Virus record (IMG/VR): IMGVR_UViG_3300020477_001932
Coordinates: 1-64,000 of that record
From: a virus
Reading direction: 5' to 3' (one strand)
DNA: 64,000 nt
The notes beneath the pieces are model-generated. The model searched no databases. It was not told where the DNA came from and worked only from the letters and a program-made list of their open reading frames with translations. A program made the translations under genes and the position numbers. How positions within the stretch are numbered: position 1 is the first letter of the stretch; each line of letters opens with the position of its first letter. Shown piece after piece: positions 1-64,000 of the stretch.

Positions 1-195
1 ATTGATCCAGAAGTAACAAGAGAACAGTTACAAGGACAATTAAATTATGCACAAAAAATTATTAATGTTCTTCAAGGAAAAGTAAACGAACTTAACGGAA
101 AGATGGTACAATTAGAAGCTCAATTACTTGTTGCTAATGAAGATAGAGAAAATATCTTAAAACAAGTTGAAACGATGGGAATTACCCCACAATAA
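1..195 (+). CDS. partial hypothetical coiled-coil protein (5' truncated)
   Basis: Frame 1 open from base 1 to TAA at 193-195 (IDPEVTREQLQGQLNYAQKIINVLQGKVNELNGKMVQLEAQLL...); heptad pattern; not in ORF track. Confidence 0.7.
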   Translation: MDPEVTREQLQGQLNYAQKIINVLQGKVNELNGKMVQLEAQLLVANEDRENILKQVETMGITPQ

Positions 196-208
196 AAAGG
201 AAAATAGT

Positions 209-955
209 ATGGCTAGTGTAACATCAAGGCAAGGACTTATAGACTATTGTTTGCGTAGATTGGGACAGCCTGTAATTGAAATCAATGTTGACGAAGATCA
301 GCTAGACGAAAGAGTAGATGATGCTTTAGAGTTTTTTCAAGAATACCATTTTGACGGTGTTGAAAAAGTTTTTACTAAGCATATAATAACTCAAACTGAT
401 ATTGATAATGAGTATATTTCTACTGATAACTCTATTATTAGTGTAGTTAGAGTATTGCCTATTCCTAGTTTTGATTCATTTCAAGGTGGTTTCTTTAATG
501 AAGAATATCAGTTAAGACTAAATGATTTAAACAATTTTTCTGGCTCATCTCTTGTTCAATGGAGTATGACATTAAGCAATTTTTCTTTAATTGAAGAGCT
601 GTTTTCTATTGCTCCAATTATGATGTTTAATAGAAAACAAGATAGAGTTTATTTAGAAACTAATTGGGTAGAAAAATTTAAAGTAGATGATATTCTAATA
701 GTAGAAGCTTATAAAATTCTTGATCCATCAACATTCCCACAAGTCTGGAATGATATGTTTTTAAAGAGATATGCTACTTCTTTAATAAAGCGTCAATGGG
801 GCGAGAATCTTAAAAAATATCAAGGCGTCGTTTTGCCAGGTGGTATTACACTTGATGGTAAAACTATTTATGATGAAGCAATCGAAGAAATAAGACAGAT
901 TGAAGAAGAAGTAAGTCTTAAATATGAACTTCCAGCAGACGGATATGTAGGTTAA
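209..955 (+). CDS. gp13: T4-like neck protein gp13
   Basis: YCLRRLGQPVIEINVDEDQLDER, WGENLKKY, LPGGITLDG motifs; start moved to ATG 209 after AAGGA. Confidence 0.93.
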   Translation: MASVTSRQGLIDYCLRRLGQPVIEINVDEDQLDERVDDALEFFQEYHFDGVEKVFTKHIITQTDIDNEYISTDNSIISVVRVLPIPSFDSFQGGFFNEEYQLRLNDLNNFSGSSLVQWSMTLSNFSLIEELFSIAPIMMFNRKQDRVYLETNWVEKFKVDDILIVEAYKILDPSTFPQVWNDMFLKRYATSLIKRQWGENLKKYQGVVLPGGITLDGKTIYDEAIEEIRQIEEEVSLKYELPADGYVG

Positions 956-956
956 T

Positions 957-1850
957 ATGCCAGTTAATAATTACTTTAGAAATTTTAATTCTATGGTTCA
1001 ACAGGAATTAATCAATGATCTAACAAGAGAAGTAATAGAGATCAATGGTCTTGAAGTCTATTATGTTATTAGAGAAAATTCTAATCTTAAAGATACAATT
1101 TATAATGAAGAGCCAACAGCAAGATTTCTAAATGCTAGAAAAGTTGAAATGTATATAAACACGCCTGAAGGCTTTGAGGGTGCTGGGGATCTAGTTTCAA
1201 AATTTGGCCTTGATGTTGTAGATGAATTAATTTTAATTGCAAATCGTGAAAGATTTGTTGATGAAGTTAAAATAGGAACACCTAGAGAAGGTGATTTAAT
1301 TTATCTTCCATTAGGTAAAGGTTTATTTGAAATTAAATTTGTTGAACACGAAAAACCATTTTATCAGTTAGGAAAAAATCACGTTTTTGAAATGACTTGT
1401 GAATTGTTTAGATATAATAATCAAATATTTGATGTTCCACAACAAGAAATGGGTGTAATGTTTAATAAGATTGAACGTGAAAATTCAATAACAAGAAAAT
1501 TTACAGTTGGAACACAATTTAATGCTAACGATCAATTTATAATTAGTGAAACAGTTAGAGGTGCAACATCTGGAGCTACTGGAAAAGTTGCTTCTCAAAG
1601 TGGAAATGTATTACATCTTTATCGTGTTTCAGGTTTGTTTCAAACTGGTGAAACTATTAATGGCCAGGGTCTTACACCACAGCCTCTACTTCATCCGCAA
1701 GTAGGAAGTGAACATACAAATACTATTATAGCTGAGGACGATCAAGTTATCGAATCATCTGAATATGATGATAATGAAATTCTTGAAACAGAGGGTGATA
1801 ACATATTAGACTTTAGTGAAATGGACCCATGGAGTGAAGGGGATCTTTAA
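957..1850 (+). CDS. gp14: T4-like neck protein gp14
   Basis: GFEGAGDLVSKFGL, PREGDLIYLP, LFEIKFVEHEKPFYQLGK; synteny. Confidence 0.93.
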   Translation: MPVNNYFRNFNSMVQQELINDLTREVIEINGLEVYYVIRENSNLKDTIYNEEPTARFLNARKVEMYINTPEGFEGAGDLVSKFGLDVVDELILIANRERFVDEVKIGTPREGDLIYLPLGKGLFEIKFVEHEKPFYQLGKNHVFEMTCELFRYNNQIFDVPQQEMGVMFNKIERENSITRKFTVGTQFNANDQFIISETVRGATSGATGKVASQSGNVLHLYRVSGLFQTGETINGQGLTPQPLLHPQVGSEHTNTIIAEDDQVIESSEYDDNEILETEGDNILDFSEMDPWSEGDL

Positions 1851-2896
1851 TGTTTGGTAAATATTTTTACAATAAAAATATCAGAAATATTGTTATCTTA
1901 TTTGGAACAATATTTAATGATATAGAAATAAGAAGAACTAGAGCTGGTACGGTTCAGAGTAGGTTGAAAGTACCTATTGCGTATGGCCCCGCACAAAAGT
2001 ATTTAACAAAATTGGATCAAGGCCCTATTCAAGTTGAAGCAACAGGAATGGATGCAGTAGAAACAAGAGATACAATGGGAATGGTATTACCTAGAATGTC
2101 TTTTGAAATAATGACAATGAATTATGATCCAACAAGAAAATTACAGACAACTAAGAAAATAAGAGAAGTAAAATTTCTCGGGCCAATAGATAGTATAACA
2201 GTTACAGATAATGGTGCTGGATATAATAATATACCAACAGTTGAAATAGAAGCACCAGCTGCTGGTGGAACACAGGCTACTGCAACTGCTACTCTTGGTA
2301 CGGGTTCAGATGCTGGTAAAGTTGTAAGTATTACACTTGTTGATGTAGGTGCTGGTTATACTTTTGTTCCTAATGTTACAATAAAACCAGTTGGTAATGA
2401 TAAACCATCAGATGCAAAAGCAACAGTTAATGTTGATGCAGATACCACAACATTAAATACAGCTTATACACCAGTTCCATATAATTTTGAAATTGATCTT
2501 TCTATTATGGTTTTGAATAGTGATGATGGTTCACAAATACTTGAACAGATTTTACCATATTTTACACCAGAGTTTCAAGTAACAATGAACGAAATGAAAA
2601 CATTGGGTATTAAAAGAGATATACCTATTGTGTTTAATAGTATGTCAACAGAAGATGATTATGAAGGAGACTTTCTTACTAGAAGGTCTTTAGTTCATAC
2701 TTTATCTTTTACTGTTCAAGCATACTTATATGGCCCAACTAAAGATCAGGGTATTATCAAAGAAGTAGATGTAAATGCAACAACAGATGAAAATTTTATT
2801 GATAATGATGCTAATATTAATGTTGTTCCTAAAGACGCTACTGCTGATCCTGATGATAACCCAGGATTTACGATAACAATAGATGAGAATGTATGA
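1850..2896 (+). CDS. gp15: tail sheath stabilizer gp15 with inserted beta-rich domain
   Basis: FGTIFNDI, VPIAYGP, LPRMSFE, YDPTRK, PVPYN, QILEQILPYFTP. Confidence 0.92.
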   Translation: MFGKYFYNKNIRNIVILFGTIFNDIEIRRTRAGTVQSRLKVPIAYGPAQKYLTKLDQGPIQVEATGMDAVETRDTMGMVLPRMSFEIMTMNYDPTRKLQTTKKIREVKFLGPIDSITVTDNGAGYNNIPTVEIEAPAAGGTQATATATLGTGSDAGKVVSITLVDVGAGYTFVPNVTIKPVGNDKPSDAKATVNVDADTTTLNTAYTPVPYNFEIDLSIMVLNSDDGSQILEQILPYFTPEFQVTMNEMKTLGIKRDIPIVFNSMSTEDDYEGDFLTRRSLVHTLSFTVQAYLYGPTKDQGIIKEVDVNATTDENFIDNDANINVVPKDATADPDDNPGFTITIDENV

Positions 2897-3300
2897 AGAA
2901 AGAAACAGTAAAAAAATTAAATGATATATTAGATATTGCAGATGATATTATTGATATTGAAGAACCAGAGTTGAATCAACATATTGAAGCTGAAAAAAAA
3001 GATGATGTAGTTGATGATTATGAGTTTTCAAGAGATCAATATCACGCTTTGATTGAAAAGGGTAATACTGCATTAGAAAGTTTGTTAGATATTGCGAAAG
3101 AGGGTGAACAGCCTAGAGCATTTGAGGTTGCAACCCAACTTATAAACTCTTTAGCTGCAACTACTAAAGAGCTTTTGGTATTACAAAAAACCAAGAAAGA
3201 AGTTGAAGGAACAAATAAACCCACGAAGAATGAAAATAATCTTTTCATTGGTAGCACTTCCGAACTTCAAAAACTTCTTGAGTTAAAAAAGAAAAAATGA
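2893..3300 (+). CDS. gp16: terminase small subunit
   Basis: DDYEFSR, PRAFEV, NNLFIGSTSELQKLL; directly upstream of large subunit. Confidence 0.9.
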   Translation: MKKETVKKLNDILDIADDIIDIEEPELNQHIEAEKKDDVVDDYEFSRDQYHALIEKGNTALESLLDIAKEGEQPRAFEVATQLINSLAATTKELLVLQKTKKEVEGTNKPTKNENNLFIGSTSELQKLLELKKKK

Positions 3301-3301
3301 T

Positions 3302-4915
3302 ATGGCAGACGATACCTATTTAGGGAATAACCTTCTAAAAGGTTTAGGCGTAAAACATGATTTTACTAAAGAAGAAATTGAGGAGTATATTAAATGTGCT
3401 AATGACCCAATTTATTTTTTAGAAAGTTATGTGAAGATCGTACACGTTGACGAAGGCCTTGTGCCTTTTAAGATGTATGATTTTCAGAAAAAACTAGTTG
3501 ACGCTATAACTGAAAACAGAAATGTTATCGTAAAAACTGGTAGGCAGGTTGGTAAAACAACTACAACTATCGGTTGGTTATTACATTATATTCTTTTTAA
3601 CGAAGAAAAAATTGTTGGCATTCTAGCGAATAAAGCCATCACAGCTCGGGAAATTCTTAGTCGGGTTCAAACATCCTACCAACATCTTCCAAAGTTTTTA
3701 CAGCAAGGATTAAGAGAATGGAATAAGGGTTCTATGGAACTTGAGAATGGAAGTAAAGTTATAGCTTCTTCCACATCTTCAAGTGCAATTCGTGGATTTT
3801 CATTTTCTTGTATTCTACTTGATGAATTTGCTCACGTTCAAAGGCATATTGCAAATGAGTTTATTCGTTCAGTTTATCCTACGATTTCGTCTGGTAAAGA
3901 AACAAAAGTTATTATAGTATCTACTCCAAATGGATTTAACTTGTTTTACAAGTTTTGGAATGATGCTGAAAATGGAAATAATACATTCTATCCATTTAGA
4001 GTACATTGGTCAAATGTGCCAGGCCGTGATGAAGAATGGCATAAAAGAATTGTATCGACAATCGGTGAAGATTCTTTCAGGCAAGAGTATGAAGCTGAGT
4101 TTTTGGGGTCAACTAACACACTTGTTTCGACCGAGAAGCTCCAAGAGCTATCATATAATGACCCAATATTCTCAAAAGATGGTTTAGATGTTCACGAAGA
4201 GCCAAATCCTGAGCGTACTTATACCATAACAGTAGATGTTGCAAGGGGTCAAGGAAACGATTATTCGGCGTTTTCGGTGTTTGATATAACAGAAATTCCA
4301 TATAAAGTAGTAGCAAAGTACAGAAATAACACGGTGGCACCCCTACACTTCCCAAATATTATAAATACTATTGGAAAGAGATATAATTATGCGTATATTT
4401 TAGTAGAAATAAATGACATTGGTTCACAGGTTGCAGATGTTTTACACCATGATTTAGAGTATGAGCATTTATATTCAACATCATGGTATGGAAGGCATGG
4501 TCAACAGCTAAGTAGTGGAGCAAGAAAAGAATCAGCTTTTGGTGTTAGAACAACAAAGACAATGAAAAAGATTGGTTGTTCTAATCTGAAATCTTTGATT
4601 GAAGAAAATAAGCTCTTGTTCAATGACTACGATATTATATCAGAATTAACAACATTTATTTCTACGGGTGAGTCCTACTCAGGCGAAGAAGGAACACATG
4701 ATGATTTAGTTATAACATTGGTGTTGTTTGCATGGCTAATAGATCAACAGTATTTTAAAGATTTAAGCCAACAAAATATAAGAGATAATTTATACCAAAA
4801 CCAATTAAACCAGTTAGAAGATTTAACGACACCATTTGGAGTTATTGATAATGGTTTGAATCAAGATGAATTTGAAATTGATTCTGATGGGACAGTTTGG
4901 AAAACAGTTCTTTAA
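3302..4915 (+). CDS. gp17: terminase large subunit
   Basis: RQVGKT Walker A, LLDEFA Walker B, STPNG, DVARG and HDDLV nuclease motifs. Confidence 0.97.
   Translation: MADDTYLGNNLLKGLGVKHDFTKEEIEEYIKCANDPIYFLESYVKIVHVDEGLVPFKMYDFQKKLVDAITENRNVIVKTGRQVGKTTTTIGWLLHYILFNEEKIVGILANKAITAREILSRVQTSYQHLPKFLQQGLREWNKGSMELENGSKVIASSTSSSAIRGFSFSCILLDEFAHVQRHIANEFIRSVYPTISSGKETKVIIVSTPNGFNLFYKFWNDAENGNNTFYPFRVHWSNVPGRDEEWHKRIVSTIGEDSFRQEYEAEFLGSTNTLVSTEKLQELSYNDPIFSKDGLDVHEEPNPERTYTITVDVARGQGNDYSAFSVFDITEIPYKVVAKYRNNTVAPLHFPNIINTIGKRYNYAYILVEINDIGSQVADVLHHDLEYEHLYSTSWYGRHGQQLSSGARKESAFGVRTTKTMKKIGCSNLKSLIEENKLLFNDYDIISELTTFISTGESYSGEEGTHDDLVITLVLFAWLIDQQYFKDLSQQNIRDNLYQNQLNQLEDLTTPFGVIDNGLNQDEFEIDSDGTVWKTVL
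4360..4367 (+). promoter_or_regulatory. T4-type late promoter consensus inside gene 17
   Basis: Exact TATAAATA; intragenic, so may be chance. Confidence 0.4.
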
Positions 4916-4987
4916 AAATAGATTATTGAGCAATTGATGAAAATATATTAATATAAAAAATGTAATTAATTGTAAAGGAGATAACAA

Positions 4988-6760
4988 ATGCCATTTCAAG
5001 TAAGTCCGGGCGTAAACGTCAGCGAGATTGATTTAACTAATGTCGTGCCTAATGTATCAACTAGTATTGGTGCATATGCAGGTCAATTTCAATGGGGTCC
5101 CGTAGAACAAAGAACATTAGTAGTTTCAGAAAACGATTTAGTAGAAAGATTTTTTAAACCAGACGAAAATACATTTGAAGATTTTTGGTCTTGTGCAAAC
5201 TATCTTGCATACTCTGATAATTTGCTCGTAGTAAGAATGGTTGAAGCCGATGCACGCAACGCCGTTGTTGGTGATGTTGATGCAGGTACAGCTACTCAAG
5301 TTAAAAATGATGATGATTGGGAAAGTGATAAAGGTGCTTTTTCCGATCAATTATTCATTGCTAAATATCCCGGATCTTTAGGTAACAGCCTAAAATGTAT
5401 TGTTATTGACTCTGCTGGATGGGCCAATGCAGTAGCACAGGGAGCAGGAGCAACAGCAGATCAAAAATTATTTCTAGCCAACTTTAATGGCGCACCCGGT
5501 ACATCACAAGACGTAATCAAAGCTAATGGTGGTGCTACAACTGGTAATGACGAAATGCACGTTTTAGTAATTGACGAAGATGGTCAGTTTACTGGTGAAG
5601 CAGGTGAAATTCTTGAAGTTCACGCATACGTTAGTAAAGCAAGAGATGCTTTGAAATTTGATGGTTCAAGTAACTACATTGAGAATGTTCTACGAAACGA
5701 ATCACGTTATGTTTGGTTGGGAGCTGTAGGACAATTAACAGCATCATCAACTGATGCAGGTAGTGAAGTTGATGCTGGTGCATTAAAAGCTGGAGCAGTA
5801 TTCAAATCATTGAATAGTGCAACACCAGCAGAAATGACACCCGGTGGGTCAATGACTGGTGGAGTAGTTGGTACAAATATTTCAGCCGGTACTAGAGAAT
5901 TAGGATATAACTTTTATTCTGATCCTGAAGTTGTTGATGTAACATTAGTTATTGGTGGACCTATTTTACCTCTAAATGGTAAAAATGTTATCGACAATGT
6001 TGTTGCAGCTAGAAAAGATTGTGTTGGCTTCTTTTCACCAGCAAAAACAAGTGTTGTAGGACAGGCTGATAGAGCAGTTATCGTTAATTCTATTACAACT
6101 GATAATACAGCATTGGGTTCATCTAGTTATGCAGTTATGGATAGTGCATGGAAATATCAATATGATCGCTATCGAGATAACTTCATCTATACACCAATGA
6201 ATGCTGATATTGCTGGTCTTTGTGCAAGAACAGACTTCACAAATGATCCTTGGTTTTCACCCGCTGGTCTTAACAGAGGAACAATTAAAAATGTTGTACG
6301 ACCAAGTTGGGAATGTCGAAAAGCAGAACGTGATACTCTATATAAAATTGGAACAAATCCGGTTGTAACTCAACCAGCTGTAGGTACTGTTTTGTTTGGT
6401 GATAAAACCATGCAAGTAGTTCCAAGTGCTTTTGATCGAATCAATGTACGAAGATTGTTTATCGTTCTTGAAAAAGCAATTGCTACTGCAGCTAAAGCAT
6501 TCATGTTTGAGTTTAATGATGAGTTTACAAGAGCTCAATTTGTTAGTGTTGTTACACCTTTCTTGAGTGAAGTAGAAGGCCGAAGAGGTATTACAGACTT
6601 TAAAGTAGTTTGTGATAGCACAAATAATACTGGCCAAATTATTGATACGAATCAATTTGTTGGCGATATTTATATTAAGCCAAATCGTTCTATCAACTTC
6701 ATTCAGTTGAATTTTATTGCCGCAAGAACTGATGTAGAATTTTCAGAAATCGGTGGTTAA
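4988..6760 (+). CDS. gp18: tail sheath protein
   Basis: SPGVNVSEIDLT, QWGP, PWFSPAG, FDRINVRRLF, IYIKPNRSINFIQLNF. Confidence 0.97.
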   Translation: MPFQVSPGVNVSEIDLTNVVPNVSTSIGAYAGQFQWGPVEQRTLVVSENDLVERFFKPDENTFEDFWSCANYLAYSDNLLVVRMVEADARNAVVGDVDAGTATQVKNDDDWESDKGAFSDQLFIAKYPGSLGNSLKCIVIDSAGWANAVAQGAGATADQKLFLANFNGAPGTSQDVIKANGGATTGNDEMHVLVIDEDGQFTGEAGEILEVHAYVSKARDALKFDGSSNYIENVLRNESRYVWLGAVGQLTASSTDAGSEVDAGALKAGAVFKSLNSATPAEMTPGGSMTGGVVGTNISAGTRELGYNFYSDPEVVDVTLVIGGPILPLNGKNVIDNVVAARKDCVGFFSPAKTSVVGQADRAVIVNSITTDNTALGSSSYAVMDSAWKYQYDRYRDNFIYTPMNADIAGLCARTDFTNDPWFSPAGLNRGTIKNVVRPSWECRKAERDTLYKIGTNPVVTQPAVGTVLFGDKTMQVVPSAFDRINVRRLFIVLEKAIATAAKAFMFEFNDEFTRAQFVSVVTPFLSEVEGRRGITDFKVVCDSTNNTGQIIDTNQFVGDIYIKPNRSINFIQLNFIAARTDVEFSEIGG

Positions 6761-6764
6761 GACT

Positions 6765-6772
6765 TATAAATA
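6765..6772 (+). promoter_or_regulatory. late (gp55) promoter for gp19
   Basis: Intergenic TATAAATA shortly upstream of AAGGAG and ATG 6800. Confidence 0.8.
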
Positions 6773-6799
6773 CATTAAACAATAAAGGAGTAACAAAAA

Positions 6800-7408
6800 A
6801 TGAGTAACATTTCAAATTTTGCAAAGAATTTTAAAGGTGGAGTAAGACCAAATCAGTTTAGGGTCAGTATTCTAGGTTCTCCTGTAGGTGGTATTCCACT
6901 AGAATTTTTGGGAAAAGCAACAAGTATTCCTGCTTCTACCATTGGTAATATGGATGTTCCATATCGTGGCCGTCAACTGAAAGTACCTGGCGACAGGACT
7001 TTTGAAGATTGGACAGTAACTTGTTTTTCAGATGGTAGTTGGGCTGTTCGTTCTACCTTTGAACGCTGGATGCAGGCTATTTCTGGTCATACCAATATTG
7101 GTAGTAATGTTGCGTCTAATGCAGTATATGGTACAGGGCGTGTTGAACAATTAGATCAAAATGGTAGGACATTAGCTCTCTATCAAGTTGAAGGTATATA
7201 TCCAACAAATCTAGCTGCTATTGATCTGGATTTTGGTACAAATGACACACCTGAGGAATTTCAGGTAACATTTGCTATTAATAACTGGCGTAATACTGCC
7301 TTGCCTACAATTACAGGAAATGGTGGCAATAGCTCGGTTGATATTGGTTTTAATATGAATCTTCCAGGTGGTGTTAATGTATCTGGTAATACTGGATTTG
7401 GAGCATAA
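6800..7408 (+). CDS. gp19: tail tube protein
   Basis: GGVRPNQF, VPYRGRQLKVPGDRTFEDWTVT, EEFQVTF. Confidence 0.95.
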   Translation: MSNISNFAKNFKGGVRPNQFRVSILGSPVGGIPLEFLGKATSIPASTIGNMDVPYRGRQLKVPGDRTFEDWTVTCFSDGSWAVRSTFERWMQAISGHTNIGSNVASNAVYGTGRVEQLDQNGRTLALYQVEGIYPTNLAAIDLDFGTNDTPEEFQVTFAINNWRNTALPTITGNGGNSSVDIGFNMNLPGGVNVSGNTGFGA

Positions 7409-7422
7409 CAATAAATTTGATG

Positions 7423-7449
7423 AAGGGGAGTTCGCTCCCCTTTATTTTT
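7423..7449 (+). terminator. intrinsic terminator
   Basis: AAGGGGAG-TTCG-CTCCCCTT followed by T-rich tail. Confidence 0.85.
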
Positions 7450-7472
7450 CATAATGAACAAAGGATGATAAT

Positions 7473-9005
7473 ATGGCATTTGACTTATTTGGATTTTCAG
7501 TTTCCAAAAAGAAAACAGAAAAAACATTTGTAACACCCGAGAATGATGATGGTGCAATTACTTATGTCGAGGGCGGGGGATTTGTAGGAACATATCTCAA
7601 TACTGATCTTGATGCTAAAGATGAAAATCTTTTAATTCAAAAGTATCGTGAAATGGCAATGACACAAGAAGTAGATTTAGCCATCACGGATGTTATAAAT
7701 GAATCTGTTTTACATGAAACTGGTAAATCCTCTGTAAACCTGTCTTTAGAGAAATTAGAGCAAACACAGTCAATCAAGAAAAAGATTACTGATGAGTTCA
7801 AAAAACTTGTTAAACTTTTAGATTTCAATAAAACAGGATACGATACATTTAGAAAATGGTATATTGATGGTAAGCTATACCATCATATTGTTATTGACAA
7901 AGGAAAACCAAAAGAGGGTATTAAGTCTTTAATTCCAGTTGATGCTCTTGACATCAAAAAAGTTCGTGAAATAAAAAGAGAAAAAGATGCCTTAACTGGT
8001 GTTGAGTTTATAAAAGAAATAGATGAATATTTCATTTATAAACCAGATCAAAGTACAGGCCAATTTTTACCTGGCGGTAAAATGAATGAAGAAGTTAAAG
8101 TATCACTTGATGCTATTTCTTATGTTCATTCTGGTATGATTGATTCACAGAAGCAAGTAGTTATTGGTTATCTTTATAAAGCAATTAAGCCGTTCAATCA
8201 ATTAAGAATGATTGAGGATTCTCTTGTTATATATAGATTAGCAAGGGCACCTGAAAGACGAATTTTTTATATAGACGTTGGTAATTTACCAAAACTAAAA
8301 GCAGAACAATATTTACGTTCTGTTATGGACAAATATAAACAGAAAGTTGTTTATAATGCAGCTACTGGTGAAGTAGAAGATCAGAAAAAACAGATGTCAA
8401 TGTTGGAAGATTTCTGGCTACCAAGACGAGAGGGTGGTAGAGGTACTGAAATAAACACATTACCATCTGGACAGAATCTTGGTGAAATTGAAGATATAGA
8501 ATATTTTAGAAAGAAGCTTTATCAATCTTTGAATATTCCAATTTCAAGAATTGAAGGCACAGATGCAACAGCCTTTAATCTTGGAAGAACATCAGAGATT
8601 AATCGTGATGAAGTAAAATTTTCTAAATTTATTTCAAGGTTACGACAAAGATTTTCAGCTTTATTTACAGATTTACTTAGAGTCCAACTTCTTCTAAAAG
8701 GAATTATCAAAGAAGATGATTGGTATGAAATTAAAGATGCAATCGAATATGTATGGACTAGGGATTCACATTTTGCAGAGTTAAAACAAAATGAAATTCT
8801 TAAAGAGCGTTTGGAAGTTCTTTCATCATTGGATGAATATATCGGTAAATACTTTTCTAACGAATGGGTTAGGAAAACTGTTCTCCGACAATCTGAAGAT
8901 GAAATTGCTGAGATTGATAAACAGATTAAGGATGAAACTGGTGTCGAGCCAGATGATGCAACAATTAATCCTGACTTATTAGATTTTCAAGATACAGGTG
9001 GATAA
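7473..9005 (+). CDS. gp20: portal protein
   Basis: RKWYIDG, YRLARAPERRIFYIDVGNLP, EDFWLPRREGGRGTEI. Confidence 0.97.
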   Translation: MAFDLFGFSVSKKKTEKTFVTPENDDGAITYVEGGGFVGTYLNTDLDAKDENLLIQKYREMAMTQEVDLAITDVINESVLHETGKSSVNLSLEKLEQTQSIKKKITDEFKKLVKLLDFNKTGYDTFRKWYIDGKLYHHIVIDKGKPKEGIKSLIPVDALDIKKVREIKREKDALTGVEFIKEIDEYFIYKPDQSTGQFLPGGKMNEEVKVSLDAISYVHSGMIDSQKQVVIGYLYKAIKPFNQLRMIEDSLVIYRLARAPERRIFYIDVGNLPKLKAEQYLRSVMDKYKQKVVYNAATGEVEDQKKQMSMLEDFWLPRREGGRGTEINTLPSGQNLGEIEDIEYFRKKLYQSLNIPISRIEGTDATAFNLGRTSEINRDEVKFSKFISRLRQRFSALFTDLLRVQLLLKGIIKEDDWYEIKDAIEYVWTRDSHFAELKQNEILKERLEVLSSLDEYIGKYFSNEWVRKTVLRQSEDEIAEIDKQIKDETGVEPDDATINPDLLDFQDTGG

Positions 9006-9008
9006 ATA

Positions 9009-9248
9009 ATGAGTATTTCTAAATCTAGTTTTTTAAATAATTTAAAGAATAAAGTTGTTTCGGAAGATTCAGAAAAAATAAACGAGGCAATTCGGTATGC
9101 TTTCAAACTTACAGATATGTATGGGATTGAAAGAATTAACAAATCAATTTTAGAAGCTTCTATTGAGTTTAAGATTGATGAAAGTTTATTAAGAGAAAAA
9201 ATAAATGATGATTCATTTATATTAGAAGAAAGGATTGACAATGAGTGA
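9009..9248 (+). CDS. hypothetical protein in head-assembly cluster
   Basis: Tightly packed ORF between portal and gp67-like gene. Confidence 0.6.
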   Translation: MSISKSSFLNNLKNKVVSEDSEKINEAIRYAFKLTDMYGIERINKSILEASIEFKIDESLLREKINDDSFILEERIDNE

Positions 9249-9456
9249 TGATCTAAAGGCCAACATAGTACAGAATGTTCTTGATAAAAAATTTTCTAGG
9301 GCTAATGCAGATTTTGCTAATTTAATGAGAGATAAAGCATACGCTGCGATTGATGATTTTAAAAACGCATTTAAATATGTTGTTCATCAAAAGAAAGAGC
9401 CCGAAACTGAAAAAAAAGAACCTGAGAAAAAGGAAGCTGAAAAAAAGGAGAAATAG
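9241..9456 (+). CDS. prohead core protein, gp67-like
   Basis: Size, position and IVQNVLDKKFSRANADFANLMRDKAYAAID helix resemble T4 gp67. Confidence 0.55.
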   Translation: MSDDLKANIVQNVLDKKFSRANADFANLMRDKAYAAIDDFKNAFKYVVHQKKEPETEKKEPEKKEAEKKEK

Positions 9457-10080
9457 ATGAAACTAATAACAGAACATACAAGTGATGTAGAATATATTGT
9501 TGAAGGTAAAGATAAACAACAATATATTAAAGGTATCTTTATGCAATCTGATATTAAGAATCAGAATGGCAGAGTATATCCTTTTTCTGTTCTTCAAAAA
9601 CAAGTAAAAGAATTTAATAATAAATTTGTGAAACAAGATCGAGCATTGGGCGAACTTGGCCATCCAATGGGGCCAACAATTAATCTTGATCGTGTTTCTC
9701 ATGTAATCACAGAATTAATAGAAGATGGTAAAAATTTTGTTGGAAAAGCAAAAATTATTGACACACCGAATGGAAAGATTGTAAAAAATCTTCTTGAGTC
9801 TGGTGTTCGTTTAGGTGTGAGTTCAAGAGGGCTTGGTTCTGTAAAAACAAATAAAAAGGGTGTGAATGAAGTACAAGATGATTTTGTACTTTCCACCGTT
9901 GATATTGTTTCTGATCCAAGTGCCCCTGACGCATTTGTTAATGGCATCATGGAAGGAAAAGAGTTTACTTTAACAGGTGAAGTTGAATATGATATTCAAC
10001 AGGAAATTAGAGATACTGTCAAATTTAGACTTGAACAAAAGAAGATTGAACTATTCAAAAAATTCATGGGTGGTTTATAA
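9457..10080 (+). CDS. gp21: prohead protease
   Basis: MKLITE, NQNGRVYP, GELGHP, LGVSSRGLGS, DIVSDPSAPDAFV. Confidence 0.96.
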   Translation: MKLITEHTSDVEYIVEGKDKQQYIKGIFMQSDIKNQNGRVYPFSVLQKQVKEFNNKFVKQDRALGELGHPMGPTINLDRVSHVITELIEDGKNFVGKAKIIDTPNGKIVKNLLESGVRLGVSSRGLGSVKTNKKGVNEVQDDFVLSTVDIVSDPSAPDAFVNGIMEGKEFTLTGEVEYDIQQEIRDTVKFRLEQKKIELFKKFMGGL

Positions 10081-10110
10081 TTTAATTTTAATTTAAAAGG
10101 AGCTATTAAA

Positions 10111-11148
10111 ATGGCTAAAGAAAATGGACAAGTTGAAGAAGCAGAGATAATGGAAGATAGTGATATTGAGAAAAAGATTGAAGAAGGTGCTGGAGCAACT
10201 GCTAATAAAGAGTTAGGTCTGCCTGATGTTGATGATGAAGAAGGTCGCGAAGATTCAGAAGAAGATGGTGAAGGCGGAACAAAGAAAGCACCAGAAAACA
10301 AAACCAAACCTTCTAAAGCATCTGCAAAACAAGAAGCTAAGAAAGAAGATAAAGAAGATGATGTAAAAGAAGAAGAGGAAGAAGCTGAAGAAGAAGAAGC
10401 TAAGAAAGAAGAAATCGAAGTTAATGTAGATGAAGATGTTGCTGCATTGATTAACGGTGAAGAACTTTCTGAAGAATTTAAAACTAAAGCTGCTACAATC
10501 TTTGAAGCTGCTGTTAAATCTAAAATTGCAAAAATTCGCAAACAGATTAGAGAAGAATCTAAGAAAGAGCAAGACGAGCGTATTACATCTATGCAGGATG
10601 AAATGACTGAGAATATGGATAAATACCTCAACTATGCTGCTAAAGAGTGGATGGAAGAAAACAAACTGGCAGTAGAACATGGTGTTCGTAACGAAGTTAC
10701 AGATAGCCTTGTTGCTGGTTTGAAAAAACTATTGGAAGATCATTACATTGATGTTCCAGAAGAAAAAGAAGATGTTTTTGAAAGTCTAGTAATTGAAAAT
10801 AAAGAACTTGAAGAAAAACTAGACACACAAACCCAGAAGCACATGGATACCGTGAAAGAATTAAATACATATAAGGCTGCTTCTATTTTCCAGACCGTTG
10901 CAGAAGGAATGGTCGATACTGATGTTGAAAAGTTTAAAGAATTGGTAGAGGACGTTGATTACGACGCTGATGAACAATATGCAGAAAAATTGAATACTAT
11001 CAAGAATAGCTATTTCAAATCAGATAAAAAAGATGAAGTTGTTGATAACAAGCAAACTGCTGGCACAAACAATCCAGTTGTAGATGGACAAGGTGATGGG
11101 CGTATGGATAGTGTATTAAAAGCAATTTCTAGTTTATCAAAAAAATAA
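10111..11148 (+). CDS. gp22: prohead core scaffolding protein
   Basis: LSEEFKTKAATIFEAAV, YLNYAAKEWMEENKLAV; acidic coiled coil. Confidence 0.93.
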   Translation: MAKENGQVEEAEIMEDSDIEKKIEEGAGATANKELGLPDVDDEEGREDSEEDGEGGTKKAPENKTKPSKASAKQEAKKEDKEDDVKEEEEEAEEEEAKKEEIEVNVDEDVAALINGEELSEEFKTKAATIFEAAVKSKIAKIRKQIREESKKEQDERITSMQDEMTENMDKYLNYAAKEWMEENKLAVEHGVRNEVTDSLVAGLKKLLEDHYIDVPEEKEDVFESLVIENKELEEKLDTQTQKHMDTVKELNTYKAASIFQTVAEGMVDTDVEKFKELVEDVDYDADEQYAEKLNTIKNSYFKSDKKDEVVDNKQTAGTNNPVVDGQGDGRMDSVLKAISSLSKK

Positions 11149-11204
11149 TGGGATAAGTGATTTAGACTTAAATTAATTAAACAAATTTTAAAGGAGTAAC
11201 TAAT

Positions 11205-12509
11205 ATGTATATGGCAGAAGAACTTTCTGAGAAGTGGAAGCCCGTAATGGAGCATGAGGCACTTCCAGAAATAAAAGACTCTTATCGACGCGATGTTACA
11301 TTGCGTTTGTTGGAAAATCAGGAGAAGTTTCTTAACGAAGCAGCTCCTACAAACTTCATGGGTGCTGCTGGTGCCGAAGGTGCTAACAAATCCGGTGGAA
11401 TTGATATTTGGGATCCTATTTTGATGGGTCTAGTTCGACGCTCTATGCCTCAAATGATCGCTTATGACATTTGTGGTGTTCAGCCTATGACTGGTCCTAC
11501 GGGATTGATCTTTGCTATGAAAGCACGTTACACGAATCAAAGTGGTGGCGAAGCTTTCGGTGCAGCTGGAACCGGTGCAGACGAATCTCATACAGAGCAT
11601 TCTGGTACTGGTACACATACAACAACGGATGATACCAACAATCCTTTCTCTGCTAACGATACCTGGAAAACAGGCGGTGGTATGGCAACAGGTAATGCTG
11701 AAGCTCTCGGAGATGGTACTGGTCCTCATTTCGCAGAAATGGCTTTCACCATTGAGAAAACTTCCGTAACTGCAAAATCTCGAGCTCTGAAAGCTGAATA
11801 CTCTACGGAGTTGGCTCAAGACTTGAAAGCAGTTCATGGTCTTGATGCTGAAACAGAATTGGCAAATATTTTGTCAACTGAAATTCTGCAAGAGATCAAC
11901 CGTGAAGTTGTCCGCACAATTTATTATTGTGCAAAACCTGGTGCGCAGCGTGATACAACAACAGCTGGTTCTTTTGATCTGGACACAGACTCTAACGGTC
12001 GTTGGTCAGTTGAGAAGTTCAAAGGTTTGATGTATCAAATCGAGCGTGATCGTAACGAAATCGGACACGACACACGACGCGGCAAAGGTAACTTTATGAT
12101 CTGTTCTGCTGACGTTGCATCCGCAATGGCTATGGCAGGTATGTTGGAAGCAGGTCATGCACTTAACACAGACGATACAATGTCCACATTTGCTGGTACA
12201 ATGAACGGAATGAAAGTTTACGTTGATCCTTACTACACATCTGATGTTGGTCAGTTCTACTTGGTTGGTTACAAAGGTGCATCTGCTTATGATGCAGGCC
12301 TTTTCTACTGTCCTTACGTTCCTCTACAAATGGTTCGTGCGATGGGTGAAAACACATTCCAACCAAAAATCGGTTTCAAAACTCGTTACGGAATGGTGAA
12401 AAATCCTTTCGTAAACGGTGGTGGCGAAATTGATTTCACAACTGGTGGTACAACCGATTTCGGTAAAAACCAATATTACAGAAAAGTTAGCATTGCCAAC
12501 TTGATGTAA
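11205..12509 (+). CDS. gp23: major capsid protein
   Basis: GVQPMTGPTGLIFA, SRALKAEYSTELAQDLKAVHGLDAE, YCPYVPL, FQPKIGFKTRYG; FLNE/A maturation-type site. Confidence 0.98.
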   Translation: MYMAEELSEKWKPVMEHEALPEIKDSYRRDVTLRLLENQEKFLNEAAPTNFMGAAGAEGANKSGGIDIWDPILMGLVRRSMPQMIAYDICGVQPMTGPTGLIFAMKARYTNQSGGEAFGAAGTGADESHTEHSGTGTHTTTDDTNNPFSANDTWKTGGGMATGNAEALGDGTGPHFAEMAFTIEKTSVTAKSRALKAEYSTELAQDLKAVHGLDAETELANILSTEILQEINREVVRTIYYCAKPGAQRDTTTAGSFDLDTDSNGRWSVEKFKGLMYQIERDRNEIGHDTRRGKGNFMICSADVASAMAMAGMLEAGHALNTDDTMSTFAGTMNGMKVYVDPYYTSDVGQFYLVGYKGASAYDAGLFYCPYVPLQMVRAMGENTFQPKIGFKTRYGMVKNPFVNGGGEIDFTTGGTTDFGKNQYYRKVSIANLM

Positions 12510-12532
12510 TTTCAGTTTAGTTTTATTAAATC

Positions 12533-12566
12533 GGGTAGGGAACTTATGTTCCCTGCCCTTTTTTTT
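12533..12566 (+). terminator. intrinsic terminator after gp23
   Basis: GGGTAGGGAAC-TTAT-GTTCCCTGCCC then T8. Confidence 0.9.
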
Positions 12567-12619
12567 GGCATGAAGAAAAAAGTCTTAAAATAGACGAGGA
12601 TTCATTTTTTCTTAACTTT

Positions 12620-12652
12620 TTCCTTGCATTGGGCTTTTTTTTGTGTTATTGT
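12620..12652 (+). promoter_or_regulatory. sigma70-type promoter, TTCC family
   Basis: TTCC-TTGCAT-N17-TATTGT with TG extension. Confidence 0.6.
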
Positions 12653-12676
12653 TTCTATGTGGGTTGGGTCAAGTAT

Positions 12677-12684
12677 TATAAATA
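12677..12684 (+). promoter_or_regulatory. late promoter for gp3
   Basis: Intergenic TATAAATA. Confidence 0.75.
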
Positions 12685-12716
12685 TATATATTAACTAATT
12701 AATTAGAGTATATGAA

Positions 12717-13238
12717 ATGGCTTTAAAACCAAAAGAATTAAATCAATTAAATGTAGTATCTTTTCAAACGAACTTTACAAGGCTACCTAATGTAAACTTC
12801 TTTTGTCAAAGAGTTAATATACCAGCTATGACTCTTGGTGCGACTATTCAAACAACACCATTTTCAGATGTTAATTTTGCTGGTGATAAGCTTACATTTG
12901 AACAAATGACTATGAATTTTTATGTAAATGAAGATTTGTCCAATTATTTAGAAATATATGATTGGCTTATTTCTTTGGGATTTCCAGATAATTATAAACA
13001 GTATAATCTAAAAGATAGCTCATTAAATTTTGCGGCGAATGAGACAACAACATCAGATATGAATCTTATACTAGAAACCAATAAATCCAACCCCAATTAT
13101 AGTGTAGTATTCAGAGAGGCTTTTCCTGTATCATTAGGGAGTATTGAGCTTGATACTGCAGCCACAACATTAGAGCCGATTGTAGTTGATGCTACATTTG
13201 CTTATTCTGGCTCATTTTCTATCGACAAAATTATCTAA
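12717..13238 (+). CDS. gp3: tail completion/tube terminator protein
   Basis: PNVNFFCQRVNIP, GDKLTF, FYVNEDLSNYLEIYDW, AFPVSL. Confidence 0.9.
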   Translation: MALKPKELNQLNVVSFQTNFTRLPNVNFFCQRVNIPAMTLGATIQTTPFSDVNFAGDKLTFEQMTMNFYVNEDLSNYLEIYDWLISLGFPDNYKQYNLKDSSLNFAANETTTSDMNLILETNKSNPNYSVVFREAFPVSLGSIELDTAATTLEPIVVDATFAYSGSFSIDKII

Positions 13239-13242
13239 CTTG

Positions 13243-13275
13243 TTCCTTGTATTTCCAATATTATTTTGTTATACT
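13243..13275 (+). promoter_or_regulatory. sigma70-type promoter, TTCC family (uvsY)
   Basis: TTCC-TTGTAT-N17-TATACT; ATG 7 nt downstream, no SD. Confidence 0.75.
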
Positions 13276-13282
13276 TTAAAGT

Positions 13283-13720
13283 ATGAAAATTGAAGAACTA
13301 AAAGAAATGATTAACAAAGATGCAGCTTTCTTAAAAGAAGAAAGTCATATGGACACCTCTTCGCTTTCTATACCAGAATTACACGCAAAGTATTTGTCTA
13401 TAATATATGATGAAAAGCTTGCATTAGATTATTTTAAAGTAGAATATAAAGTTTTAAAACGTGATAAATGGATATATTATACTGGAAAAGCTGACCCTGA
13501 TGTATATGAACAAAAACCTTTTAATTTAAATATATTAAAAGCAGATGTTGATAAGTTCCTTGATGCCGATACAGATTTAAATGCACTTCATTTAAAAGTT
13601 AGAGCTCAAGAAGAAAAACTTAATTTAATAACAGAGATAGTTAAAAGTATTGTGGGTCATTCTTTTAGTGTTGGTAATGCAATAAAATGGAAAAAATTTT
13701 TGAATGGTGAGCTTGGATGA
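13283..13720 (+). CDS. uvsY: recombination mediator UvsY
   Basis: SLSIPELHAKYL, KWIYYTGKA, NAIKWKKF; upstream of uvsW. Confidence 0.9.
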   Translation: MKIEELKEMINKDAAFLKEESHMDTSSLSIPELHAKYLSIIYDEKLALDYFKVEYKVLKRDKWIYYTGKADPDVYEQKPFNLNILKADVDKFLDADTDLNALHLKVRAQEEKLNLITEIVKSIVGHSFSVGNAIKWKKFLNGELG

Positions 13721-15204
13721 TTGTGGTTGGAAAACTGAATGAAACTTTCTTACAAGTATCTTGTGAGAGACACGTTGCGTATGAATTGAATGAGTATTTT
13801 TCTTTTAAAGTACCAAACTTTCAATTTCATCCGAAGTTTAAAGCGAAACTATGGGATGGTAAGATACGTTTGTTTAATATTCAAACTGGACAAATGTATC
13901 TTGGACTATACCCATACTTGAAGGAATGGGCAGATAAACATTCTTACAAATTACAATCCGACATAGTAGAGGCCCGAAAGTTAAAGGGCATGGGTGTTAC
14001 GGAGATAAAAGAGTTTTTTGATTCGTTAAAACTCCATTGTAAGAATGTTCCCATTACTCCAAGAGATTATCAAGTTTCATCATTCATTCATTGTGTTAAA
14101 CAAGAAAGAGCTTTGTTGTTGTCTCCTACTTCATCAGGAAAGAGTCTGGTTATATATTCATTAATTAGATGGCATCAACGGTTCATTGAGAATGATAAGA
14201 TATTAATATTAGTACCAACAACAAATCTTGTTAGACAGATGTATAATGATTTTGGTGATTATTCGTCAAAACTAAAAGATTGGAATGTTGAAGAACAATG
14301 CCACCAAATATATTCTGGTAAAGAAAAAGAAACAAACAAACAGATATATATAAGTACATGGCAATCCCTATTCCGTTTGGGGACCCCATACTTCAAGAAA
14401 TTTGGAATGGTTATAGGTGATGAAGCTCATTTATGTAATGCCCAAAGTCTCAAAGGTATTTTGGAAAAGATGGTAACGTGCAGATACCGATTTGGAACTA
14501 CTGGAACAATTACTGATTCTAAGACTAATAAATTAGTATTAGAGGGATTGTTTGGAAAGACTTATCAAGCCATTACTTCAAAAGAATTGATGGATGATAA
14601 ACATATATCTGATTTAAAGATTGAGTGTTTGGTTTTAGGATATACAGATAAAGAAAAACAGTTATTAAAGAAAGCAACATATCAAGAAGAAATAGATTTT
14701 ATCGTTTCAAGTCCGAAAAGAAATGAATTTATATGTGAATTAGCATTGGCCAGAAAAGGTAACGTATTGGTCTTATTTAATTATGTAGAGAAGCATGGTA
14801 AAGTTTTAGAGAAAATATTGAAGTCTAAATTAAAGACAGACAGAAATATTTTCTTTATAGCTGGTGAAACTTCAGTAGAGGATAGAGAATCTATTAGGCA
14901 AATCACGGAAGTTGAAAACTCTATTATTGTGGCATCATCAGGAGTATTGTCAACGGGTGTCAATATTAAAAATTTACAATCATTAATATTTGCTCATCCA
15001 TATAAAGGTAAGATTAGAAATCTTCAATCCATAGGAAGGGTGTTACGATTAGATGATAAAGAAAACAAGGCTATATTGTTTGATGTAGTTGATGATCTTA
15101 GTTGGAAGAAACACCAAAATTATGGGATTAAACATTGGAGTGAAAGAGTGAAAACTTATACTAATGAGAAGTTTGAATATAATATTAGAGAAATAACTTT
15201 ATAA
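13717..15204 (+). CDS. uvsW: SF2 helicase UvsW
   Basis: WDGKIRLF, PRDYQ, SPTSSGKS, DEAH, LQSIGRVLR. Confidence 0.95.
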   Translation: MIVVGKLNETFLQVSCERHVAYELNEYFSFKVPNFQFHPKFKAKLWDGKIRLFNIQTGQMYLGLYPYLKEWADKHSYKLQSDIVEARKLKGMGVTEIKEFFDSLKLHCKNVPITPRDYQVSSFIHCVKQERALLLSPTSSGKSLVIYSLIRWHQRFIENDKILILVPTTNLVRQMYNDFGDYSSKLKDWNVEEQCHQIYSGKEKETNKQIYISTWQSLFRLGTPYFKKFGMVIGDEAHLCNAQSLKGILEKMVTCRYRFGTTGTITDSKTNKLVLEGLFGKTYQAITSKELMDDKHISDLKIECLVLGYTDKEKQLLKKATYQEEIDFIVSSPKRNEFICELALARKGNVLVLFNYVEKHGKVLEKILKSKLKTDRNIFFIAGETSVEDRESIRQITEVENSIIVASSGVLSTGVNIKNLQSLIFAHPYKGKIRNLQSIGRVLRLDDKENKAILFDVVDDLSWKKHQNYGIKHWSERVKTYTNEKFEYNIREITL

Positions 15205-15215
15205 AGGAAAATAAA

Positions 15216-15377
15216 ATGGGTAAAACTTACAAGAAGATTGTGAGAAACAAATTTGAAAAGAAAAAATTTAATAACTTAAAGAAAAAACAATTAGAAGAGG
15301 AATATGAAGATGAGTACGAAGAAGATGAAGTCTTGTCGGAGGTGCAAGACCAAGACGGAACACAAAAAGACCTCTGA
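15216..15377 (+). CDS. small basic/acidic protein (53 aa)
   Basis: AAGGA SD; MGKTYKKIVRNKFEKKKFNNLKKKQLEEEYEDEYEEDE...; below ORF-track cutoff. Confidence 0.6.
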   Translation: MGKTYKKIVRNKFEKKKFNNLKKKQLEEEYEDEYEEDEVLSEVQDQDGTQKDL

Positions 15378-15507
15378 AGGATTTGCAGGTAAAATATATT
15401 ATGAAGATTTTACTTGTAGTGTATGTGGTGCTATAAATTTATTTAAAAAACGAAAATTACCAAAACATGAGACAATATATTATGTTAGTTCTAATTGTCC
15501 CTACTAA
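15304..15507 (+). CDS. small zinc-ribbon protein
   Basis: CRRC...CSVCG; GAGGA upstream. Confidence 0.6.
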   Translation: MKMSTKKMKSCRRCKTKTEHKKTSEGFAGKIYYEDFTCSVCGAINLFKKRKLPKHETIYYVSSNCPY

Positions 15508-15519
15508 AAGGAATATAAA

Positions 15520-15945
15520 ATGAAAGTTAATATGATTAATAAAAGTGAAAATCCATTACCAAAGTATGCAAAAGAAGGTGATGCTGGTATGGATATTTGT
15601 GCAGCTGAAGATGTTGCTATACCAGCATTTTGTTGGGAGGCAATTTTAACTGGAATATATATGCAACTTCCAGAAGGCTATGAATGTCAAATAAGATCAA
15701 GGTCTGGATTAGCTGCAAAACATGGTATTCAAGTTTTAAATAGTCCTGGCACTATTGATTCTGGTTATCGTGGTGAAGTTAAAGTTATATTAAAAAATAA
15801 TGCATACGCACCTTATGATATTAAAAAAGGTGATAGAATTGCACAGATGGTTTTTGCACCTGTAACAACTGCATCTATTACAGAAGTTGCTGAACTTTCT
15901 GATTCAGAACGTGGTGAAGGTGGATTGGGGAGTACAGGAAAATGA
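15520..15945 (+). CDS. dut: trimeric dUTPase
   Basis: AGMDI, RSGLA, GTIDSGYRGE, RIAQ, RGEGGLGSTG. Confidence 0.96.
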   Translation: MKVNMINKSENPLPKYAKEGDAGMDICAAEDVAIPAFCWEAILTGIYMQLPEGYECQIRSRSGLAAKHGIQVLNSPGTIDSGYRGEVKVILKNNAYAPYDIKKGDRIAQMVFAPVTTASITEVAELSDSERGEGGLGSTGK

Positions 15946-16466
15946 CTGATAAGAAAAAACATTATGTTGACAATGAGAAGTTTTTTACTGAAATGAAGAA
16001 ATGGAAGCAAAGAGTACATGATGCTCGTGAGGTGGAAGATGATGATCCACCTACAACTGAATATATGGGTGAGTGTTTTCTAAAGATTTGTGAACATCTA
16101 GCCATGCGTCCAAATTTTATTAATTACACATTCCGTGATGATTTGATTTCTGATGGAATCGAGAATTGTTTGCTTTATGCTCACAATTTCAATCCAGAAA
16201 AATCGAAGAATCCTTTTTCATATTTTACACAAATTATTCATCATGCTTACGTTAGGAGGATAGTAAAAGAAAGAAAATTAATGCACGTTAAATATCTGCT
16301 CGTTGAACGGGAAGGTATATTAGAAGAAATAAGTAAATCTGGTGAAAGCCATAAAAAAATGACTAAAGAATGGGTGGACTATTTAAGAACCCATGAAAAA
16401 TATGCTGTAAATCCAACAAAGAAGAAAAAGAAGAAGAAGGCTGATTTAGAGTTGTATTATAGATAA
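15942..16466 (+). CDS. gp55: late transcription sigma factor
   Basis: HYVDNEKF, PNFINYTFRDDLISDGIENC, NPFSYFTQI. Confidence 0.95.
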   Translation: MTDKKKHYVDNEKFFTEMKKWKQRVHDAREVEDDDPPTTEYMGECFLKICEHLAMRPNFINYTFRDDLISDGIENCLLYAHNFNPEKSKNPFSYFTQIIHHAYVRRIVKERKLMHVKYLLVEREGILEEISKSGESHKKMTKEWVDYLRTHEKYAVNPTKKKKKKKADLELYYR

Positions 16467-16473
16467 AAAGTTT

Positions 16474-16506
16474 TTCCTTGTATTTTTAATTAATTTATAG
16501 TATAAT
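16474..16506 (+). promoter_or_regulatory. sigma70-type promoter, TTCC family
   Basis: TTCC-TTGTAT-N17-TATAAT. Confidence 0.8.
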
Positions 16507-16520
16507 TCTTGGAGTTATTA

Positions 16521-16757
16521 ATGGATTATCATGTTATGGCTAATGAAGAATGTCAAAGATGCAAACAATTTGAATTAGACCATAAATTTAAACATTGTTC
16601 TTTTACAGTAAGTCGTTTGGAAAATGGAAACGCATTACAAGAATTTGAATGTTCAAGATGTAAATTTAAATGGGAAAGGATATATGAAAGTAGCTCTAAT
16701 TACAGATCAACATTTCGGGGGAAAACAGGACAGTCAGAACTTTTTAAATCACATTGA
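16521..16757 (+). CDS. small Cys-rich (zinc-ribbon) protein
   Basis: CQRC...CSRC; overlaps gp47 start; start uncertain. Confidence 0.55.
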   Translation: MDYHVMANEECQRCKQFELDHKFKHCSFTVSRLENGNALQEFECSRCKFKWERIYESSSNYRSTFRGKTGQSELFKSH

Positions 16758-17751
16758 GAGGTTTTACCGTGAACAATTTTTTCCATATTTGTCTGAAAAT
16801 AACATTCATACTGTTATTGATCTTGGCGATACTTTTGATCGCAGAAAGTTTGTTAATTTTAATACATTAGATAAAGTACGTCAATTTTATTTTGATGTAT
16901 TCTACGAAAACGGTATTAAATTACATTCTATCGTAGGCAATCATTCTACTTATTACAGAAATACAAATTCTGTTAATAGCTCTGAATTACTTTATGGTCA
17001 TTATGATAATATTGAAGTCTATCCAGAAGTTGAAACGATATGCCTTGATGGAACACTTATTGATTTAATACCTTGGATAAATTCAGAAAATTATGATAAG
17101 ACAATGTATTTTATCAAAAATTCTAAATCACAAATTGCTCTTGGACATTTAGAAGTTGCTGGATTTGCCATGTATAAAGGATATAATGCAGAGGATGGTA
17201 TTGCAAAAGATATATTTAAAGGATATGAGATAGTATGTTCTGGTCATTATCATCATAAGTCAAGTAAAGATAACATTCATTATCTTGGAGCTCCATACGA
17301 AATTACATGGAATGATTATGATGATCCTAGAGGGTTTCATGTATTAGATACAGAAATCAGAGAAATAGAGTTTATTCGTAATAAGTTTAGGTTGTTTGAA
17401 AAAATATATTATGATGATGAAAATACAGATTATGATACAATAGATACTGGTTATTATAAGAATAAGATAGTTAAACTGATTGTAGAAAATAAGAATAACA
17501 CAAATAATTATGAGAATTTTGTGGATAAGTTATATGAATCAGAATTAGCTGATTTAACTATACTTGAAGATTTGTCAGAGTATAGTGCTAGATATAGTGA
17601 AGATGAAGATGATGATGTTGAAATAAGTAATACTTCAGATTTCTTAGATGAGTATGTTGATGGTATGTCTGAAAATAAGAGTGAAGAAAAGGTTAAAGTA
17701 AAAAAATTATTAAAAGTTATTTATGATGAAGCCCTTAACATGGATGAATAA
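16684..17751 (+). CDS. gp47: recombination nuclease subunit (Mre11-like)
   Basis: TDQHFG, LGDTFD, GNH, SGHYH; start at MKVALITD after AAGGA. Confidence 0.95.
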   Translation: MKVALITDQHFGGKQDSQNFLNHIERFYREQFFPYLSENNIHTVIDLGDTFDRRKFVNFNTLDKVRQFYFDVFYENGIKLHSIVGNHSTYYRNTNSVNSSELLYGHYDNIEVYPEVETICLDGTLIDLIPWINSENYDKTMYFIKNSKSQIALGHLEVAGFAMYKGYNAEDGIAKDIFKGYEIVCSGHYHHKSSKDNIHYLGAPYEITWNDYDDPRGFHVLDTEIREIEFIRNKFRLFEKIYYDDENTDYDTIDTGYYKNKIVKLIVENKNNTNNYENFVDKLYESELADLTILEDLSEYSARYSEDEDDDVEISNTSDFLDEYVDGMSENKSEEKVKVKKLLKVIYDEALNMDE

Positions 17752-19451
17752 TGATTGTATTAAAAACTGTTAGATGGAAGAATTTTCTATCGACTGGTAA
17801 TCAATTTTTAGAGGTACAATTAGATAAAGAACCAATGACATTAATCGTTGGTAAAAATGGTGCTGGTAAATCGACATTAATTGATGCCATCACCTTTTCT
17901 TTATTTGGAAAGCCTTTTAAAAGGATTAATAAAGGCCAGTTGATGAACTCTGTCAATGAAAAAGATTTAGTTACAGAGATTGAGTTTAACATTGGTAAAA
18001 GTAAATGGAAAGTAAGGCGTGGTATTAAACCAGCTTTATTTGAAATCTACCACAATGGTAAAATAATCAACCAAGATGCAAAGAGTACAGATTATCAGAA
18101 GTATCTTGAAGATAAAGTTTTAAAATTGAATTTTAAATCATTTACTCAAATTGTCGTATTGGGCTCAGCTTCATTTGTTCCCTTTATGCAGTTATCAGCA
18201 AATGATAGACGAATTATTATTGAGGATATTCTGGATATTGGTATATTCTCTGTTATGAAGAATTTACTCAAAGATCGTTCAATGCTTCTCAAGGAAGAAA
18301 TGAGTGAGATTGAATATGAGATTAAATTGCTTCAAGAGAAAATCAAGATACAAGAAAAACATTTAAAGGAATTGAAAGAAAAAACAGCTTCTAAACGAAA
18401 ATCTGATTTAGAGAAAATAGAGGAGACGCAAGACGAAATTGCTAGACTTACAGAGGAGATAGAAGATCATCAAGATATGGTGGTATCCTTGATGAAGTCT
18501 ATTGCAGATGAAAATACGACACATAAAAAGAATAGTGAGTTGGATAAGTATCGTTCACAGATAAATAAGAATTTAAAGAAACTTAATAAGGATAAAAAGT
18601 TTTTTGCAGAAAAAGAAAATTGTCCTACTTGTGAACAAGATATTGATGAAGTATTTAAGAAAAGTAAGTTAAATTCTTTACAAGATGATATTGAAGAAAT
18701 GGATGATGGTCTTGAAAAGATAGAAACTGAAATTCAGAAAGTTTTTGACCGTTTAGCTGAAATTAATTTAGTTAATAAAGATATACAAAAAGAAGAAAAT
18801 GAGATTAGAACAAAGAATGGATATATTAAATCTCATAATAGCTTTATTAAGCATTTAAACGAAGAACTAACCAACATAGTAGAAGAAGCTGATGAGGGTA
18901 AGATAAAGATTTTAAATAGTGAATTAGAAGATCAAAAGAAGTCCAGAAGTGAATATACAGAGCAAAAGAGATATTATGATATTCTTGGTGCTATATTAAA
19001 TGATAAAGGTATTAAGACAAGGATTATACGGAAGTATCTTCCTTTCATAAATAACCATGTAAACAATTATCTTAAAGATATGGATTTCTTTGTTAATTTC
19101 CAGCTGGATGAGAATTTTCAAGAAACCATTAAGAGTAGGCATAGGGATGATTTCTCTTACTACTCATTTTCAGAAGGTGAAAAGAAAAGAATTGATATTG
19201 CATTATTGTTGACTTGGAGGCATATAGCTTCTATGCGTAATTCTGTTAATGTCAATCTTTTGATATTGGATGAAGTATTTGATGCAAGTTTAGATCAGGC
19301 TGGTGTAGATGATTTGATGAAGTTGTTTAATATACTAAATAAGACGAACTTGTTTATTATATCACATAAACTGGATATACTAGATGATAAGTTTCCAGCC
19401 AAGATAACAGTTGAGAAACTTAAAAACTTTACAACAATGGATTATAGATGA
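17751..19451 (+). CDS. gp46: recombination ATPase subunit (Rad50-like)
   Basis: GKNGAGKS, CPTC zinc hook, FSEGEK signature, ILDEVFD. Confidence 0.96.
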   Translation: MIVLKTVRWKNFLSTGNQFLEVQLDKEPMTLIVGKNGAGKSTLIDAITFSLFGKPFKRINKGQLMNSVNEKDLVTEIEFNIGKSKWKVRRGIKPALFEIYHNGKIINQDAKSTDYQKYLEDKVLKLNFKSFTQIVVLGSASFVPFMQLSANDRRIIIEDILDIGIFSVMKNLLKDRSMLLKEEMSEIEYEIKLLQEKIKIQEKHLKELKEKTASKRKSDLEKIEETQDEIARLTEEIEDHQDMVVSLMKSIADENTTHKKNSELDKYRSQINKNLKKLNKDKKFFAEKENCPTCEQDIDEVFKKSKLNSLQDDIEEMDDGLEKIETEIQKVFDRLAEINLVNKDIQKEENEIRTKNGYIKSHNSFIKHLNEELTNIVEEADEGKIKILNSELEDQKKSRSEYTEQKRYYDILGAILNDKGIKTRIIRKYLPFINNHVNNYLKDMDFFVNFQLDENFQETIKSRHRDDFSYYSFSEGEKKRIDIALLLTWRHIASMRNSVNVNLLILDEVFDASLDQAGVDDLMKLFNILNKTNLFIISHKLDILDDKFPAKITVEKLKNFTTMDYR

Positions 19452-19630
19452 AATTTATTGTGTTGATGTGGATTCTTTCATTTTCTGATTTATCTGGTGA
19501 AATTCGTGCTTATGAGGGTTCATTAGATGAATGTTTATTAACTTCAATGTTATTCAACCAAAATCATAAAAATAAATATTCTGGTTGTTTTATAATATCT
19601 AAACAATACAGTTATGTACCAAGGGAGTAG
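19448..19630 (+). CDS. small hypothetical protein
   Basis: ATGA overlap with gp46; hydrophobic N-terminus, two Cys. Confidence 0.55.
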   Translation: MKFIVLMWILSFSDLSGEIRAYEGSLDECLLTSMLFNQNHKNKYSGCFIISKQYSYVPRE

Positions 19631-19632
19631 AA

Positions 19633-19854
19633 ATGCCGTTATACAGTTATCGTTGCAACCAATGTGGTTTTGTTGATGAAGTATTTATTGATGTAAGTAA
19701 AAGAGATAAGAAGTGGCCGTGTGAGCAAGAAGGATGTACTGGTGTTATGATAAGAGAGTTGGATGCTCCATCATTCCAGTTAAAGGGTGATGGATGGTAT
19801 AAAGACGGATATACTAAAAAACCAAAGAAAGAGGAAAAAAATGAAAATAGTTAA
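19633..19854 (+). CDS. FmdB-family zinc-ribbon protein
   Basis: MPLYSYRCNQCG...FQLKGDGWY signature. Confidence 0.85.
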   Translation: MPLYSYRCNQCGFVDEVFIDVSKRDKKWPCEQEGCTGVMIRELDAPSFQLKGDGWYKDGYTKKPKKEEKNENS

Positions 19855-19936
19855 ATGGGCATTAATATTAGGTGTAATAGGATTTGTGGGGTATTGGGCA
19901 TTGAGAATATTAACAGCTATTGCGGTATTACATTAA
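19841..19936 (+). CDS. 31-aa membrane peptide
   Basis: GAGGA SD; MKIVKWALILGVIGFVGYWALRILTAIAVLH; stop abuts next ATG. Confidence 0.55.
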   Translation: MKIVKWALILGVIGFVGYWALRILTAIAVLH

Positions 19937-20830
19937 ATGAAACTATTATTTCTATTTGCAAAGAGATTTATTGCTGGATATGACTTTGCATCTGCAATAC
20001 CAGTTATCCAAAAACTTATGGATGATGGTTATAAAGTATCAGTTGATTATCTTGGTGAGTTGAGTGAGACCGAAGAAGATTGTGAAAGAGCTTACCAGCA
20101 ATATTTAGAAATTGTAGATTACTATAAAAATAATAAAATTGATATATCCATTAAACCATCACAATTAGGTTTAAAAATTAATAAAAATCTTTGTCAAAAG
20201 TTTATGGGTGGAATTGTTGGAAAGGCTTTTAGAAATGGTTTGACTATTCGTTTAGATATGGAAGATGATTCTTTGATAGAAGATACGATAGACTTATGTT
20301 TAAGGTTGCATAAATTTTATCCGAATACTGGATGTGCGATACAAACTAATATGTATCGAACTAAAGATGATCTAACCAAATTATTACAAAATAAAGTATC
20401 TATTAGATTAGTTAAAGGTGCATATAGAGGAAATAATAAAATAGCTTATCAGAATAAGAAACAGATTGAAAATTTGTTTTTGAAACAAAGCTTACAGATA
20501 TTATCTGATCGTTGTCGTTCTTATTATCATTTAAAAGATAAAAGAACACCCATTCATGCAATAGGTACACATGATAACAATATTATTAAACAGATTATTC
20601 ATTATAGTAAAACGATTAATATTAAGAAAGAAGATTTTGATTTTGAATTTTTATATGGAATTAGAAGGGACATTCAAACAGAGCTATTAGATTCAGGCTA
20701 TAATGTTAGGCTTTATGTGCCATTCGGCCAACAATGGCTACCTTATACGCTTAGGCGGCTTAAGGAGTTTAAGAACTTAAAATTTGTATTTTTGAATATT
20801 TTTCGTGAATTTTTTTCCAAAAGACCTTGA
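19937..20830 (+). CDS. monofunctional proline dehydrogenase
   Basis: RFIAG, DYLGE, SIKPSQLG, RLDMED, RLVKGAY, GTHD, LYGIR, YVPFG..WLPY..RRLKE. Confidence 0.92.
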   Translation: MKLLFLFAKRFIAGYDFASAIPVIQKLMDDGYKVSVDYLGELSETEEDCERAYQQYLEIVDYYKNNKIDISIKPSQLGLKINKNLCQKFMGGIVGKAFRNGLTIRLDMEDDSLIEDTIDLCLRLHKFYPNTGCAIQTNMYRTKDDLTKLLQNKVSIRLVKGAYRGNNKIAYQNKKQIENLFLKQSLQILSDRCRSYYHLKDKRTPIHAIGTHDNNIIKQIIHYSKTINIKKEDFDFEFLYGIRRDIQTELLDSGYNVRLYVPFGQQWLPYTLRRLKEFKNLKFVFLNIFREFFSKRP

Positions 20831-20888
20831 CATTTGAATTTTAGATGTTATTTATATAGTAACACTAACTTTTCAAAGGAGATTTAAA

Positions 20889-21305
20889 ATGACATTTTTA
20901 ACAAAACGTAACAACCATGACTTGTTTCCAAGTTGGATGGATTTCGACCGATTCGATAATTTTTTCAATTTAGACCCATGGACAGCTGGCTTAGAACATA
21001 GACCACAGAATAAGTATCGCTGGGATGAAACTGAAGATGCTTATATGATTGATATTGTTATGCCAGGTATGACAAAGAAAGATATTGACATTACATTTAA
21101 GAATGAAATGTTGTCTATTAAATGCACTAAAGAAGTATCGGAAAAAGACCAGAGATTCTTGGGTGTAAAAACTGAACAATCTTTTAAGAATTTTCCAAGT
21201 ACGATTGACTCCAATAATATTTCAGCAGAAATGGGTGATGGGGTCTTGACTATTACATTACCAAAGAGAGAGTCGGATAAACCGAAAACTATTGACATTA
21301 GATAG
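20889..21305 (+). CDS. hsp20: small heat-shock protein (Hsp20)
   Basis: MPGMTKKDIDI and AEMGDGVLTITLPK alpha-crystallin motifs. Confidence 0.92.
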   Translation: MTFLTKRNNHDLFPSWMDFDRFDNFFNLDPWTAGLEHRPQNKYRWDETEDAYMIDIVMPGMTKKDIDITFKNEMLSIKCTKEVSEKDQRFLGVKTEQSFKNFPSTIDSNNISAEMGDGVLTITLPKRESDKPKTIDIR

Positions 21306-21312
21306 TGAACAT

Positions 21313-21337
21313 GGGGAGCCAGTCTCCCCTTTTTTTT
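21313..21337 (+). terminator. intrinsic terminator
   Basis: GGGGAG-CCAGT-CTCCCC-T8. Confidence 0.85.
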
Positions 21338-21348
21338 ATGAGGAGATT

Positions 21349-21552
21349 ATGAGTAGTGAATTTGAAATAAGTGATGATGAATTAGAAGCCATTGATAGAA
21401 CTGAATGGATTGAAAAAGTATATTATGAAGATGGAGTTAAGATAACTAGATATAAGCCTGTATGGTGGAAAGAAGGATTATCGAAAACTACATTAAGGGG
21501 AAAACCACGGAAACCAAGTTTTGGGCCGAGAACTCCGATTGAAAATTGGTAA
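21349..21552 (+). CDS. hypothetical protein
   Basis: GAGGAG SD before ATG 21349. Confidence 0.6.
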   Translation: MSSEFEISDDELEAIDRTEWIEKVYYEDGVKITRYKPVWWKEGLSKTTLRGKPRKPSFGPRTPIENW

Positions 21553-21567
21553 TTGAGAGGATATATA

Positions 21568-22539
21568 ATGGATTTAACAATATGGGCTTTACTTGGTTTT
21601 TTGTTTGCGTGTTATGCGGTAACTGCTAATGATAGTATTCAAACACTAGGAACTTATATCTCATCTAATAGAGATATTAAGTGGTATTACCAATTTACAT
21701 TTATGGGTACTATCTTTGTTGGTACAATGTTATATGGATTTGGACAATATGATCCTGCCTTTGGTAGATTAGAAAAATTCCCCAATATAGATGTTCAATG
21801 GTATCATGCAGTAGCTCCATTAATCTTGATTGGACTAACAAGATTAAAAATTCCTGTTTCAACAACATTTTTAGTTTTATCAGTATTTGCTACATCCGTA
21901 GTAATGGAAAAAATGTTATTAAAAAGTTTTCTAGGGTATGCAGTATCTTTTGTATTCGCCTTTGTTTCATGGTATCTTATTAGTAGATATGTATTAAACG
22001 AAGGTGAAAAGGGTAAAGATGAACATAATAACTATTGGAGAGCATCCCAATGGATTACTACTGGTTGGTTATGGTCAACATGGTTAAAACATGATATGGC
22101 AAATATCATGGTATTTCTTCCACGTTATCATCCAGCTGGAAATGGAACTTATGAAGCACTTGTATTGATTTCTATGTTAGCAGGTCTTGGATATATGTTT
22201 TATGAACGAGGAGGAAAAATCCAAGAAATTGTAATGTCAAAAACTAATACAAGATATGTTCGTTCAGCAACATTGATTGATCTTGTATATTGTTTTGTTC
22301 TATATTTCTTTAAAGAATTAAATAATATTCCAATGAGTACAACATTTGTTTTTATGGGAATGTTAGCTGGTAGAGAATTGGGCATTTGGGTTTGGCTTGG
22401 ATATGGAAATTTGACTTATGGTAAAGAACATAGAAAAGCAATATTTCCAATGTTATATACTGATTTTCTCCGACTAATGCTTGGACTGGCTGTTTCCGTA
22501 TCACTTGCATATGGCGTTTTTTACTCTAACTCCTTGTAA
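21568..22539 (+). CDS. polytopic membrane protein, divergent PiT/PHO4-like transporter
   Basis: About 9-10 hydrophobic helices; two repeats ANDSIQT..PVSTT and HDMANI..PMSTT resembling the PHO4 signature. Confidence 0.65.
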   Translation: MDLTIWALLGFLFACYAVTANDSIQTLGTYISSNRDIKWYYQFTFMGTIFVGTMLYGFGQYDPAFGRLEKFPNIDVQWYHAVAPLILIGLTRLKIPVSTTFLVLSVFATSVVMEKMLLKSFLGYAVSFVFAFVSWYLISRYVLNEGEKGKDEHNNYWRASQWITTGWLWSTWLKHDMANIMVFLPRYHPAGNGTYEALVLISMLAGLGYMFYERGGKIQEIVMSKTNTRYVRSATLIDLVYCFVLYFFKELNNIPMSTTFVFMGMLAGRELGIWVWLGYGNLTYGKEHRKAIFPMLYTDFLRLMLGLAVSVSLAYGVFYSNSL

Positions 22540-22628
22540 AATAGGGACTTATGAATATAATGTCTGTAAGTCCCCATTTCTAAAGGTCTCGGTCGTTTCT
22601 TTGTAAATCGTTTAAAAACAATAGTTTA
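22527..22628. promoter_or_regulatory. three imperfect TAAGTCNTT-N7-AANGACTTA palindromes (operator/IHF-like)
   Basis: 22527-22551, 22567-22591 (degenerate), 22604-22628. Confidence 0.5.
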
Positions 22629-22640
22629 CAGATACACTTT

Positions 22641-22673
22641 TTCCTTGTAATAAAACGCGCATTTTGCTATAAT
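22641..22673 (+). promoter_or_regulatory. sigma70-type promoter, TTCC family
   Basis: TTCC-TTGTAA-N17-TATAAT with TG extension. Confidence 0.8.
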
Positions 22674-22710
22674 AATAACAAAATTGAATAAAATAAGAGG
22701 CGAATATATT

Positions 22711-24981
22711 ATGGTAAAAATTGAAAGTAAAGAAAAACTAGCAAAACTACTTGCGATGGAAGATATTGACATTCAGCATCGCAATGTAAGAACCGCTATG
22801 TTTGATGTTAAGAACCGCGTTTTAACTCTGCCTGTCTGGAAAGATATGCCAAATCATTTATATGATTTATTAGTCGGCCATGAAGTTGGGCATGCTCTTT
22901 TCACTCCGAACAATGAAGAAAAGCTCACCAAGTTAATCAAGAAAACTTCTAAACATTGTGTTAATGTTGTTGAGGACGCAAGAATAGAAGCTCTGATGAA
23001 ACGAAAGTACCCCGGATTGAGAAAACAATTTTATAAGGGCTATAGTCATTTAGTTGAGCAAGACTTTTTCGGTCTTTCTAAAATGGATATTCGTCAAATT
23101 AATTTGTTGGATAAAATCAATCTTACTTTCAAAATTCCACAGACTGTAAACGGACTTATTGAGTTTAATGAGCAAGAGCAATCTTTTATTGATAGAATTG
23201 CAAAACTCAAAAAGTTTTCTGAATTGGAAAAGTTGTGCGTTGAGATTTGTAAATATATTAAAGAGAATCGCGAAGAAGATGAAAATCAAGATTCTATCTT
23301 TGATGAAGATTCACATACTTTTGTTACGGAAGAAAGTGAAGATTTGCAGGGCGAACAAATGGAAAGTGAGCCTGAGTCTGGTGAAGATGATAAAGAAGCT
23401 GAATCCGAATCCGAGTCTGGTGAATCAGATGAGGAAGATGAAGGCGAAAAAGAAGCTTCGGATTCTAAAGAAGATGAAGGCGAAGATATGGATTCTAACG
23501 CAGAAAAGCACGCTGGTTCGCCTGATTATGATGAATCGGAGTCTGATGATGAAGATTTGAAGTCCGAAACATATAAGAATTTTGAAGATAATATTAAGAA
23601 AGATTTAACAAGTTATAATCAGGATAATGTTTACGCAACAATTCCAGAGTCTATTTGTTATGATAATATCATTGACTATAAAGACGCTTGGAAGGCCTTT
23701 GATAATTATTATTCAGTAGAAGGCTGGAAAAACGCACTTGCGTCTGATGATTATAATGTAAAGACGCGATATGATTGGTATTTTAACAATAACTTTGTTG
23801 TAAAAACAAAAGAGATTTTTGATAACGCAAAACAAACTCTTAATAAGATTAAAAAAGAGTCTGTTAAAAATGTTAATCATATGGCCATGGAGTTTGAGCG
23901 AAAGAAGTGTGCAGATATTTACAAACGCACTTTACTTACTAAAACTGGTGTTCTGGACACTAACAAGTTATTTTCTGCAAAATATAATGATGATGTTTTC
24001 AGAAAAAATGTTAGAGTTCCAGAAGGCAAGAATCATGGTTTGGTTATGTTCATTGACTGGTCTGGTTCTATGGCGCAAAACATGGATGGTTGTGTTAAGC
24101 AGTTAATTGAGCTGGTTCTTTTCTGTAAGAAAGTTAATATTCCGTTTGAAGTTTATTCTTTTACGGATGTTATGACCGGCAAAGATAAGAAAAGAACATT
24201 CAACTATAAGCATGGTGATTTAATGGCTGATACTAAAGTAACTTTGAAAAATTATGTATCATCAAGAATGAAAGCGAAAGAGCTTCAAGACGCAATGTTA
24301 AACTTGGTAGTTATTTCAAACTCTATGCTTAGTGGTTATACTTCTTATCCGATTCCAGATGAGGACCGTCTTGGATATACTCCGTTGAACGGAGCAATCT
24401 TGGCTTCTGAGCATCTTATTAGAGATTTCAAAAAGTCTAATAATGTGGAAGAGGTACACGCAGTTTGGATAACAGACGGTGAAGGCAATCAATCTTATAA
24501 TCTATATAATGGTGAAACTGGTAACGGCCAGGGTGTTCATTATGAAAAAGGCTTGTTGTTACAAGATAAGAAATCTAAAAAGTCTTATAGAGTAACACGA
24601 CGCAATTTGACTCCAGCATGTTTTCAAATTGTTAAAGAGCGTCTTGGTTGTAACATTGTTGGATTTTATATAGAAGCTAATTTTGGTAAAAAGCATTTCA
24701 TGCAAAATCATTTTTGGAAGTGTAGATTTGGAAACGGTCAAGTAGAATTTTCAGCGTGGTTTGCACAAGCTAAAAAAGATGGTTTCTTTGTAAGAACGGA
24801 AAATGGTTATGATGAATATTATGTTATCTCTAACGCACCACAAAATATTAAAACTAATGAGATAACTGATAAAATGACAGCGCGTAAAATGGCGGTAGTT
24901 TTCGGCGCACAATCGACTAAATTTAAGAAAAGTCGCGTAATTTTATCGAAATTCATTGATTTAATCACAAAAAAGTTCTAA
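22711..24981 (+). CDS. metallopeptidase-like plus vWA protein (phage CobT-like)
   Basis: HEVGH and NVVEDARIE in N-domain, acidic linker, MIDAS DWSGSM, TPLN, ITDGE. Confidence 0.85.
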   Translation: MVKIESKEKLAKLLAMEDIDIQHRNVRTAMFDVKNRVLTLPVWKDMPNHLYDLLVGHEVGHALFTPNNEEKLTKLIKKTSKHCVNVVEDARIEALMKRKYPGLRKQFYKGYSHLVEQDFFGLSKMDIRQINLLDKINLTFKIPQTVNGLIEFNEQEQSFIDRIAKLKKFSELEKLCVEICKYIKENREEDENQDSIFDEDSHTFVTEESEDLQGEQMESEPESGEDDKEAESESESGESDEEDEGEKEASDSKEDEGEDMDSNAEKHAGSPDYDESESDDEDLKSETYKNFEDNIKKDLTSYNQDNVYATIPESICYDNIIDYKDAWKAFDNYYSVEGWKNALASDDYNVKTRYDWYFNNNFVVKTKEIFDNAKQTLNKIKKESVKNVNHMAMEFERKKCADIYKRTLLTKTGVLDTNKLFSAKYNDDVFRKNVRVPEGKNHGLVMFIDWSGSMAQNMDGCVKQLIELVLFCKKVNIPFEVYSFTDVMTGKDKKRTFNYKHGDLMADTKVTLKNYVSSRMKAKELQDAMLNLVVISNSMLSGYTSYPIPDEDRLGYTPLNGAILASEHLIRDFKKSNNVEEVHAVWITDGEGNQSYNLYNGETGNGQGVHYEKGLLLQDKKSKKSYRVTRRNLTPACFQIVKERLGCNIVGFYIEANFGKKHFMQNHFWKCRFGNGQVEFSAWFAQAKKDGFFVRTENGYDEYYVISNAPQNIKTNEITDKMTARKMAVVFGAQSTKFKKSRVILSKFIDLITKKF

Positions 24982-25049
24982 AGCCTTTTAAAAACAAGGA
25001 CTTGGAAGTGCATTTTTTCCTTGTATTACTTGTTGATATTTGGTATAAT
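24980..25049 (+). promoter_or_regulatory. palindromic site plus TTCC-family promoter
   Basis: AAAGCCTTT-TAAAAAC-AAGGACTTG (24980-25004), then TTCC-TTGTAT-N17-TATAAT (25017-25049). Confidence 0.75.
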
Positions 25050-25092
25050 TTACTTAACAAATGAGAATTATATAAACTAGGAGCATTATATT

Positions 25093-26355
25093 ATGACAAA
25101 CAATGAATTGAAAAACGTATTTTTGGAAAAGCTTGGTGAAAAATTTGGTAGTGATGTTTTTACTATCCAAGAAGCAAAAGACTTATTCGAGCAAGAGGGC
25201 CTCGGACAAGTTAAAAAATCTAAAGACGCATTTAGCGCTGGTTGGATTTATGTTCATACGCATATACTTTGTAAGAATAAAACTACTGATGGCTCTCGGG
25301 GAAAATATTGTTTAAATACTTCCGTTGAAAACATTAAAAAAGAGACAAAGAAATCCATTAAAAAGGACTTGGAAATTATCCAAGAGCCAGTTGTGTCTCC
25401 GGTTGTTGAAACTGAAAAAGTAGAAATGAAATCAGTCGAAGCAACGGTTATGAATCTTATTCCAAAAAAAGACCCTACTTATGTAACATTTGGTCATTTC
25501 AAAGATGTTAAATCTATCATTGAAAGTAAAATCTTTTATCCGATTTTCATTACTGGATTGTCTGGAAATGGTAAAACTTCAATGGTTCGCGAAGTGTGTG
25601 CGAAATTGAAACGCGATATGGTTCGCGTGAATATCACCGTTGAAACGGATGAGGACGATTTGCTTGGTGGCTTTCGTTTGGTAAATGGTGAAACGGTTTG
25701 GCAAGACGGACCGTTAATCGTTGCTATGAAAACTGGTGCTTTGGCATTGATTGATGAAATTGATTTGGCTTCTCATAAAATCATGTGTCTCCAGCCCATT
25801 TTGGAAGGGCAACCAATTTATCTTAAAAAGATAAACCAAGTTGTTTATCCAGCAGAAGGCTTTAACGTAGTTGCTACTGCAAACACCAAAGGCAAAGGTT
25901 CCGCTGATGGCCGTTTCATGGGGACTAACATTTTAAACGAGGCATTTCTTGATCGCTTTGCAGCGACTTTCTATCAAGAATATCCATCTACCAACGCAGA
26001 AGCGAAAATTCTTAAAAAGCAGTTTGCTTCTAAAGAAATGGTAGAGGACGATTTTGTTGATAAACTTGTTAAGTGGGCTGATGTTATTCGCAAGGCCTTC
26101 AAAGATGGTGCTGTTGATGAAATCGTTACAACGCGTCGTTTGATTGACATTGTTAAGACGTACTCTATCTTTAATAATAAGATGAAAGCAATTACAATGT
26201 GCTTGGAGCGTTTTGATGATGAAACGCGAGATTCTTTTGCGGATCTTTACACCAAAGTAGATGCTGGTGCTTCTTATGAAGAAATCGCTGGTGAAGCTGG
26301 TGTTCAGATTGAAGAAATGGAAGAAGAAAACAAAGATGATGGAGTACCTTTCTAA
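25093..26355 (+). CDS. MoxR/CbbQ-type AAA+ ATPase (phage CobS-like)
   Basis: GLSGNGKT, ETDEDDLLGG, LIDEID, TANTKGKG, NEAFLDRF, TTRRL. Confidence 0.92.
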   Translation: MTNNELKNVFLEKLGEKFGSDVFTIQEAKDLFEQEGLGQVKKSKDAFSAGWIYVHTHILCKNKTTDGSRGKYCLNTSVENIKKETKKSIKKDLEIIQEPVVSPVVETEKVEMKSVEATVMNLIPKKDPTYVTFGHFKDVKSIIESKIFYPIFITGLSGNGKTSMVREVCAKLKRDMVRVNITVETDEDDLLGGFRLVNGETVWQDGPLIVAMKTGALALIDEIDLASHKIMCLQPILEGQPIYLKKINQVVYPAEGFNVVATANTKGKGSADGRFMGTNILNEAFLDRFAATFYQEYPSTNAEAKILKKQFASKEMVEDDFVDKLVKWADVIRKAFKDGAVDEIVTTRRLIDIVKTYSIFNNKMKAITMCLERFDDETRDSFADLYTKVDAGASYEEIAGEAGVQIEEMEEENKDDGVPF

Positions 26356-26741
26356 TGAGATTTATGATTTTCATTTTAATAATATTGTATCATGTTCCGT
26401 TATCTGCATTTGAAAAACAAGATTGTGATATTATGAGATATGAAAAAGATAATATTACATTTGGTTTTAAAGCCGGTGGCCTCTTTTGGGGTATCGGTCC
26501 GGAAGTTACTTTCGGAAGTATCTCTGGTGTAGAATGGCGTGATAATCTGCAATATATGGTTGCGGAGTATCAAGAATTATGTTCCAGATATAATACTGGC
26601 AGAGTTTCTAAAGTAGAATATGATAAAGAAATTCAAACGATAATTGAAAGAAGCCGGGATTATACTTTTAAAATAAATGAGTATTTTAGAAAAAAGAAAA
26701 ATTTAATTTTTAATGAACTTGAAAGAGAGGTTTCAAAATGA
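26355..26741 (+). CDS. putative secreted protein
   Basis: Signal-peptide-like N-terminus; TAATG coupling to AAA gene. Confidence 0.65.
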   Translation: MRFMIFILIILYHVPLSAFEKQDCDIMRYEKDNITFGFKAGGLFWGIGPEVTFGSISGVEWRDNLQYMVAEYQELCSRYNTGRVSKVEYDKEIQTIIERSRDYTFKINEYFRKKKNLIFNELEREVSK

Positions 26742-27364
26742 AAAACTATATTATGATTTTCGCTACTATGTCGCTTTTAATGTTAAACGCTTGTACGGGT
26801 ATGCAAAAAATTCCGGATCCTGCACCAAAAAAACTTTCAGATTATAAACCACCTGCATGGGTATTGAAGGGGTCTGGAGCATATACTGATGCTCGTGGTA
26901 AAGCATTCTTTGGTGTCGGTTCTGCAACTGGAATCAAAAATTATTCACTACAAAGAACGGTTGCAGATGATCGAGCTCGTAGTGATTTGGCAAAAGTGTT
27001 TGAGTTTTATATTGGTTCTTTAACAAAAGATTATCAAGCACATACTACTGTTGGAAATTTCAAAGAATCAACGGAAGAGCAAAACGCTGAAGTTGCTATG
27101 AAAATTGTTGTATCACAGACTTTGCGTGGAGTTGCTATTGTTGACCATTTTGAAATTCCAGAACGTCAGGAGTTTCTATCTTTAGCACGTTTGGATTATG
27201 ATAAATTTGAGTCAAACATAGAAGCTAATGAAACATTCCAAGAATTGCCTGCAAAGGTCCGTGAAGAAATTAAAGATCGTGCAGAAAAATTGCATGAAGA
27301 ATTGGAAGAAGCTTCACGGAAACTAGCAGAAGGTAATTGTTGGAGTGGTTCTACTGATTGTTAA
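26738..27364 (+). CDS. LPP20-like lipoprotein
   Basis: Lipobox LNAC; PAWV..FFGVGSA..ADDRARSDLAK LPP20 pattern. Confidence 0.75.
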   Translation: MKNYIMIFATMSLLMLNACTGMQKIPDPAPKKLSDYKPPAWVLKGSGAYTDARGKAFFGVGSATGIKNYSLQRTVADDRARSDLAKVFEFYIGSLTKDYQAHTTVGNFKESTEEQNAEVAMKIVVSQTLRGVAIVDHFEIPERQEFLSLARLDYDKFESNIEANETFQELPAKVREEIKDRAEKLHEELEEASRKLAEGNCWSGSTDC

Positions 27365-27384
27365 TTTTTATAGAGGAATTGATT

Positions 27385-28608
27385 ATGCGATATGTACTTA
27401 CATTTATGATGTTGTTGGTTGTCTCATTTGTTGAAGCATCCCCCGCACCTGATTGGGTATTTGGAAAGGGCCACCCCTCTTATGACCCTAACCAATACCT
27501 GATGGGTGTTGGATATTCTAAAGAAAATACTGTTTCTGCAAGTGAATCAGCAAGAGCAGAATTGATTAAGAGTATTAGGGTGAAAGTCAATTCCACTCTT
27601 AAAGATTATAAGAGTAGCGAAAAATCATTTTCCGAAGCTTCCATTAGTTCGGAGAGTGATTTTCTCTTAGAGGGATCGCAAGTAAAAGATGGTTGGTATG
27701 ATGAAGAAAAAGAGATTTTTTATTCTTTAGTAGTTATTAAGAGGCAATATGTATTAGATACTCTTTCTGATTTAATTCAAAATATTGTTTCAAAGAATAG
27801 TTTAACGCTTAGACAGGCTGATACATTCTATAATAATGGCGCTATATTAAAGGCCCTTGTTTACTATTATGATGGCTATGTTGAAAGCACTAAGCTTTTT
27901 CCTTACATACAGACCTATAAAAGTGTTATAATGGAACCTACAAATCAAGTTTTGGAAGAAAATTATAATCTTTTATTTAAAGAGAAAATTCAAAATATTG
28001 TAGAACATATTGATATTGAGAAAATAGATAGCTTTGTTAAAGATAATAATGTTTCTTTAAAAGTTAAAGTTGTCCATAAAGGAAGGGGAATAGACTTTCC
28101 AATTAAATTTTATAGTGTTTATAGGCATCATGTAGAAAGAGTTTTTTGTAAAAAAGAAGGTTGTGAAACTAAAGTTTTATTTACAAGTGTTCTAAATAAA
28201 GAAAATCGTATTTTTATAAAAGCAGTTCCAGACTTGAAAACATTTGAAAAACTCTTTACTTATAATTTAAGTGAAAGGCTTTTTAATCGTATTGGTTTAC
28301 TGAATGTAGCTTTAAGAGATACATTACAAAATCAAAAAGATATAGCTGAAGAAAAACATTATGCTTATATGAATAAAGAATTAGATAAAAAAATGAGTAG
28401 AGACCCTTTTGTTCCACTTGAACGAGAAGTCCAAAATATGAGAGCTAGACAGAGGGGACAAAATAACTATGGCCCGGATTGTGAAGTAGGTTGTTTTGCA
28501 CCGCCTGTTAGAATATTTGGTGGCAGTAATAGTGGTAATATAAATTTTAATATCGGTTTTGGTAAAGGTAGAAATCGGGGTAATATTAATATCCATAAGG
28601 AGTGGTAA
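27385..28608 (+). CDS. secreted LPP20-domain protein
   Basis: Signal peptide; PDWV..YLMGVG..ASESARAELIKSI. Confidence 0.7.
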   Translation: MRYVLTFMMLLVVSFVEASPAPDWVFGKGHPSYDPNQYLMGVGYSKENTVSASESARAELIKSIRVKVNSTLKDYKSSEKSFSEASISSESDFLLEGSQVKDGWYDEEKEIFYSLVVIKRQYVLDTLSDLIQNIVSKNSLTLRQADTFYNNGAILKALVYYYDGYVESTKLFPYIQTYKSVIMEPTNQVLEENYNLLFKEKIQNIVEHIDIEKIDSFVKDNNVSLKVKVVHKGRGIDFPIKFYSVYRHHVERVFCKKEGCETKVLFTSVLNKENRIFIKAVPDLKTFEKLFTYNLSERLFNRIGLLNVALRDTLQNQKDIAEEKHYAYMNKELDKKMSRDPFVPLEREVQNMRARQRGQNNYGPDCEVGCFAPPVRIFGGSNSGNINFNIGFGKGRNRGNINIHKEW

Positions 28609-28611
28609 ATT

Positions 28612-29172
28612 ATGCCAAGAGAAATGTTGAAGTTGAGAAAAGGTGATTCGGCCATTATGATTAAAGCAGATGGTTCTATTCAAATGGCAGGGTTGAATGA
28701 TAGACCTTTGATAGATGAAAAGGGTGCAATTTCACCTTGTATTTTGTTTGCAGCTGCATGGGCAAAAAAAGATCAGAAGCTTTTAATGGATTTAGTAGAA
28801 AATTTTAAGACTTGTGTTAAAGAAGGATATTTCGGTCCTGAAGCGCAAAGTGATTATAAAGCAATGGAAGCAGCTGCAGCGTCAGCAACAACTACACAGG
28901 CTGCTTCTGGTACTGTAACAAAAGAAGCATGGAATAAACATAAAGCAGAAGAAGAACGTCTTAAAGCACTTGCTGCACAAGGACAGGATCCCCAAGTAAA
29001 ACGCCAGATGGATGCTCTTAAAGCTGGTGCAAGAAAAACTACAACAAAACCATTTGAAGGACATTTAATAAAAGATACAGCTTCTGGAGCTGTAACTGTA
29101 GGTACTGCAATTATTGAAGAACAACCTAAACCCTTAACAAGTGAAGAAGCTGTAACAAGGAGAGATTCGTAA
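28612..29172 (+). CDS. hypothetical protein (likely paralog of 38825-39622)
   Basis: KLRKGDSAIMIKADGSIQM motif; coupled to gp45. Confidence 0.7.
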   Translation: MPREMLKLRKGDSAIMIKADGSIQMAGLNDRPLIDEKGAISPCILFAAAWAKKDQKLLMDLVENFKTCVKEGYFGPEAQSDYKAMEAAAASATTTQAASGTVTKEAWNKHKAEEERLKALAAQGQDPQVKRQMDALKAGARKTTTKPFEGHLIKDTASGAVTVGTAIIEEQPKPLTSEEAVTRRDS

Positions 29173-29843
29173 TGAAAATAAGTAAAAGTACAATGGATGT
29201 ATTAAAAAATTATTCAGAGATTAATCAGTCTATTGTTATCAAAGAAGGTAATGAGATTAAAACAATTTCTGCATTGAAAAACATTCTTTCCAGAGCAGTT
29301 GTGAAAGAGAATTTTCCAAAAGATTTTGCAATTTATGATCTTCCAACTTTCATCGGCTTTCATTCTACTATGTCGGAGCCGGACTTTGAGTTTGGTGATG
29401 ATTCCATGACATTAAAAGATGTAAACGGTAAAGGCAAATACTTTTATGCAGAACCTTCATTAGTTGTTACTCCACCTGAAAAGGGTGTTACTATGCCTGA
29501 TTCAGATATTCGATTTGAATTAAAAAATGATGTTCTTGAAGATATAATCAAGAAAGCAAATGTTCTTAAGCTTGCAGATATTGGATTAAAGAGTTGTCCT
29601 AAATCTCAAGGCCTTTATCTATATGCTACTAATAAAAGTAATGATACTTCAAATGATTATTCTGTTAAAGTAGGTGATGGTGCTACGAAGAAATTTAACA
29701 TTATTTTCAAGAAAGATAATTTAAAGATTATCCCAGGAGATTATGATGTTACTATTGCAAATGGTATTTCTCATTTTAAAAATAAAGAGCTTGATTTGGA
29801 ATACTGGATTGCATTAGAAGCTAGTAGTGATTATGGAGAATAA
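29172..29843 (+). CDS. gp45: sliding clamp
   Basis: LKNYSEINQSI, FPKDFAIYDL, NLKIIPGDYDV, YWIALE. Confidence 0.94.
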   Translation: MKISKSTMDVLKNYSEINQSIVIKEGNEIKTISALKNILSRAVVKENFPKDFAIYDLPTFIGFHSTMSEPDFEFGDDSMTLKDVNGKGKYFYAEPSLVVTPPEKGVTMPDSDIRFELKNDVLEDIIKKANVLKLADIGLKSCPKSQGLYLYATNKSNDTSNDYSVKVGDGATKKFNIIFKKDNLKIIPGDYDVTIANGISHFKNKELDLEYWIALEASSDYGE

Positions 29844-29845
29844 GT

Positions 29846-30469
29846 ATGGCCTTTTATATTTTTCCAAGAGCAATACCTCAAAAAGATTGTGATAAGTATC
29901 TGAAGTATTGTTTAAAAAATGTAAAATGGGAAGATGCTTCTACTATAGCAAAGGGTTATACGGATGTAACAAATAAGGAAATGACTGAAGAGGAGAGAGA
30001 AAAATCATCACATTTTGATTATAAAATGAGAAAAACTGATATTAGTTTTATAACTGATAAAGATAATCTTATGAATGAATTAGTTTGGGGTTTTATCAGA
30101 GAAGCTAATAAACAATATTTTCATTATAATTTAGATTATTTTCAACCAGTTCAGTTTGCAAGATACCAAAATGGAGGCCATTATGACTGGCATCAAGACG
30201 CTAACGGTGATACTCAATTATCATCTGAATGTAGAAAACTATCTTTAACAATGTCATTGACAGACCATACTACTTATGATGGAGGATATTTAGAATTTTA
30301 TAATGGTAATAAACCATATGAACACGAAGAACATGATGTTGCAAAAGATGTAAAAGATCAAGGTTCTGTTATTGTTTTTGATAGCAGAGATTGGCATAGA
30401 GTAACACCAGTAACGAAAGGAGTGAGATATTCGATAGTTTGTTGGACTGTTGGCCCACACTTTATTTAA
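29846..30469 (+). CDS. 2OG-Fe(II) oxygenase (prolyl-hydroxylase-like)
   Basis: YDWHQD (HxD), RKLS, WHRVTPVTKGVRYS. Confidence 0.9.
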   Translation: MAFYIFPRAIPQKDCDKYLKYCLKNVKWEDASTIAKGYTDVTNKEMTEEEREKSSHFDYKMRKTDISFITDKDNLMNELVWGFIREANKQYFHYNLDYFQPVQFARYQNGGHYDWHQDANGDTQLSSECRKLSLTMSLTDHTTYDGGYLEFYNGNKPYEHEEHDVAKDVKDQGSVIVFDSRDWHRVTPVTKGVRYSIVCWTVGPHFI

Positions 30470-30490
30470 TTATTAAAAAGGAGATTTATT

Positions 30491-30616
30491 ATGCGTAAAA
30501 CAGAAATTAAAGAAGTTGTATATCCTCTAACTGCTGAAGAATTTAAGCAGTCTGAAAAAATTACTTCTCAAGATGTTTTGGCTGTTATCAACGAAGCCGA
30601 TATTGAAGTAGAGTAG
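30491..30616 (+). CDS. small acidic protein (41 aa)
   Basis: AAGGAG SD; MRKTEIKEVVYPLTAEEF...; followed by terminator. Confidence 0.65.
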   Translation: MRKTEIKEVVYPLTAEEFKQSEKITSQDVLAVINEADIEVE

Positions 30617-30624
30617 TTTGCTCC

Positions 30625-30651
30625 GCCCCCTGTTTCGGCAGGGGGTTTTTT
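30625..30651 (+). terminator. intrinsic terminator
   Basis: CCCCCTGT-TTCG-GCAGGGGG-T6. Confidence 0.85.
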
Positions 30652-30663
30652 ATAGAAAGGAAT

Positions 30664-31608
30664 GTGATGAAAGATAATATATTATGGGTAGAAAAGTATC
30701 GACCCGATATGATTGACGATTGTATTCTGCCTAAATCAACAAAAGATATTTTCCAGTCTATTGTTGATTCGGGGGAGTTGCCGAATCTCCTATTATTCGG
30801 CACATCGGGCGTCGGAAAGACTACGGTTGCAAAGGCGCTATGTAATCAACTAAAATGTGATTGGTTGATGATAAATGGCAGCGATGAAGGGCGTATGATA
30901 GATACGCTGAGAACTACTATAAGTAGTTATGCCTCAACCGTGAGTCTTTCCGGCGGTAAGAAAGTTATTATAATAGATGAAGCAGACTATATGAACAAGG
31001 ATTCTGTCCAACCAGCTATGCGTGGTTTGATAGAAGAATTTTCAAATAACTGTCGTTTTATATTTACTTGTAATTATAAAAATAGAATTATTCCAGCTTT
31101 ACATTCACGGTGTTCTGTTGTAGATTTTAGAATACCAAAAGAAGAAAAACCAGAGTTAGCACAAAAGTTTTCAGCAGTAGCATTAAGCATATTAGATGGT
31201 GAAGAAATAAAATATAAACCAGATATTATTGCACAACTTGTCGTCAAGTTTTTTCCAGATTTTAGAAGGGTTTTGAATGAGCTCCAGAAGCATTCAATCG
31301 GTGGAAATATTGATGCGAGTGTTTTGACCTCATCATCCAATGAAACATTTGATGAGCTGATGAATTATTTGAAGCATAAAGATTTTACTAAGATGAGGAA
31401 ATGGGTAGCAGAAAATATTGACAATGACCATGTGAGATTATACCGTCAAGTCTATGACTCCCTGTTTACAAAATTAGAAAAAAGTACAATACCTGGGGCT
31501 GTACTAACGATAGCCGATTATTCGTATAAGTCAGCTTTTGTTGCAGACCAGGAAGTTAATATGGTTGCGTGTTTAACTGAATTAATGATGAATTGTGAGT
31601 TTGTGTGA
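30664..31608 (+). CDS. gp44: clamp loader large subunit
   Basis: LWVEKYRP, GTSGVGKTT, IIDEAD, SRC, FPDFRR. Confidence 0.96.
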   Translation: MMKDNILWVEKYRPDMIDDCILPKSTKDIFQSIVDSGELPNLLLFGTSGVGKTTVAKALCNQLKCDWLMINGSDEGRMIDTLRTTISSYASTVSLSGGKKVIIIDEADYMNKDSVQPAMRGLIEEFSNNCRFIFTCNYKNRIIPALHSRCSVVDFRIPKEEKPELAQKFSAVALSILDGEEIKYKPDIIAQLVVKFFPDFRRVLNELQKHSIGGNIDASVLTSSSNETFDELMNYLKHKDFTKMRKWVAENIDNDHVRLYRQVYDSLFTKLEKSTIPGAVLTIADYSYKSAFVADQEVNMVACLTELMMNCEFV

Positions 31609-31621
31609 ATAAGGAGAATGA

Positions 31622-33715
31622 ATGAATAAAAATATAAATTTAGAACAACTGATAGCCAAGGCCATTACTAATGGATTAGCAGAACTACCACTAGAGATAC
31701 GCGACCGTATAACACCTGGATTTTTACATAATATGTATACTTGTCAAAATAAGGTTGATGTTTCATTTAAGGACATTGTAGCTACGCAAAATACAAATGG
31801 AAATAGCTCAGATACAAAGAAAGATACAAAGAAAGATACAAAGAAAAAGGAAAAAAAGGAAATCAGCGCAGCGCAAAGAAAAATTACCCAGGATGCTACA
31901 GCAAGAATAGCTAAAGAAAGAGCTAATTGTTCTAAATATTATGACCTGTTTTGGAAGAAGAAAAAAATAAAAAAATTATTTGTAAAAGATGATAGTAAGT
32001 TAAGAAAAAGTGAAGGATGGTCAAGTCTTTATGGAATTGATTTTAGGTATCAAAGAGAAACTGATTTTACTGATGAAGAACAAATGATGGCATCTAGTAT
32101 TGTTGGTAGTATATTGACAGGGACATTAGCTCTGCCCGAATTAATAGTTCGTGAATATTCTAAGGAATGGGAAACGGTCGAAAAGGATGTTAAAGAAAAT
32201 TTTAAATTATTGGATGGTGAAGTAATTGATGGCCAGTTTAAATATGCAAAAAGTATTTTTGGGTTTTTGAAAGGTCTGGTTAGATTAGAAGATAATATAG
32301 GTAAAGAACATCATTATGGTGATGTAAAACATCCCATTGGTGGAATGAATATAGATGAATTAGCTCAATATGATAAAGATAATGGAACAGCCTATGTAGA
32401 CAAATTTTTAGATTATGAAGTTCAATTATCTGTTTATTATGGTATTACTGGTGATTATGCAGCCTTGGTTTATTTAAGGACAAATACTAGTCGTATAATG
32501 AAGTGGTGGGATATACTTAAAGCACATAATCACTTTTTATGTGATTTAACAAAGAACGAAGTTGTTTTTGATCCTAATGAGCTTTCTTCTGATATTACTG
32601 AAATGCAGATGCCATGTGATTTCCTTAATACTCTAACAAAGATAAATGTTACAGAAACAGGTAAATTTTGTAAAAATTTTGAGTTAAGAATGTCTTATAT
32701 TAGAATTTGGATAGTTTCTTTCTATATTCAATATCATTTGGATATGGGAACAAAAATAGATTCTTTACCTAAATGGAGTGATAGTGATATTACAGATTGG
32801 TGGCAATCTTCTCCGATTCTACATGATGAAAATCTTGTAAATAATATTTATGACCATGTAAAAACAGCCTTTAGTTATGTTTCACATATTTTACTAACCG
32901 CAGATGAAAAAGATGTGAAAATATTTAAAGGAGAAAAAAAACAGGGTTGGGTAATTTCTTTGATTATGTCAATTCAATTCTTTTTGCATAAGAATAAAGA
33001 TACTGTTGGTAAACCAAACCTATGGGATGGTCAAGTTTTTTTGAAAAGCTGGCTTGATAGTGTTGATAAATTAACAGTAAAAAAAGATTCCACCGGTGCT
33101 ATGTTGCCGTTTTATTTTGAGCATGAAATAAAGGAATTTATTAAAACAAATGATTGGTCATTATCAGCTACCAAAAACGTAATATATGATAATCAATTTG
33201 TGGGAGCTTATTGGAAGAATGCTTTACAAGCACATTGTTCTGTATCACATACAAAAAAATCAGATGCTTTAGAAAAAGATACCGTAATAGGTATTCCTGG
33301 CCTTTATTGGCAGTTGAATCATTGTTTTATTAGACCAAATAAAGACTTTGATAAAGATAAACACAATCCAAAGGATAAATATGCAGATTGGGGAGTTGTT
33401 GTATTAGATGAAGTAAGAACACCACCTTTGTCTCAAAGACAAATTATTTTTAAGTTGCAAAATGGGTATTGTCCTTTTTCTGGTAACCAAATTGATTTAG
33501 AACAATGTAATGCACATGATATACCATATAGTGAGGGTGGTTCTTATATGCACACTAACTGTTATGGTTGTCTTGGTATTTATAATACTAGTTCTAAGAA
33601 AACATTTCCAGTTTTGTTTGAAGAAATACATGGAGAAGCCGGTGTTACTTTAGAAGAATATCGCAGAAGAATAAAAGATGGTGAAATTGTTTGGGGCATA
33701 ACAAAAAAAATATAA
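31622..33715 (+). CDS. DUF262 (ParB/GmrS-like) plus C-terminal HNH protein, GmrSD-like
   Basis: YQRE..SIVGSILTG..LPELIV..VIDGQFK..YLRTN; C-terminal QNGYCPFSG..AHDIPYSEGG..TNC..YN. Confidence 0.65.
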   Translation: MNKNINLEQLIAKAITNGLAELPLEIRDRITPGFLHNMYTCQNKVDVSFKDIVATQNTNGNSSDTKKDTKKDTKKKEKKEISAAQRKITQDATARIAKERANCSKYYDLFWKKKKIKKLFVKDDSKLRKSEGWSSLYGIDFRYQRETDFTDEEQMMASSIVGSILTGTLALPELIVREYSKEWETVEKDVKENFKLLDGEVIDGQFKYAKSIFGFLKGLVRLEDNIGKEHHYGDVKHPIGGMNIDELAQYDKDNGTAYVDKFLDYEVQLSVYYGITGDYAALVYLRTNTSRIMKWWDILKAHNHFLCDLTKNEVVFDPNELSSDITEMQMPCDFLNTLTKINVTETGKFCKNFELRMSYIRIWIVSFYIQYHLDMGTKIDSLPKWSDSDITDWWQSSPILHDENLVNNIYDHVKTAFSYVSHILLTADEKDVKIFKGEKKQGWVISLIMSIQFFLHKNKDTVGKPNLWDGQVFLKSWLDSVDKLTVKKDSTGAMLPFYFEHEIKEFIKTNDWSLSATKNVIYDNQFVGAYWKNALQAHCSVSHTKKSDALEKDTVIGIPGLYWQLNHCFIRPNKDFDKDKHNPKDKYADWGVVVLDEVRTPPLSQRQIIFKLQNGYCPFSGNQIDLEQCNAHDIPYSEGGSYMHTNCYGCLGIYNTSSKKTFPVLFEEIHGEAGVTLEEYRRRIKDGEIVWGITKKI
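31811..31846 (+). repeat. perfect in-frame 12-bp tandem repeat x3 (GATACAAAGAAA, DTKK)
   Basis: Read directly from the sequence. Confidence 0.9.
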
Positions 33716-33717
33716 TG

Positions 33718-33750
33718 TTCCTTGTATTATAAACTTTTTTATGGTACACT
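33718..33750 (+). promoter_or_regulatory. sigma70-type promoter, TTCC family (queE)
   Basis: TTCC-TTGTAT-N17-TACACT; ATG 6 nt downstream. Confidence 0.75.
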
Positions 33751-33756
33751 TATAAT

Positions 33757-34686
33757 ATGAATAAATTAAGATACAGCGAAATGTTTTATTCCCTCCAAGG
33801 AGAAGGAAGGTACGTTGGTGTGCCTTCCGTTTTCCTTCGGCTGTTTGGATGTAATTTTGAATGTCGTGGCTTCGGTCAAGATAGAGATAAATCCAAATGG
33901 TTACCTGAAGATCAAATGCCTCATAATACAGATTATCCAGATGTAAAATCTATCGTAGATTTACCAGTTCCTCAACTTGGTTGTGATAGCTCTTTTTCTT
34001 GGGGAAAGAAATGGGGCCACCTAGCCAATTATGAGGATATTGATACTATCGTTAAAAAAATGAATGAGTTTACAAATTGGTATGGACAAAAAGAAAGGAT
34101 GGAGGGGGACATATCAGCTGCACTTAAACAAGATGATGCTGTTCATTTAGTTATTACTGGAGGAGAGCCGTTGTTAAAAGGATTTCAGTCAGGTGTATTT
34201 GAATTAATGACACATCCAGATTTATTAACACGTTATGTTACCATTGAGACAAATGGTACGCAAATATTTTCTCCATATGATTATTTTGCAGGTCATAATT
34301 ATATGTTTCCAGATCATCATAGAAAGTTTGGTGTAAATAAAAATGCAGGTATAACATGGTCTGTTTCACCAAAGCTTTCTAATAGTGGTGAAAGTTGGAG
34401 TGAAGCAATTAGACCAGAAGCACTTGCATCATATAATGCTTGGCCTTATTCTTATTTGTATCTCAAGTTTGTTATTAGGGATGAATATGATTTGGTAGAA
34501 GTAGAACAAGCTATTCGTGAATATGATAAAGCTGGTGTTAATATATGTGCAGTTTATTTGATGCCTGAGGGTGCAGTAGATCATCAAATGGAAGAATTAA
34601 AAATAGCAAAGATTGCATTAAAACATGGATATAAGTATAGTCCTAGACTACATTTAAATCTTTTTGGAAATGAGTGGGGGACATAA
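33757..34686 (+). CDS. queE: 7-carboxy-7-deazaguanine synthase (radical SAM)
   Basis: SLQGEG, FLRLFGCNFEC..(insert)..GCDS, ITGGEP, IETNG, SVSPK, PRLH. Confidence 0.92.
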   Translation: MNKLRYSEMFYSLQGEGRYVGVPSVFLRLFGCNFECRGFGQDRDKSKWLPEDQMPHNTDYPDVKSIVDLPVPQLGCDSSFSWGKKWGHLANYEDIDTIVKKMNEFTNWYGQKERMEGDISAALKQDDAVHLVITGGEPLLKGFQSGVFELMTHPDLLTRYVTIETNGTQIFSPYDYFAGHNYMFPDHHRKFGVNKNAGITWSVSPKLSNSGESWSEAIRPEALASYNAWPYSYLYLKFVIRDEYDLVEVEQAIREYDKAGVNICAVYLMPEGAVDHQMEELKIAKIALKHGYKYSPRLHLNLFGNEWGT

Positions 34687-35144
34687 TGTCACAAGCATTA
34701 AAGAAAGGCAGAAGTGGACAAAGAGGTATTAAGAATGCTGATAGAGTAAATGATACTGAAATGTTTTGTTCTGAGTATAAAGATGAAAATGGAAAGCAGG
34801 TTCGTCTTGGAAAAATCAGGCTTGCACATGAAATCAATGATGGTTTAAAACATATTGCACATGATTTAAATACTACTAAAGCAGAACTAGTAAGAACATT
34901 ATTTGTTGATTTTATACAGGATTATAAAGAAGCTAAAGCTACTGGTGCTATACAAAAGTTTACACCAGCACAAACTATTGAAAGATATTTAACCAGTAGA
35001 TATGAGTTCTTCCAATTATTCAATGAACTTAAAAAACAAACAAAATATTTGGAGGATTCTAAATCACCAGAAGTTAAAATTTTATCAAGACAAATTAGTA
35101 TAATAGCAGAAATGTTAAACCTTACAAATAAGAATGTGATATGA
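34686..35144 (+). CDS. putative ribbon-helix-helix DNA-binding protein
   Basis: KIRLAHEINDGLKHIAHDLNTTKAELVRTLFVDFI resembles CopG/RHH. Confidence 0.5.
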   Translation: MSQALKKGRSGQRGIKNADRVNDTEMFCSEYKDENGKQVRLGKIRLAHEINDGLKHIAHDLNTTKAELVRTLFVDFIQDYKEAKATGAIQKFTPAQTIERYLTSRYEFFQLFNELKKQTKYLEDSKSPEVKILSRQISIIAEMLNLTNKNVI

Positions 35145-35608
35145 ATAAATATAATTATTATTATGACCAGTATTATAAAGATATAACAGAGATTGTTGAA
35201 AGACACGAAGCAACACCAAATTTGCACGTTGTCGGTGTTTATCGTGGTTCATTACCAATAGCTACTCATTTAAGCAATGCTCTTGAGTGTCCTATGAGTA
35301 TTATTAAATTTCAGTCGCGAGACGGTTCTGATGATAAAGCAGAATGGATGTTAAATTTAACAGATGATGAAAGCTTAAGGCCTGAAAAGTCTAAGCAGTT
35401 TTTTCCAACATTATTGGTTGTGGATGATGTTTATGATACTGGAAAAACTTTTAGGGCTATTAAAGAATTACCAGAGCTTAAACAAAATCCAGATTATCAT
35501 TGTATTGCATTGTTTGGTAATGAAAATAATGATGGTGTAACTTATATCCATGAGCAACTATATAGATGGATAGTGTATCCTTGGGAAAGAGTAGGAGGTG
35601 CTATGTGA
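35141..35608 (+). CDS. type I phosphoribosyltransferase (Gpt-like)
   Basis: VGVYRGS, PRPP motif LLVVDDVYDTGKT, WIVYPWE. Confidence 0.88.
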   Translation: MNKYNYYYDQYYKDITEIVERHEATPNLHVVGVYRGSLPIATHLSNALECPMSIIKFQSRDGSDDKAEWMLNLTDDESLRPEKSKQFFPTLLVVDDVYDTGKTFRAIKELPELKQNPDYHCIALFGNENNDGVTYIHEQLYRWIVYPWERVGGAM

Positions 35609-36048
35609 AATATGAGAGTACGAAAACGTATGGTAATGATAGAGGTTTGAGTTGTTGTTTTCGTCAATGGAAAGCAACTAGTCATTGTAAATATTTACAT
35701 GGTTATAGTTTAGGTTTTAGATTTACATTTGAAACAGATGAATTAGATGGTAGAAATTGGGTTTATGATTTTGGTAATTGTAAATGGATTAAAGTGTTTC
35801 TTGAACAAACATTTGACCATAAGCTTTTAATAGATAAAAATGATCCTGATATAGAACATATATATAAAATACATGATGAAAATATGGCACAAGTTCTTAC
35901 AATGGATGGTGTTGGTTGTGAGAAGTTTGCTGAGTATGTTTATAATTATGTTTTACGACAAGTTCAAGAAGAAACAGGAGGACGAGTTAATTTGAAAAGT
36001 GTTGAGTGTTTTGAACATGGTTCAAATAGTGCAATATATTATGGTTAG
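35605..36048 (+). CDS. queD: 6-carboxytetrahydropterin synthase
   Basis: SHCKYLHGY, NWVYDFG, FDHK, GCEKFA; GTG start after AGGAGG. Confidence 0.9.
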   Translation: MKYESTKTYGNDRGLSCCFRQWKATSHCKYLHGYSLGFRFTFETDELDGRNWVYDFGNCKWIKVFLEQTFDHKLLIDKNDPDIEHIYKIHDENMAQVLTMDGVGCEKFAEYVYNYVLRQVQEETGGRVNLKSVECFEHGSNSAIYYG

Positions 36049-36065
36049 TGAGAGGAGCTTATATA

Positions 36066-36734
36066 ATGAAAATTTCAGAAAAGATAAAAAATGCATTAGA
36101 CAAGGGTTACTTAGCTAATGATACAATATATGATGTTATTAATGATGAAGATAGAATAGAGTTAATAGAAGAAGTTAAAGAGGCATTTCAAGGTGTATTG
36201 GATGCTTTAGTTATAGATACAAAGAATGACCACAATACACAAGAGACAGCAAAACGTGTAGCAAAAATGTTTGTCAATGAAATATTCCGTGGCAGATATT
36301 ATCCCCCGCCTTGTGTTACTGCATTTCCAAATGCAAAGCAGTATGACCAGATTTATATGTCTGGCCCCATAACAATCAATTCAACGTGTGCGCACCATTT
36401 CCAAGCTATTGCTGGAAAAGCATATGTTGGAATCTTTCCGGGAAAGAAAGTTATTGGATTATCCAAGTTTAATCGTATGGTTGATTGGGTTGCATCCAGA
36501 CCACAAATTCAAGAAGAAATGACAGAACAAATAGCAGATATGATACAAGAAGAAACTGAAGCAAAGGGTGTAGCTGTTATTGTTAAAGCAGAACATTTTT
36601 GTATGACGGCAAGAGGTGTTAAAGAACATGAAAGTGATATGGTAACATCTGTTGTGCGTGGTATTTTTCGTGATGAACCAGCAACAAAAGCTGAGTTCTT
36701 TTCTTTGTTAAGTAATATGAAAGGGATGCAATAA
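36066..36734 (+). CDS. folE: GTP cyclohydrolase I
   Basis: STCAHH, GLSKFNR, QIQEEMT, HFCMTARGV. Confidence 0.95.
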   Translation: MKISEKIKNALDKGYLANDTIYDVINDEDRIELIEEVKEAFQGVLDALVIDTKNDHNTQETAKRVAKMFVNEIFRGRYYPPPCVTAFPNAKQYDQIYMSGPITINSTCAHHFQAIAGKAYVGIFPGKKVIGLSKFNRMVDWVASRPQIQEEMTEQIADMIQEETEAKGVAVIVKAEHFCMTARGVKEHESDMVTSVVRGIFRDEPATKAEFFSLLSNMKGMQ

Positions 36735-37516
36735 TGGTAAACATGGTAACTAGTGGTAAACAAGAAGCTACTGGTAAATCTGTTTTATTATATTCTGGTG
36801 GCATGGATAGTTTGATGTTTGACTATTTAATGAAGCCTGATGTATTATTGTATATTCCGACTGGTAGTGAATACGAAATGATAGAAAGCAGTAAAATACG
36901 TTTACTTGGTAAATATGGTTATTTGGATGAAGATAAATTAGTTGTTTTACCTCGTGTTTTAAATTTAAGTAAGTTTGAACGTGATGATGCAATCGTTCCA
37001 AATCGTAACGCACATTTAATGTTGTTAGCTTCTATGTATGGTGAAGATTTGATTCTTGGAAGTGTTCAAGGTGATAGATCATTCGATAAGGATCCTATTT
37101 TTTATCAGAAAATGACAGACTTGTTAAATCATATGTGGAAAGAACAGCATTGGACTGAGGAACGTGTTTTTAAAGTTAGCTCTCCATATAAAGATAAAAC
37201 AAAGACGGAGATTGTTAAAGAGTATCTGGAAAAGGGTGGTAGTGCAGACGCATTACTACTTTCATGGAGTTGTTATGATCCACAATCAAGATATTTGTTA
37301 GACCCCGAAAGGGCTTGTGGATGGTGTAAACCATGTTTTCGTAAATGGATTTCACTTCATAATAACAATATAAGTATTCCAGAAGATTATTATGCAAACA
37401 ATCCATGGGAAGCACCATGGCTTGAAAAGTTAATTCCTTCTGTACTTGAAAAGAATTATCGAGGAAAAGAAGATTATGATTGGTGTGATGCCTTAACAAG
37501 TAAAGGAGTTTTATGA
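36734..37516 (+). CDS. queC: 7-cyano-7-deazaguanine synthase (QueC-like)
   Basis: YSGGMDS, VPNRN, SWSCY, CGWCKPC. Confidence 0.88.
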   Translation: MVNMVTSGKQEATGKSVLLYSGGMDSLMFDYLMKPDVLLYIPTGSEYEMIESSKIRLLGKYGYLDEDKLVVLPRVLNLSKFERDDAIVPNRNAHLMLLASMYGEDLILGSVQGDRSFDKDPIFYQKMTDLLNHMWKEQHWTEERVFKVSSPYKDKTKTEIVKEYLEKGGSADALLLSWSCYDPQSRYLLDPERACGWCKPCFRKWISLHNNNISIPEDYYANNPWEAPWLEKLIPSVLEKNYRGKEDYDWCDALTSKGVL

Positions 37517-38763
37517 AAGACGCGATTTACATTCCAGCATATAGTGATGGTTTAATGAATTTACTGGAAAAAGATGATGCTGATGCAAGTGAAAAATATC
37601 AGTCAAGTTTTGATAAAAAGAAATCATTAAGAATATATAAGAAAGATAGTGATTCGTATTTTAAGAATTTCTTTATGTTAATCTCAGCTGGTACACAACA
37701 TAATAAAAAAGATTTTAGAAAAACTATTCAAGCAGAAGATGCAAAGATATTTGTTGATAGTGGAGGATACCAGTTAGCACATTCCACAGTTAATCATAAA
37801 AAGTACACAGATGATATAGCTTTGAAATGGTCTGAAGAAAATGGTGATATATTTCCAATTTTAGATAGGCCAACATTTACGCTTGGAATGATGAGAGATG
37901 GAAAACCAGTATCGCCATATAAAGATTATCAAGAATGTTTGGATTTGTCAGTAAATTCTGCAAAACATTATTCAGAAAATCGTACACGTTCAGATGCAAA
38001 AATCTTAAATGTTATACAGGGCCAAACGATACCACAAGTTAAGAAGTGGTATGATGAAATAAAGAAGTATGAGTTTGAGGGTTGGGCATATGGTGGTACA
38101 AGAGGCAATTTGGGTCGTATTGTTCCAGCAATATTGTTTTTAATTAATAACAAAGAATTTGATAGACCTAAGTGTGATTTATTTCATATATTTGGTGTAA
38201 CATCAAATGAAAGTATGATTTATTTTCAGTATCTTCAAATGTTACTAAATAAACATAATATTGATATGCAGATAACATATGATTCAACATACTGGAATCG
38301 TACTGTTGTTTTTGGTGGTTACTTTACAGAGGCTAGATATATTACTGGAACTGGTATGGCTTCTATGAATTGGCCTAATACAATTAGTTATGAAAATCTT
38401 TCAAAAGATTTTAAATTACCTTGTCATTGTCCTATATGTAAAGATTGCACAGATGTTTATTCTTTATTTAATCAATATAAGACAAATAAAGAGGGCAAAG
38501 AAGTGGTAGTTTTTAGAGATTTTAATATGACAATGGCATTTCATAATTTATATTTACAGTTAGAATATCTTGAAAATATTACAAGAATTTTAAAATCAGG
38601 CATGAAAGAGATTTATTTAGAGTTTTTTCCAAAGAAAATTTATGATAATTTAATCTTTTTAGAAGGAGTTTTTAATAATATGTCAAAAGATTGGGAAGGA
38701 GAGCTAAATAAACGATTTCTAAAGGCTGAGGATCTTAATACATTAGAGGGTTTTTTTGGATGA
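37513..38763 (+). CDS. TGT-family transglycosylase, probably DNA-acting DpdA-like
   Basis: VDSGGYQ, PILD, VIQG, GWAYGG, HIFG, YDS, CHCPIC..H zinc site; last gene of preQ0 run. Confidence 0.8.
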   Translation: MKDAIYIPAYSDGLMNLLEKDDADASEKYQSSFDKKKSLRIYKKDSDSYFKNFFMLISAGTQHNKKDFRKTIQAEDAKIFVDSGGYQLAHSTVNHKKYTDDIALKWSEENGDIFPILDRPTFTLGMMRDGKPVSPYKDYQECLDLSVNSAKHYSENRTRSDAKILNVIQGQTIPQVKKWYDEIKKYEFEGWAYGGTRGNLGRIVPAILFLINNKEFDRPKCDLFHIFGVTSNESMIYFQYLQMLLNKHNIDMQITYDSTYWNRTVVFGGYFTEARYITGTGMASMNWPNTISYENLSKDFKLPCHCPICKDCTDVYSLFNQYKTNKEGKEVVVFRDFNMTMAFHNLYLQLEYLENITRILKSGMKEIYLEFFPKKIYDNLIFLEGVFNNMSKDWEGELNKRFLKAEDLNTLEGFFG

Positions 38764-38796
38764 TATGATTAATTTTTTTCGATACCTTGTGAGAGT

Positions 38797-38804
38797 TATA
38801 AATA
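38797..38804 (+). promoter_or_regulatory. late promoter
   Basis: TATAAATA upstream of ATG 38825. Confidence 0.65.
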
Positions 38805-38824
38805 ATTATGTAAAGGGGGTAACA

Positions 38825-39622
38825 ATGATGGAAGAAGAAAACAAACCAAAACGACCTAGTGATTGGGCTAAAGAAGAAAAGGCTAAACAACCAGAAAAAA
38901 AACCATTAGAAGAACAAAAGTTTGATAAAAATGGTAAGCTTTTTGTTAAACTTACTATGGATGATAGTGCATTGGTAGTTCGTGCTGACGGTTCTGTTGA
39001 GTTAATTAGCCATGACTTAGAAAACTCAGATGATGGTTATGTTGGTGATGTTGAAGATTTAAATAAAACTTTTTCTTTGGTGTTAGCATTAGCTTCTGCA
39101 TTAGAGAATGAAGATTTGTATAATCGTATATTCCATAACCTTAATATGACATTGATGAAAAAATGGGATAATATGCCTGATGATATTAAACAACAAATTG
39201 TAAAAAAGAGAAATAAAATTGATAACAGTCGAAATTCTCAAGAAGAGCTAGAAAAGAAGAAACGTGTTGAGGAATTTCGTAAACGAATGAACAAATATAA
39301 AGAAACTTTCTTAGATGATTTGGATGCAGAAAAAGAAAGACTGAAACAAGATATGCGTGATGAAGAAGATTTCCATAAACGGTATGGTAGAGATTTTGGT
39401 GCTGAACAAGAATATCCAGATCACTTAATGCCAGAAGATATTGATCCTTTTATGAATGGCCCAGGTGGAGATATGGAATCCAGACCAAGAAAAAAGATAA
39501 AGAAAAAGAAAGTTTCTTTGGATAGTCTAAGAGGTGTTGATTGGGACCCATACCATGAAACATTAAAAACTAAAAAGGGAAAATGGCGTTTAGATTATCC
39601 CCCTGATGATGAGGAGGAATAA
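38825..39622 (+). CDS. hypothetical protein (likely paralog of 28612-29172)
   Basis: VKLTMDDSALVVRADGSVEL motif; coupled to gp62. Confidence 0.7.
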   Translation: MMEEENKPKRPSDWAKEEKAKQPEKKPLEEQKFDKNGKLFVKLTMDDSALVVRADGSVELISHDLENSDDGYVGDVEDLNKTFSLVLALASALENEDLYNRIFHNLNMTLMKKWDNMPDDIKQQIVKKRNKIDNSRNSQEELEKKKRVEEFRKRMNKYKETFLDDLDAEKERLKQDMRDEEDFHKRYGRDFGAEQEYPDHLMPEDIDPFMNGPGGDMESRPRKKIKKKKVSLDSLRGVDWDPYHETLKTKKGKWRLDYPPDDEEE

Positions 39623-39999
39623 TGAATCCGTTTGAGTATGCTAATGAGTTGATAACAAAAGATAAGTATGATGAAGAAGTACCAGATAGAAAAGATTATA
39701 AACCATTTCTGATTAATCGTACTTTATCATATCATAATGATTTAATACATTATGTCAATTATTTGAATCAATATCCAGATGTAAATGATAAACTGCATTA
39801 TGATTTTCTTAATTTGTCCATAGCAAAGAAAAAGAGACCTAAGAAATGGTGGGTCAAGGGCAAGAAGTATGAGAACATGGAAGTTATAAAAGAGTATTAT
39901 AAGTACAGTACAGATAAGGCAATTACAGCCTTGTCAGTTTTATCTGATAAAGATATTAAAAACATCAAAAATAAGCTCTTCAAGGGCGGAGGAAAGTAA
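39622..39999 (+). CDS. gp62: clamp loader small subunit
   Basis: MNPFEY, YKPFLINRTLSY, YDFL, IKEYYKYSTDKA. Confidence 0.9.
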   Translation: MNPFEYANELITKDKYDEEVPDRKDYKPFLINRTLSYHNDLIHYVNYLNQYPDVNDKLHYDFLNLSIAKKKRPKKWWVKGKKYENMEVIKEYYKYSTDKAITALSVLSDKDIKNIKNKLFKGGGK

Positions 40000-40002
40000 T
40001 AT

Positions 40003-40010
40003 TATAAATA
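40003..40010 (+). promoter_or_regulatory. late promoter upstream of regA
   Basis: Intergenic TATAAATA. Confidence 0.65.
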
Positions 40011-40064
40011 CTTATATAATGTATTATATTCTATAAAAACAGTTGATTTGAAAGGAACAGTACA

Positions 40065-40535
40065 ATGAATGATAATGTTAAGTGGTCAATCGAAGATATG
40101 ATAGAAGTTCGATTGAAAGAAGATGATGATTTTCTAAAAGTCAAAGAAACACTCACACGAATTGGAATAGCCTCGCGCAGAGAAAAAAAGTTATTTCAAT
40201 CTTGCCATATACTACACAAACAAGGTAAATATTATATTGTGCATTTTAAAGAGTTGTTTGCTCTTGATGGAAAGCCTACCAACATTTCTGAGAACGATAT
40301 TGAACGTAGAAATACCGTTGTAAATCTTTTGAACGAATGGGACTTGGTTGAGATCGTTGTACCTGAAAAGGCTCAACCAACTACTTCTATTCGACAAATG
40401 AAAATTCTTCCTTTTAGTGAAAAGGGTGAATGGGATTTACAAGCTAAATATACTATTGGTAATGTATCAATAAAAACAACTAAAGAACCTAAAGAAAAAT
40501 CTTTTGAAATAAATGATGATGATTTTGCAATATGA
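40065..40535 (+). CDS. regA: translational repressor RegA
   Basis: DDFLKVKETLTRIGIAS, QSCHILHKQGKYYIVHFKELFALDG. Confidence 0.97.
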   Translation: MNDNVKWSIEDMIEVRLKEDDDFLKVKETLTRIGIASRREKKLFQSCHILHKQGKYYIVHFKELFALDGKPTNISENDIERRNTVVNLLNEWDLVEIVVPEKAQPTTSIRQMKILPFSEKGEWDLQAKYTIGNVSIKTTKEPKEKSFEINDDDFAI

Positions 40536-40795
40536 AAATTCTTTTATTATGTAGTATTATTATTATTACTAGTTGTACTACTGCTAGTGAATTGGCTTTA
40601 AATACAGCAGCTGGTGTATTAGGTAATATGATTGATAGAAGGGTTGAAGATAAACTTGGTAATGATGCTGGTTTATCTGATGAAAAACTTGATGGTAAGA
40701 TAAGTAGAAAAAATGTTATTTTATGTAAACTAACTTTTATAGAAAATGAGGAGCGATATTATGAATGTGAAGATCGTGAAGATGATAAGCGGTGA
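40532..40795 (+). CDS. putative small lipoprotein
   Basis: Hydrophobic N-terminus with ITSC lipobox-like site. Confidence 0.55.
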   Translation: MKILLLCSIIIITSCTTASELALNTAAGVLGNMIDRRVEDKLGNDAGLSDEKLDGKISRKNVILCKLTFIENEERYYECEDREDDKR

Positions 40796-41042
40796 AGAAA
40801 TTATAGGTGAATGGGACGATAAAGCAGGTATAATAAAAAATCCTGTTGTAATGATTCCCGTGGATAAAAATAAAATAGCTTTCCAACCATGGCTTCCATA
40901 TGCCGAAGATAAAGAATACAAATTAAAAGAAGCACAGATACACGTTGTAGCTAATCCTAGCTCTACGATTGTTAATGAATACAATCGTATGTTTGGCTCA
41001 GGTATAGTGGTTCCTACTGATGGTGGTGGGCTTATTGCTTAA
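40761..41042 (+). CDS. T4-like hypothetical protein upstream of gp43
   Basis: VKIVKMISGEEII..PWLPY..YNRMFGSGIVVP. Confidence 0.75.
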   Translation: MNVKIVKMISGEEIIGEWDDKAGIIKNPVVMIPVDKNKIAFQPWLPYAEDKEYKLKEAQIHVVANPSSTIVNEYNRMFGSGIVVPTDGGGLIA

Positions 41043-41046
41043 GCTT

Positions 41047-41079
41047 TTCCTTACATTACGAACCTTTTTTTGATATAAT
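41047..41079 (+). promoter_or_regulatory. sigma70-type promoter, TTCC family (gp43)
   Basis: TTCC-TTACAT-N17-TATAAT; ATG 9 nt downstream, no SD. Confidence 0.75.
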
Positions 41080-41088
41080 ATATACACT

Positions 41089-43602
41089 ATGAAATTCTAT
41101 ACCTACGCAAGTCAAGTATTCAATAAAATCTATATTCGTGAAATAGATAATAAGGGTGAAGAATATTCTGAAACATTTGATTTCAAACCAACTCTTTATG
41201 TTCCAGCCCCAAAAGAAAAAGCAAATTTTAAAACATTAGATAATCGGCCTTTGGCTGATATAAAGTTTCCTTCAATAAAAGAGTGTAAAGATTTTATTGA
41301 CCAATATTCAGGTGTTACCAATTATAAGATTTTTGGTAATACAAATTATGTATTTCAGTTTTTATCTGAGCAATACGCTGATGATGTTCAATGGGATAAA
41401 TCCAAAATATTAATATATACTCTTGACATTGAGGTTGCTTCAGATGATGGCTTTCCAGATATTCGTTTGGCCAATGCACCAATAACAGCAATAACAGTTC
41501 ATAACAGCATTAACGATACATATTATGTTTTTGGTACTGGTGATTATATACCAGATAAAAATATTAAGTATTTTCGTTTAGATAATGAAGAAGAAATGAT
41601 GCAAGTTTTCTTGGATTGGTGGAAAGATAATCCGCCTCATATCATTACTGGATGGAATTGTAAATTCTTTGATATTCCATACATTGTCAATCGAATGAAA
41701 TATCTTGATATTGAAGCCAAGTATCTTTCACCAATTAAAAGAGTAGTCGATAAGAATGTAGTTATTGCAGGCCGTGATAATATGTATTATACGATTATCG
41801 GCATATCTACTCTGGATTATATTGATTTATATAAAAAATATACTTACAAGGCAAGAGAATCATATCGTCTGGATTATATAGGCCAAGTGGAGCTTGGCAT
41901 GGGAAAAATTACAGATGATGAAATGCAAGGGTATGATTTATATAAAACAGATTATCAAAAGTTTATAGAATATAATATAAAAGACGTTGAGATTGTTAAA
42001 AAACTAGACGATAAGATGAAATTATTGGATTTGGTCATAACTATAGCCTATGAATCCAAGATTAATTTTGAAGATGTATTTTCACCAGTTAAGACCTGGG
42101 AAACTATTATTTACAATTTCTTGAGAAAACAAAATATAGCTGTTCCACAGGAACGGCATAAGGGAGAAACAAAAGGTGGCATTGAGGGTGGATATGTAAA
42201 AGAACCTCATGTTGGTTTACATAAATGGGTAGTATCATTTGACTTAAATTCTCTTTATCCACATTTAATTCAGCAATACAATATCAGTCCAGAAATGATT
42301 TCAGATGATGAAGTTCTCAAGATAAAATATAAAGATGGAGTCAAAGGCTTACTGAATAAGCAATTAGATACAAAATATTTAAAAGAACATCAAATGACGT
42401 TGACTCCAAATGGTCAACATTTCTCAACAAAACGTCAAGGATTTCTTCCAAAGTTAATGAAATCTATGTATGATGAAAGAGTTATTTACAAAAAGAAAAT
42501 GCTTGAAGAAGAGCAGAGATTGGAGGATGGAAATTATAAAAATAAAGAAGAAGTTGTAAATAATATAGCAAAATTTAATAATGTCCAGATGGCTAAAAAG
42601 ATACTCTTAAATAGCGCCTATGGTGCATTGGCCAATCAGTATTTCTTGTATTATTCTCCTGAACAGGCAGAAGCCGTTACTATGTCTGGTCAGTTGTCGA
42701 TTAGATGGATCGAAAAGTATATAAATAAATTCATCAACGATTTACTCAAAACAGGAGATAGAGATTATGTTATCGCATCGGATACAGATAGCATTTATAT
42801 CACGTTTGATAAGTTGGTTAATGAAGTGTGGGGAGAGGGAGCTGAAACTGAGAAAGTTATCATGTTCTTGGATAAAATGTGCAAAGATAGGATTGAACCA
42901 TATATTGATGAGTGTTATAAAGTTCTTCATTCGTATGTAAATTCATACGAGCAGAAGATGGTGATGAAAAGAGAGTCGATAGCTGACAAAGGTATCTGGA
43001 CAGCTAAGAAACGATACATTTTAAATGTATATGATTCTGAGGGTGTAAGATACAAAGAACCTAAATTAAAGATAATGGGTATTGAGAGTGTCAGAAGTTC
43101 TACCCCTCAATGGTGTCGGGAGAACATACAATCGTTGATAAAGACAATTATCAATACAGATGAGCAGACAGTAATAAAAACTATTGAAGATTATAGAGAA
43201 ACTTTCAAGACTTTGAAGTTTAGTGATATTGCATTTCCAAGATCAGTCAAAGGCTTGAGTAAATATAAATCTTCAAAAGATATTTACATTAAAGCTACTC
43301 CAATTCATGTTCGGGGTACTTTATTGTATAACCATCATTTAAAGGAGAAAAACTTAGTAAAGAAATATCAATTAATCCGTGATGGAGAAAAGATTAAGTT
43401 TGCATATCTGAAAGAGCCAAACATACTCGGTGAGAATGTGATTGCTATTGCAACTGTCTTGCCGAGTGAGTTTGGTTTAGAGAAATATATAGATTATGAC
43501 TTACAATTCGATAAATCGTTTCTGCAGCCAATTAAGAATATATTGGATGTTATTGGATGGAAGTCAGAGAATATGAGTTCGTTAGAATCATTTTTTGGGT
43601 GA
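41089..43602 (+). CDS. gp43: family B DNA polymerase
   Basis: DIE exo I, SFDLNSLYP, KILLNSAYG, DTDS, KKRY. Confidence 0.98.
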   Translation: MKFYTYASQVFNKIYIREIDNKGEEYSETFDFKPTLYVPAPKEKANFKTLDNRPLADIKFPSIKECKDFIDQYSGVTNYKIFGNTNYVFQFLSEQYADDVQWDKSKILIYTLDIEVASDDGFPDIRLANAPITAITVHNSINDTYYVFGTGDYIPDKNIKYFRLDNEEEMMQVFLDWWKDNPPHIITGWNCKFFDIPYIVNRMKYLDIEAKYLSPIKRVVDKNVVIAGRDNMYYTIIGISTLDYIDLYKKYTYKARESYRLDYIGQVELGMGKITDDEMQGYDLYKTDYQKFIEYNIKDVEIVKKLDDKMKLLDLVITIAYESKINFEDVFSPVKTWETIIYNFLRKQNIAVPQERHKGETKGGIEGGYVKEPHVGLHKWVVSFDLNSLYPHLIQQYNISPEMISDDEVLKIKYKDGVKGLLNKQLDTKYLKEHQMTLTPNGQHFSTKRQGFLPKLMKSMYDERVIYKKKMLEEEQRLEDGNYKNKEEVVNNIAKFNNVQMAKKILLNSAYGALANQYFLYYSPEQAEAVTMSGQLSIRWIEKYINKFINDLLKTGDRDYVIASDTDSIYITFDKLVNEVWGEGAETEKVIMFLDKMCKDRIEPYIDECYKVLHSYVNSYEQKMVMKRESIADKGIWTAKKRYILNVYDSEGVRYKEPKLKIMGIESVRSSTPQWCRENIQSLIKTIINTDEQTVIKTIEDYRETFKTLKFSDIAFPRSVKGLSKYKSSKDIYIKATPIHVRGTLLYNHHLKEKNLVKKYQLIRDGEKIKFAYLKEPNILGENVIAIATVLPSEFGLEKYIDYDLQFDKSFLQPIKNILDVIGWKSENMSSLESFFG

Positions 43603-44797
43603 AGTTGTGAAGATTTATATAGAAGATGAGTTTATTAATCTTGTAAGAAAAGATATAAATCCATTGTCTTTTAAAGATTTTGTTCAAACAAAACAAATAA
43701 GCAATTTGTGGGATAAATTAGAATTTGATGATATTAGGATAAAGTCTTTAAAAACAAAAGAAGAATTTTATAAATGGTGTTATGATTTCATTCATAATGA
43801 CGAGCCACTTAAAGTATATTTTAGAAAAAGATTATCATATAATACACAATCAGTACATGAAGAAGTACCAATACAAAATATAAAAAATATAAAAGATTCT
43901 ATAATACATATATCGAATAATTCTAGGTATATAAAAAATATAAATTTACCAAGTATTTTAGATTGTAGAGCATTTGATGGTAAAAGTATAAAAAATATAT
44001 ATAAAGATGCACTTGAACTTGGTAAGATAGATAGATGTATAACAATGCCATCTGTTTTTAAAGATTCTTCTAATGGAAATTATGATACGTTTGTGGTTAC
44101 AATGAAAACTATTTCTGGGCAAATGTCTATTTTTAGTCCAGTAATTTATAATATGTTATTAAATAAGGTAAATGGATATTTAGAAAAAAAAGATAAATGT
44201 AAAATACTTATTCCATCTGCTTCGTGGGGTAGTCCTATTATAGCTACTTTGAATGAAGAAAAATATTCAGATATTCATATAGTTGATGTTCAACAAGCAG
44301 TTTTAAATGTTTGTGAGGATATTTTTAATGATTATGTAGATAAGCCTTTTCGTAAGTTATCTGGCATTAAACCCCCATACAATTTAAAAACATTTTGTGT
44401 ACCATCTGAAAATATGACTGAGGTTATTGATAATAATTATGATACAGTATTCTTTTGTCCGCCTTATTATGATTTAGAGCTTTATGGTGGTAGTGATTTA
44501 CAATCAACTACTTTATATCAAACGTATGAAGAATGGTTAGATTTATATTGGAGAAAAACAGTTAATGAATGTTATAAAGTTTTAAATACTGGTGGAATGT
44601 TTTGTTTTGTGATGGGTAGGCTTTGTAGAGGATATGAAATGGGTAATGATATGAAAAAAATTGCAGAAGAAAAATTTAATTTAATTGATGAAATTAAAAT
44701 ATTGCCCCCTAATGAATCAACTAGGGATAGCAATAAAATTGAAAAGTATGAAATATGTTACATTATGAAAAAGGAGATAGATTATGGCAGTAAATAA
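43595..44797 (+). CDS. amino-methyltransferase-like protein (N4/N6 DNA MTase type)
   Basis: Motif I-like LIPSASWGS, motif IV-like FFCPPYYDLELY, YEEWL; start uncertain. Confidence 0.7.
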   Translation: MGEVVKIYIEDEFINLVRKDINPLSFKDFVQTKQISNLWDKLEFDDIRIKSLKTKEEFYKWCYDFIHNDEPLKVYFRKRLSYNTQSVHEEVPIQNIKNIKDSIIHISNNSRYIKNINLPSILDCRAFDGKSIKNIYKDALELGKIDRCITMPSVFKDSSNGNYDTFVVTMKTISGQMSIFSPVIYNMLLNKVNGYLEKKDKCKILIPSASWGSPIIATLNEEKYSDIHIVDVQQAVLNVCEDIFNDYVDKPFRKLSGIKPPYNLKTFCVPSENMTEVIDNNYDTVFFCPPYYDLELYGGSDLQSTTLYQTYEEWLDLYWRKTVNECYKVLNTGGMFCFVMGRLCRGYEMGNDMKKIAEEKFNLIDEIKILPPNESTRDSNKIEKYEICYIMKKEIDYGSK

Positions 44798-45815
44798 TTT
44801 GGTCAAACAATTAATAAAGGAGAGTTCAAATGATATGGCGTCGGTTGTATCCGCTGGGATTCTTGGTGATTGCTCTACTTTTGTGGATACTGGGTCTTAT
44901 ACGTTAAATGCTTTATTGAGTGGTTCTTTATATGGTGGTGTTCCATCAAATAAGATTACTTGTTTAGCAGGACAAGAGGCTGTCGGTAAAACATTTTTTG
45001 CATTAAGCATAGCCAAGAATTTTTTAGATACTAATAAAGATGGTATTATATTATATTTTGAAAGTGAAGGTGCATTGACAACGGAAATGATAACAGATAG
45101 AGGATTAGATCCTGATAGATTTATTGTATTTCCAGTTGCTACAGTAGAAGAATTTAGAACACAATGTCTCAAAGTTATAGAGGGAGTTCCAAAAGACCAC
45201 AAAGTTATGATCTTTTTGGATTCTCTAGGAAATTTATCAACAAAGAAAGAAATGGAAGATTCTGCTAGTGGTTCTGATAAAAGAGATATGACTAGAGCTC
45301 CTGTTGTTAGGGGAACATTCAGAACATTAGCAATTAAATTAGCAAGTAAAAACATTCCACTTATTATCACAAATCATACTTACGATAAAGTCGGCAGTAT
45401 GTTTCCATCAAAAGAGATTTCTGGTGGTGGTGGAATTAAGTATGCAGCTTCAGTAATTGTTACTCTAGGAAAACGAAAAGTTAAAGAGGGTACTGAAGTG
45501 ATGGGTAATATTATTAAGTGTAAGCTACATAAAGGTAGATTTACAAAAGAAGAATCAGTTGTTGAAACAATGCTTGACTACCAGACTGGCTTAGACAAAT
45601 ATTTTGGACTGGTTGAGATTGCAGAGAAATATGAAATTTTTAAAAAGGTTTCTACAAGATTTGAAATGCCAGACGGAACAAAAGTTTTTGAAAAGGCAAT
45701 CGTCAATAATCCAGAAAAATACTTTACAGAGGATATAATGAAACAACTTGAAGAAGCTGTATTTCAAGAGTTTAATTATGGCTCCAAAAAGGGAGAACAG
45801 GATGAGGACGCATGA
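44784..45815 (+). CDS. uvsX: RecA-like recombinase UvsX
   Basis: DTGSYTLNALLSG, GQEAVGKT, DSLGNL, DMTRA, SGGGG. Confidence 0.95.
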   Translation: MAVNNLVKQLIKESSNDMASVVSAGILGDCSTFVDTGSYTLNALLSGSLYGGVPSNKITCLAGQEAVGKTFFALSIAKNFLDTNKDGIILYFESEGALTTEMITDRGLDPDRFIVFPVATVEEFRTQCLKVIEGVPKDHKVMIFLDSLGNLSTKKEMEDSASGSDKRDMTRAPVVRGTFRTLAIKLASKNIPLIITNHTYDKVGSMFPSKEISGGGGIKYAASVIVTLGKRKVKEGTEVMGNIIKCKLHKGRFTKEESVVETMLDYQTGLDKYFGLVEIAEKYEIFKKVSTRFEMPDGTKVFEKAIVNNPEKYFTEDIMKQLEEAVFQEFNYGSKKGEQDEDA

Positions 45816-45957
45816 TGTAGGTTTAAAAATATTATGGATGGTTGTTGGTATTATTATAGTTGGAGGAATTTACTGCTTATCATATTATAACGTGGATGAA
45901 GCCGTGGTAAGTGAGTCGAAAACATTTATGGAATTTGTGAGAACTGTATTAAAATGA
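45802..45957 (+). CDS. small single-pass membrane protein
   Basis: GGAG SD; ILWMVVGIIIVGGIYCL. Confidence 0.6.
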   Translation: MRTHDVGLKILWMVVGIIIVGGIYCLSYYNVDEAVVSESKTFMEFVRTVLK

Positions 45958-46604
45958 TAACAATGAATAACGAAGAAACAGAAAGATTATTTAGAGCATA
46001 TACATCTTATAGGGGAGTATATGCTCATTTTTTTGGTGAGTATGATTATTTTAAGTATGGAGGTTCTGGGCCATGGAATAATCCAGATTCAATGGAAAAG
46101 TTTTTTAATAAAAATGAGTCTGGTAATTTTTCCATGCAAAGAACTATATTTAAAAATATTGCAAACTCATTTGATAGTAAAAAAGACTTAGTATTCTTTT
46201 TTCTTTCACAATTTACTAATGAGTTGATTTATCCGACAGTATTTGATACAGATGTTTATGATGAATATAAAGCCAGGATGAATAACTTTGATTTCCATAT
46301 ACAACAAGATATGGAAGAAGTCAAAAAGTGTATGAAAGAATATAATATAAGCTTTGATGAGATATTCATTACTAAAAGTATGAATCATCCATATATATTG
46401 AAGCTAAGTCTTTCAAAGAGAATATCATTAGAAACATTTGCAGTATTAGATATGATATTGAATTTTATTCCAGAGATAGATAAGTATTTAAAAGACCCTA
46501 TCTGGAAAGATCATAAGAAGTTAGTTGTGAATTATAAGCCATTTTTAGAAGTAGATATAGAAAAGCAAAAGAAATTAATAATGGATGTACTTATGAAAGG
46601 ATGA
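45954..46604 (+). CDS. gp59: helicase loader gp59
   Basis: AY..Y....AHF..EYDYFKYGG, HPYILK, ISLETF, YKPFL. Confidence 0.8.
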   Translation: MITMNNEETERLFRAYTSYRGVYAHFFGEYDYFKYGGSGPWNNPDSMEKFFNKNESGNFSMQRTIFKNIANSFDSKKDLVFFFLSQFTNELIYPTVFDTDVYDEYKARMNNFDFHIQQDMEEVKKCMKEYNISFDEIFITKSMNHPYILKLSLSKRISLETFAVLDMILNFIPEIDKYLKDPIWKDHKKLVVNYKPFLEVDIEKQKKLIMDVLMKG

Positions 46605-46605
46605 T

Positions 46606-48027
46606 ATGCGAACTGAAACATTGATTTTAGAAAATCTTTTATATAATGACAATTATTCAAGTATCGTTGGTATCTTCTTAAAACCAGAATATTTCAAAGA
46701 GAACGCTGAGAAGCAAATCTTTATAGAAATACAAAAACACATTTCGGAGTTTAATAAAGCTCCAACAAAAGAAGCACTATCAGTCAAACTGAATAACAGA
46801 GAAGATTTGAATGAAGCTGCATTTAATAAATGTAATGAAGTTCTTGAAACTCTAAAAGGTAAAACAGATGATGAAGAATGGTTGACAAAAGAAACAGAAA
46901 AGTGGGCAAAAGACCAAGCAGTATATAATGGTATCGTGCAAAGTATTTCTATCTTGGAAGGTAAAGATAAGAAAGCCTCCAAGGATGTCATTCCAGAAAT
47001 TCTTACAGAAGCATTAGCCGTTTCATTAGATAAAAGTATCGGACATAATTATTTGGAAGATGGTGAAAATAGATGGGAATTTTATCATCAAAAAGAAACT
47101 AAAATTCCATTTAAAATGATTATGCTTGATAAAATTACTGGTGGTGGTATCTCGCCAAAAACTCTTACAGTCTTATTAGGTGGAACTGGTGTTGGTAAAA
47201 CTCTAGTAAAAACTCATTTTGCATCACAATATTTAAGACAGGGAAAAAATGTTTTATATATTACAATGGAAATGGCTGAAGAAAGAATAGCTGAAAGAGT
47301 TGATGCTAACTTAATGGATGTTGAGTTAAATGATTTACATAGAATGCCGAAAGATATGTTTGAGAAAAATCTCAAAGAAATGAAAATCGGTAAGTTAGTT
47401 GTTAAAGAATATCCAACAGCTGGAGCCCATGTTGGTAATTTTCGTGCATTGATACGAGAATTGAAAATTAAAAAAGACTTCACACCAGATATTATCATTT
47501 TGGATTATTTAAATATTTGTGCATCTAGCAGAGTGAAGTGGGCTGCAAATATGAATACCTACATTTATATCAAATCTATTGCAGAGGAGGTTCGTGGTTT
47601 GGCAGTAGAATGTAATGTTCCAATTATTACAAGTTCACAATTAAATCGGGAAGGGTTTACAAGTTCGGATCCTGATTTATCTAATACGTCTGAAAGTTTT
47701 GGATTACCAGCAACAGCAGATTTAATGCTTGCAATTATAGCAAAAGATGATGGAGTTGGTACGAATAACCAGATTTTGTTTAAGCAGTTGAAGAATCGTT
47801 ATAGTGATATTTCTTTGAATAGTAAATTCTTGGTTAATGTAGTTAAGAAGAAAATGATGTTGGTGGATATAGAAGAAAATGACCAGCCTGCTCTAGCAAA
47901 TGATGGTAGCAATAAATATTATGAAAAGAAGTCAGATGCAAATTCTAGTTCAAATCCATTGGCCAAAGAGTTCAAAATTAGACCAAAGTTGAGGACTGAA
48001 AAAGCCTATGATGATTGGAATATATAA
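46606..48027 (+). CDS. gp41: replicative helicase
   Basis: GGTGVGKT, YITMEMAEERIAERVD, KEYPT, DYLNIC, SESFGLPATAD, QLKNRY. Confidence 0.96.
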   Translation: MRTETLILENLLYNDNYSSIVGIFLKPEYFKENAEKQIFIEIQKHISEFNKAPTKEALSVKLNNREDLNEAAFNKCNEVLETLKGKTDDEEWLTKETEKWAKDQAVYNGIVQSISILEGKDKKASKDVIPEILTEALAVSLDKSIGHNYLEDGENRWEFYHQKETKIPFKMIMLDKITGGGISPKTLTVLLGGTGVGKTLVKTHFASQYLRQGKNVLYITMEMAEERIAERVDANLMDVELNDLHRMPKDMFEKNLKEMKIGKLVVKEYPTAGAHVGNFRALIRELKIKKDFTPDIIILDYLNICASSRVKWAANMNTYIYIKSIAEEVRGLAVECNVPIITSSQLNREGFTSSDPDLSNTSESFGLPATADLMLAIIAKDDGVGTNNQILFKQLKNRYSDISLNSKFLVNVVKKKMMLVDIEENDQPALANDGSNKYYEKKSDANSSSNPLAKEFKIRPKLRTEKAYDDWNI

Positions 48028-48030
48028 ATA
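48023..48030 (+). promoter_or_regulatory. late promoter
   Basis: TATAAATA overlapping gp41 stop. Confidence 0.7.
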
Positions 48031-48055
48031 ATAGTATAACTTAAAGGAGGCTATT

Positions 48056-48277
48056 ATGCAAGATTTAACTATTTCTGATGGCTGGTTTAATAAAAAAGAA
48101 GATGAAAAACCATTAATGAAGAAATTATGTGAACATCGAGCTGATACAACTACTTTGGATTATGATGTAGGTATAGAATATTGCAATTTTTGTGGTGCAT
48201 TAGGCCACTATAACGTAGATATTGACAAGGTGGAGTGGAAATTGCCTGAGTTTTTAGTGAAGCAGAATTATAACTAG
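48056..48277 (+). CDS. small Cys/His protein
   Basis: AAGGAGG SD; CEH..CNFCG. Confidence 0.7.
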   Translation: MQDLTISDGWFNKKEDEKPLMKKLCEHRADTTTLDYDVGIEYCNFCGALGHYNVDIDKVEWKLPEFLVKQNYN

Positions 48278-48289
48278 GCTGAAAAGTAT

Positions 48290-48297
48290 TATAAATA
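48290..48297 (+). promoter_or_regulatory. late promoter heading the capsid-cargo cluster
   Basis: Intergenic TATAAATA. Confidence 0.7.
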
Positions 48298-48307
48298 TAG
48301 AGTAAAT

Positions 48308-48493
48308 ATGAGTGATGATATTAAAAAAATGTTTTCCGATGCAGTAGAAAAAGCCGTAACGGAAAAAGAAGAAATTAGTGAAAATTCTATCTTACATAGA
48401 ATTTTAGCTACTAATGTTGACCATTATAAGATATGTCCATTTCGGTCATTAAACGTGGATGATTGCCCACTATGTAAGATAAAAAACTTATGA
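48308..48493 (+). CDS. small Cys-rich protein
   Basis: HYKICP..CPLC; ATGA overlap with next gene. Confidence 0.6.
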   Translation: MSDDIKKMFSDAVEKAVTEKEEISENSILHRILATNVDHYKICPFRSLNVDDCPLCKIKNL

Positions 48494-49590
48494 AATCATT
48501 TAAGAATTTTTTAAAAGAAGCAGATACTTCTGGTGCATTTGAAATGGAGGCAGCTCTTGTTGCAGCTGCAAACAATGACAATAAAGCCAAGTTCAAAGAC
48601 CCAACTGTTTCTGTTGCAAATGCTAAGAAAGTTTTAAAATCACAAAAGATAAAAGGAAAAGGAAAATTTCCTAGCAGTCGATATGAAGTAACAAAAGAAT
48701 GGGCTTCCTATTTTGATGGTGGTAAAGTTCCAAGTGCTACTAAAACACCTAAGACTGATATTATAATTGGAAAAAATTATATTTCTTTAAAAACGGGTGA
48801 TGCACAATTAATGAGTGGTCAACGGCCTGAAGCACAAGCAACTTTTTATGCAGCTATGAAAAAAACTGATAATACGGCTTTGTTGAAAAAAGTAGAAAAA
48901 CAATTAAAAGAATTAAAAACAGCTTTTCGTCTAACAAACAAAAAAGGAAAAGAAATTCATGGTAACAAACGTGATTTGATAGGAACAGCAAAAGGACAAG
49001 TGTTAGAAGAAATAGATGTGTTTCATAGAAAATTTAAAAAAGATTTAAGAAAGGCATTTGAATCAAATTCTAAATTTGCTCAAGAGTTTACTTTTGAAGC
49101 TATGACAGGAGCTCAAAAGTTTGGAAAGAATGAGGGGACTGCTACTTCTTTTCTTATAACAAATAAAGAAGGAACAAAATCTGATTTTCATACTGTTATA
49201 AAATCATCTGATAAATATGTTAAGAAAATTGCAAGTCAAGTAAAGCCTGATGTTAGATTTAAGTCAGGGTCTGTTAAAGGTTCTGCTGATAAAACAGGAA
49301 AGAAAATATATAATTTCTGGGCCACAGTTGGTTTGGGTGTTAAGATGGTTTTGGATGAAGGTTTTGAACAGATTGAAAAAGAAATGCTAACAGAAGGAAT
49401 ACTTGATAAAGCTAGTGTGGTATGGGATAAGTTGAAAAGTAAAGTAACCAATTTATTTGACAAATTTATTGATTGGATTATGGAAAATTTCCAAAAAGCA
49501 AAATCTTGGATTGGTGATAATTGGAAAAGATTGGTTGATTATATGGATTATGAACCCATGGTGTCATATACAAATAATATTAAGTGGTAG
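48490..49590 (+). CDS. putative internal head protein with PD-(D/E)xK-like motif
   Basis: N-terminal MKSFKNFLKE; PKTDII..ISLK. Confidence 0.55.
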   Translation: MKSFKNFLKEADTSGAFEMEAALVAAANNDNKAKFKDPTVSVANAKKVLKSQKIKGKGKFPSSRYEVTKEWASYFDGGKVPSATKTPKTDIIIGKNYISLKTGDAQLMSGQRPEAQATFYAAMKKTDNTALLKKVEKQLKELKTAFRLTNKKGKEIHGNKRDLIGTAKGQVLEEIDVFHRKFKKDLRKAFESNSKFAQEFTFEAMTGAQKFGKNEGTATSFLITNKEGTKSDFHTVIKSSDKYVKKIASQVKPDVRFKSGSVKGSADKTGKKIYNFWATVGLGVKMVLDEGFEQIEKEMLTEGILDKASVVWDKLKSKVTNLFDKFIDWIMENFQKAKSWIGDNWKRLVDYMDYEPMVSYTNNIKW

Positions 49591-49593
49591 TTT

Positions 49594-50817
49594 ATGTTAT
49601 CATTCAAAGAAGTATTAAATGAAGATAAAAATACGCACATGGAGCACCTTGAAGATGAAATCATCAACAATGGTGTAAAAGGTGCGACAACAGTAATAAG
49701 GTTTTTAGATTCCTTGAAAGATATGTTATCTGGTGGAAAAAAGAAAACCAATATTACTACGAAGTGGGATGGAGCTCCAGCAATTTTTGCTGGAATCAAT
49801 CCAGAGAACGGAAAGTTTTTCGTCGCAATAAAAGCATTGTTTAATAAGTCCCCCAAAATAAATTATACGGTAGCTGACATTAAAGCTAATCATGGTTCAG
49901 GCGGGCCTTCAGATAAAATAAAACTTGCGTTGAAACATTTACCGGATCTCGGATTAGATGATGGAGTCTATCAAGGTGATATAATGTTTTCTAAAGGTGA
50001 TTTGAAAAAACAAACAATAGATGGTGAGAGTTGTTTGACATTTACACCGAATACTATCACCTATGCTGTTCCAGAAGATAGTGATTTGGCTTCTGATATG
50101 AGGAAGGCAAGTATTGGAGTGGTGTGGCACACAAAGTATTCAGGAAACAGTATTGCTGATTTGAAAGCATCTTATGGTGTTGATTCAAGTCAATTCAATA
50201 AAAGTAAAAAAGTTTGGTTTGATGATGCATATGTAGATACTGCAAATGCAGCTACGTTTTCTCCAAGTGAAATAAAAACACTTGAAGGCAAAATCAGACA
50301 GGTGGCTGGTGCAGCTTCCAAAGCAGGTAAATTTTTAAATCAACTTTCTAAAGATAAAACTAAGTGGGGATTAGCTCCACTTATGAAAATCTTTTTTAAT
50401 TCAAAGATTCGTGAAGGAGATAAGATAGCAGACACAAAAAATCTTGTTAAAGAGTTTCAGCAATACTATGTCGCTCGAATGAAACAAGAGATCGACTCAA
50501 AGAAATCTGATAAAGGTAAACAGAAATATAAAGATATTCAAAAAGAATCAGAAAAGACTTTAAAGAAATTCAAAGACGAATTATATTTTACAATGGCCAC
50601 TTACTTGGGAATACTTGAAGCAAAAGAAATGGTCATTAGAAAACTGGAAACTATAAAAGGTATTGGTACGTTTTTAAAAACTAAAGATGGGTTTAAAGTA
50701 ACAGCACCAGAAGGCTTTGTTGCTATTAATTCAAAAGGCGGTGCTGTTAAATTAGTTGATCGACTTACTTTTTCCCATGCTAATTTTACAATAGCTAAAG
50801 ATTGGGTAAAGGGGTGA
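49594..50817 (+). CDS. putative internal head protein, DUF6267-like with ligase-type motifs
   Basis: MLSFKEVLNE; HMEHLED, TTKWDGAP, YQGDIMF, PEGFVA, VKLVDR. Confidence 0.7.
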   Translation: MLSFKEVLNEDKNTHMEHLEDEIINNGVKGATTVIRFLDSLKDMLSGGKKKTNITTKWDGAPAIFAGINPENGKFFVAIKALFNKSPKINYTVADIKANHGSGGPSDKIKLALKHLPDLGLDDGVYQGDIMFSKGDLKKQTIDGESCLTFTPNTITYAVPEDSDLASDMRKASIGVVWHTKYSGNSIADLKASYGVDSSQFNKSKKVWFDDAYVDTANAATFSPSEIKTLEGKIRQVAGAASKAGKFLNQLSKDKTKWGLAPLMKIFFNSKIREGDKIADTKNLVKEFQQYYVARMKQEIDSKKSDKGKQKYKDIQKESEKTLKKFKDELYFTMATYLGILEAKEMVIRKLETIKGIGTFLKTKDGFKVTAPEGFVAINSKGGAVKLVDRLTFSHANFTIAKDWVKG

Positions 50818-50821
50818 TACT

Positions 50822-50992
50822 ATGCTAGAAGATTTAAAAGAACTCAGAAGAATATTAGATAGATTTATAGCTAAGTATGAAAAAGAAGCTATATATTGTG
50901 TAGGGCAATTAGAAGTAGATAGAGAAGAAGAAAAAGAACCAGATAACAATTTAACAAAGGAAGGATTTTGGAGAGGGAATGACATCTATTAG
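50822..50992 (+). CDS. small hypothetical protein (56 aa)
   Basis: GGGGTG SD; MLEDLKELRRILDRFIAKY...; fills gap. Confidence 0.55.
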   Translation: MLEDLKELRRILDRFIAKYEKEAIYCVGQLEVDREEEKEPDNNLTKEGFWRGNDIY

Positions 50993-51170
50993 ATCGAGGT
51001 ATTGTGCAAAGTGTGATGCAGTATTGAAGTGGAATTGTAAGTGTCCAAATAACAGAGCCATGGCATGGCATAGAAAAAACGTATTTCATTCTGGTAAACG
51101 GTATAAGGGGAAAAAGGCTTGGAAAAAAGTTTATCCAGATGAAGTTGAATATAAAGGGGATTCAAAATGA
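50979..51170 (+). CDS. small basic Cys-rich protein
   Basis: CAKC..CKC; overlaps neighbours. Confidence 0.55.
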   Translation: MTSIRSRYCAKCDAVLKWNCKCPNNRAMAWHRKNVFHSGKRYKGKKAWKKVYPDEVEYKGDSK

Positions 51171-51466
51171 AATCATTTAGAAAATTTGTTAAAGAGGGAA
51201 CTAAGGAAGAATACAACAAACTTTTTGATGCAAAACTAAAAAAGTATGGTGTTGATAGTCCTGAAGATTTGTCTGATGAAGAAAAGAAAAAGTTTTTTGA
51301 TGAAATTGATAAAGAATGGAAGTCTGATAAAGAGGAAGTTAAAGAGTTTATTAAGAAAGATGGTGCAAGGCGTCGTGTTGCTGGTGGCGACGGTCGAAAG
51401 AGTAAAAAGTCTAAAGAAGAAGGTTGTGCTGACCATGAGGATGAGGAAGAAGAGGAAGAAGAATGA
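51167..51466 (+). CDS. putative internal head protein
   Basis: N-terminal MKSFRKFVKE; acidic tail. Confidence 0.65.
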   Translation: MKSFRKFVKEGTKEEYNKLFDAKLKKYGVDSPEDLSDEEKKKFFDEIDKEWKSDKEEVKEFIKKDGARRRVAGGDGRKSKKSKEEGCADHEDEEEEEEE

Positions 51467-51786
51467 AAGGCTTTGGAACATTCATAAAAGAAAATTGGAA
51501 AGATGAAGCTACTGAGTTAAAGCTATTCATTGATAATGATGCAAATCTTTATCGTCAAAGACTTGTTCCTATTGTCAAAAATATCCAGAAGAAAATGAAG
51601 TCTGGAAAGTATGACCATAAGAAAGCTCCTAAACTTTGGAAGTATCTTGTAGATGATGGTGCAAAGAAATATGCTAAAGAATTTCCAGGTGTTAAGTTTG
51701 ATAGGAAAGTTAAAGATCATGTTGCACAAGAATTTGCAGATGAATACAGAGTTGAAATAGAAGCCCAAGGCGGAAAGATGTTCTAA
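51463..51786 (+). CDS. putative internal head protein
   Basis: N-terminal MKGFGTFIKE; ELKLFIDNDANLY..KLWKYLVDDGAKKY. Confidence 0.65.
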   Translation: MKGFGTFIKENWKDEATELKLFIDNDANLYRQRLVPIVKNIQKKMKSGKYDHKKAPKLWKYLVDDGAKKYAKEFPGVKFDRKVKDHVAQEFADEYRVEIEAQGGKMF

Positions 51787-52373
51787 TGAAAAGTTATAGG
51801 AAATTCATAAACGAAGCAAAAGGTGATACAGCTGTTTTCTCTTTTGGTAGAATGAATCCTCCTACCATTGGACACGGGAAACTTATCGCTAAAGTTATTT
51901 CAGTTGCAAAGAAAGAAAGAGCAACACCTATTATTTTTCCTTCAAAGACCGAAGATAAAAAGAAAAATCCTTTGTCATTTAAAACAAAAGTGAAAGTAAT
52001 GAAGGATGTTTTTGGTAATGTTATAAATACTGATACATCAATAAAGACACCCTTTGACGTATTAGACAAGCTAAATAATGATAAGTATGAAAAAGTTGTT
52101 TTTGTAGTTGGCAGTGATCGGGTAAGCGAATTCAAACGAAATATGAGTAAATATGTTGATAGCGACCTTGATAATATAAAAGATTTTTCAGTTGTCTCAG
52201 CAGGAGATCGTGATCCAGACGCTGAGGGTGTTGCTGGTATGTCTGGTTCAAAAATGAGAGACTTTGTTATTAAAGATAAGTTTAGCAAGTTCAAGGAAGG
52301 GCTTATGACGAAGAATGCTAGACTTGCAAAAGCCGTTTTCAAAGAGATCGGCAAAAAATTAAAAATCAAATAG
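51786..52373 (+). CDS. cytidyltransferase-like (HxGH-class) nucleotidyltransferase, putative head protein
   Basis: MKSYRKFINE; FGRMNPPTIGH, KNPL, VVGSDR, SAGDRDPD, MSGSKMR. Confidence 0.85.
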   Translation: MKSYRKFINEAKGDTAVFSFGRMNPPTIGHGKLIAKVISVAKKERATPIIFPSKTEDKKKNPLSFKTKVKVMKDVFGNVINTDTSIKTPFDVLDKLNNDKYEKVVFVVGSDRVSEFKRNMSKYVDSDLDNIKDFSVVSAGDRDPDAEGVAGMSGSKMRDFVIKDKFSKFKEGLMTKNARLAKAVFKEIGKKLKIK

Positions 52374-52387
52374 GAGGAGAACCTATA

Positions 52388-52459
52388 ATGCATCCAAGAT
52401 TTATGCAAGCTTTAATATTTTTGGCAGGTTGGGCAGTAGCAGGTTATTTGTATCATTAA
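52388..52459 (+). CDS. 23-aa hydrophobic peptide
   Basis: AGGAGG SD; MHPRFMQALIFLAGWAVAGYLYH. Confidence 0.5.
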   Translation: MHPRFMQALIFLAGWAVAGYLYH

Positions 52460-52485
52460 ATATTATTAGAAAGGAGTAAAATAGT

Positions 52486-52677
52486 ATGGAAACTATGATT
52501 TTAGCATGGGCACAGGGACAATCTTGGTTTGGTATTGCTTGCACAGTTATTGCAGTTGCAAACGCAGTTACTCTTACCTTAAAAGATGATTATGCAGAAA
52601 AATTGCCTGTTCTTGGAAAAATATGGCCGATTCTGAATTGGTTGTCTTTGAATGTTCATAATAATAAAAATGGTTAA
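52486..52677 (+). CDS. small membrane protein (holin-like)
   Basis: AAGGAG SD; TM helix plus amphipathic ILNWLSLN..NKN. Confidence 0.55.
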   Translation: METMILAWAQGQSWFGIACTVIAVANAVTLTLKDDYAEKLPVLGKIWPILNWLSLNVHNNKNG

Positions 52678-52683
52678 TAATTG

Positions 52684-52716
52684 ATATATGGGGGAAGCTT
52701 CCCCCATATATTTTTT
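52684..52716 (+). terminator. intrinsic terminator, perfect 28-bp palindrome
   Basis: ATATATGGGGGAAGCTTCCCCCATATAT then T run. Confidence 0.85.
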
Positions 52717-52735
52717 GATTTGAAAGGAAAAGAGT

Positions 52736-53035
52736 ATGCGTAAAGGAATAGTTGGTGGTTTACATAATGAAACTGGTTGTATTATGAGTGAAGGTAATAC
52801 TTATAATTTTAATATTAAAATAGTTAATGGAACCGTAGCGAATGGTCAGCAAGTAGATTTTGAGTTAAACCAATATGACGGCGTAGTTAAAGTGGATGGT
52901 CTTGGTGCAACAAAACCAACACCCGCACCTCAACCAAAACAAAAACCAAAACATAAACAAAAAGAAAATACTGCAAGTAAGCTTGTGGATAATTTTGCAG
53001 TAGATAACAGAGAATTACTAACGGAGGATAAATAA
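52736..53035 (+). CDS. hypothetical protein, possible cold-shock/OB fold
   Basis: G.V..G.I..EG..Y.F..GQQVDF pattern; AAGGA SD. Confidence 0.5.
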   Translation: MRKGIVGGLHNETGCIMSEGNTYNFNIKIVNGTVANGQQVDFELNQYDGVVKVDGLGATKPTPAPQPKQKPKHKQKENTASKLVDNFAVDNRELLTEDK

Positions 53036-53036
53036 A

Positions 53037-53246
53037 ATGAGTACATGGGGATCAGATGGTGCTGAAGGAAGTAAACCAAAAAATTTAACAGATGCAGAAA
53101 AAGCTAAGTGTACTGCTGATAAAACTGGCTGGACAGTTCCTGCTGGTGGTAATGATAATCCAGCTGCAGATCGTGAAACATTGGTTGCTGTTAGAGGAAT
53201 GAAAGAAGCACCAGCACCAGCTCCGGCTGAGGAAGAAGAAGAATAG
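53037..53246 (+). CDS. small putative virion/decoration protein
   Basis: MSTWG..KPK.L..GW..ETLVA pattern resembling N-termini of T4-like virion proteins. Confidence 0.5.
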   Translation: MSTWGSDGAEGSKPKNLTDAEKAKCTADKTGWTVPAGGNDNPAADRETLVAVRGMKEAPAPAPAEEEEE

Positions 53247-53249
53247 GTA

Positions 53250-53708
53250 ATGATCCGTATTGCCTGTTTATTATTTTCATTATTTATTTTAACAGGGTTT
53301 TCTAAACCAAGAATTATAGACAACGGTGAATTTCAAGAACCTGCTATTGACAAATTAATACAATGGGTGCCAGAACAAATCCCACGCACCGTATCATTTT
53401 ATTTTGATACTGATGGGGATGGTGTATCTGATATTATTATTGCATATTATCTTATAGAAGCTTATGCTTGTAGAGAATTATGTACGATTGAGTTAAGAGA
53501 ATTTGAGGATCATTGGATTTTAGTATCTTCTATTGGTGAAAATCCATATGCATATTATATTGTTAAGAAGTGGTCAATGTGGCGTGAGACAGAAAAAGAA
53601 GATTGGAAAAGTGTAAAAAAATCATCTGGATCGGTTTATAAGTATAAGGACCATGATGAATGGTTTAATGATAAGTTTTTAAAATTATGGCCAGAAATGG
53701 CTCCATAA
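53250..53708 (+). CDS. putative secreted protein with DxDxDG motif
   Basis: Signal-like N-terminus; DTDGDGVSD. Confidence 0.6.
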   Translation: MIRIACLLFSLFILTGFSKPRIIDNGEFQEPAIDKLIQWVPEQIPRTVSFYFDTDGDGVSDIIIAYYLIEAYACRELCTIELREFEDHWILVSSIGENPYAYYIVKKWSMWRETEKEDWKSVKKSSGSVYKYKDHDEWFNDKFLKLWPEMAP

Positions 53709-53724
53709 AAAATGTAGAGGTTTT

Positions 53725-54090
53725 ATGCGATTTGATGTTTTGACGAATGGTAATTATATGATGTATGCACTACTTCATTATGATAACCCACATTGTAAAG
53801 ATATAAAAGAGTTCTTTGAGGATATTAAACGAATACATTATATTCGTAGATTGTTTAAAAGATACGAAACAGATGGTATTCTTAAAGACCGATTAATACT
53901 TAATCATCTAATTACATTCTATAATGTTTTTGAAGCTAAAGCAGCTTCAAGAATACTATTCTTTAGAATAGAAGAAAAATATCATTCTGCGTTGAAAACT
54001 TTTTTAGTTTTTATTAACAAAGCGCCAGAAGAAAGAAATGATATATCATTAGATGATGTTGTAATTAATGTTCTAAGGAATATAAAATAA
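53725..54090 (+). CDS. T4-like hypothetical protein
   Basis: YDNPHC..EFFEDIKR..RLILNHLI..YNVF..LKTFL. Confidence 0.8.
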   Translation: MRFDVLTNGNYMMYALLHYDNPHCKDIKEFFEDIKRIHYIRRLFKRYETDGILKDRLILNHLITFYNVFEAKAASRILFFRIEEKYHSALKTFLVFINKAPEERNDISLDDVVINVLRNIK

Positions 54091-54393
54091 ATGTCAAGAT
54101 TAGTAGATACCTATATAACATATCGAATTATTAAAACATTAGTAAAGCCATGGAAACAACAAGAAGCCTATAAACTTGGTATTATTGATGCTAAAGGTAA
54201 GACTTTAAAAAAAGCTAAAGATTTAAAAACAGCTGACGAAAAAGAAGCTTATACTGTTTTGACTAGATTTATTTTCAATCTTAAACGTCTTTTGAATCAA
54301 GTGCCAGGTGGCAAAAGTAAGTTTGGGTCTTATGCAGCAGCAGCTGTTCTTTTACTAAAAGAGGAAGAAGAAAATGAACAAGAAACCATTTGA
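54091..54393 (+). CDS. T4-like hypothetical protein
   Basis: YRIIKTLVKPW..AYKLGIID..GK..RFIFNLKRLL..SYAAA..LLKE. Confidence 0.8.
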   Translation: MSRLVDTYITYRIIKTLVKPWKQQEAYKLGIIDAKGKTLKKAKDLKTADEKEAYTVLTRFIFNLKRLLNQVPGGKSKFGSYAAAAVLLLKEEEENEQETI

Positions 54394-55042
54394 AGAAGAT
54401 GCTCCAACTAATGCAACCGGCCCAGCTGTAGTTGGTACTGGTGATGATAAGTCAACTTGGAAAAAGAAGAAAAAGAAATCCAAGATTATTAAGCGTCTCA
54501 AAGGAACTTATGAAGTTGGTAGAAAACCAGATAAAGAATTAGTATTGAAAAAAGAAGATCGTGATTATCGTAAAGAATATGATAATTATCATGCAAAACC
54601 AGAGCAGCGTAAAAAGAACGCAGCTCGTTTGAGAGCGAGGAGGCTAATGGTGAAAAAAGGTAAAGTGAAAAAGAATGATAAAATGGATGTGCATCATAAA
54701 GACAACAATCCCTTGAATAATGACCCCAAAAATCTTTCAGTAACTACACAAAATTATAATAGAAAAGAACCTCGATTGCGTGAAGAAGGTGAGATTGATA
54801 TTACACCTGATTCTACGTTTGCGCAGATGCCAGTATTCAAAGTTGATTCAAGCGATTTTGTAAGATGTCAAGATGTGAAAAAGAAACATGCTAGATGGAG
54901 TAAACATATTGATACAAATTCAGAATATGGTAAAAAGATTCATACATACGCACAAAAGAATCCTAAGAAATCTATTATAGTTCAAGATGATAAAACAGGC
55001 CACATGGTATATTTACGAAAATACTCACAAATGGAGAAATAA
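54374..55042 (+). CDS. late-region protein with internal HNH module
   Basis: EEDAPTN N-terminus; RDYRKEY..DVHHKDNNPLNN..NL..NR; C-terminal KNPKKSIIVQD. Confidence 0.7.
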   Translation: MNKKPFEEDAPTNATGPAVVGTGDDKSTWKKKKKKSKIIKRLKGTYEVGRKPDKELVLKKEDRDYRKEYDNYHAKPEQRKKNAARLRARRLMVKKGKVKKNDKMDVHHKDNNPLNNDPKNLSVTTQNYNRKEPRLREEGEIDITPDSTFAQMPVFKVDSSDFVRCQDVKKKHARWSKHIDTNSEYGKKIHTYAQKNPKKSIIVQDDKTGHMVYLRKYSQMEK

Positions 55043-55044
55043 AA

Positions 55045-55257
55045 ATGATAAGTCTTATTGGTAACGCATTAGGTCTTGGTTTAAAGATTATGGATAGGAT
55101 TGAAAAAAATTCTGATAAACCAAGTTTTGAAGAATTTAAAGGAAGAAAAAAAGAAATGGATAATTCATTAGCAGATGAAGATGTTAATGGTATTGATTCT
55201 ATGTTTGAATATCTAGCAGAACGTGCGAGGGCTGGAAAAACAGGAAAAAAAGGTTAA
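55045..55257 (+). CDS. small hypothetical protein (possible lysis accessory)
   Basis: GGAG SD; amphipathic N-terminus. Confidence 0.6.
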   Translation: MISLIGNALGLGLKIMDRIEKNSDKPSFEEFKGRKKEMDNSLADEDVNGIDSMFEYLAERARAGKTGKKG

Positions 55258-55285
55258 TCAATAACACTTTTTAAGGAAAAAAGTA

Positions 55286-56887
55286 ATGTCAGAAAAAGAA
55301 TACGTTGTTATTGTTAAAGAAGGGGAAGATTTAAATGCACTTGATGCTGAAATGGCAGCTAGTTCTGGAAGTGGTGTTATACCAGATCGTGCTGTAGTAT
55401 GTGCTGATCCACAAACACATGATACACGAATGACACATTGGAATCTTACAGATGCAGAAGCAGAAACACTAAAAGGTGATGGTAGAGTTTTAGCTGTTGA
55501 AAGACCAACTAAAGACAGAACAGATATTGAAATTGCACCTGTTGCTAGACAACCTGAAACATTTACCAAAGGGAATAATCCTGCTGGTGGTGTTAATTGG
55601 GGATTGTCTCGTTGTAATTATAGCATTGATAATTTCGACGGTAACGATTCAATATTTGATAACTACAAATACGCTATGACAGGTAAAGATGTTGATGTTG
55701 TTATCATGGATAGTGGTATTGAACTTGACCATCCAGAGTTTAAAGACGCTGCAGGAAATAATCGAATACAAGCAATAGATTGGTATGCAGCTTCTAATGG
55801 TGCTATGACAGGTACTCAGGGTGCTGATTGGTACACCGATACTAATGGTCATGGTACTTTTTGTGCAAGTATTTCTTGTGGTAAGAAATATGGTTGGGCA
55901 AAGGATGCTAACATATATTCTATTCCAATTTATAATAATGCAGCTGCTGTTTCAGCTGAAACTGCTATGGACTTGGTAAGACATTGGCATAATAATAAGG
56001 GTACGAATAAACCAACTATTGTTAATATGAGTTTTGCTTATCTTTATACAATGGACAATGCTGGAACACAAAATGGTGATAATGGTCAATGTTGGGATAC
56101 ATTTACTGGTCAAATGGATATATGGACTTTTGGTGATCCGGGTTATACTAATGCAAATGAAATAGAAGATAATGTTGATCTTAATTCTTTTACAAAACCA
56201 GCATCAAGAGTTGCATCTGTTGATGCGAAACTTGACCAAATGATTGCAGCTGGTATTCATATTTCTATTGCAGCTAATAATAATTATGAAGTTCAATATG
56301 AATATGAAGATAGCGCAAATGACAACTATAATGATTTTATGGTTCGACCTACTTTTGCTGGTGGAGCTCCATTGTATTACCATCGCGGCTCTAGTCCAAG
56401 AGGTACTATGAAGGGTGGAGCAGAAATGGTTGTTGGTAATATTGGTGTCGATTATACTAATAATAAAGAAAGATTAAGAGCATCATCTGCAAATGGAGAG
56501 GCAGTAGATATATTTGCACCTGGCACTCAAATTACTGCGGGAGTTTCTAATGTCAATAGTGGATTTTATGCAGACACAGCACATCCGGATGATGGAAGTT
56601 GGAAAATCGGTAATAGTTCTGGTACAAGTTTTGCTTGCCCTCAAGTTGTTGGTGTTGGTGCATTATATTTGCAAAACGAGCCAAACCTTACGCCGGATGA
56701 GTTGAAAGCAAAAATGTTGCATGATTCAAAAAAAGGTGTATTGTATGATGATCTTAATTGGGATCAAAAAGATTTGGGTAAGTATGCAGATCATGTTACT
56801 ACAAACAAAGGCTTGATGGGAGGGCCTAACAAAGTTCTTTATAATAGATTTACTGGTGATGTTTTTGTAGGATACTACGAAGCTTAA
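55286..56887 (+). CDS. subtilisin-family (S8) serine protease
   Basis: Catalytic D (VIMDSG), H (NGHGT), S (SGTSFACP); N-terminal propeptide; DIFAPG. Confidence 0.92.
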   Translation: MSEKEYVVIVKEGEDLNALDAEMAASSGSGVIPDRAVVCADPQTHDTRMTHWNLTDAEAETLKGDGRVLAVERPTKDRTDIEIAPVARQPETFTKGNNPAGGVNWGLSRCNYSIDNFDGNDSIFDNYKYAMTGKDVDVVIMDSGIELDHPEFKDAAGNNRIQAIDWYAASNGAMTGTQGADWYTDTNGHGTFCASISCGKKYGWAKDANIYSIPIYNNAAAVSAETAMDLVRHWHNNKGTNKPTIVNMSFAYLYTMDNAGTQNGDNGQCWDTFTGQMDIWTFGDPGYTNANEIEDNVDLNSFTKPASRVASVDAKLDQMIAAGIHISIAANNNYEVQYEYEDSANDNYNDFMVRPTFAGGAPLYYHRGSSPRGTMKGGAEMVVGNIGVDYTNNKERLRASSANGEAVDIFAPGTQITAGVSNVNSGFYADTAHPDDGSWKIGNSSGTSFACPQVVGVGALYLQNEPNLTPDELKAKMLHDSKKGVLYDDLNWDQKDLGKYADHVTTNKGLMGGPNKVLYNRFTGDVFVGYYEA

Positions 56888-56905
56888 TAATAGAAAGGGA
56901 TAAAA

Positions 56906-57127
56906 ATGAAAAACATAATGTTAGGATTTTGTTTAATTGTTTTAATTGGTTGTGGAGCGACTAGTAATGCTTATAAAAGACCCGATGTAAGAATAGTGGG
57001 GGAAGCTCAAATGAAGAAACTTGAGAATGGCAATTACGAAGTTACCCCACGCTGGATCAAAGATCGCTTTGATGCAGAGAACTCAATGTTAAAGCAATTA
57101 GAGGACTGTCGAGAAGGTGGAAGATAA
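56906..57127 (+). CDS. small lipoprotein (o-spanin candidate)
   Basis: Lipobox LIGC. Confidence 0.6.
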   Translation: MKNIMLGFCLIVLIGCGATSNAYKRPDVRIVGEAQMKKLENGNYEVTPRWIKDRFDAENSMLKQLEDCREGGR

Positions 57128-57482
57128 CGAGAAACAAAGCAGAGAATCACAGACACAGATACTTGAACTCCAAAAAGACATTGAACATTTAAATTATATA
57201 CTGAAAGAACTTGATAAAGATAAAGAGTTTTTAAAAGAACACTTTACTTTAAAAAATTCTCAACGTCTTGAAGATATTGCTAAACTTCATTCTAGGCTGG
57301 ATAAGCATATTCAGACTGAATTGGAATATCATCAAAGCGTGAGAGATAAAGCTACAGTCGAACACGCAGCTATTCATAAAAGAATAAATCAGGCTGAGCG
57401 TTGGATATGGATTTTCTTTGGAGGCTTTACGGTCGTCGGTGCTTTGCTAGGCAAAGCTTCATTCACTAGCATTTTTAATTAA
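57117..57482 (+). CDS. coiled-coil protein with C-terminal TM helix
   Basis: Heptads then ERWIWIFFGGFTVVGALL; GTG start. Confidence 0.65.
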   Translation: MEDNEKQSRESQTQILELQKDIEHLNYILKELDKDKEFLKEHFTLKNSQRLEDIAKLHSRLDKHIQTELEYHQSVRDKATVEHAAIHKRINQAERWIWIFFGGFTVVGALLGKASFTSIFN

Positions 57483-57486
57483 GTAT

Positions 57487-57519
57487 TTCCTTGTTTATTA
57501 ATTTTTTATATGTTATTAT
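57487..57519 (+). promoter_or_regulatory. sigma70-type promoter, TTCC family
   Basis: TTCC-TTGTTT-N17-TATTAT with TG extension; ATG 6 nt downstream. Confidence 0.65.
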
Positions 57520-57525
57520 TGTTGT

Positions 57526-58635
57526 ATGAAAAATGAAAACATACATATTGGAATAGTTGGAGCTGGAATCATTGGCTCCACAATATATCAACTTTTGGTT
57601 AGTTGTGGAAAGAAGTACCAAGTTTCCATAGCAGATCAAAAGGAAAATAATGATCTCCTCATCAATGATGATAACTATCATAGGTTGACAATCACAAAAC
57701 CAACTTATGATGGTAAATCTACGCAGTTTACTCAATTCGTGCGTAGTAAAGATGTTATCATTAATGCACTCCCCTATCATCAAAATATCAATTTATTTAA
57801 AGCCTGTTTTGAATTGGGCGTTCCATATTTCGATTTATCAGAAGATGATGGTTTGGACAAATTCATAGAAAGTCTAAATATCTTTGACTTGTCTTTTACT
57901 ATGCCTCATTGTGGACTTGCACCTGGTTTATCTACTGTAATAGCAAATGACTTATTACGCATAACATCTAATCCGAAAAATGTTAAAATTCGTGTTGGTG
58001 CATTATCTCAAAATGCAGCTAATAAATTAAGATATTATACTTCTTGGAGTGGTGAGGGTTTAGTTAATGAGTATATTGGTGATTGTCAAGTAATGGAAGA
58101 TGGTGAATATAAAACAGTACCAGCTCTATCTGGATATGAAAAGATTACTTTAGATGGTAGAGAGTATGAGTGTTTTAATACGTCTGGTGGTTTGGGTACT
58201 TATGCTAAATCTTTAGATGATACAAACAAGTCTAATAGAATGTATAAATCATTAAGTGTAGATTATAAAACCATAAGAAGAAATGGCCATCATAATTACG
58301 TTGATTTTCTGTTTAATGATTTGCAATTATCACAACAGGAGCTAACTAGTATATTCAGAAATATTCCACAAACAAGAAAAGATGTTGTTTTACTTTATGC
58401 TTCATGTAGTAGTCCTGGCCATGATGATGAGCATACATATTTTAATATATTCAGACCAAGACAAATTAATGGTAGATGGTTGACAGCTATTCAATATACA
58501 ACAGCTATTGGTTTGGTTGCTATGGTTGAATTATTTTTAGATGGAAAATTGGGAGAAACAGGTTATCGAAAGCAAGAAGAAGTTTTATTGAGTGATGTTT
58601 ATTCTACAACATATGGGAGTTATTATAGAGATTAG
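57526..58635 (+). CDS. saccharopine/lysine 6-dehydrogenase-family oxidoreductase
   Basis: GAGIIG, NALPY, YFDLSED, CGLAPG, WSGEGLVNEY, FNTSGGLGT, YKTIR. Confidence 0.88.
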   Translation: MKNENIHIGIVGAGIIGSTIYQLLVSCGKKYQVSIADQKENNDLLINDDNYHRLTITKPTYDGKSTQFTQFVRSKDVIINALPYHQNINLFKACFELGVPYFDLSEDDGLDKFIESLNIFDLSFTMPHCGLAPGLSTVIANDLLRITSNPKNVKIRVGALSQNAANKLRYYTSWSGEGLVNEYIGDCQVMEDGEYKTVPALSGYEKITLDGREYECFNTSGGLGTYAKSLDDTNKSNRMYKSLSVDYKTIRRNGHHNYVDFLFNDLQLSQQELTSIFRNIPQTRKDVVLLYASCSSPGHDDEHTYFNIFRPRQINGRWLTAIQYTTAIGLVAMVELFLDGKLGETGYRKQEEVLLSDVYSTTYGSYYRD

Positions 58636-58646
58636 GAGTAATTATT

Positions 58647-59648
58647 GTGATGTGTACCTATATTGACATAAAATATATAAATCAGTGCTCTAGTTTACTA
58701 GAAAAGTTTAAACAGAAAACAAGTAATTTATGGAATTTTCGTTGTCCAATATGCGGAGATTCACAAAAGAATAAGAATAAGGCTAGAGGCTTTATTTACG
58801 AAAAACAGAATAAGTATTTTTATCGTTGTCATAATTGTGAGTTTGGAACAAGTTTTAGTAAATTCCTAGAGAAGATTAATCCGTCTTTGCATAGGGAATA
58901 TATAACCGATCAATATAAGGAGAAACGCCTTGTTAAGCAAGATACTGATATTTCTAAGTTTGATTTTGTTCCAAAGTTTAATGATGTCCTTCAAGGATTA
59001 CAATCCATCACTTCTTTGGCAAAAGATCACCCGGCGAGACAATACCTCGCGAAGAGACTGATACCAGAGAAGTTCTTTAGTAAGTTTTATTTTTGCACAG
59101 AATTTAAGAAGTGGACAAATAAAGTAATACCAAATAAATTTCCAACCCCAATTACAGGAGATACACCTAGATTAATCATACCATTCTTTGATAGAAAGAA
59201 TAATTTAATCGGTTTTCAAGGCAGGTCTTTTGATCCAAAAGACGCCTGTAAGTATATAACAATTAAACTGGAAGGAGTTGATGATTTAATATATGGCCAA
59301 GAAAGAATCAACGAAAGGAAACAAAAATATTGTGTAGAAGGCCCATTTGATAGTTTGTTTCTTCCAAATTGTATGGCAATGGCTGGTGTTAAGTTTAATG
59401 TGTTTGATTTGGAAACTATCATAGTGCTGGACAATGAAAAGCGAAATAAAGAGATTGTTCATTCAATAGAGAAGTTTATTACTAATGGTTACAAAGTTTG
59501 TATATGGCCGGATGATATGGAAGGTAAAGATATTAATGAAATGATACTTAATGGAATGACAAGTGAAGAAATTTTAGATATTATAGATAGTAATGTATAT
59601 TCTGGTTTGCAAGCAAGCTTTGCACTTTCTCGGTGGAGAAAATGTTAG
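58647..59648 (+). CDS. gp61: DNA primase
   Basis: NFRCPICGDS..KARG..CHNC, RLIIPF, FQGR, VEGPFDS, KDINEM. Confidence 0.95.
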   Translation: MMCTYIDIKYINQCSSLLEKFKQKTSNLWNFRCPICGDSQKNKNKARGFIYEKQNKYFYRCHNCEFGTSFSKFLEKINPSLHREYITDQYKEKRLVKQDTDISKFDFVPKFNDVLQGLQSITSLAKDHPARQYLAKRLIPEKFFSKFYFCTEFKKWTNKVIPNKFPTPITGDTPRLIIPFFDRKNNLIGFQGRSFDPKDACKYITIKLEGVDDLIYGQERINERKQKYCVEGPFDSLFLPNCMAMAGVKFNVFDLETIIVLDNEKRNKEIVHSIEKFITNGYKVCIWPDDMEGKDINEMILNGMTSEEILDIIDSNVYSGLQASFALSRWRKC

Positions 59649-59657
59649 GAGGCTTAA

Positions 59658-59843
59658 ATGCTAAACAACACACCCGTAGAAGATTATATGGAAGTAAAAT
59701 GTTATTTGGAAGCAATGATTGACCATTATAAACATACAAGCAGTCCAGTTTTAGCAGAAAGAAGAAAAACATATAAAGATATAAAGATAGCAATATTTGG
59801 TGAGGATATAGATGATGGAGATACAAGAAAGAAAAGTACATGA
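59658..59843 (+). CDS. hypothetical protein
   Basis: AGGAGG SD. Confidence 0.6.
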   Translation: MLNNTPVEDYMEVKCYLEAMIDHYKHTSSPVLAERRKTYKDIKIAIFGEDIDDGDTRKKST

Positions 59844-60666
59844 ACATGGTTTTGTTAGATTAGTTGACATTATGGGTAGCGACGGAGATATTGCTGATGC
59901 TGCTCGGGTGAGTTATGGGAAGGGTACCCGAGCGGTGTCAGACAATAGAAATCTCATTCGTTATTTGGTGAGACATAAACATACTAGTCCACTTGAGATG
60001 GCCTCAGTAAAGTTTCATTTGAAACTTCCGATATTTGTTATGAGGCAACTAGTGAGACACCGCACAGCAAAATTAAACGAATACTCTGGTAGATATTCAG
60101 TTATGTCAGATGATTGTTATATACCAGAACAAGAGTATATTCAGCCCCAATCTATGTCAAACAAACAAGGTAGGGATGGGATACTTTCTGATGGATGGAA
60201 AGGTAAATATAGAGATATTATTACAGCCATCCAAGTCAAAGCAGAAATTGCTTATAAATTATTATTAGCAAATGAATCAGTAGAACATGGTGGTTTGACA
60301 AGAGAATTGGCGAGGACAGTTTTACCAGTATCTAATTATACAGAGTGTTACTGGAAGATTGACTTACATAACTTTTTTCATTTTTGTAAGTTGAGAATGG
60401 ATAGTCATGCACAACAAGAAATACAGGATTATGCGATACCAATGTTTGAAATGGTAAAACCACATTTTCCGATTGCAACAAAAGCTTTTGAAGATTATAG
60501 TTTAGGAAGTGTAACATTAAGTAGAATGGAAAGAGATATTTTACAACACACTTTAAAATGCCATCCAGATGCCAAAACATTTTTGTTGAATTTAAAAAAT
60601 TCTCAAGATGTAGAATTTGGAATGGGTAAACGTGAATGGACAGAATTAGAGGAGAAATTCAAGTAA
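59812..60666 (+). CDS. thyX: flavin-dependent thymidylate synthase
   Basis: AARVSY, HTSPLE, RHRTAKLNEYSGRY, LRMDSHAQQEI. Confidence 0.96.
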   Translation: MMEIQERKVHEHGFVRLVDIMGSDGDIADAARVSYGKGTRAVSDNRNLIRYLVRHKHTSPLEMASVKFHLKLPIFVMRQLVRHRTAKLNEYSGRYSVMSDDCYIPEQEYIQPQSMSNKQGRDGILSDGWKGKYRDIITAIQVKAEIAYKLLLANESVEHGGLTRELARTVLPVSNYTECYWKIDLHNFFHFCKLRMDSHAQQEIQDYAIPMFEMVKPHFPIATKAFEDYSLGSVTLSRMERDILQHTLKCHPDAKTFLLNLKNSQDVEFGMGKREWTELEEKFK

Positions 60667-60667
60667 T

Positions 60668-62599
60668 ATGGATATATACCAGCAGTTTATACACAAAAGT
60701 AGATACGCCCGATGGTTAGAGACAGAGAATAGACGAGAGACTTGGGAAGAAACAGTTAAGAGATATTTTGATTTTTTTGAAAAACATTTAAAAGGAAAGA
60801 AAGGAATAAAAGAACAAAGAAAAGAATTAGAACAAGCAGTATTGAATATGGAAATCATGCCGTCAATGAGATCCTTAATGACGGCTGGTGAAGCATTAGA
60901 AAGAGATAACGTAGCTGGATATAATTGTGCTTATCTCGCAGTTAATAAAACAAGAGCATTTGATGAATGTTTATTTATTCTCATGTGTGGAACTGGTGTT
61001 GGATTTTCAGTAGAACGTAGAGAAGTTGAGAAATTACCTGAAGTCCCTGATGAATTATTTGACACGGATACAACTATTGTTGTGGCTGACTCAAAAATTG
61101 GTTGGGCTAAGGCCTATAAAGAATTAATACAGATGTTATATGCTGGACAGATTGCAAAATGGGATATGTCAAAGGTTAGAGCTGCTGGAGAACGATTAAA
61201 AACATTTGGTGGGCGTTCGTCTGGTCAAGAACCATTAGATAATCTTTTTCGTTTTACAGTAGAGATTTTCCAGAGTGCGAAGGGTAGAAAATTATCTTCT
61301 ATTGAATGCCATGATATAATGTGTAAGATTGCAGAGATTGTTGTGGTTGGTGGTGTTCGTAGATCAGCGTTAATTTCTTTGTCTAATCTTACAGATGAAA
61401 GAATGAGAAATGCTAAGACAGGCCAATGGTGGTTGGATAATACTCAACGTGCATTGTCTAATAATTCTGTTTGTTATACAGAGAAACCAGATGTTAATAT
61501 ATTCTTAAAAGAGTGGATGGCACTTATACAATCGAAGTCTGGTGAACGTGGTATCTTTAATCGACAAGCTGCAAAAAAACAAGTAGAGAAACTCGGAGAT
61601 CGTAGAGACGCAGACCATAACTTTGGAACGAATCCATGTAGTGAAATTATATTAAGAGATAAAGAATTTTGTAATTTAACAGAGGTTGTAGTTAGACCAT
61701 CTGATTGTCCCAAAGATTTAAAAGAAAAAGTAAGACTTGCAACTATACTTGGAACATGGCAAGCAACATTAACTAATTTTCGTTACTTGTCAAAAGAGTG
61801 GAAAACAAATTGTGATGAAGAAGCATTATTGGGTGTATCATTAACTGGTATTATGGATAATGAATTTACTAGTGGCTCTTATGATAAGAAAAAAGAAGTG
61901 CAAGCAGTAGTAGATCAGTTACCAGCATTGCTAACAATGTTAAAAGAGATATGTGTTGATACAAATAAAAAAGTTGCTAAACAACTTGGTATTAAACCAT
62001 CTGCAGCTATTACTTGTGTTAAGCCATCTGGTACAGTTTCACAATTAGTTGATGCAGCTTCTGGTATTCATGCAAGACATTCTAAATATTATGTTAGAAC
62101 AGTAAGAGGAGATAAGAAAGACCCTCTTTGTCAATTTTTAGTAGAGAAAGGGATACCCCATGAGTCTGATGTTACAAAACCAGAACATACATGGGTATTT
62201 TCTTTTCCGATTAAAACAGCAGATAGTGCAATATGTAGAAATGACAGGTCTGCTATACAACAATTAGAGTTCTGGAAATTATATCAAGAAAGCTGGTGTG
62301 AACATAAGCCCTCTGTAACAATAACTGTCAAGGAAGATGAGTGGATTGAAGTGGGCGCATGGGTATATAAACATTTTGATATGATTTCTGGAATTTCATT
62401 TTTACCTTATTCAGACCATTCTTATAAACAAGCACCTTATCAGGAATGTGATGAAGAAGAATATAATGCTATGGTAGCAAAGATGCCAACTGATATTGAC
62501 TGGAATGAGTTGTCTAAGTATGAGGTAGAAGATAATACAAGAGGTTCACAAGAATATGCCTGTACGGGTGATAAATGTGAGGTTGTTGATATTAAATAG
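60668..62599 (+). CDS. nrdJ: class II (B12-dependent) ribonucleotide reductase
   Basis: MPSMR, YNC, GGVRRSA, TNPCSEI, CNLTE, TCVKPSGTVSQL, C-terminal CTGDKC; no nrdB adjacent. Confidence 0.92.
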   Translation: MDIYQQFIHKSRYARWLETENRRETWEETVKRYFDFFEKHLKGKKGIKEQRKELEQAVLNMEIMPSMRSLMTAGEALERDNVAGYNCAYLAVNKTRAFDECLFILMCGTGVGFSVERREVEKLPEVPDELFDTDTTIVVADSKIGWAKAYKELIQMLYAGQIAKWDMSKVRAAGERLKTFGGRSSGQEPLDNLFRFTVEIFQSAKGRKLSSIECHDIMCKIAEIVVVGGVRRSALISLSNLTDERMRNAKTGQWWLDNTQRALSNNSVCYTEKPDVNIFLKEWMALIQSKSGERGIFNRQAAKKQVEKLGDRRDADHNFGTNPCSEIILRDKEFCNLTEVVVRPSDCPKDLKEKVRLATILGTWQATLTNFRYLSKEWKTNCDEEALLGVSLTGIMDNEFTSGSYDKKKEVQAVVDQLPALLTMLKEICVDTNKKVAKQLGIKPSAAITCVKPSGTVSQLVDAASGIHARHSKYYVRTVRGDKKDPLCQFLVEKGIPHESDVTKPEHTWVFSFPIKTADSAICRNDRSAIQQLEFWKLYQESWCEHKPSVTITVKEDEWIEVGAWVYKHFDMISGISFLPYSDHSYKQAPYQECDEEEYNAMVAKMPTDIDWNELSKYEVEDNTRGSQEYACTGDKCEVVDIK

Positions 62600-62607
62600 G
62601 AGTTAGT

Positions 62608-62802
62608 ATGGAAGAAGAATATGAAGATGAGATTGTAAAAAGATTTGGATGTGCTGAGTGTGGACATTCGTTTGCTATGGAATGTGAATCACCTGATATG
62701 ATTCCAAGATTTTGTCCATTTTGTGCAGCCCCTGTATATAACAGGGATGTTGATGAAGATGATGAATATGATCTTGAAGATGATTTAGGCTTTCATTTAT
62801 GA
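62608..62802 (+). CDS. small zinc-ribbon protein
   Basis: CAEC..CPFC, acidic tail, AGGAG SD. Confidence 0.7.
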   Translation: MEEEYEDEIVKRFGCAECGHSFAMECESPDMIPRFCPFCAAPVYNRDVDEDDEYDLEDDLGFHL

Positions 62803-63335
62803 CAAGCAAATCCAAAACAAAGGGTAAGAGTTGGGAACGTGATGTTTGCAACTTTCTGTCAGAGCTGTACCATGATTCATTCATAAGAGTACCTAATAGT
62901 GGAGCTTATGTTGGTGGAAAGAATGAATATAGAAAAGATACTCTTTCAGAAGAACAAATCAAGCTGGCAAGAGGCGACATAATACCGCCTACCAAATATC
63001 CATACTTTTTAGCAGAGTGTAAGAATTATGCAGACTTTCCATTTCACTTATTGTTAGCAAAAACCACAATAGCACAACTTGATAATTGGATAGAGCAAGT
63101 CGAGCATGATGTTACAAGTGATAATGATTTATGGTTATTGTTTATAAAGATAACACGAAAGGGTACATATGTTTTATTTGATAGAAATTTATATGATCCA
63201 TATGTTCATAGCAACATATCAGCAAATTTACCATATGGTGCGAAGTACAAAAATTATTGGTTTACTGAAATGAACCATTTTTTCAATTTACACAAAGACA
63301 AACTTGAAATGAGATGGAGGAGTAAGGAAGGTTAA
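62799..63335 (+). CDS. Holliday junction resolvase-like PD-(D/E)xK nuclease
   Basis: [26 protein letters not shown]. Confidence 0.8.
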
Positions 63336-63361
63336 TTATTAATAACAATGAAAGGAGTATT

Positions 63362-64000
63362 ATGAAAAAGATTGTATTATTTTTATTAATGTTTATATTA
63401 CCAACTGGTGTATTTGCAGAGGATAAAATCAAAATAGGTGTTTTACATTCACTATCTGGAACAATGGCTATTAGTGAAACATCATTGAAAGATGTTGCAT
63501 TGATGGCAATAGAAGAAATCAATGAAAGTGGTGGATTACTTGGAAAACAATTAGAGCCAGTTGTAGTTGACCCTGCCTCAGATTGGCCGTTGTTTGCAGA
63601 GAAGGCAAGAGAGTTAATCCAGAAACATAAAGTTGCAGTAACATTTGGTTGTTGGACTTCTGTTTCAAGAAAATCCGTTCTTCCAGTATTTGAAGAACAC
63701 AATGGATTATTGTTCTATCCAGTACAATACGAAGGTGAGGAAAGTTCTTACAATGTATTCTATACTGGTGCAGCTCCAAATCAACAAGCAATTCCTGCTG
63801 TTGAATATTTAATGAGTGAAGATGGTGGTGGTGCAAAACGATTTGTTTTGTTGGGTACAGATTATGTATATCCAAGAACCACTAATAAAATACTCAATTA
63901 CTTCTTAAGGTCAAAGGGTGTTAATGCAAAAGATGTTTTAGAAGTATATACACCGTTTGGTCATAGTGATTATCAAACTATTGTTGCAGAAATTAAAAAG
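63362..64000 (+). CDS. urtA: urea ABC transporter substrate-binding protein UrtA (3' truncated by window)
   Basis: Manual translation: signal peptide, [83 protein letters not shown]; AAGGAG SD. Confidence 0.93.

Follow-up and report, generated by a model that had tools for sequence, protein, structure and literature searches.

A very divergent DUF262-like/HNH protein in an interchangeable cassette beside the 7-deazaguanine island of a marine T4-like phage

To our knowledge, the 7-deazaguanine systems of phages have been described as purely protective, with DpdA and the preQ0 pathway shielding the DNA of the phage from restriction by the host. A nuclease cassette joined to such an island would give it an offensive side as well. 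DUF262-nuclease proteins are readers of DNA marks, 7-deazaguanine included, which is recognised by GrwAB (PMC12137116). The motifs of DUF262, as that source quotes them from Machnicka 2015, are QR, DGQQR and FxxxN, and the arginine of DGQQR is needed by DndI and GrwA (PMC11662687, PMC12137116). In the case of SspE and DndI, the host's own mark directs the nicking of unmarked DNA (PMC11662687, PMC13251355). GmrSD, BrxU and GrwA, which have a layout of DUF262, helical region and nuclease, attack modified DNA (PMC12137116, PMC12373910). In addition, DpdA of bacteria depends on a ParB-like ATPase, DpdB (PMC10164549), and the cyanophage "HNH Cas9-type" family (Synechococcus phage Sf-FS3 gp32, S-SSM7) combines DUF262 with PF13395 (PMC12284385).

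The window analysed here is a stretch of 64,000 nucleotides (positions 1 to 64,000 of the IMG/VR record IMGVR_UViG_3300020477_001932). Positions 31622-33715 of its plus strand read through without a stop codon and encode a protein of 697 aa, P0001. A good ribosome-binding site, AAGGAG at 31611-31616, is separated from the downstream ATG by 5 nt, and the X5 contig equalled the window without a difference over 31570-34006. The ORF was thus confirmed as genuine and intact. The gene was found again in marine metagenomes that span 2014 to 2024, with the frame kept in several of them, and identical contigs in an RNA library gave a weak hint of transcription. The GC content of the ORF was 0.306, compared with 0.32-0.36 for its neighbours, and was uninformative. 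P0001 is most likely a very divergent, phage-specific protein made up of a DUF262 (ParB-like) sensor, a helical linker and an HNH nuclease, and is carried as an accessory cassette.

Five parts were distinguished along the plus strand. The N-terminal extension (residues 1-138; 31622..32035) is Lys-rich and poorly conserved, and it is here that the relative P0003 diverges. It holds three tandem 12-nt repeats (family D1, TKKD units) at 31810-31857, and a variant with a 12-nt in-frame deletion at 31810 was seen in two other runs. The DUF262/ParB-like domain (residues about 139-300; 32036..32521) was delimited from hhalign, MAFFT and the ESM Atlas. The middle region (residues about 301-595; 32522..33406) was alpha-helical in both AF2 models at low confidence; it stayed at noise level against every hhalign target tested and had no detectable relatives outside the family. 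The HNH (beta-beta-alpha-metal) domain (residues about 596-662; 33407..33607) was placed by hhalign and by PDB sequence and fold matches, and is followed by the C-terminal tail (residues 663-697; 33608..33712), marked by columns invariant with P0003. The last 34 residues (664-697) showed two differences between P0001 and P0003, despite 50% identity over the whole protein, and the tail was partly kept in the distant relative P0005.

The family was invisible to annotation libraries. No match to P0001 was obtained with the Pfam (E ≤ 1), PHROG, NCBIfam and PADLOC models, and the curated libraries were also silent on the relatives P0003 and P0004. PF03235 and PF01844, run on the contig, gave no match even at E ≤ 10, and 50,697 phage records searched by tblastn with P0001 contained none. 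Scans of IMG/VR, JGI metagenomes and GTDB genomes returned no relative other than a 1.2-kb fragment of the P0003 contig. Three relatives were found among 1.8 billion cluster representatives, and the family comprised three lineages among about 15 billion proteins. P0001 therefore widens the range of sequences known for DUF262-HNH proteins.

The C-terminus is an HNH domain and a predicted nuclease. Its motif consists of C617, H632 (33515-33517) followed by D633, G639 and G640, N646 (33557-33559) and N655 (33584-33586), of which H632, G639-G640, N646 and N655 were invariant between P0001 and P0003. The family profile was aligned by hhalign with 22 cyanophage proteins bearing PF13395/PF01844 (the HNH_4 family) at a probability of 95% (E 3e-8), and the C-part alone reached 97.5% (E 8e-12) with the same set. 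Moreover, the cyanophage HNH family was matched by blastp (E 7e-5), and the HMM of the C-part matched members of the recognised HNH family (best 14, E 4e-11 to 7e-7), with no decoy among the matches listed. Two profile searches of PDB sequences returned HNH chains only, and P0005 matched phrog_1035 "endonuclease VII" (E 3e-6) at the same motif. In the structure search proposed in the preliminary description, Foldseek against the PDB found nothing at E ≤ 0.001. AF2 with 24 sequences was usable for the HNH part only (model residues 481-569, pLDDT 64-92); this part matched the HNH domains of Cap5, Cas9, IscB and McrA (Z 4.8-7.1) and its best 14 PDB fold matches were all HNH, the folding alignment having included HNH-family sequences. 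The preliminary description had also called the protein GmrSD-like. Strict GmrSD membership was not upheld: against 31 full-length GmrSD-type proteins, the C-part had an hhalign score of 12 (probability 0.1%), without DUF1524 similarity. P0001 is accordingly placed as a DUF262-HNH protein rather than a strict GmrSD, as its C-domain is a classical HNH and not DUF1524.

For the N-domain, a relationship with genuine PF03235 was supported, as a very divergent DUF262-like domain. It carries Y143-Q144-R145 (the QR motif, 32048-32056), S163/L165/G167, D203-G204-Q205-F206-K207 (DGQFK, 32228-32242) and R286/N288, the last within Y284xxxN288 (YxxxN, 32471-32485), all on the plus strand. These motifs, first read as YQR, S.L.G, DGQ and RxN, were all present and invariant relative to P0003, as were the H, N and N of the HNH. 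The N-domain was aligned by hhalign with the N-domains of two PF03235-bearing proteins at E 6.3e-4 (score 31.4, 132 columns, 25% identity), with the QR, S.L.G, DGQ and YxxxN motifs all in register. None of 150 column shuffles reached this score (mean 13.7, sd 2.5, maximum 22.6; z about 7), and the remaining parts of P0001 scored about 11 against the same domains. The two reference proteins had been validated against canonical DUF262 (probability 98.7%, E 3e-16). In a MAFFT alignment of three families, Q, R and E as well as D and G fell in invariant or nearly invariant columns. The proposed DUF262-like plus HNH architecture was thus supported by hhalign in both halves (E 6e-4 and 3e-8).

Other comparisons of the N-domain were weaker. 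Against 31 canonical GmrSD-type domains (Bacteroidota DUF262), the hhalign result was marginal (P 0.024, above all 100 shuffles), and against the N-part of the Sf-FS3 family it was also marginal (score 20.9, compared with a shuffle maximum of 20.7). These two tests were insensitive, because the positive control, the Sf-FS3 N-part against canonical DUF262, failed too. With a plain HMM of the N-domain, true DUF262 proteins scored no better than reversed decoys. The neighbours in the ESM Atlas were DndB, ParB_N and GmrSD_N clusters (TM 0.52-0.57 to the clusters, about half with GmrSD_N), which serves as a lead only. Both AF2 models had pLDDT below 50 across most of the N-domain, and the whole-protein model from 4 sequences had pLDDT 35.

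The alterations at both centres bear on whether the protein is active. The NTPase motif is DGQFK and not DGQQR, as had been noticed from the letters, with K207 at the place of the essential arginine and Y284xxxN288 in place of FxxxN; in P0004, a distant relative, the two motifs read NGKFR and FxxxxxN. NTP-gated sensing may therefore be lost, since the arginine on which DndI and GrwA depend is missing. At the HNH centre, the residue before the catalytic His is A or G in the family and D633 after it is invariant, giving A-H-D instead of the usual D-H, so that metal binding is not assured. In addition, the cysteines that bind zinc in many HNH domains vary among members of the family. All three changes would suit a catalytically dead or repurposed protein, for instance one that binds DNA as a decoy, serves as a scaffold or inhibits a DUF262-type defence of the host. 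This explanation is improbable in our judgement: H632, D633, the GG pair, N646 and N655 were kept across three lineages sharing only about 30% identity, which argues for a working active site, and the fifth residue of the DGQ motif stayed basic (K or R) in all lineages.

The layout of the protein might also suggest a Type IV-like exclusion nuclease which, like GmrSD and BrxU, would cut differently modified DNA and exclude competing phages from the infected cell. It is the layout of GmrSD, BrxU and GrwA, and a DUF262-like HNH family unconnected with dpd genes occurs in other T4-like phages. The probability of this explanation is nevertheless low, as the C-domain is not DUF1524, the arginine of DGQQR is missing, exclusion would have little time within a short lytic cycle, and nothing points to any particular competitor modification.

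On the left of the gene lies the clamp-loader large subunit gp44 (30664..31608, plus strand; Pfam AAA, DNA_pol3_delta2 and Gp44_lid). On its right lies the 7-deazaguanine island (33757..39622, plus strand; Pfam, PHROG and NCBIfam), composed of a queE-like gene, u156, PRTase, queD, folE, queC, dpdA (TGT-like) and u288, which is followed by gp62 at 39622-39999. The position beside the modification genes was as first described, the gene lying directly upstream of queE/queD/folE/queC/dpdA. In metagenome contigs of related strains, the match to the window ended exactly at 31608, the stop codon of gp44, continued as unlike sequence and resumed at 33718. The swappable cassette (31609..33717, plus strand) thus consists of the ribosome-binding site and the whole ORF. 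The read depth over the ORF was about 3-5 (X10) and 0-4 (X14), compared with 16-190 over gp44; uncovered parts of the stretch in runs X14 and X16 were not taken as absence. The presence/absence polymorphism of the cassette within populations, as well as its boundaries, was shown by these data. No direct or inverted repeats and no target-site duplication were found flanking it.

The slot between gp44 and queE was surveyed in eight related contigs with a dpd island and a visible slot, the window included. It held P0001 in the window, was empty in two contigs, and was occupied by a gene for an HNH protein of ~200 aa in three, by a type II REase and MTase in one, and by a gene for a 684-aa DGQNR protein in one. 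The type II pair, in L178, comprised a PADLOC "REase_II" ORF (E 5e-8) and an N6/N4 methylase (E 1e-44), which shows that weapons of self/non-self conflict are indeed found in the slot. The 684-aa DGQNR protein (L005/L180) was considered as a relative of P0001 and rejected, its likeness being limited to the DGQ motif, with no family or PDB match. The other occupants of the slot in related marine T4-like phages are also DNA-cutting or DNA-marking genes. P0003 occupies the same place, behind a gp44 tail 91% identical to that of the window, with a T5orf172/MUG113 (GIY-YIG-like) gene upstream of it, and L171, with a gp44 98% identical to that of the window, has no P0001 gene. In all of the 15 dpd-less relatives, gp44 was followed directly by u156. 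A nuclease or modification gene was thus found in the slot of 6/8 dpd-bearing and 0/15 dpd-less relatives (Fisher's exact test, p about 3e-4, for contigs that are not independent). P0001 is one of several interchangeable nuclease/restriction cassettes in a hypervariable slot, and this slot offers a naturally occurring set of nuclease and R-M alternatives.

The survey also showed that the 7-deazaguanine island exists without P0001, which does not belong to the modification pathway. The check set beforehand, co-occurrence with dpdA in a range of phages, was not borne out, as the gene was present in one of the eight dpd islands with a visible slot. The idea of an obligatory DpdB-like partner was likewise unsupported, with the gene absent from 7/8 islands and no match to a DndB or DpdB family of NCBIfam or Pfam. 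A helper role, in which the ParB-like domain would help DpdA of the phage to place the deazaguanine base in the DNA, could appeal to the need of bacterial DpdA for DpdB and to the presence of a ParB-like domain in the same gene string as dpdA. It is very improbable, because complete islands have an empty slot or unrelated occupants, no family match was found, the NTPase arginine is replaced, and the conserved HNH domain would serve no purpose.

The main rival, which we consider somewhat unlikely, is a homing-type selfish nuclease. Here P0001 would act on co-infecting relatives without the gene, cutting their DNA at a specific site close to the gp44|queE junction, and repair from the P0001-bearing genome would copy the cassette into them. 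Repair would perhaps copy neighbouring island genes too, the insertion would make self DNA immune by disrupting the site, and deazaguanine would have no part. The sporadic occurrence among close relatives (as in L171), the cassette edges, which fall exactly at the flanking genes, and the polymorphism inside populations agree with homing. So do the genes for ~200-aa HNH proteins in three lineages and the T5orf172/MUG113 gene upstream of P0003; T4-like phages typically carry free-standing homing endonucleases of such HNH and GIY-YIG-like families. Moreover, a target site in queE, if there is one, would alone explain the filling of the slot only in dpd-bearing phages. On the other side, a 697-aa protein that combines a ParB-like domain with a long helical linker has the look of a sensor-nuclease and not of homing enzymes of 200-300 aa, the cassette lacks flanking repeats and target-site duplications, one occupant is a type II R-M pair and not a homing enzyme, and a cleavage site is not inferable from the sequence.

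The preferred explanation, tentatively held at somewhat less than an even chance, is an accessory conflict nuclease that would cut host or rival DNA while its own is spared by deazaguanine, in the manner of restriction-modification. The HNH domain would nick or cut DNA, and the DUF262-like domain would bind DNA and gate this activity, as it does in SspE, DndI and GmrSD. Non-self DNA would be attacked, either that of the host chromosome or that of co-infecting relatives. The phage genome would be spared if the 7-deazaguanine base made by the neighbouring genes takes the place of guanine at the sites concerned, so that the dpd island would act as the "M" of an R-M-like pairing. The filling of the slot by nuclease and restriction genes in dpd-bearing relatives only lends indirect support to non-self cutting with deazaguanine protection, and a homing-type nuclease accounts for it about equally well. 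Two dpd-bearing relatives with an empty slot count against the preferred explanation, as do the resemblance of the small HNH and T5orf172 slot genes to ordinary homing endonucleases and the related cyanophage DUF262-HNH family, which does not adjoin dpd genes. The coupling to deazaguanine is not obligatory, because P0001 is absent from most relatives with the same island. Whether mark-aware or selfish, the cassette could explain the spread of the island between T4-like phages.

Among known systems, DpdB is comparable to P0001 in its ParB-like fold class, putative in P0001, and in its dpdA neighbourhood; P0001 differs in having no family match, in its fusion to a putative nuclease and in being dispensable for the island. 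Free-standing homing endonucleases (Mob HNH, Seg GIY-YIG) likewise lie between conserved replication genes, occur sporadically and have sharp cassette edges, but P0001 is three times larger and has a ParB-like domain instead of DNA-binding modules of the NUMOD/IENR type. GmrSD, BrxU and GrwA have the same layout and a similar size (550-700 aa), and differ in their DUF1524 C-domain. A GrwAB-like attack on deazaguanine DNA would be suicidal in the phage of the window.

The Sf-FS3 family, also from marine T4-like phages, has a homologous HNH region and segment before the HNH, together with common "QRE[ST]" and "DG..[RK]" motifs. Unlike P0001, its members have about 495 aa, a DGGNR motif and an HNH recognised by Pfam, and do not adjoin deazaguanine genes. 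The uncharacterised DUF262-HNH proteins (PF03235 with PF01844/PF14279; P0037 and P0038), which are covered by PADLOC NsnA, PD-T4-2_A and "REase_II" PDLC03418, have the same domain order. They share QR, DGQ and F/YxxxN in register over 132 columns as well as the C...H..P..GG...N...N pattern of the HNH. P0001 is 240-290 aa longer, owing to the 138-aa Lys-rich N-extension and the helical linker of about 300 aa, and has DGQFK and A-H-D where these proteins have DGQQR and D-H; their HMMs miss it.

The phosphorothioate-sensing nickases SspE and DndI (DUF262 with His-Me; PDB 7DRS and 9JFL) were matched in neither of the two profile searches of PDB sequences. They resemble P0001 in having a ParB-like domain followed by a His-Me/HNH domain and in lying beside mark-writing genes. 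They differ in being bacterial, in their DUF1524-type nuclease and in an intact DGQQR with its essential arginine, and the nuclease gene is optional in the P0001 clade. In a fuller proposal, which we regard as unlikely, a lytic marine phage might carry an R-M-like pair with 7-deazaguanine as its self mark and a fused DUF262-like/HNH protein as its reader-nuclease, a swappable arm replaced in relatives by small HNH genes, a type II R-M pair or another DGQ protein. Unmarked host or rival-phage DNA would be degraded, and the phage's own genome would be immune. If true, such a pair would be a phage-borne counterpart of SspE and DndI and of the unnamed DGQHR+HNH pairs beside bacterial dpd islands.

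The window belongs to a 74-kb IMG/VR viral contig with a GC content of about 0.32. Its replication module is of the T4 type, and its DNA polymerase shares about 50% identity with marine cyanomyophage polymerases. The gp45 clamp gene (29172-29843) is followed by a 2OG-Fe oxygenase gene and gp44 (30664-31608), the ORF of the 697-aa protein P0001 (31622-33715), a QueE-like radical SAM gene (33757-34686), a 156-aa ORF (u156) and then a phosphoribosyltransferase gene (PRT), the two together at 34674-35608, the QueD, FolE and QueC genes in this order, the TGT-fold DpdA gene (37513-38763), a 288-aa ORF (u288, 38756-39622), and gp62, RegA and gp43. This order, from gp44 through the ORF and QueE to DpdA, places P0001 beside the deazaguanine genes, in agreement with the preliminary description.

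The reading frame of P0001 runs for 697 codons without a stop, and AAGGAG lies 5 nt upstream of its ATG. All the motifs listed earlier were found (Y143-Q144-R145, S163.L165.G167, D203-G204-Q205-F206-K207, R286.N288, H632, N646 and N655), and they were invariant in P0003, the sole close relative (677 aa, 50% identity). P0001 had no match in Pfam, PHROGs, PADLOC or NCBIfam, and when 1.84 billion cluster representatives were searched exhaustively with phmmer, only three relatives emerged: P0003, P0004 (260 aa, aligned to residues 132-310) and P0005 (364 aa, aligned to residues 469-683). Tara gene coordinates (331..1113 for P0004 and 1076..2200 for P0013, a member of the P0005 cluster), together with a common longest contig of 3303 nt, point to P0004 and P0005 being adjacent, overlapping genes. 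If so, that lineage would encode the ParB-like part and the helical plus HNH part as two separate proteins. In addition, the last 34 residues of P0001 (664-697; window 33608-33712 covers residues 663-697) differ from P0003 at two positions; either this tail is an interaction element under strong constraint, or a tract of recent recombination extends into the 3' end of the gene.

The C-terminal HNH domain with H, N and N retained was upheld by several independent, agreeing lines. When a profile was built from the four family members, the only PDB sequences that it matched at E<=10 were two HNH nucleases, with the catalytic H, N and N in register. P0005 matched phrog_1035 "endonuclease VII" on the same motif (E 3e-6), and P0001 matched, across the HNH region (BLASTP, E 7e-5), the 495-aa "HNH Cas9-type" protein of Synechococcus phage Sf-FS3, described in a sponge-associated cyanophage paper (PMC12284385). 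The Sf-FS3 family (22 sequences, most with PF13395/PF01844) aligned to the P0001 family by hhalign with a probability of 95% (E 3e-8), and the C-terminal parts alone with 97.5% (E 8e-12). Furthermore, an HMM of the P0001 C-part found Sf-FS3 family members (best 14, E 4e-11 to 7e-7), and the matches listed included no decoy, whether reversed or shuffled. The AF2 model (24-sequence alignment) was confident only at residues 600-688 (pLDDT 64-92), which matched the HNH domains of Cap5, Cas9, IscB and McrA (Z 4.8-7.1; top 14 all HNH). The catalytic histidine lies in an A/G-H-D context in the P0001 family, whereas other HNH proteins have D-H, so metal binding may be arranged differently.

The N-domain was harder to place. 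Against 31 canonical GmrSD-type DUF262 domains from Bacteroidota genomes, hhalign gave P 0.024, which exceeded each of 100 column shuffles yet remained well short of convincing. This test is insensitive, since the Sf-FS3 family, assigned to DUF262 via HHpred (PMC12284385) and matching the DUF262 model NsnA (E 4e-5), failed it. The decisive comparison was with P0037 and P0038, distant Sf-FS3-family relatives carrying PF03235 plus PF01844, whose N-domains match canonical DUF262 (98.7%, E 3e-16). The P0001-family N-domain aligned to them over 132 columns (E 6.3e-4, score 31.4, 25% identity), with the QR, S.L..P, DGQ and F/YxxxN blocks in register in one alignment. Against this target, 150 column shuffles scored 13.7 +/- 2.5 (maximum 22.6), and the middle and C-terminal parts of P0001 scored about 11. 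Unforced MAFFT alignment of the three families placed Q, R, E and D, G in columns that are invariant or nearly so. In the ESM Atlas, the nearest neighbours of residues 125-330 were DndB, ParB_N, DUF6551 and GmrSD_N clusters, and TM values of 0.52-0.57 were obtained against clusters of which about half carry GmrSD_N. On these three grounds the N-domain was accepted as a probable divergent DUF262/ParB-like domain. The DUF262 pattern proposed earlier holds by the P0037/P0038 alignment but not by the PF03235 model, which, like PF01844, had zero matches on the contig even at E<=10. The NTPase motif is indeed altered, P0001 reading DGQFK with K replacing R; the arginine of the DGQ motif is needed for NTP hydrolysis by DndI and GrwA (PMC11662687, PMC12137116). 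The same motif is NGKFR in P0004 and DGGNR in the Sf-FS3 family, so a basic residue is kept at its last position. By hhalign, the C-domain showed no similarity to DUF1524. Because of this, P0001 is classed on its predicted domains as a DUF262-HNH protein outside GmrSD in the strict sense, and of the label "GmrSD-like DUF262-HNH" the DUF262-like and HNH domains stand.

At least 13 marine metagenome runs, drawn from several studies of 2014-2024, contained the stretch, and Logan contigs of four runs were aligned to window 30664-34686. One run yielded a 2437-nt contig with zero differences over the entire ORF, at a depth equal to the flanks. Two further runs covered gp44 and queE at depths of 10-190 and the P0001 ORF at about 3-5 or 0-4. 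Contigs from other strains ceased to match exactly at 31608, the gp44 stop, and others resumed at 33718, three bases past the P0001 stop. What varies is therefore exactly the ORF together with its ribosome-binding site. Three tandem 12-nt repeats (31810-31857) encode TKKD units in the N-terminal extension, and the only indel seen was a 12-nt in-frame deletion there, leaving one unit fewer, in two other runs. Identical contigs within the ORF came from an RNA library whose sample yielded the DNA as well, a weak hint of transcription given possible DNA carry-over.

Scans of IMG/VR yielded 9 related loci for the window DpdA and 67 for its gp44; the slot states of these loci were read by tblastn of all window genes. 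In distant T4-like relatives gp44 adjoins gp62. Fifteen contigs of the window's clade (L163, L164, L166-L176, L183, L184) have the order gp44-u156-PRT-u288-gp62 without queE, queD, folE, queC or dpdA; gp44 of L171 is 98% identical to that of the window. Accordingly, u156, PRT and u288 are older residents of the gp44-gp62 gap, and the phosphoribosyltransferase has no fixed link to the deazaguanine pathway. The dpd genes form two blocks, queE ahead of u156/PRT and queD-folE-queC-dpdA behind it. QueC was not found by tblastn in several relatives with queE, queD, folE and dpdA (L177, L179, L191; folE-dpdA interval), which suggests a different deazaguanine end product. Unmatched stretches of 1.4-3.9 kb (L182:13959-17902, L178:16331-17729) lie where the window has queC and/or dpdA. 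At L010:3207-7629, a gp45 copy follows dpdA and a distant QueC-like ORF and directly precedes the 288-aa ORF and gp62, indicating a rearranged module. In Sf-FS3 (PV340856.1) the gap holds a 376-aa "hypothetical protein" (L230:2261-3391) with a Druantia DruA match (PF14236, E 2e-11); conflict genes thus gather in this gap beyond the window's relatives, in other T4-like phages.

Eight contigs, including the window, showed both dpd genes and the gp44|queE junction. The anticipated co-occurrence with dpdA was not borne out, P0001 being present in one of the eight, the window itself. The slot was empty in L177 and L182 (140 and 45 nt) and held a 201-213-aa HNH gene in L165/L008, L179 and L191. In L178, a lytic-type T4-like phage contig, a 192-aa ORF (PADLOC type II restriction enzyme models/REase_II, E 5e-8) with an N6/N4 DNA methylase gene (PF01555, E 1e-44) behind it, at 10949-12443, looks like a type II restriction-modification pair; this pair shows that the clade does have self/non-self nucleases in the slot. 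A further contig, seen as both L180 and L005 (L180:11016-13067, L005:4105-6159), encodes a 684-aa ORF with LIDGQNR, which had zero matches in Pfam, PHROGs, NCBIfam, PADLOC and PDB sequences, resembled P0001 only in the motif, and may be a second, unrelated ParB-like protein. On the 1.2-kb fragment of the P0003 contig, the end of gp44 (91% identity to the window gp44) is followed by a T5orf172/MUG113 (GIY-YIG-like) gene (L002:146-907) and then P0003. The T5orf172/MUG113 gene overlaps the start of P0003 by 11 nt and adds a second gene of nuclease type to the slot. P0001 is dispensable for the island, as dpd-bearing relatives have an empty slot or other occupants, and this makes a DpdB-like helper role very improbable. 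Genes that cut or mark DNA make the slot a hotspot, which they fill in 6/8 dpd-bearing and 0/15 dpd-less contigs (Fisher p ~3e-4); their restriction to dpd-bearing contigs is suggestive only, because the contigs are related and some are perhaps the same phage. The main rival reading, a homing-type selfish nuclease, would account for the dpd association if its target site lay within queE. The slot is also occupied by small HNH and GIY-YIG-like genes of the typical kind, and the P0001 cassette is sporadic and sharp-edged, but the size and domain make-up of P0001 speak against homing, which we rate as less likely than not.

P0001 resembles SspE, DndI and GmrSD in its layout of ParB-like domain, helical linker and His-Me nuclease. 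The ParB-like domain of those enzymes senses a DNA mark and controls the nuclease (PMC11662687, PMC12137116, PMC13251355), and GrwAB, a bacterial system of this kind, reads 7-deazaguanine DNA (PMC12137116). By SspE/DndI logic, deazaguanine in the phage's own DNA would be the self mark, sparing marked DNA, and P0001 would cut unmarked host or rival DNA. This analogy is tentatively preferred, at somewhat under an even chance. A type IV-like enzyme directed at other modifications is improbable, as is a dead or repurposed protein; both, like the DpdB-like role, are less likely than the SspE/DndI-type and homing readings. To our knowledge, none of the phage DUF262-HNH versions has been characterised. 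The architecture is already known from bacteria and T4-like cyanophages (PMC12284385, PMC12373910), and PADLOC models cover it too. Compared with these relatives, P0001 is a new, very divergent variant, because it is invisible to all libraries searched, is longer, has both catalytic motifs altered from the known pattern (DGQFK; A-H-D) and adjoins the edge of a phage 7-deazaguanine island.

Follow-up and report, generated by a model that had tools for sequence, protein, structure and literature searches.

Bacteriophage T4 loads proteins into its head, and its internal proteins IPII, IPIII and IPI carry a capsid targeting sequence (CTS) (Mullaney and Black 1996, reviewed in PMC9026906 and PMC3012670). 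In the T4 genome (NC_000866) ipII and ipIII start with MKTYQEFIAE, followed by A, and ipI starts with MKTFKEF. Amber-suppressor genetics assigned targeting to residues 4 and 7 and processing to residues 8 and 10 (PMC9026906, section 2.6). The T4 ADP-ribosyltransferase Alt is a head-borne enzyme, processed by gp21 at both ends, which is delivered with the DNA and acts before phage transcription (PMC9026906). In giant phages (SPN3US and phiKZ-like), many head-internal proteins are cut after Glu by the prohead protease and then ejected, as described in PMC5694885 and PMC7411985; they differ from the proteins considered here by their lineage, by different, longer propeptides and by the lack of a common decapeptide.

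Enzymes have also been detected in virions of the cyanomyoviruses S-CREM2, S-SCSM1, S-CBWM1 and S-CRM01, where cytidylyltransferase/NMNAT-like proteins, kinases and a SAM hydrolase were listed as 'non-structural' (PMC10665884, PMC9602691); NMNAT-like proteins were reported in cyanophage virions (PMC9602691). These papers leave open whether such proteins are contaminants, and in neither did we see a targeting tag mentioned; nor did we find any paper tying the T4 capsid-targeting mechanism to marine phages.

In this work we analyzed a window of 64,000 nucleotides (positions 1 to 64,000 of the 74,256-bp IMG/VR record IMGVR_UViG_3300020477_001932) from an uncultured marine T4-like phage. Because the genes for five of its proteins (one ligase-like enzyme, one nuclease-like protein, one nucleotidyltransferase and two small ones) start with the T4 head-loading tag, the phage very probably packages these proteins to be delivered along with its DNA. 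It would thus combine a known T4 mechanism with new cargo. Unlike T4, it is a marine Kyanoviridae/pelagimyophage-like virus, in which the system is known from sequence alone.

Five neighbouring genes with a common N-terminal decapeptide

Five neighbouring + strand genes (48490-52373) start with a decapeptide of the same type. Their products are numbered below as candidate cargos 1 to 5, together with the other features of the locus.

48023..48030, + strand: TATAAATA, T4-type late-promoter-like motif, 26 nt 5' of a 73-aa ORF at 48056
48290..48297, + strand: TATAAATA, late-promoter-like motif, 11 nt 5' of the 61-aa ORF overlapping the cargo 1 start
48308..48493, + strand: untagged 61-aa ORF, kept in relatives, ATGA-coupled to cargo 1
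48490..49590, + strand: cargo 1, 366 aa, tag MKSFKNFLKE (coded by 48490-48519), then A
49594..50817, + strand: cargo 2, 407 aa, Pfam DUF6267 (E 2.7e-119), tag MLSFKEVLNE, then D
50822..51170, + strand: two untagged small ORFs within the cluster (56 aa; 63 aa, Cys-rich), probably not cargo
51167..51466, + strand: cargo 3, 99 aa, phrog_28651, tag MKSFRKFVKE, then G
51463..51786, + strand: cargo 4, 107 aa, tag MKGFGTFIKE, then N
51786..52373, + strand: cargo 5, 195 aa, PF01467 and phrog_3041, tag MKSYRKFINE, then A
52486..52677, + strand: untagged hydrophobic 63-aa ORF, final gene ahead of the terminator
52683..52712, + strand: strong intrinsic-terminator-like hairpin with a GGGGGAAGCTTCCCCC core, then a T-run

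A first-pass annotation had described five dissimilar ORFs sharing F or Y at position 4, a hydrophobic residue at 8 and E at 10. Checking of coordinates and translations placed all five ORFs and their N-termini where it had put them, with these residues in every one, and the proteins had no significant similarity to one another once their tags were removed. The genome-wide motif scan that it had proposed was run in six frames over the full record with the pattern M-x-x-[FYW]-x-x-[hydrophobic]-[ILVMF]-x-E, and only these five genes matched at real starts. Five of the 103 genes on the + strand are tagged, where N-terminal composition predicts 0.135 (binomial P ~3e-7), and all five fall inside a run of seven consecutive genes. 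The unconstrained positions of the tag share a bias as well, with K at 2, S/T at 3, K/R at 5 and A/G/D at 11.

Where a terminator had been proposed at 52684, the hairpin and its T-run are present. Of the late promoters proposed at 48023 and 48290, the motif TATAAATA is present at both places, the first copy overlapping the gp41 stop codon, but it is not enriched across the window (12 seen vs 11.6 expected), so that the promoter reading and the late timing are drawn from its position. A homologue of the late sigma factor gp55 is encoded at 15942-16466. Of 50 related loci, 21 had a copy of TATAAATA at most 700 nt upstream of their first tagged gene; in 10 of these the distance was 33-42 nt, against ~0.16 expected per locus.

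Head-assembly machinery and the proposed packaging route

The window tags keep all four functional positions of the T4 sequence (4, 7, 8 and 10), and in both the ten N-terminal residues have the form M-K-[ST]-[FY]-x-x-F-[IL]-x-E, with a small residue next. The T4 partners of the CTS have counterparts in the window:

9457..10080, + strand: gp21 prohead protease homologue (phrog_207, E 4e-73), presumed tag-removing enzyme
10111..11148, + strand: gp22 scaffolding-core homologue (phrog_237, E 1e-71), presumed tag docking partner
11328..11339, + strand: predicted gp23 maturation cleavage site, codons 42-45 FLNE, then Ala46 (gene 11205-12509)

The gp21 homologue is 40% identical to T4 gp21 and keeps its GELxHP and GVSSRGLGS blocks, while that of gp22 contains ten [LIV]-x-E sites, each followed by a small residue. 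The gp23 site, already pointed out in the first-pass annotation, aligns exactly (EKFLNE/AAPTN) with FLTE65/A66 of T4 gp23 and has the same form as the tag ends.

These observations argue that the N-terminal decapeptide is a capsid targeting sequence of the T4 type, through which late-made cargo would be docked, cleaved, packaged and ejected; we put the probability of this reading at roughly 0.8. From the T4 model we infer that the five tagged proteins would be made late, and that the tag, by its aromatic residue at 4 and hydrophobic residue at 7, would dock on the gp22 scaffolding core during prohead assembly. The gp21 protease would then cleave the [LIV]-x-E site behind Glu10, as at FLNE45/A46 of gp23, and the mature, mostly basic and Lys-rich proteins would stay inside the head alongside the DNA and be released together with it on infection. 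The modularity of the tag, its position-by-position identity with the functional residues of the T4 tag, the gp21, gp22 and gp23 homologues, the junction Glu, the disorder of the tag and the virion proteins of S-CREM2 all support the capsid-targeting interpretation of the first-pass annotation.

The published virion proteome of the cultured relative S-CREM2 (PMC10665884) comprises 52 of 219 proteins. It includes all four products of the strict-tag genes (gp6, gp14, gp136 and gp154; P 0.003, with n = 4 only), among them a SAM hydrolase, a kinase and a cytidylyltransferase classed as 'non-structural'. The virion proteins also include gp12, gp13 and gp15, which have near-tags, and the untagged neighbours gp1-5 and gp7-11 are absent. 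The authors of the proteome caution that co-purification may bring proteins of high abundance into virion preparations (PMC10665884). The S-CREM2 proteome gives independent support to a link between tag and virion, whereas the window itself provides evidence from sequence only.

As in T4, the same protease, scaffold and gp23 site are present, and the cargo is unrelated outside the tag and encoded in variable clusters. The predicted sizes of mature cargos 1 to 5 are 40, 44, 10, 11.5 and 21 kDa, and four of the five have a pI of 9.4-9.8 and 15-19% Lys, as in the T4 internal proteins. No cargo protein is a homologue of IPI, IPII or IPIII, and three of the five proteins are enzyme-sized with catalytic motifs, whereas the T4 internal proteins are small inhibitors. 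In being packaged enzymes they would resemble Alt, which differs by its chemistry, its cleavage at both ends and the absence of homology.

Candidate cargo proteins

The nuclease-like, ligase-like and nucleotidyltransferase assignments made earlier hold at the level of fold or superfamily. The modelled cargo 1 (pLDDT 74.8; mature form with predicted pI 9.7 and 16% Lys) is a restriction-endonuclease-like core with a helical insertion, matching MspI (Z 7.9 over 179 aa), NhoI (5.4) and HinP1I (5.2). As in MspI/HinP1I-type PD-(D/E)XK enzymes, the core is alpha/beta and an invariant D...S-x-K block stands where expected; D90, S99-x-K101, E114, E203 and the junction E10 are invariant in the alignment. 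It departs from these enzymes by a non-canonical motif, with Ser in place of Asp, Glu, Asn or Gln, by the length of its helical insertion, and by having neither a Pfam family nor a methyltransferase partner.

Cargo 2 is, according to its model (pLDDT 84.8), an RNA/DNA-ligase-like nucleotidyltransferase with an inserted helical bundle. Its nine best VIA matches were all RNA ligases, with Z scores of 9.2 for 5cot, 8.1 for 1xdn, 8.1 for Trl1, 7.5 for T4 Rnl2 and 7.4 for T4 Rnl1. It shares the nucleotidyltransferase fold of ATP-dependent RNA ligases (Naegleria NgrRnl, T. brucei REL1, the Trl1 ligase domain, T4 Rnl1/Rnl2) over 170-200 aligned residues (Z 7.4-9.2), with KxDG as motif I and EG and K as candidates for motifs IV and V, and differs by the ~130-residue bundle inserted between motifs. 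Its invariant residues are K57-x-D59-G60, E373-G374 and K386. Sequence searches with cargo 2 returned DUF6267 only and no ligase family. For both cargo 1 (Z 7.9) and cargo 2 (Z 9.2) the fold matches are middling, and Foldseek gave nothing significant. The tag is disordered in both models (residues 1-12 and 1-14, respectively).

Cargo 5 is, by its motifs (TIGH ... SGSKMR), a HIGH-motif nucleotidyltransferase, the 'cytidylyltransferase/NMNAT-like' protein of cyanophages (PF01467, 28.2 bits vs a cutoff of 21; phrog_3041, E 6e-53). It is homologous to the S-CREM2 and S-CRM01 cytidylyltransferases, which bear the same tag; the S-CREM2 homologue is gp154, detected in virions. Cargo 3 is highly charged with a poly-Glu tail and acidic, in contrast to the T4 internal proteins, and cargo 4 is basic and Lys-rich; both families are known from viruses only. 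Cargo 4 faintly resembles T4 IPIII, a likeness that is unconfirmed. Some of its orthologues lack Glu10, reading ...FIEA..., so that cleavage may differ there.

Tagged proteins might instead enter the particle as minor structural or core parts, scaffold-like fillers that are degraded or kept, and not as host effectors. T4 gp67, gp68 and gp22 are such gp21-processed core proteins, cargos 3 and 4 are small and charged without a recognisable fold, and none of the five cargos matched a defence or anti-defence family. We consider this unlikely, since three cargos retain complete, strongly conserved catalytic motifs, which are hard to square with a filler: cargo 1 has D...SxK, cargo 2 has KxDG, EG and K, and cargo 5 has TIGH and SGSKMR. 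Moreover, the same enzymes are found untagged in other phages and therefore have a function of their own, and T4 CTS fusions were delivered into cells (PMC9026906).

The cargo could have an anti-defence role, as suggested in the first-pass annotation. Tentatively, cargo 1 may attack unmodified host DNA; a packaged nuclease would need something shielding the phage's own DNA, and in that guess the shield would probably be 7-deazaguanine. Equally tentatively, cargos 2 and 5 may act jointly before phage gene expression, their target being RNA, DNA ends or a nucleotide cofactor.

Conservation of the tag in related phages

Across 80 related loci the tag was present on 114 of the 1844 ORFs of the + strand but on only 3 of the 1174 of the - strand; the 114 represent at least 20 unrelated families. 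Some homologues (S-PM2, S-CRM01 g132, L060, L082) begin exactly at the end of the tag. The tag was retained in 119 of 120 close homologues of cargo 2. The junction Glu is invariant in the alignments of cargos 1 and 5 and at least 90% conserved in that of cargo 2, and is kept despite a propeptide length varying from 8 to ~35 residues. At the constrained positions synonymous codons vary (TTT/TTC, TCA/AGT and GAA/GAG are all used), which, with the near-invariance of this Glu, indicates selection on the peptide.

Such selection bears on a non-capsid signal, be it a common translation-initiation or RegA-type repressor site on the mRNA, a signal for degradation or timing, or a peptide that docks onto a phage chaperone or complex. 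The coding DNA directly after the ATG is A+T-rich, and in T4-like phages groups of mRNAs do come under control at the initiation region. We nevertheless regard a signal of this kind as very improbable: what is conserved is the amino-acid sequence, synonymous codons changing freely, even for Ser between TCA and AGT, the tag follows the T4 CTS at each residue of the pattern up to a cleavage site like that of the phage's own gp23, and tagged proteins are among those of S-CREM2 virions. A functionless relic of recombination or duplication among neighbours is close to refuted, for although the genes adjoin one another and CTS-coding DNA is thought to favour cassette exchange in T-even phages, the five tag-coding sequences differ at many codons and are conserved between phages, the junction Glu is invariant, and over 20 families keep the pattern, at loci whose DUF6267 homologues are only 41-49% identical to that of the window. 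In some phages the ligase-like enzyme and the nucleotidyltransferase are fused.

A common N-terminal tag on five genes of a T4-like phage

The IMG/VR virus record is 74,256 bp long, of which the window is the first 64 kb, and is estimated to be 41% complete. The window encodes a T4-like myovirus gene set (large terminase, sheath, tube, portal, gp21, gp22 and gp23), together with UvsY, UvsW and the late sigma factor gp55. In the head protein the phage shares about 60% identity with the Methylophilales phage Melnitz and the cyanophages P-RSM6 and S-SZBM1, which places it in the marine Kyanoviridae/pelagimyophage-like group. G+C content along the window is 29-38%, mostly 30-35%. The record is labelled 'provirus' in IMG/VR; the genes it carries are those of a fragment of a lytic T4-like myovirus.

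Features of the window
9457-10080, homologue of the T4-type prohead protease (gp21)
10111-11148, homologue of the scaffolding core protein (gp22)
11205-12509, homologue of the major head protein (gp23)
33757-38763, 7-deazaguanine pathway among replication genes: radical-SAM enzyme (QueE-like, weak), phosphoribosyltransferase, QueD/PTPS, GTP cyclohydrolase I (FolE), QueC and a TGT-like protein (DpdA-type)
46606-48027, gp41 helicase
48490-49590, + strand, cargo 1, MKSFKNFLKE
49594-50817, + strand, cargo 2, MLSFKEVLNE
51167-51466, + strand, cargo 3, MKSFRKFVKE
51463-51786, + strand, cargo 4, MKGFGTFIKE
51786-52373, + strand, cargo 5, MKSYRKFINE

The first-pass annotation had described the last five ORFs as dissimilar proteins sharing an N-terminal decapeptide. 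The N-termini are exactly as it gave them, the ORFs are real, and beyond the tags the five proteins show no relation to one another. A six-frame motif scan of the whole record, which the annotation had proposed, returned gene-start matches for these five only. The strict tag pattern was M-x-x-[FYW]-x-x-[hydrophobic]-[ILVMF]-x-E, and all counts are based on it because a looser pattern yielded false positives. Five tagged genes were seen among the 103 + strand genes against 0.135 expected from the N-terminal composition of the remaining genes (binomial P ~3e-7), and all five fall within seven consecutive genes. A 533-aa protease-like ORF (phrog_3677) at 55286-56887, with the start MSEKEYVVIVKE, matched the loose pattern only and was rejected as a false positive rather than a cargo, as were several untagged genes of the cultured relative S-CREM2.

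The proposed likeness to the capsid targeting sequence (CTS) of T4 was borne out. T4 ipII and ipIII start with MKTYQEFIAE followed by Ala (NC_000866), and ipI starts with MKTFKEF... in the T4 record. Residues 1-10 of IPIII are enough for packaging; targeting is governed mainly by residues 4 and 7, and processing by 8 and 10 (PMC9026906, section 2.6). All five tags of the window have F/Y at position 4 and F/V at position 7, as in a T4-type CTS, and they keep L/V/I at position 8 and E at position 10. From position 8 to 11 cargos 1 to 5 have LKE|A, LNE|D, VKE|G, IKE|N and INE|A, which agrees with a putative site for gp21 of the form [LI(V)]-x-E plus a small residue.

The machinery for such processing is encoded in the same genome, with a T4-type prohead protease, a scaffolding core and a gp23 bearing a like cleavage site. 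The gp21 homologue shares 40% identity with its T4 counterpart, and the GELxHP and GVSSRGLGS blocks are retained. The FLNE/A site that had been noticed in gp23 (...EKFLNE|AAPTN) matches T4 ...SFLTE65|A66 column for column, and the ends of the tags thus look like the phage's own head-maturation site. [quoted passage not shown] Four of the five mature cargos are basic and lysine-rich, as are the T4 internal proteins that contact DNA (PMC3012670).

The gp21 homologue itself starts with MKLITE|H, which resembles the N-terminal LIE site, a possible gp21 autocleavage site according to PMC9026906. Two small ORFs lie at 9009-9456, the portal-protease interval where T4 has gp67 and gp68. Neither matches a PHROG family; one of them, of 79 aa, contains six [LIV]-x-E sites.

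The tagged genes had also been placed between late promoters and a terminator. The T4-type late-promoter-like octamer TATAAATA occurs at 48023 and again at 48290, and positions 52683-52712 can form a strong terminator-like hairpin. Over the window as a whole the octamer is not enriched (12 copies against 11.6 expected), so it is by position that it is read as a promoter. Related loci lend this reading some support: in 21 of 50 the first tagged gene is preceded by a copy within 700 nt, and in 10 of those 21 the distance is 33-42 nt, about 0.16 being expected per locus.

The tag in related phages and on virion proteins of a cultured relative

Cargo 2 belongs to the Pfam family DUF6267, and its 120 closest homologues (at least 78% identical) all carry the tag except one truncated entry. 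We extended the comparison to 80 IMG/VR loci, each surrounding a DUF6267 homologue; these homologues are from 93% down to 41% identical to cargo 2. Strict tag starts were found in 114 of 1844 + strand ORFs, compared with 3 of 1174 - strand ORFs, which are mostly spurious. The tagged ORFs fall into 23 similarity groups, representing at least 20 real, mutually unrelated families, one of which is P-loop kinase-like. Over 76 distinct tags of relatives, the positions left free by the pattern lean towards T4, with K at 2, S/T/N at 3, K/R at 5 and A/G/D/S at 11.

The tag behaves as a module. The DUF6267 proteins of S-PM2, S-CRM01 (g132) and three of the related loci (L060, L061 and L082) begin exactly at the tag's end, and HTVC008M has shortened versions of the tag. 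Leaders in the cargo 1 family are 10 to about 35 residues long and nearly always end with [LIVM]-x-E just before the start of the conserved domain. All 13 aligned sequences of cargo 1 (down to 22% identity) and all 24 of cargo 5 (down to 37% identity) keep the Glu at the junction, which is at least 90% conserved in the alignment of cargo 2. The first 12-14 residues are disordered in both structure models obtained (cargos 1 and 2).

The P-loop kinase-like tagged family (GGPGSGKS) is widespread, and HTVC008M gp129 is a member with a shortened tag. Runs of four or five consecutive tagged genes occur in two of the related loci (L066:6297-9084 and L062:558-3272); every gene of the L066 run starts with MISF..., and this run has no counterpart in the window.

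An origin of the decapeptide as a repeat in the DNA or a relic of recombination was rejected on the evidence of the codons, which differ between the five tag stretches (Ser TCA/AGT, Phe TTT/TTC, Glu GAA/GAG); synonymous codons are equally free over 81 distinct tag-coding sequences of relatives.

'Non-structural' proteins recur in CsCl-purified cyanophage virions, and the authors of those studies left undecided whether they are cargo or contaminants (PMC10665884, PMC9602691). We rebuilt the S-CREM2 genome from the public record and scanned it for the strict tag, which was found on four annotated genes.

Strict-tag genes of S-CREM2
gp6, SAM hydrolase, MKDFDSFLEE
gp14, kinase, (V)KRFDAFLTE
gp136, hypothetical protein, MQTFSMFFSE
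gp154, cytidylyltransferase, MKNFSSFLTE

The virion list of 52 proteins, out of 219, includes all four (hypergeometric P 0.003, or 3e-4 with recognised structural proteins and lysins set aside). The published proteome gives the presence of proteins and does not report N-terminal peptides. Near-tags are also present in the virion list, on gp13 (MKDLHSFLTE), gp15 (MNFSEFNE|S) and gp12 (FASFMAE|A at the end of a long leader), and the untagged neighbours gp1-5 and gp7-11 are absent from it. In S-CRM01 tags were found on the cytidylyltransferase (MKLFNQFFKE), on the large kinase-like protein g130 (MISFDQFLSE) and on neighbouring genes; the link between g130 and the virion kinase is drawn from a second-hand statement in PMC10665884. 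The literature searched yielded no link between these virion proteins and a capsid targeting sequence.

Long leaders of like form (M..RW..WS.G...) were observed in S-CREM2 gp12 (L096:7704-10313, - strand) and S-CRM01 g128 (L094:2453-3004). Both end with F-x-x-F-[IM]-x-E|AA and look like an extended propeptide class, comparable to the 19-residue leader of IPI.

Packaging of the tagged proteins in the head is well supported, if indirectly. Structural filler, a signal unrelated to the capsid and the recombination relic were considered as other explanations of the tag, and none of them fits both the codon data and the virion data.

Proposed delivery and activities of the cargo proteins

By the packaging route of T4, the cargo proteins would be made late, bind the scaffolding core via the tag during prohead formation and be trimmed by gp21 after Glu10, a cleavage that the junction residues support. 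They would then stay inside the head alongside the DNA and exit together with it; ejection into the host and the function of the cargos are proposed here by analogy with T4. That the cargos act on nucleic acids in the first minute of infection is a suggestion in which we have low confidence.

The first-pass annotation had called cargo 2 ligase-like, and at that level the description stands. In an exhaustive VIA structure search with its model (pLDDT 84.8), which indicated a nucleotidyltransferase-domain fold, the nine best of 48,161 chains were all RNA ligases (Z 6.9-9.2), including NgrRnl (9.2), REL1 (8.1), the Trl1 ligase (8.1), T4 Rnl2 (7.5) and T4 Rnl1 (7.4). Ligase motif I (KxDG), which in such enzymes holds the nucleotidyl-accepting lysine, reads K57-W-D59-G60 here and is invariant in 40 sequences down to 42% identity, as are E373-G374 and K386, and a helical bundle is inserted at about residues 224-351. 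By sequence the protein belongs to DUF6267 only and to no curated ligase family, with no NCBIfam or PDB match. Because of this, and because a Foldseek search of the model against PDB was not significant, we call it ligase-like and not a ligase.

Cargo 5 was confirmed as a nucleotidyltransferase of the HIGH-motif type. It scores above the Pfam cut-off for PF01467, the cytidylyltransferase-like model (28.2 bits, gathering score 21), and its TIGH and SGSKMR motifs are kept, with T27-I-G29-H30 and S153...R158 invariant. Against the NadD/NMNAT equivalogs of NCBIfam it falls far below the cut-offs (PRK08887, 19.7 against 164 bits; TIGR00482, 16.1 against 112 bits). PHROG 455 includes DUF6267-transferase fusion proteins, and in relatives the transferase domain is found at the head of proteins of up to 1203 residues; both arrangements argue for cargos 2 and 5 working together.

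For cargo 1, which the first-pass annotation had called nuclease-like, the model (pLDDT 74.8) matched MspI with Z 7.9 over 179 aa, and less well NhoI (5.4), HinP1I (5.2) and I-Ssp6803I (5.1). D90, S99-x-K101, E114 and E203 are invariant, but the middle Ser is non-canonical for a (D/E)-x-K motif, and the match list is mixed, containing helical-bundle matches of similar Z that stem from an insertion in cargo 1. Foldseek against PDB gave non-significant E values (0.09-0.7). No protein family could be assigned; a profile search found 327 relatives, and among the best 120 one had a Pfam family (PF12699) and none was informatively named. Cargo 1 is likely, although not established, to be a PD-(D/E)XK-type nuclease. 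Coherent fold lists for cargos 1 and 2 came from the exhaustive VIA search only; neither single-sequence nor profile searches of PDB chains gave anything usable for cargos 1, 2 and 5.

The presence of FolE, QueD, QueC, a radical-SAM enzyme and a TGT-like protein suggests that the phage's own DNA probably carries a 7-deazaguanine modification, a point relevant to how such DNA might escape a packaged nuclease. On the same low-confidence view, the nuclease-like protein would target unmodified DNA, and cargos 2 and 5 would pair up to carry out repair or restore a cofactor. We give about one chance in five to the full reading, in which marine T4-like phages, meaning the abundant marine relatives of cyanophages, pelagiphages and methylophilales phages, would use the T4 tag to deliver a pre-made kit acting in the first seconds of infection. 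The kit would comprise an RNA-ligase-like enzyme and a nucleotidyltransferase (with a P-loop kinase in relatives), repairing tRNA or cofactor damage caused by host defences, and a restriction-like nuclease, cutting host DNA and sparing 7-deazaguanine DNA. If so, the tag would be a sequence rule for reading out the injected proteome of uncultured ocean phages.

The mechanism is not new, being T4's own, and the CTS has already been suggested to load varied proteins in T4-like phages (PMC9026906). New here are the near-identical tag in an abundant marine lineage, the enzyme cargo and the power to explain virion proteomes. A tag mainly regarded as a coliphage feature sits almost unchanged on enzymes of very abundant ocean phages, and it offers a simple explanation for the kinases, NMNAT-like transferases and SAM hydrolase that recur in purified cyanophage particles. 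It may serve as a predictor of packaged, probably injected proteins from metagenomic sequence alone, and, for phages with hosts that are difficult to work on, it singles out specific candidates for taking over the host or countering its defences in the first minute.

Cargos 3 and 4 are members of small families with viral representatives only, and in the protein atlas they were placed among unnamed viral clusters only. A PADLOC search with all five cargos gave one weak, sub-threshold match, of cargo 4 to a Cmr1 model (E 0.007), and none for the other four. Mature cargo 4 aligns with residues 87-173 of the T4 IPIII precursor (mature 77-163; ipIII, L004:10835-11416, - strand). We rank this likeness as a lead and not as a finding: cargo 4 could be distantly related to a T4 internal protein, or the alignment may reflect composition. 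By Smith-Waterman the pair scores 62, where shuffled sequences average 31 (z 5.8) and 0 of 500 reach that value, but hhalign gave E 0.13.

Follow-up and report, generated by a model that had tools for sequence, protein, structure and literature searches.

A urtA gene for a predicted urea-binding protein in an uncultured T4-like marine phage lineage

Among T4-like marine phages, cyanophages encode PstS, the periplasmic phosphate-binding part of a high-affinity ABC importer, without its other subunits; pstS is a flexible, host-derived gene in these phages, and experimental work exists for the protein. As far as we could find, phage nutrient-uptake genes are established for phosphate, through PstS, and not for urea. 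In cells, the UrtA proteins of solved structure, from Prochlorococcus marinus MIT9313 (8HIC) and in 7S6E, 7S6F and 8TG1, work with their own UrtBCDE, and urtA of Nitrospinaceae heads an urtABCDE operon near urease and porin genes. In Prochlorococcus UrtA, mutating Trp120, Ser122, Tyr141, Gln144, Glu146, Tyr190, Asn246 or Ser274 reduces or abolishes urea binding, and mutating Phe192 has little effect (PMC10392092).

Here we describe a urtA gene that, unlike these cellular genes, stands alone among phage genes. Like cyanophage PstS, its product would be a lone binding subunit for a limiting nutrient in a T4-like marine phage. It differs from PstS in protein family, in nutrient (nitrogen as urea rather than phosphate) and in the host group concerned, and urea imported via UrtA, unlike phosphate imported via PstS, still needs a host urease.

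The window analysed is a stretch of 64,000 nucleotides, positions 1-64,000 of a 74,256-bp virus record; L002 denotes positions 60,000-74,256 of the same record. The urtA frame opens with ATG and runs off the window end after 213 amino acids, and in the record it is complete, at 423 amino acids. The GGAG of its ribosome-binding site (63354-63357) lies 4 nt upstream of the ATG, which follows the stop of the preceding gene by 26 nt. Within the window, the 213 residues hit Pfam Peripla_BP_5 at E 7e-92 and TIGR03407, the UrtA model, at E 9e-100. At full length the protein spans all of TIGR03407 (profile positions 1-361 of 361) with 582.9 bits, where the curated cut-off is 492.75, and matches Peripla_BP_5 with E 2e-168. 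A first-pass annotation of this DNA had described a frame leaving the window with a Shine–Dalgarno sequence, a signal peptide and UrtA motifs, and the frame, the GGAG and the TIGR03407 match were all found. It had also placed the gene 26 nt after a resolvase on the same strand; spacing and strand hold, but the neighbour matches a PDDEXK endonuclease. Sigma-70-like sites were no commoner in a promoter scan than in shuffled sequence, and no promoter is claimed. Judged by family, the predicted product is an ordinary UrtA; what is new is its location in a phage. Coordinates are collected in Table 1.

Table 1. Positions of urtA, its neighbours and related genes; plain numbers refer to the window or record, and prefixed ones to the contig named.
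Feature	Position	Strand	Basis or remark
Ribosome-binding site AAAGGAG	63351-63357	+	read from sequence
urtA, first 213 of 423 codons	63362-64000	+	TIGR03407, Peripla_BP_5
urtA, complete in record	63362-64633 (L002:3363-4634)	+	
Putative Sec-type signal peptide, 19 aa, MKK...VFA	63362-63418	+	by-eye reading, comparison of N-termini
Six of eight urea-pocket residues (W98, S100, Y119, Q122, E124, Y168)	63653-63865	+	8HIC alignment
PDDEXK_15 endonuclease, left border of variable cargo slot	62799-63335	+	PF24608, E 1.3e-23
Type I GAPDH, GTG start, 345 aa	L002:4638-5675 (record 64637-65674)	+	3 nt after urtA stop
Strong terminator-like hairpin	L002:5730-5764		3' of GAPDH
ProDH	19937-20830		second variable cargo slot
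Saccharopine-dehydrogenase-like gene	57526-58635		PF03435, PF16653
urtA of L003	L003:10001-11287		second variable cargo slot
2OG-Fe(II) oxygenase	L179:4241-4861		alone in PDDEXK-GAPDH slot
2OG-Fe(II) oxygenase	L005:9989-10624		with urtA in PDDEXK-GAPDH slot
Cellular UrtA with lipobox-like N-terminus	L103:7845-9239		...GVGC, long linker
Cellular UrtB with N-terminal extension	L103:9405-11090		HEAT repeats, about 250 aa
IS-type integrase (rve)	L103:13805-14863		directly 3' of urtE
urtA of L007 and L008	L007:6890-8158, L008:9021-10289		gp47-gp46-PDDEXK-NrdA-NrdB-urtA
urtA beside large terminase and protease-capsid fusion	L009:10055-11203 and L011		
urtA, T4-type terminase nearby	L012:1-903		
urtA of L006	L006:3149-4414		UrtA clusters with Burkholderiaceae sequence

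The rest of the record is of phage type. Upstream of urtA it encodes a head-closure protein, large terminase, tail sheath, portal and helicases, together with a gp46-like SbcC, a gp41-like helicase and a gp43 polymerase; the isolated phages closest to it in this polymerase are T4-like cyanophages, which reach only about 50% identity. Genes for RNR, ThyX and dCMP deaminase are present as well. Past the hairpin that follows GAPDH, and on the same strand, come an M23 peptidase, the dCMP deaminase, a T4-type RNase H, DUF6433, a DegP-like protease, a PD-(D/E)XK nuclease and an IscA-like protein. The downstream sequence, which had been singled out for inspection, thus holds GAPDH and T4-type phage genes and not host chromosome. 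No urtBCDE permease, ABC ATPase or urease gene adjoins urtA in the record, which extends 10 kb past the window; with UrtBCDE absent from the phage, function would depend on a compatible host transporter. GC content along the L002 region shows no step and stays near 0.33 throughout (range 0.27-0.38, mostly 0.29-0.37). By gene content the record is part of the genome of an uncultured T4-like marine myovirus of lytic type. CheckV estimates its completeness at 41%, and IMG/VR labels it a provirus. Its last position coincides with the stop of a gene, and a contig of 157,706 bp is known to carry an identical ProDH; the label therefore probably reflects a software cut from a longer phage contig. Elsewhere in the window, the gene earlier called a lysine-type dehydrogenase matches both saccharopine dehydrogenase domains and has conserved counterparts, 51-61% identical, in L005 and L099 of the related phages.

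A search of 5.8 billion proteins with the phage UrtA returned matches at 86-94% identity. Those with names all came from metagenome-assembled genomes (MAGs) labelled Nitrospina, Nitrospinaceae or Nitrospinota, except for one labelled "Desulfobacula" that is identical to a Nitrospinae sequence. The metagenome contigs that carry the gene divide cleanly into two classes. In the phage class, UrtA has 423-429 aa, contig GC is 0.31-0.36 and phage genes lie on both sides; in the cellular class, UrtA has 437-466 aa, contig GC is 0.39-0.47 and urtBCDE follows. The cellular contig L103, for instance, reads ureD ... ureC ... ureF-ureG-porin-urtA-urtB-urtC-urtD-urtE. Exact look-ups of cellular neighbours (UreC, UrtC and the upstream protein) led to Nitrospina or Nitrospinaceae labels, and one neighbouring cellular protein was also labelled "Muricauda" and "Neomarinimicrobiota". 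On L103, UrtB carries a HEAT-repeat extension and an integrase follows urtE (Table 1).

Phage and cellular Nitrospinaceae UrtA are 86-91% identical over the mature protein, and the Nitrospinaceae proteins (for example MBT5986553.1 and MDP7556382.1) have identical pocket residues and the same mature length as the phage copy. The phage protein is 75-83% identical even to Pseudomonas and Polyangiaceae proteins among the matches listed. UrtA thus evolves slowly, which gives short tree branches and moderate support. The phylogeny called for in the first-pass annotation was run on 44 rows with IQ-TREE. Phage-type UrtA formed one clade (SH-aLRT 95), nested within a Nitrospinaceae-labelled clade of 33 rows (support 91), and FastTree agreed; only six phage-clade rows are verified as phage by context, the rest being assigned by tree placement and short signal peptide. 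Two cellular clades, L100/P0073 (Nitrospina sp.) and P0090/P0122 (Nitrospinaceae), group with the phage clade at support 89, without resolution among the three. A search of genome contigs gave no Nitrospinota genome among the matches listed.

The N-termini differ between the two classes. Judged by eye, the phage protein has a positive start, a hydrophobic core and VFA before Glu20, where cleavage is predicted. Phage copies share a putative signal peptide of 19-25 aa of the MKK...FLLMF...VFA type (19 aa in the window). Cellular Nitrospinaceae-type UrtA instead has either a peptide of some 33 aa with AQA at its end or an N-terminus of lipobox form. On this comparison the phage signal peptide is shorter than the host type and unrelated to it, and appears to have been replaced. 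Some of the Nitrospinaceae-type cellular proteins (462-466 aa), those with the lipobox-like N-terminus and a long linker, may be lipid-anchored rather than free in the periplasm.

Composition and substitution patterns separate the classes as well. GC3 of urtA is 0.19-0.23 in phage copies (0.2 in the phage described here) against 0.33-0.52 in cellular ones. Between phage and cellular urtA, synonymous sites are saturated and dN stays as low as 0.04-0.09; comparisons within the phage class give dS of 0.43-0.78 and dN/dS of 0.06-0.10. By these measures the phage gene is under strong purifying selection and adapted to phage composition. Saturated synonymous sites, phage-like GC3 and low dN/dS together indicate that the capture is old and that the gene was kept functional while the lineage diversified.

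Taken together, the best explanation overall is, in our view, that urtA is a phage auxiliary metabolic gene, derived from Nitrospinaceae, that raises urea uptake; we put the probability of this reading at about 0.6. The urtA sequences point, with moderate confidence, to Nitrospinaceae as hosts of the phage lineage, an assignment that rests on this one gene. The 120 best matches of GAPDH (at least 83% identity), probably all of them phage copies, carried no taxon names and gave no host signal. For ProDH the one named match was an Acidimicrobiaceae MAG at 59% identity, which does not support Nitrospinaceae, and a search on the phylum of the best genome-contig match, with 4 of 61 matches and no taxon names, did not help to assign a host.

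The alternative that survives best accepts a true phage urtA but places the phage in a host outside Nitrospinaceae: another urea-using marine bacterium with indirect acquisition of the gene, unless the MAG labels themselves are wrong. The silence of ProDH and GAPDH fits it, since a single gene points to Nitrospinaceae, and so do the "Muricauda" and "Neomarinimicrobiota" labels, which are binning noise, and the cyanophage affinity of gp43. The GC content of the phage, 0.33 against 0.39-0.47 in the cellular contigs, has also been counted for it, but T4-like phages are commonly more AT-rich than their hosts. Against it, at least ten separate NCBI MAG proteins from different accession series, comprising UrtA, UreC, UrtC and a neighbour gene, are labelled Nitrospina, Nitrospinaceae or Nitrospinota, and the phage clade is nested inside sequences so labelled. 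Moreover, a substrate-binding protein must fit the permease of its host, which favours host-derived copies. We regard a host outside Nitrospinaceae as unlikely, though it keeps appreciable weight, and retain Nitrospinaceae as the probable host.

Within the phage lineage urtA behaves as flexible cargo. The PDDEXK gene adjoins RNR in all relatives, with or without urtA. Among 34 informative IMG/VR relatives, fetched via RNR and with the PDDEXK gene present, urtA separates PDDEXK from GAPDH in only two, L004 and L188 (L188 and L005 being one contig). In most the PDDEXK gene is followed directly by GAPDH, which is thus usually kept even where urtA is absent; five lack GAPDH as well. A 2OG-Fe(II) oxygenase occupies the slot by itself in L179 and together with urtA in L005. 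In L003, of the same lineage, urtA follows a gp46 homologue and lies between a PsiE-family gene and Hsp20. This second variable cargo slot is the one that holds ProDH in the window, so that ProDH and UrtA alternate in one slot among related phages. The lack of urtA from the PDDEXK-GAPDH site of most relatives indicates that the gene is dispensable, and the monophyly of the phage copies implies either transfer of the gene among phages and slots or repeated loss.

A mechanism can be proposed from these observations. The gene would have been captured once from a marine Nitrospinaceae-like bacterium, the probable host, and kept since by strong purifying selection while moving as cargo between the slots of related phages. 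During infection, phage UrtA would leave the cytoplasm via the host Sec machinery, directed by a short signal peptide of its own, capture periplasmic urea and hand it to host UrtBCDE. Urea uptake would then rise, and host urease would free ammonium for heavy phage nucleotide synthesis. We consider it fairly likely that the protein serves uptake through host UrtBCDE; the near-identity of its mature part to host UrtA fits a retained docking surface for UrtBC, and in terms of mechanism the parallel drawn with phage pstS is reasonable. A wider programme of organic-nitrogen scavenging that would include ProDH and the saccharopine-dehydrogenase-like gene, as the first-pass annotation had suggested, is speculation.

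Metatranscriptome contigs fit a joint transcript of urtA and GAPDH that would end at the terminator. In two such runs of one study, contigs without mismatch lie inside urtA (X10, 3791-3986; X20, 3667-3823), and a further X10 contig (4395-4759) spans the urtA/GAPDH junction, again with no mismatch, although carried-over DNA is possible in each case. High-depth RNA contigs with mismatches (records 10, 14 and 18) probably represent cellular urtA and were not counted as phage expression.

An exported urea binder might instead not serve uptake at all, but compete with or block host UrtA at the permease, act as a sensor or exclude other phages. Nothing direct speaks for such a role, though an orphan binding protein without its own permease, dispensable in most relatives, would fit it. 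Purifying selection over the whole of UrtA and the high identity of its mature part to the host protein are what would be expected if both binding and UrtBC docking were retained, and the precedent of cyanophage PstS points to uptake as well. We therefore hold a role other than uptake to be improbable, and keep to import through the host transporter.

The ligand of the protein is very probably urea. The best solved homologues of phage UrtA are 8TG1 (E 4e-131) and 8HIC, 7S6F and 7S6E (E about 1e-99), all of the same family; identity, read from the alignments, is about 65% to 8TG1 and about 50% to 8HIC. Pocket residues were mapped by HMMER alignment to 8HIC, with a constant numbering offset checked along its length. 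All eight residues important for urea binding are kept, the six listed in Table 1 as well as N227 and S254, which lie just past the window end. This is the W, S, Y, Q, E, Y, N, S pocket of the four solved proteins, and its eight positions are invariant in an alignment of 196 phage and cellular UrtA relatives. Conserved pocket residues, and the place of the closest cellular homologues in canonical urease-urtABCDE clusters, make urea by far the most likely ligand.

The first-pass annotation had named a ligand other than urea as grounds for giving up its interpretation, and related proteins give this some substance. Peripla_BP_5 includes binders of other small amides, among them AmiC and FmdD, so that formamide, acetamide or a similar compound could be bound; AmiC (1PEA) is a detectable homologue of the phage protein (E 1.5e-47), and the equivalent of Phe192, a pocket-lining position, is Tyr (Y170) in phage UrtA. 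But the substituted position is the one of little mutational effect, and it is Tyr in 195 of the 196 aligned sequences, including those from urease-urtABCDE clusters. The AmiC match, at 166 bits, is much weaker than the 338-441 bits of the solved UrtAs, and AmiC, which has no signal peptide, acts in the cytoplasm to regulate the expression of amidase. With the full-length protein above the UrtA-specific cut-off and all eight urea residues in place, an amide other than urea is very improbable, and urea stands as the predicted ligand.

The first-pass impression that urtA is a true phage gene was borne out by phage genes on both flanks, uniform GC, phage-like GC3 and recurrence. The order RNR-PDDEXK-urtA-GAPDH was found in seven other assemblies: L004, L005 and L010 are IMG/VR contigs from other metagenomes, and L098, L099, L108 and L133 are metagenome contigs. 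Their flanking proteins share only 47-87% identity with the window's own, which marks them as different phages rather than one assembly met again. Together with L003, where the gene is at its other site, they make eight further context-verified phage copies from different metagenomes. Over 80% of the sampled words of L002:2700-5700 were present in nine marine DNA runs from three studies; runs X11-X19, with a small share of the query words, were left out of the habitat evidence. In runs of two of the three studies, with one run possibly being the source sample of the record, contigs with zero mismatches bridge both urtA junctions, that with the PDDEXK gene in X1 record 2 (2898-3665) and X7 record 20 (2700-3886), and that with GAPDH in X1 record 3 (3638-5276) and X7 record 24 (4074-4872).

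Recurrent gene order and bridging contigs thus dispose of the misassembly that had been raised as a concern, and of a host flank: urtA here is a genuine phage gene, practically beyond doubt. That it is host DNA, brought in by the flank of an integrated prophage or by a chimeric assembly of phage and bacterium, would suit the provirus class, the 41% completeness and the close match to cellular Nitrospinaceae UrtA, but is scarcely credible for a gene with phage GC3 rather than cellular, set among phage genes for tens of kb on one strand at uniform GC, in an arrangement common to eight assemblies with the record and bridged at both junctions, with no urtBCDE or urease downstream and with a label suggestive of a software cut.

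Viral urtA is not confined to this lineage. Divergent copies (61-72% identity) occur in six other viral contigs (L006, L007, L008, L009, L011 and L012; Table 1), among which are a second T4-like lineage and a phage whose capsid is of HK97 type. UrtA of L007, L008 and L009 clusters with alphaproteobacterial sequences. Neighbours of urtA in L006 match PHROG families (HNH endonuclease and nucleotide-sugar epimerase), and no hallmark phage gene was found on that contig. The differing origins of these copies suggest that viruses have acquired urtA at least three times. Among 50,697 GenBank phage records there was no close UrtA homologue, the best match being 23% identical, and a literature search for phage or viral urtA returned nothing relevant, though large supplementary gene tables could still list such genes.

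To our knowledge, no isolated phage is known for Nitrospinaceae. Urea and cyanate cover more than half of the nitrogen that Nitrospinae need (PMC7005884). These bacteria grow fast and yet stay low in abundance, which has been put down to high mortality, possibly through viral lysis (PMC7005884; PMC8026999). Against this background we offer tentatively, at somewhat less than even odds, the broader view that T4-like phages of this lineage are widespread and infect marine Nitrospinaceae, that viruses manipulate how urea is acquired and that urtA is a recurrent nitrogen-uptake gene, gained independently in several marine phage groups. If so, viruses would alter urea acquisition by the ocean's main nitrite oxidisers, and there would be a genomic handle on the high viral mortality proposed for Nitrospinae. 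A common phage lineage with a Nitrospinaceae-derived urtA would be a concrete candidate virus for this group. Since phage and host urtA differ in codon usage and signal peptide, metatranscriptomes and metaproteomes could separate the two; the phage gene would also be a marker for tracking infected cells, and on it the idea that viruses reprogramme nitrogen acquisition could be tested within the nitrogen cycle of the dark ocean.
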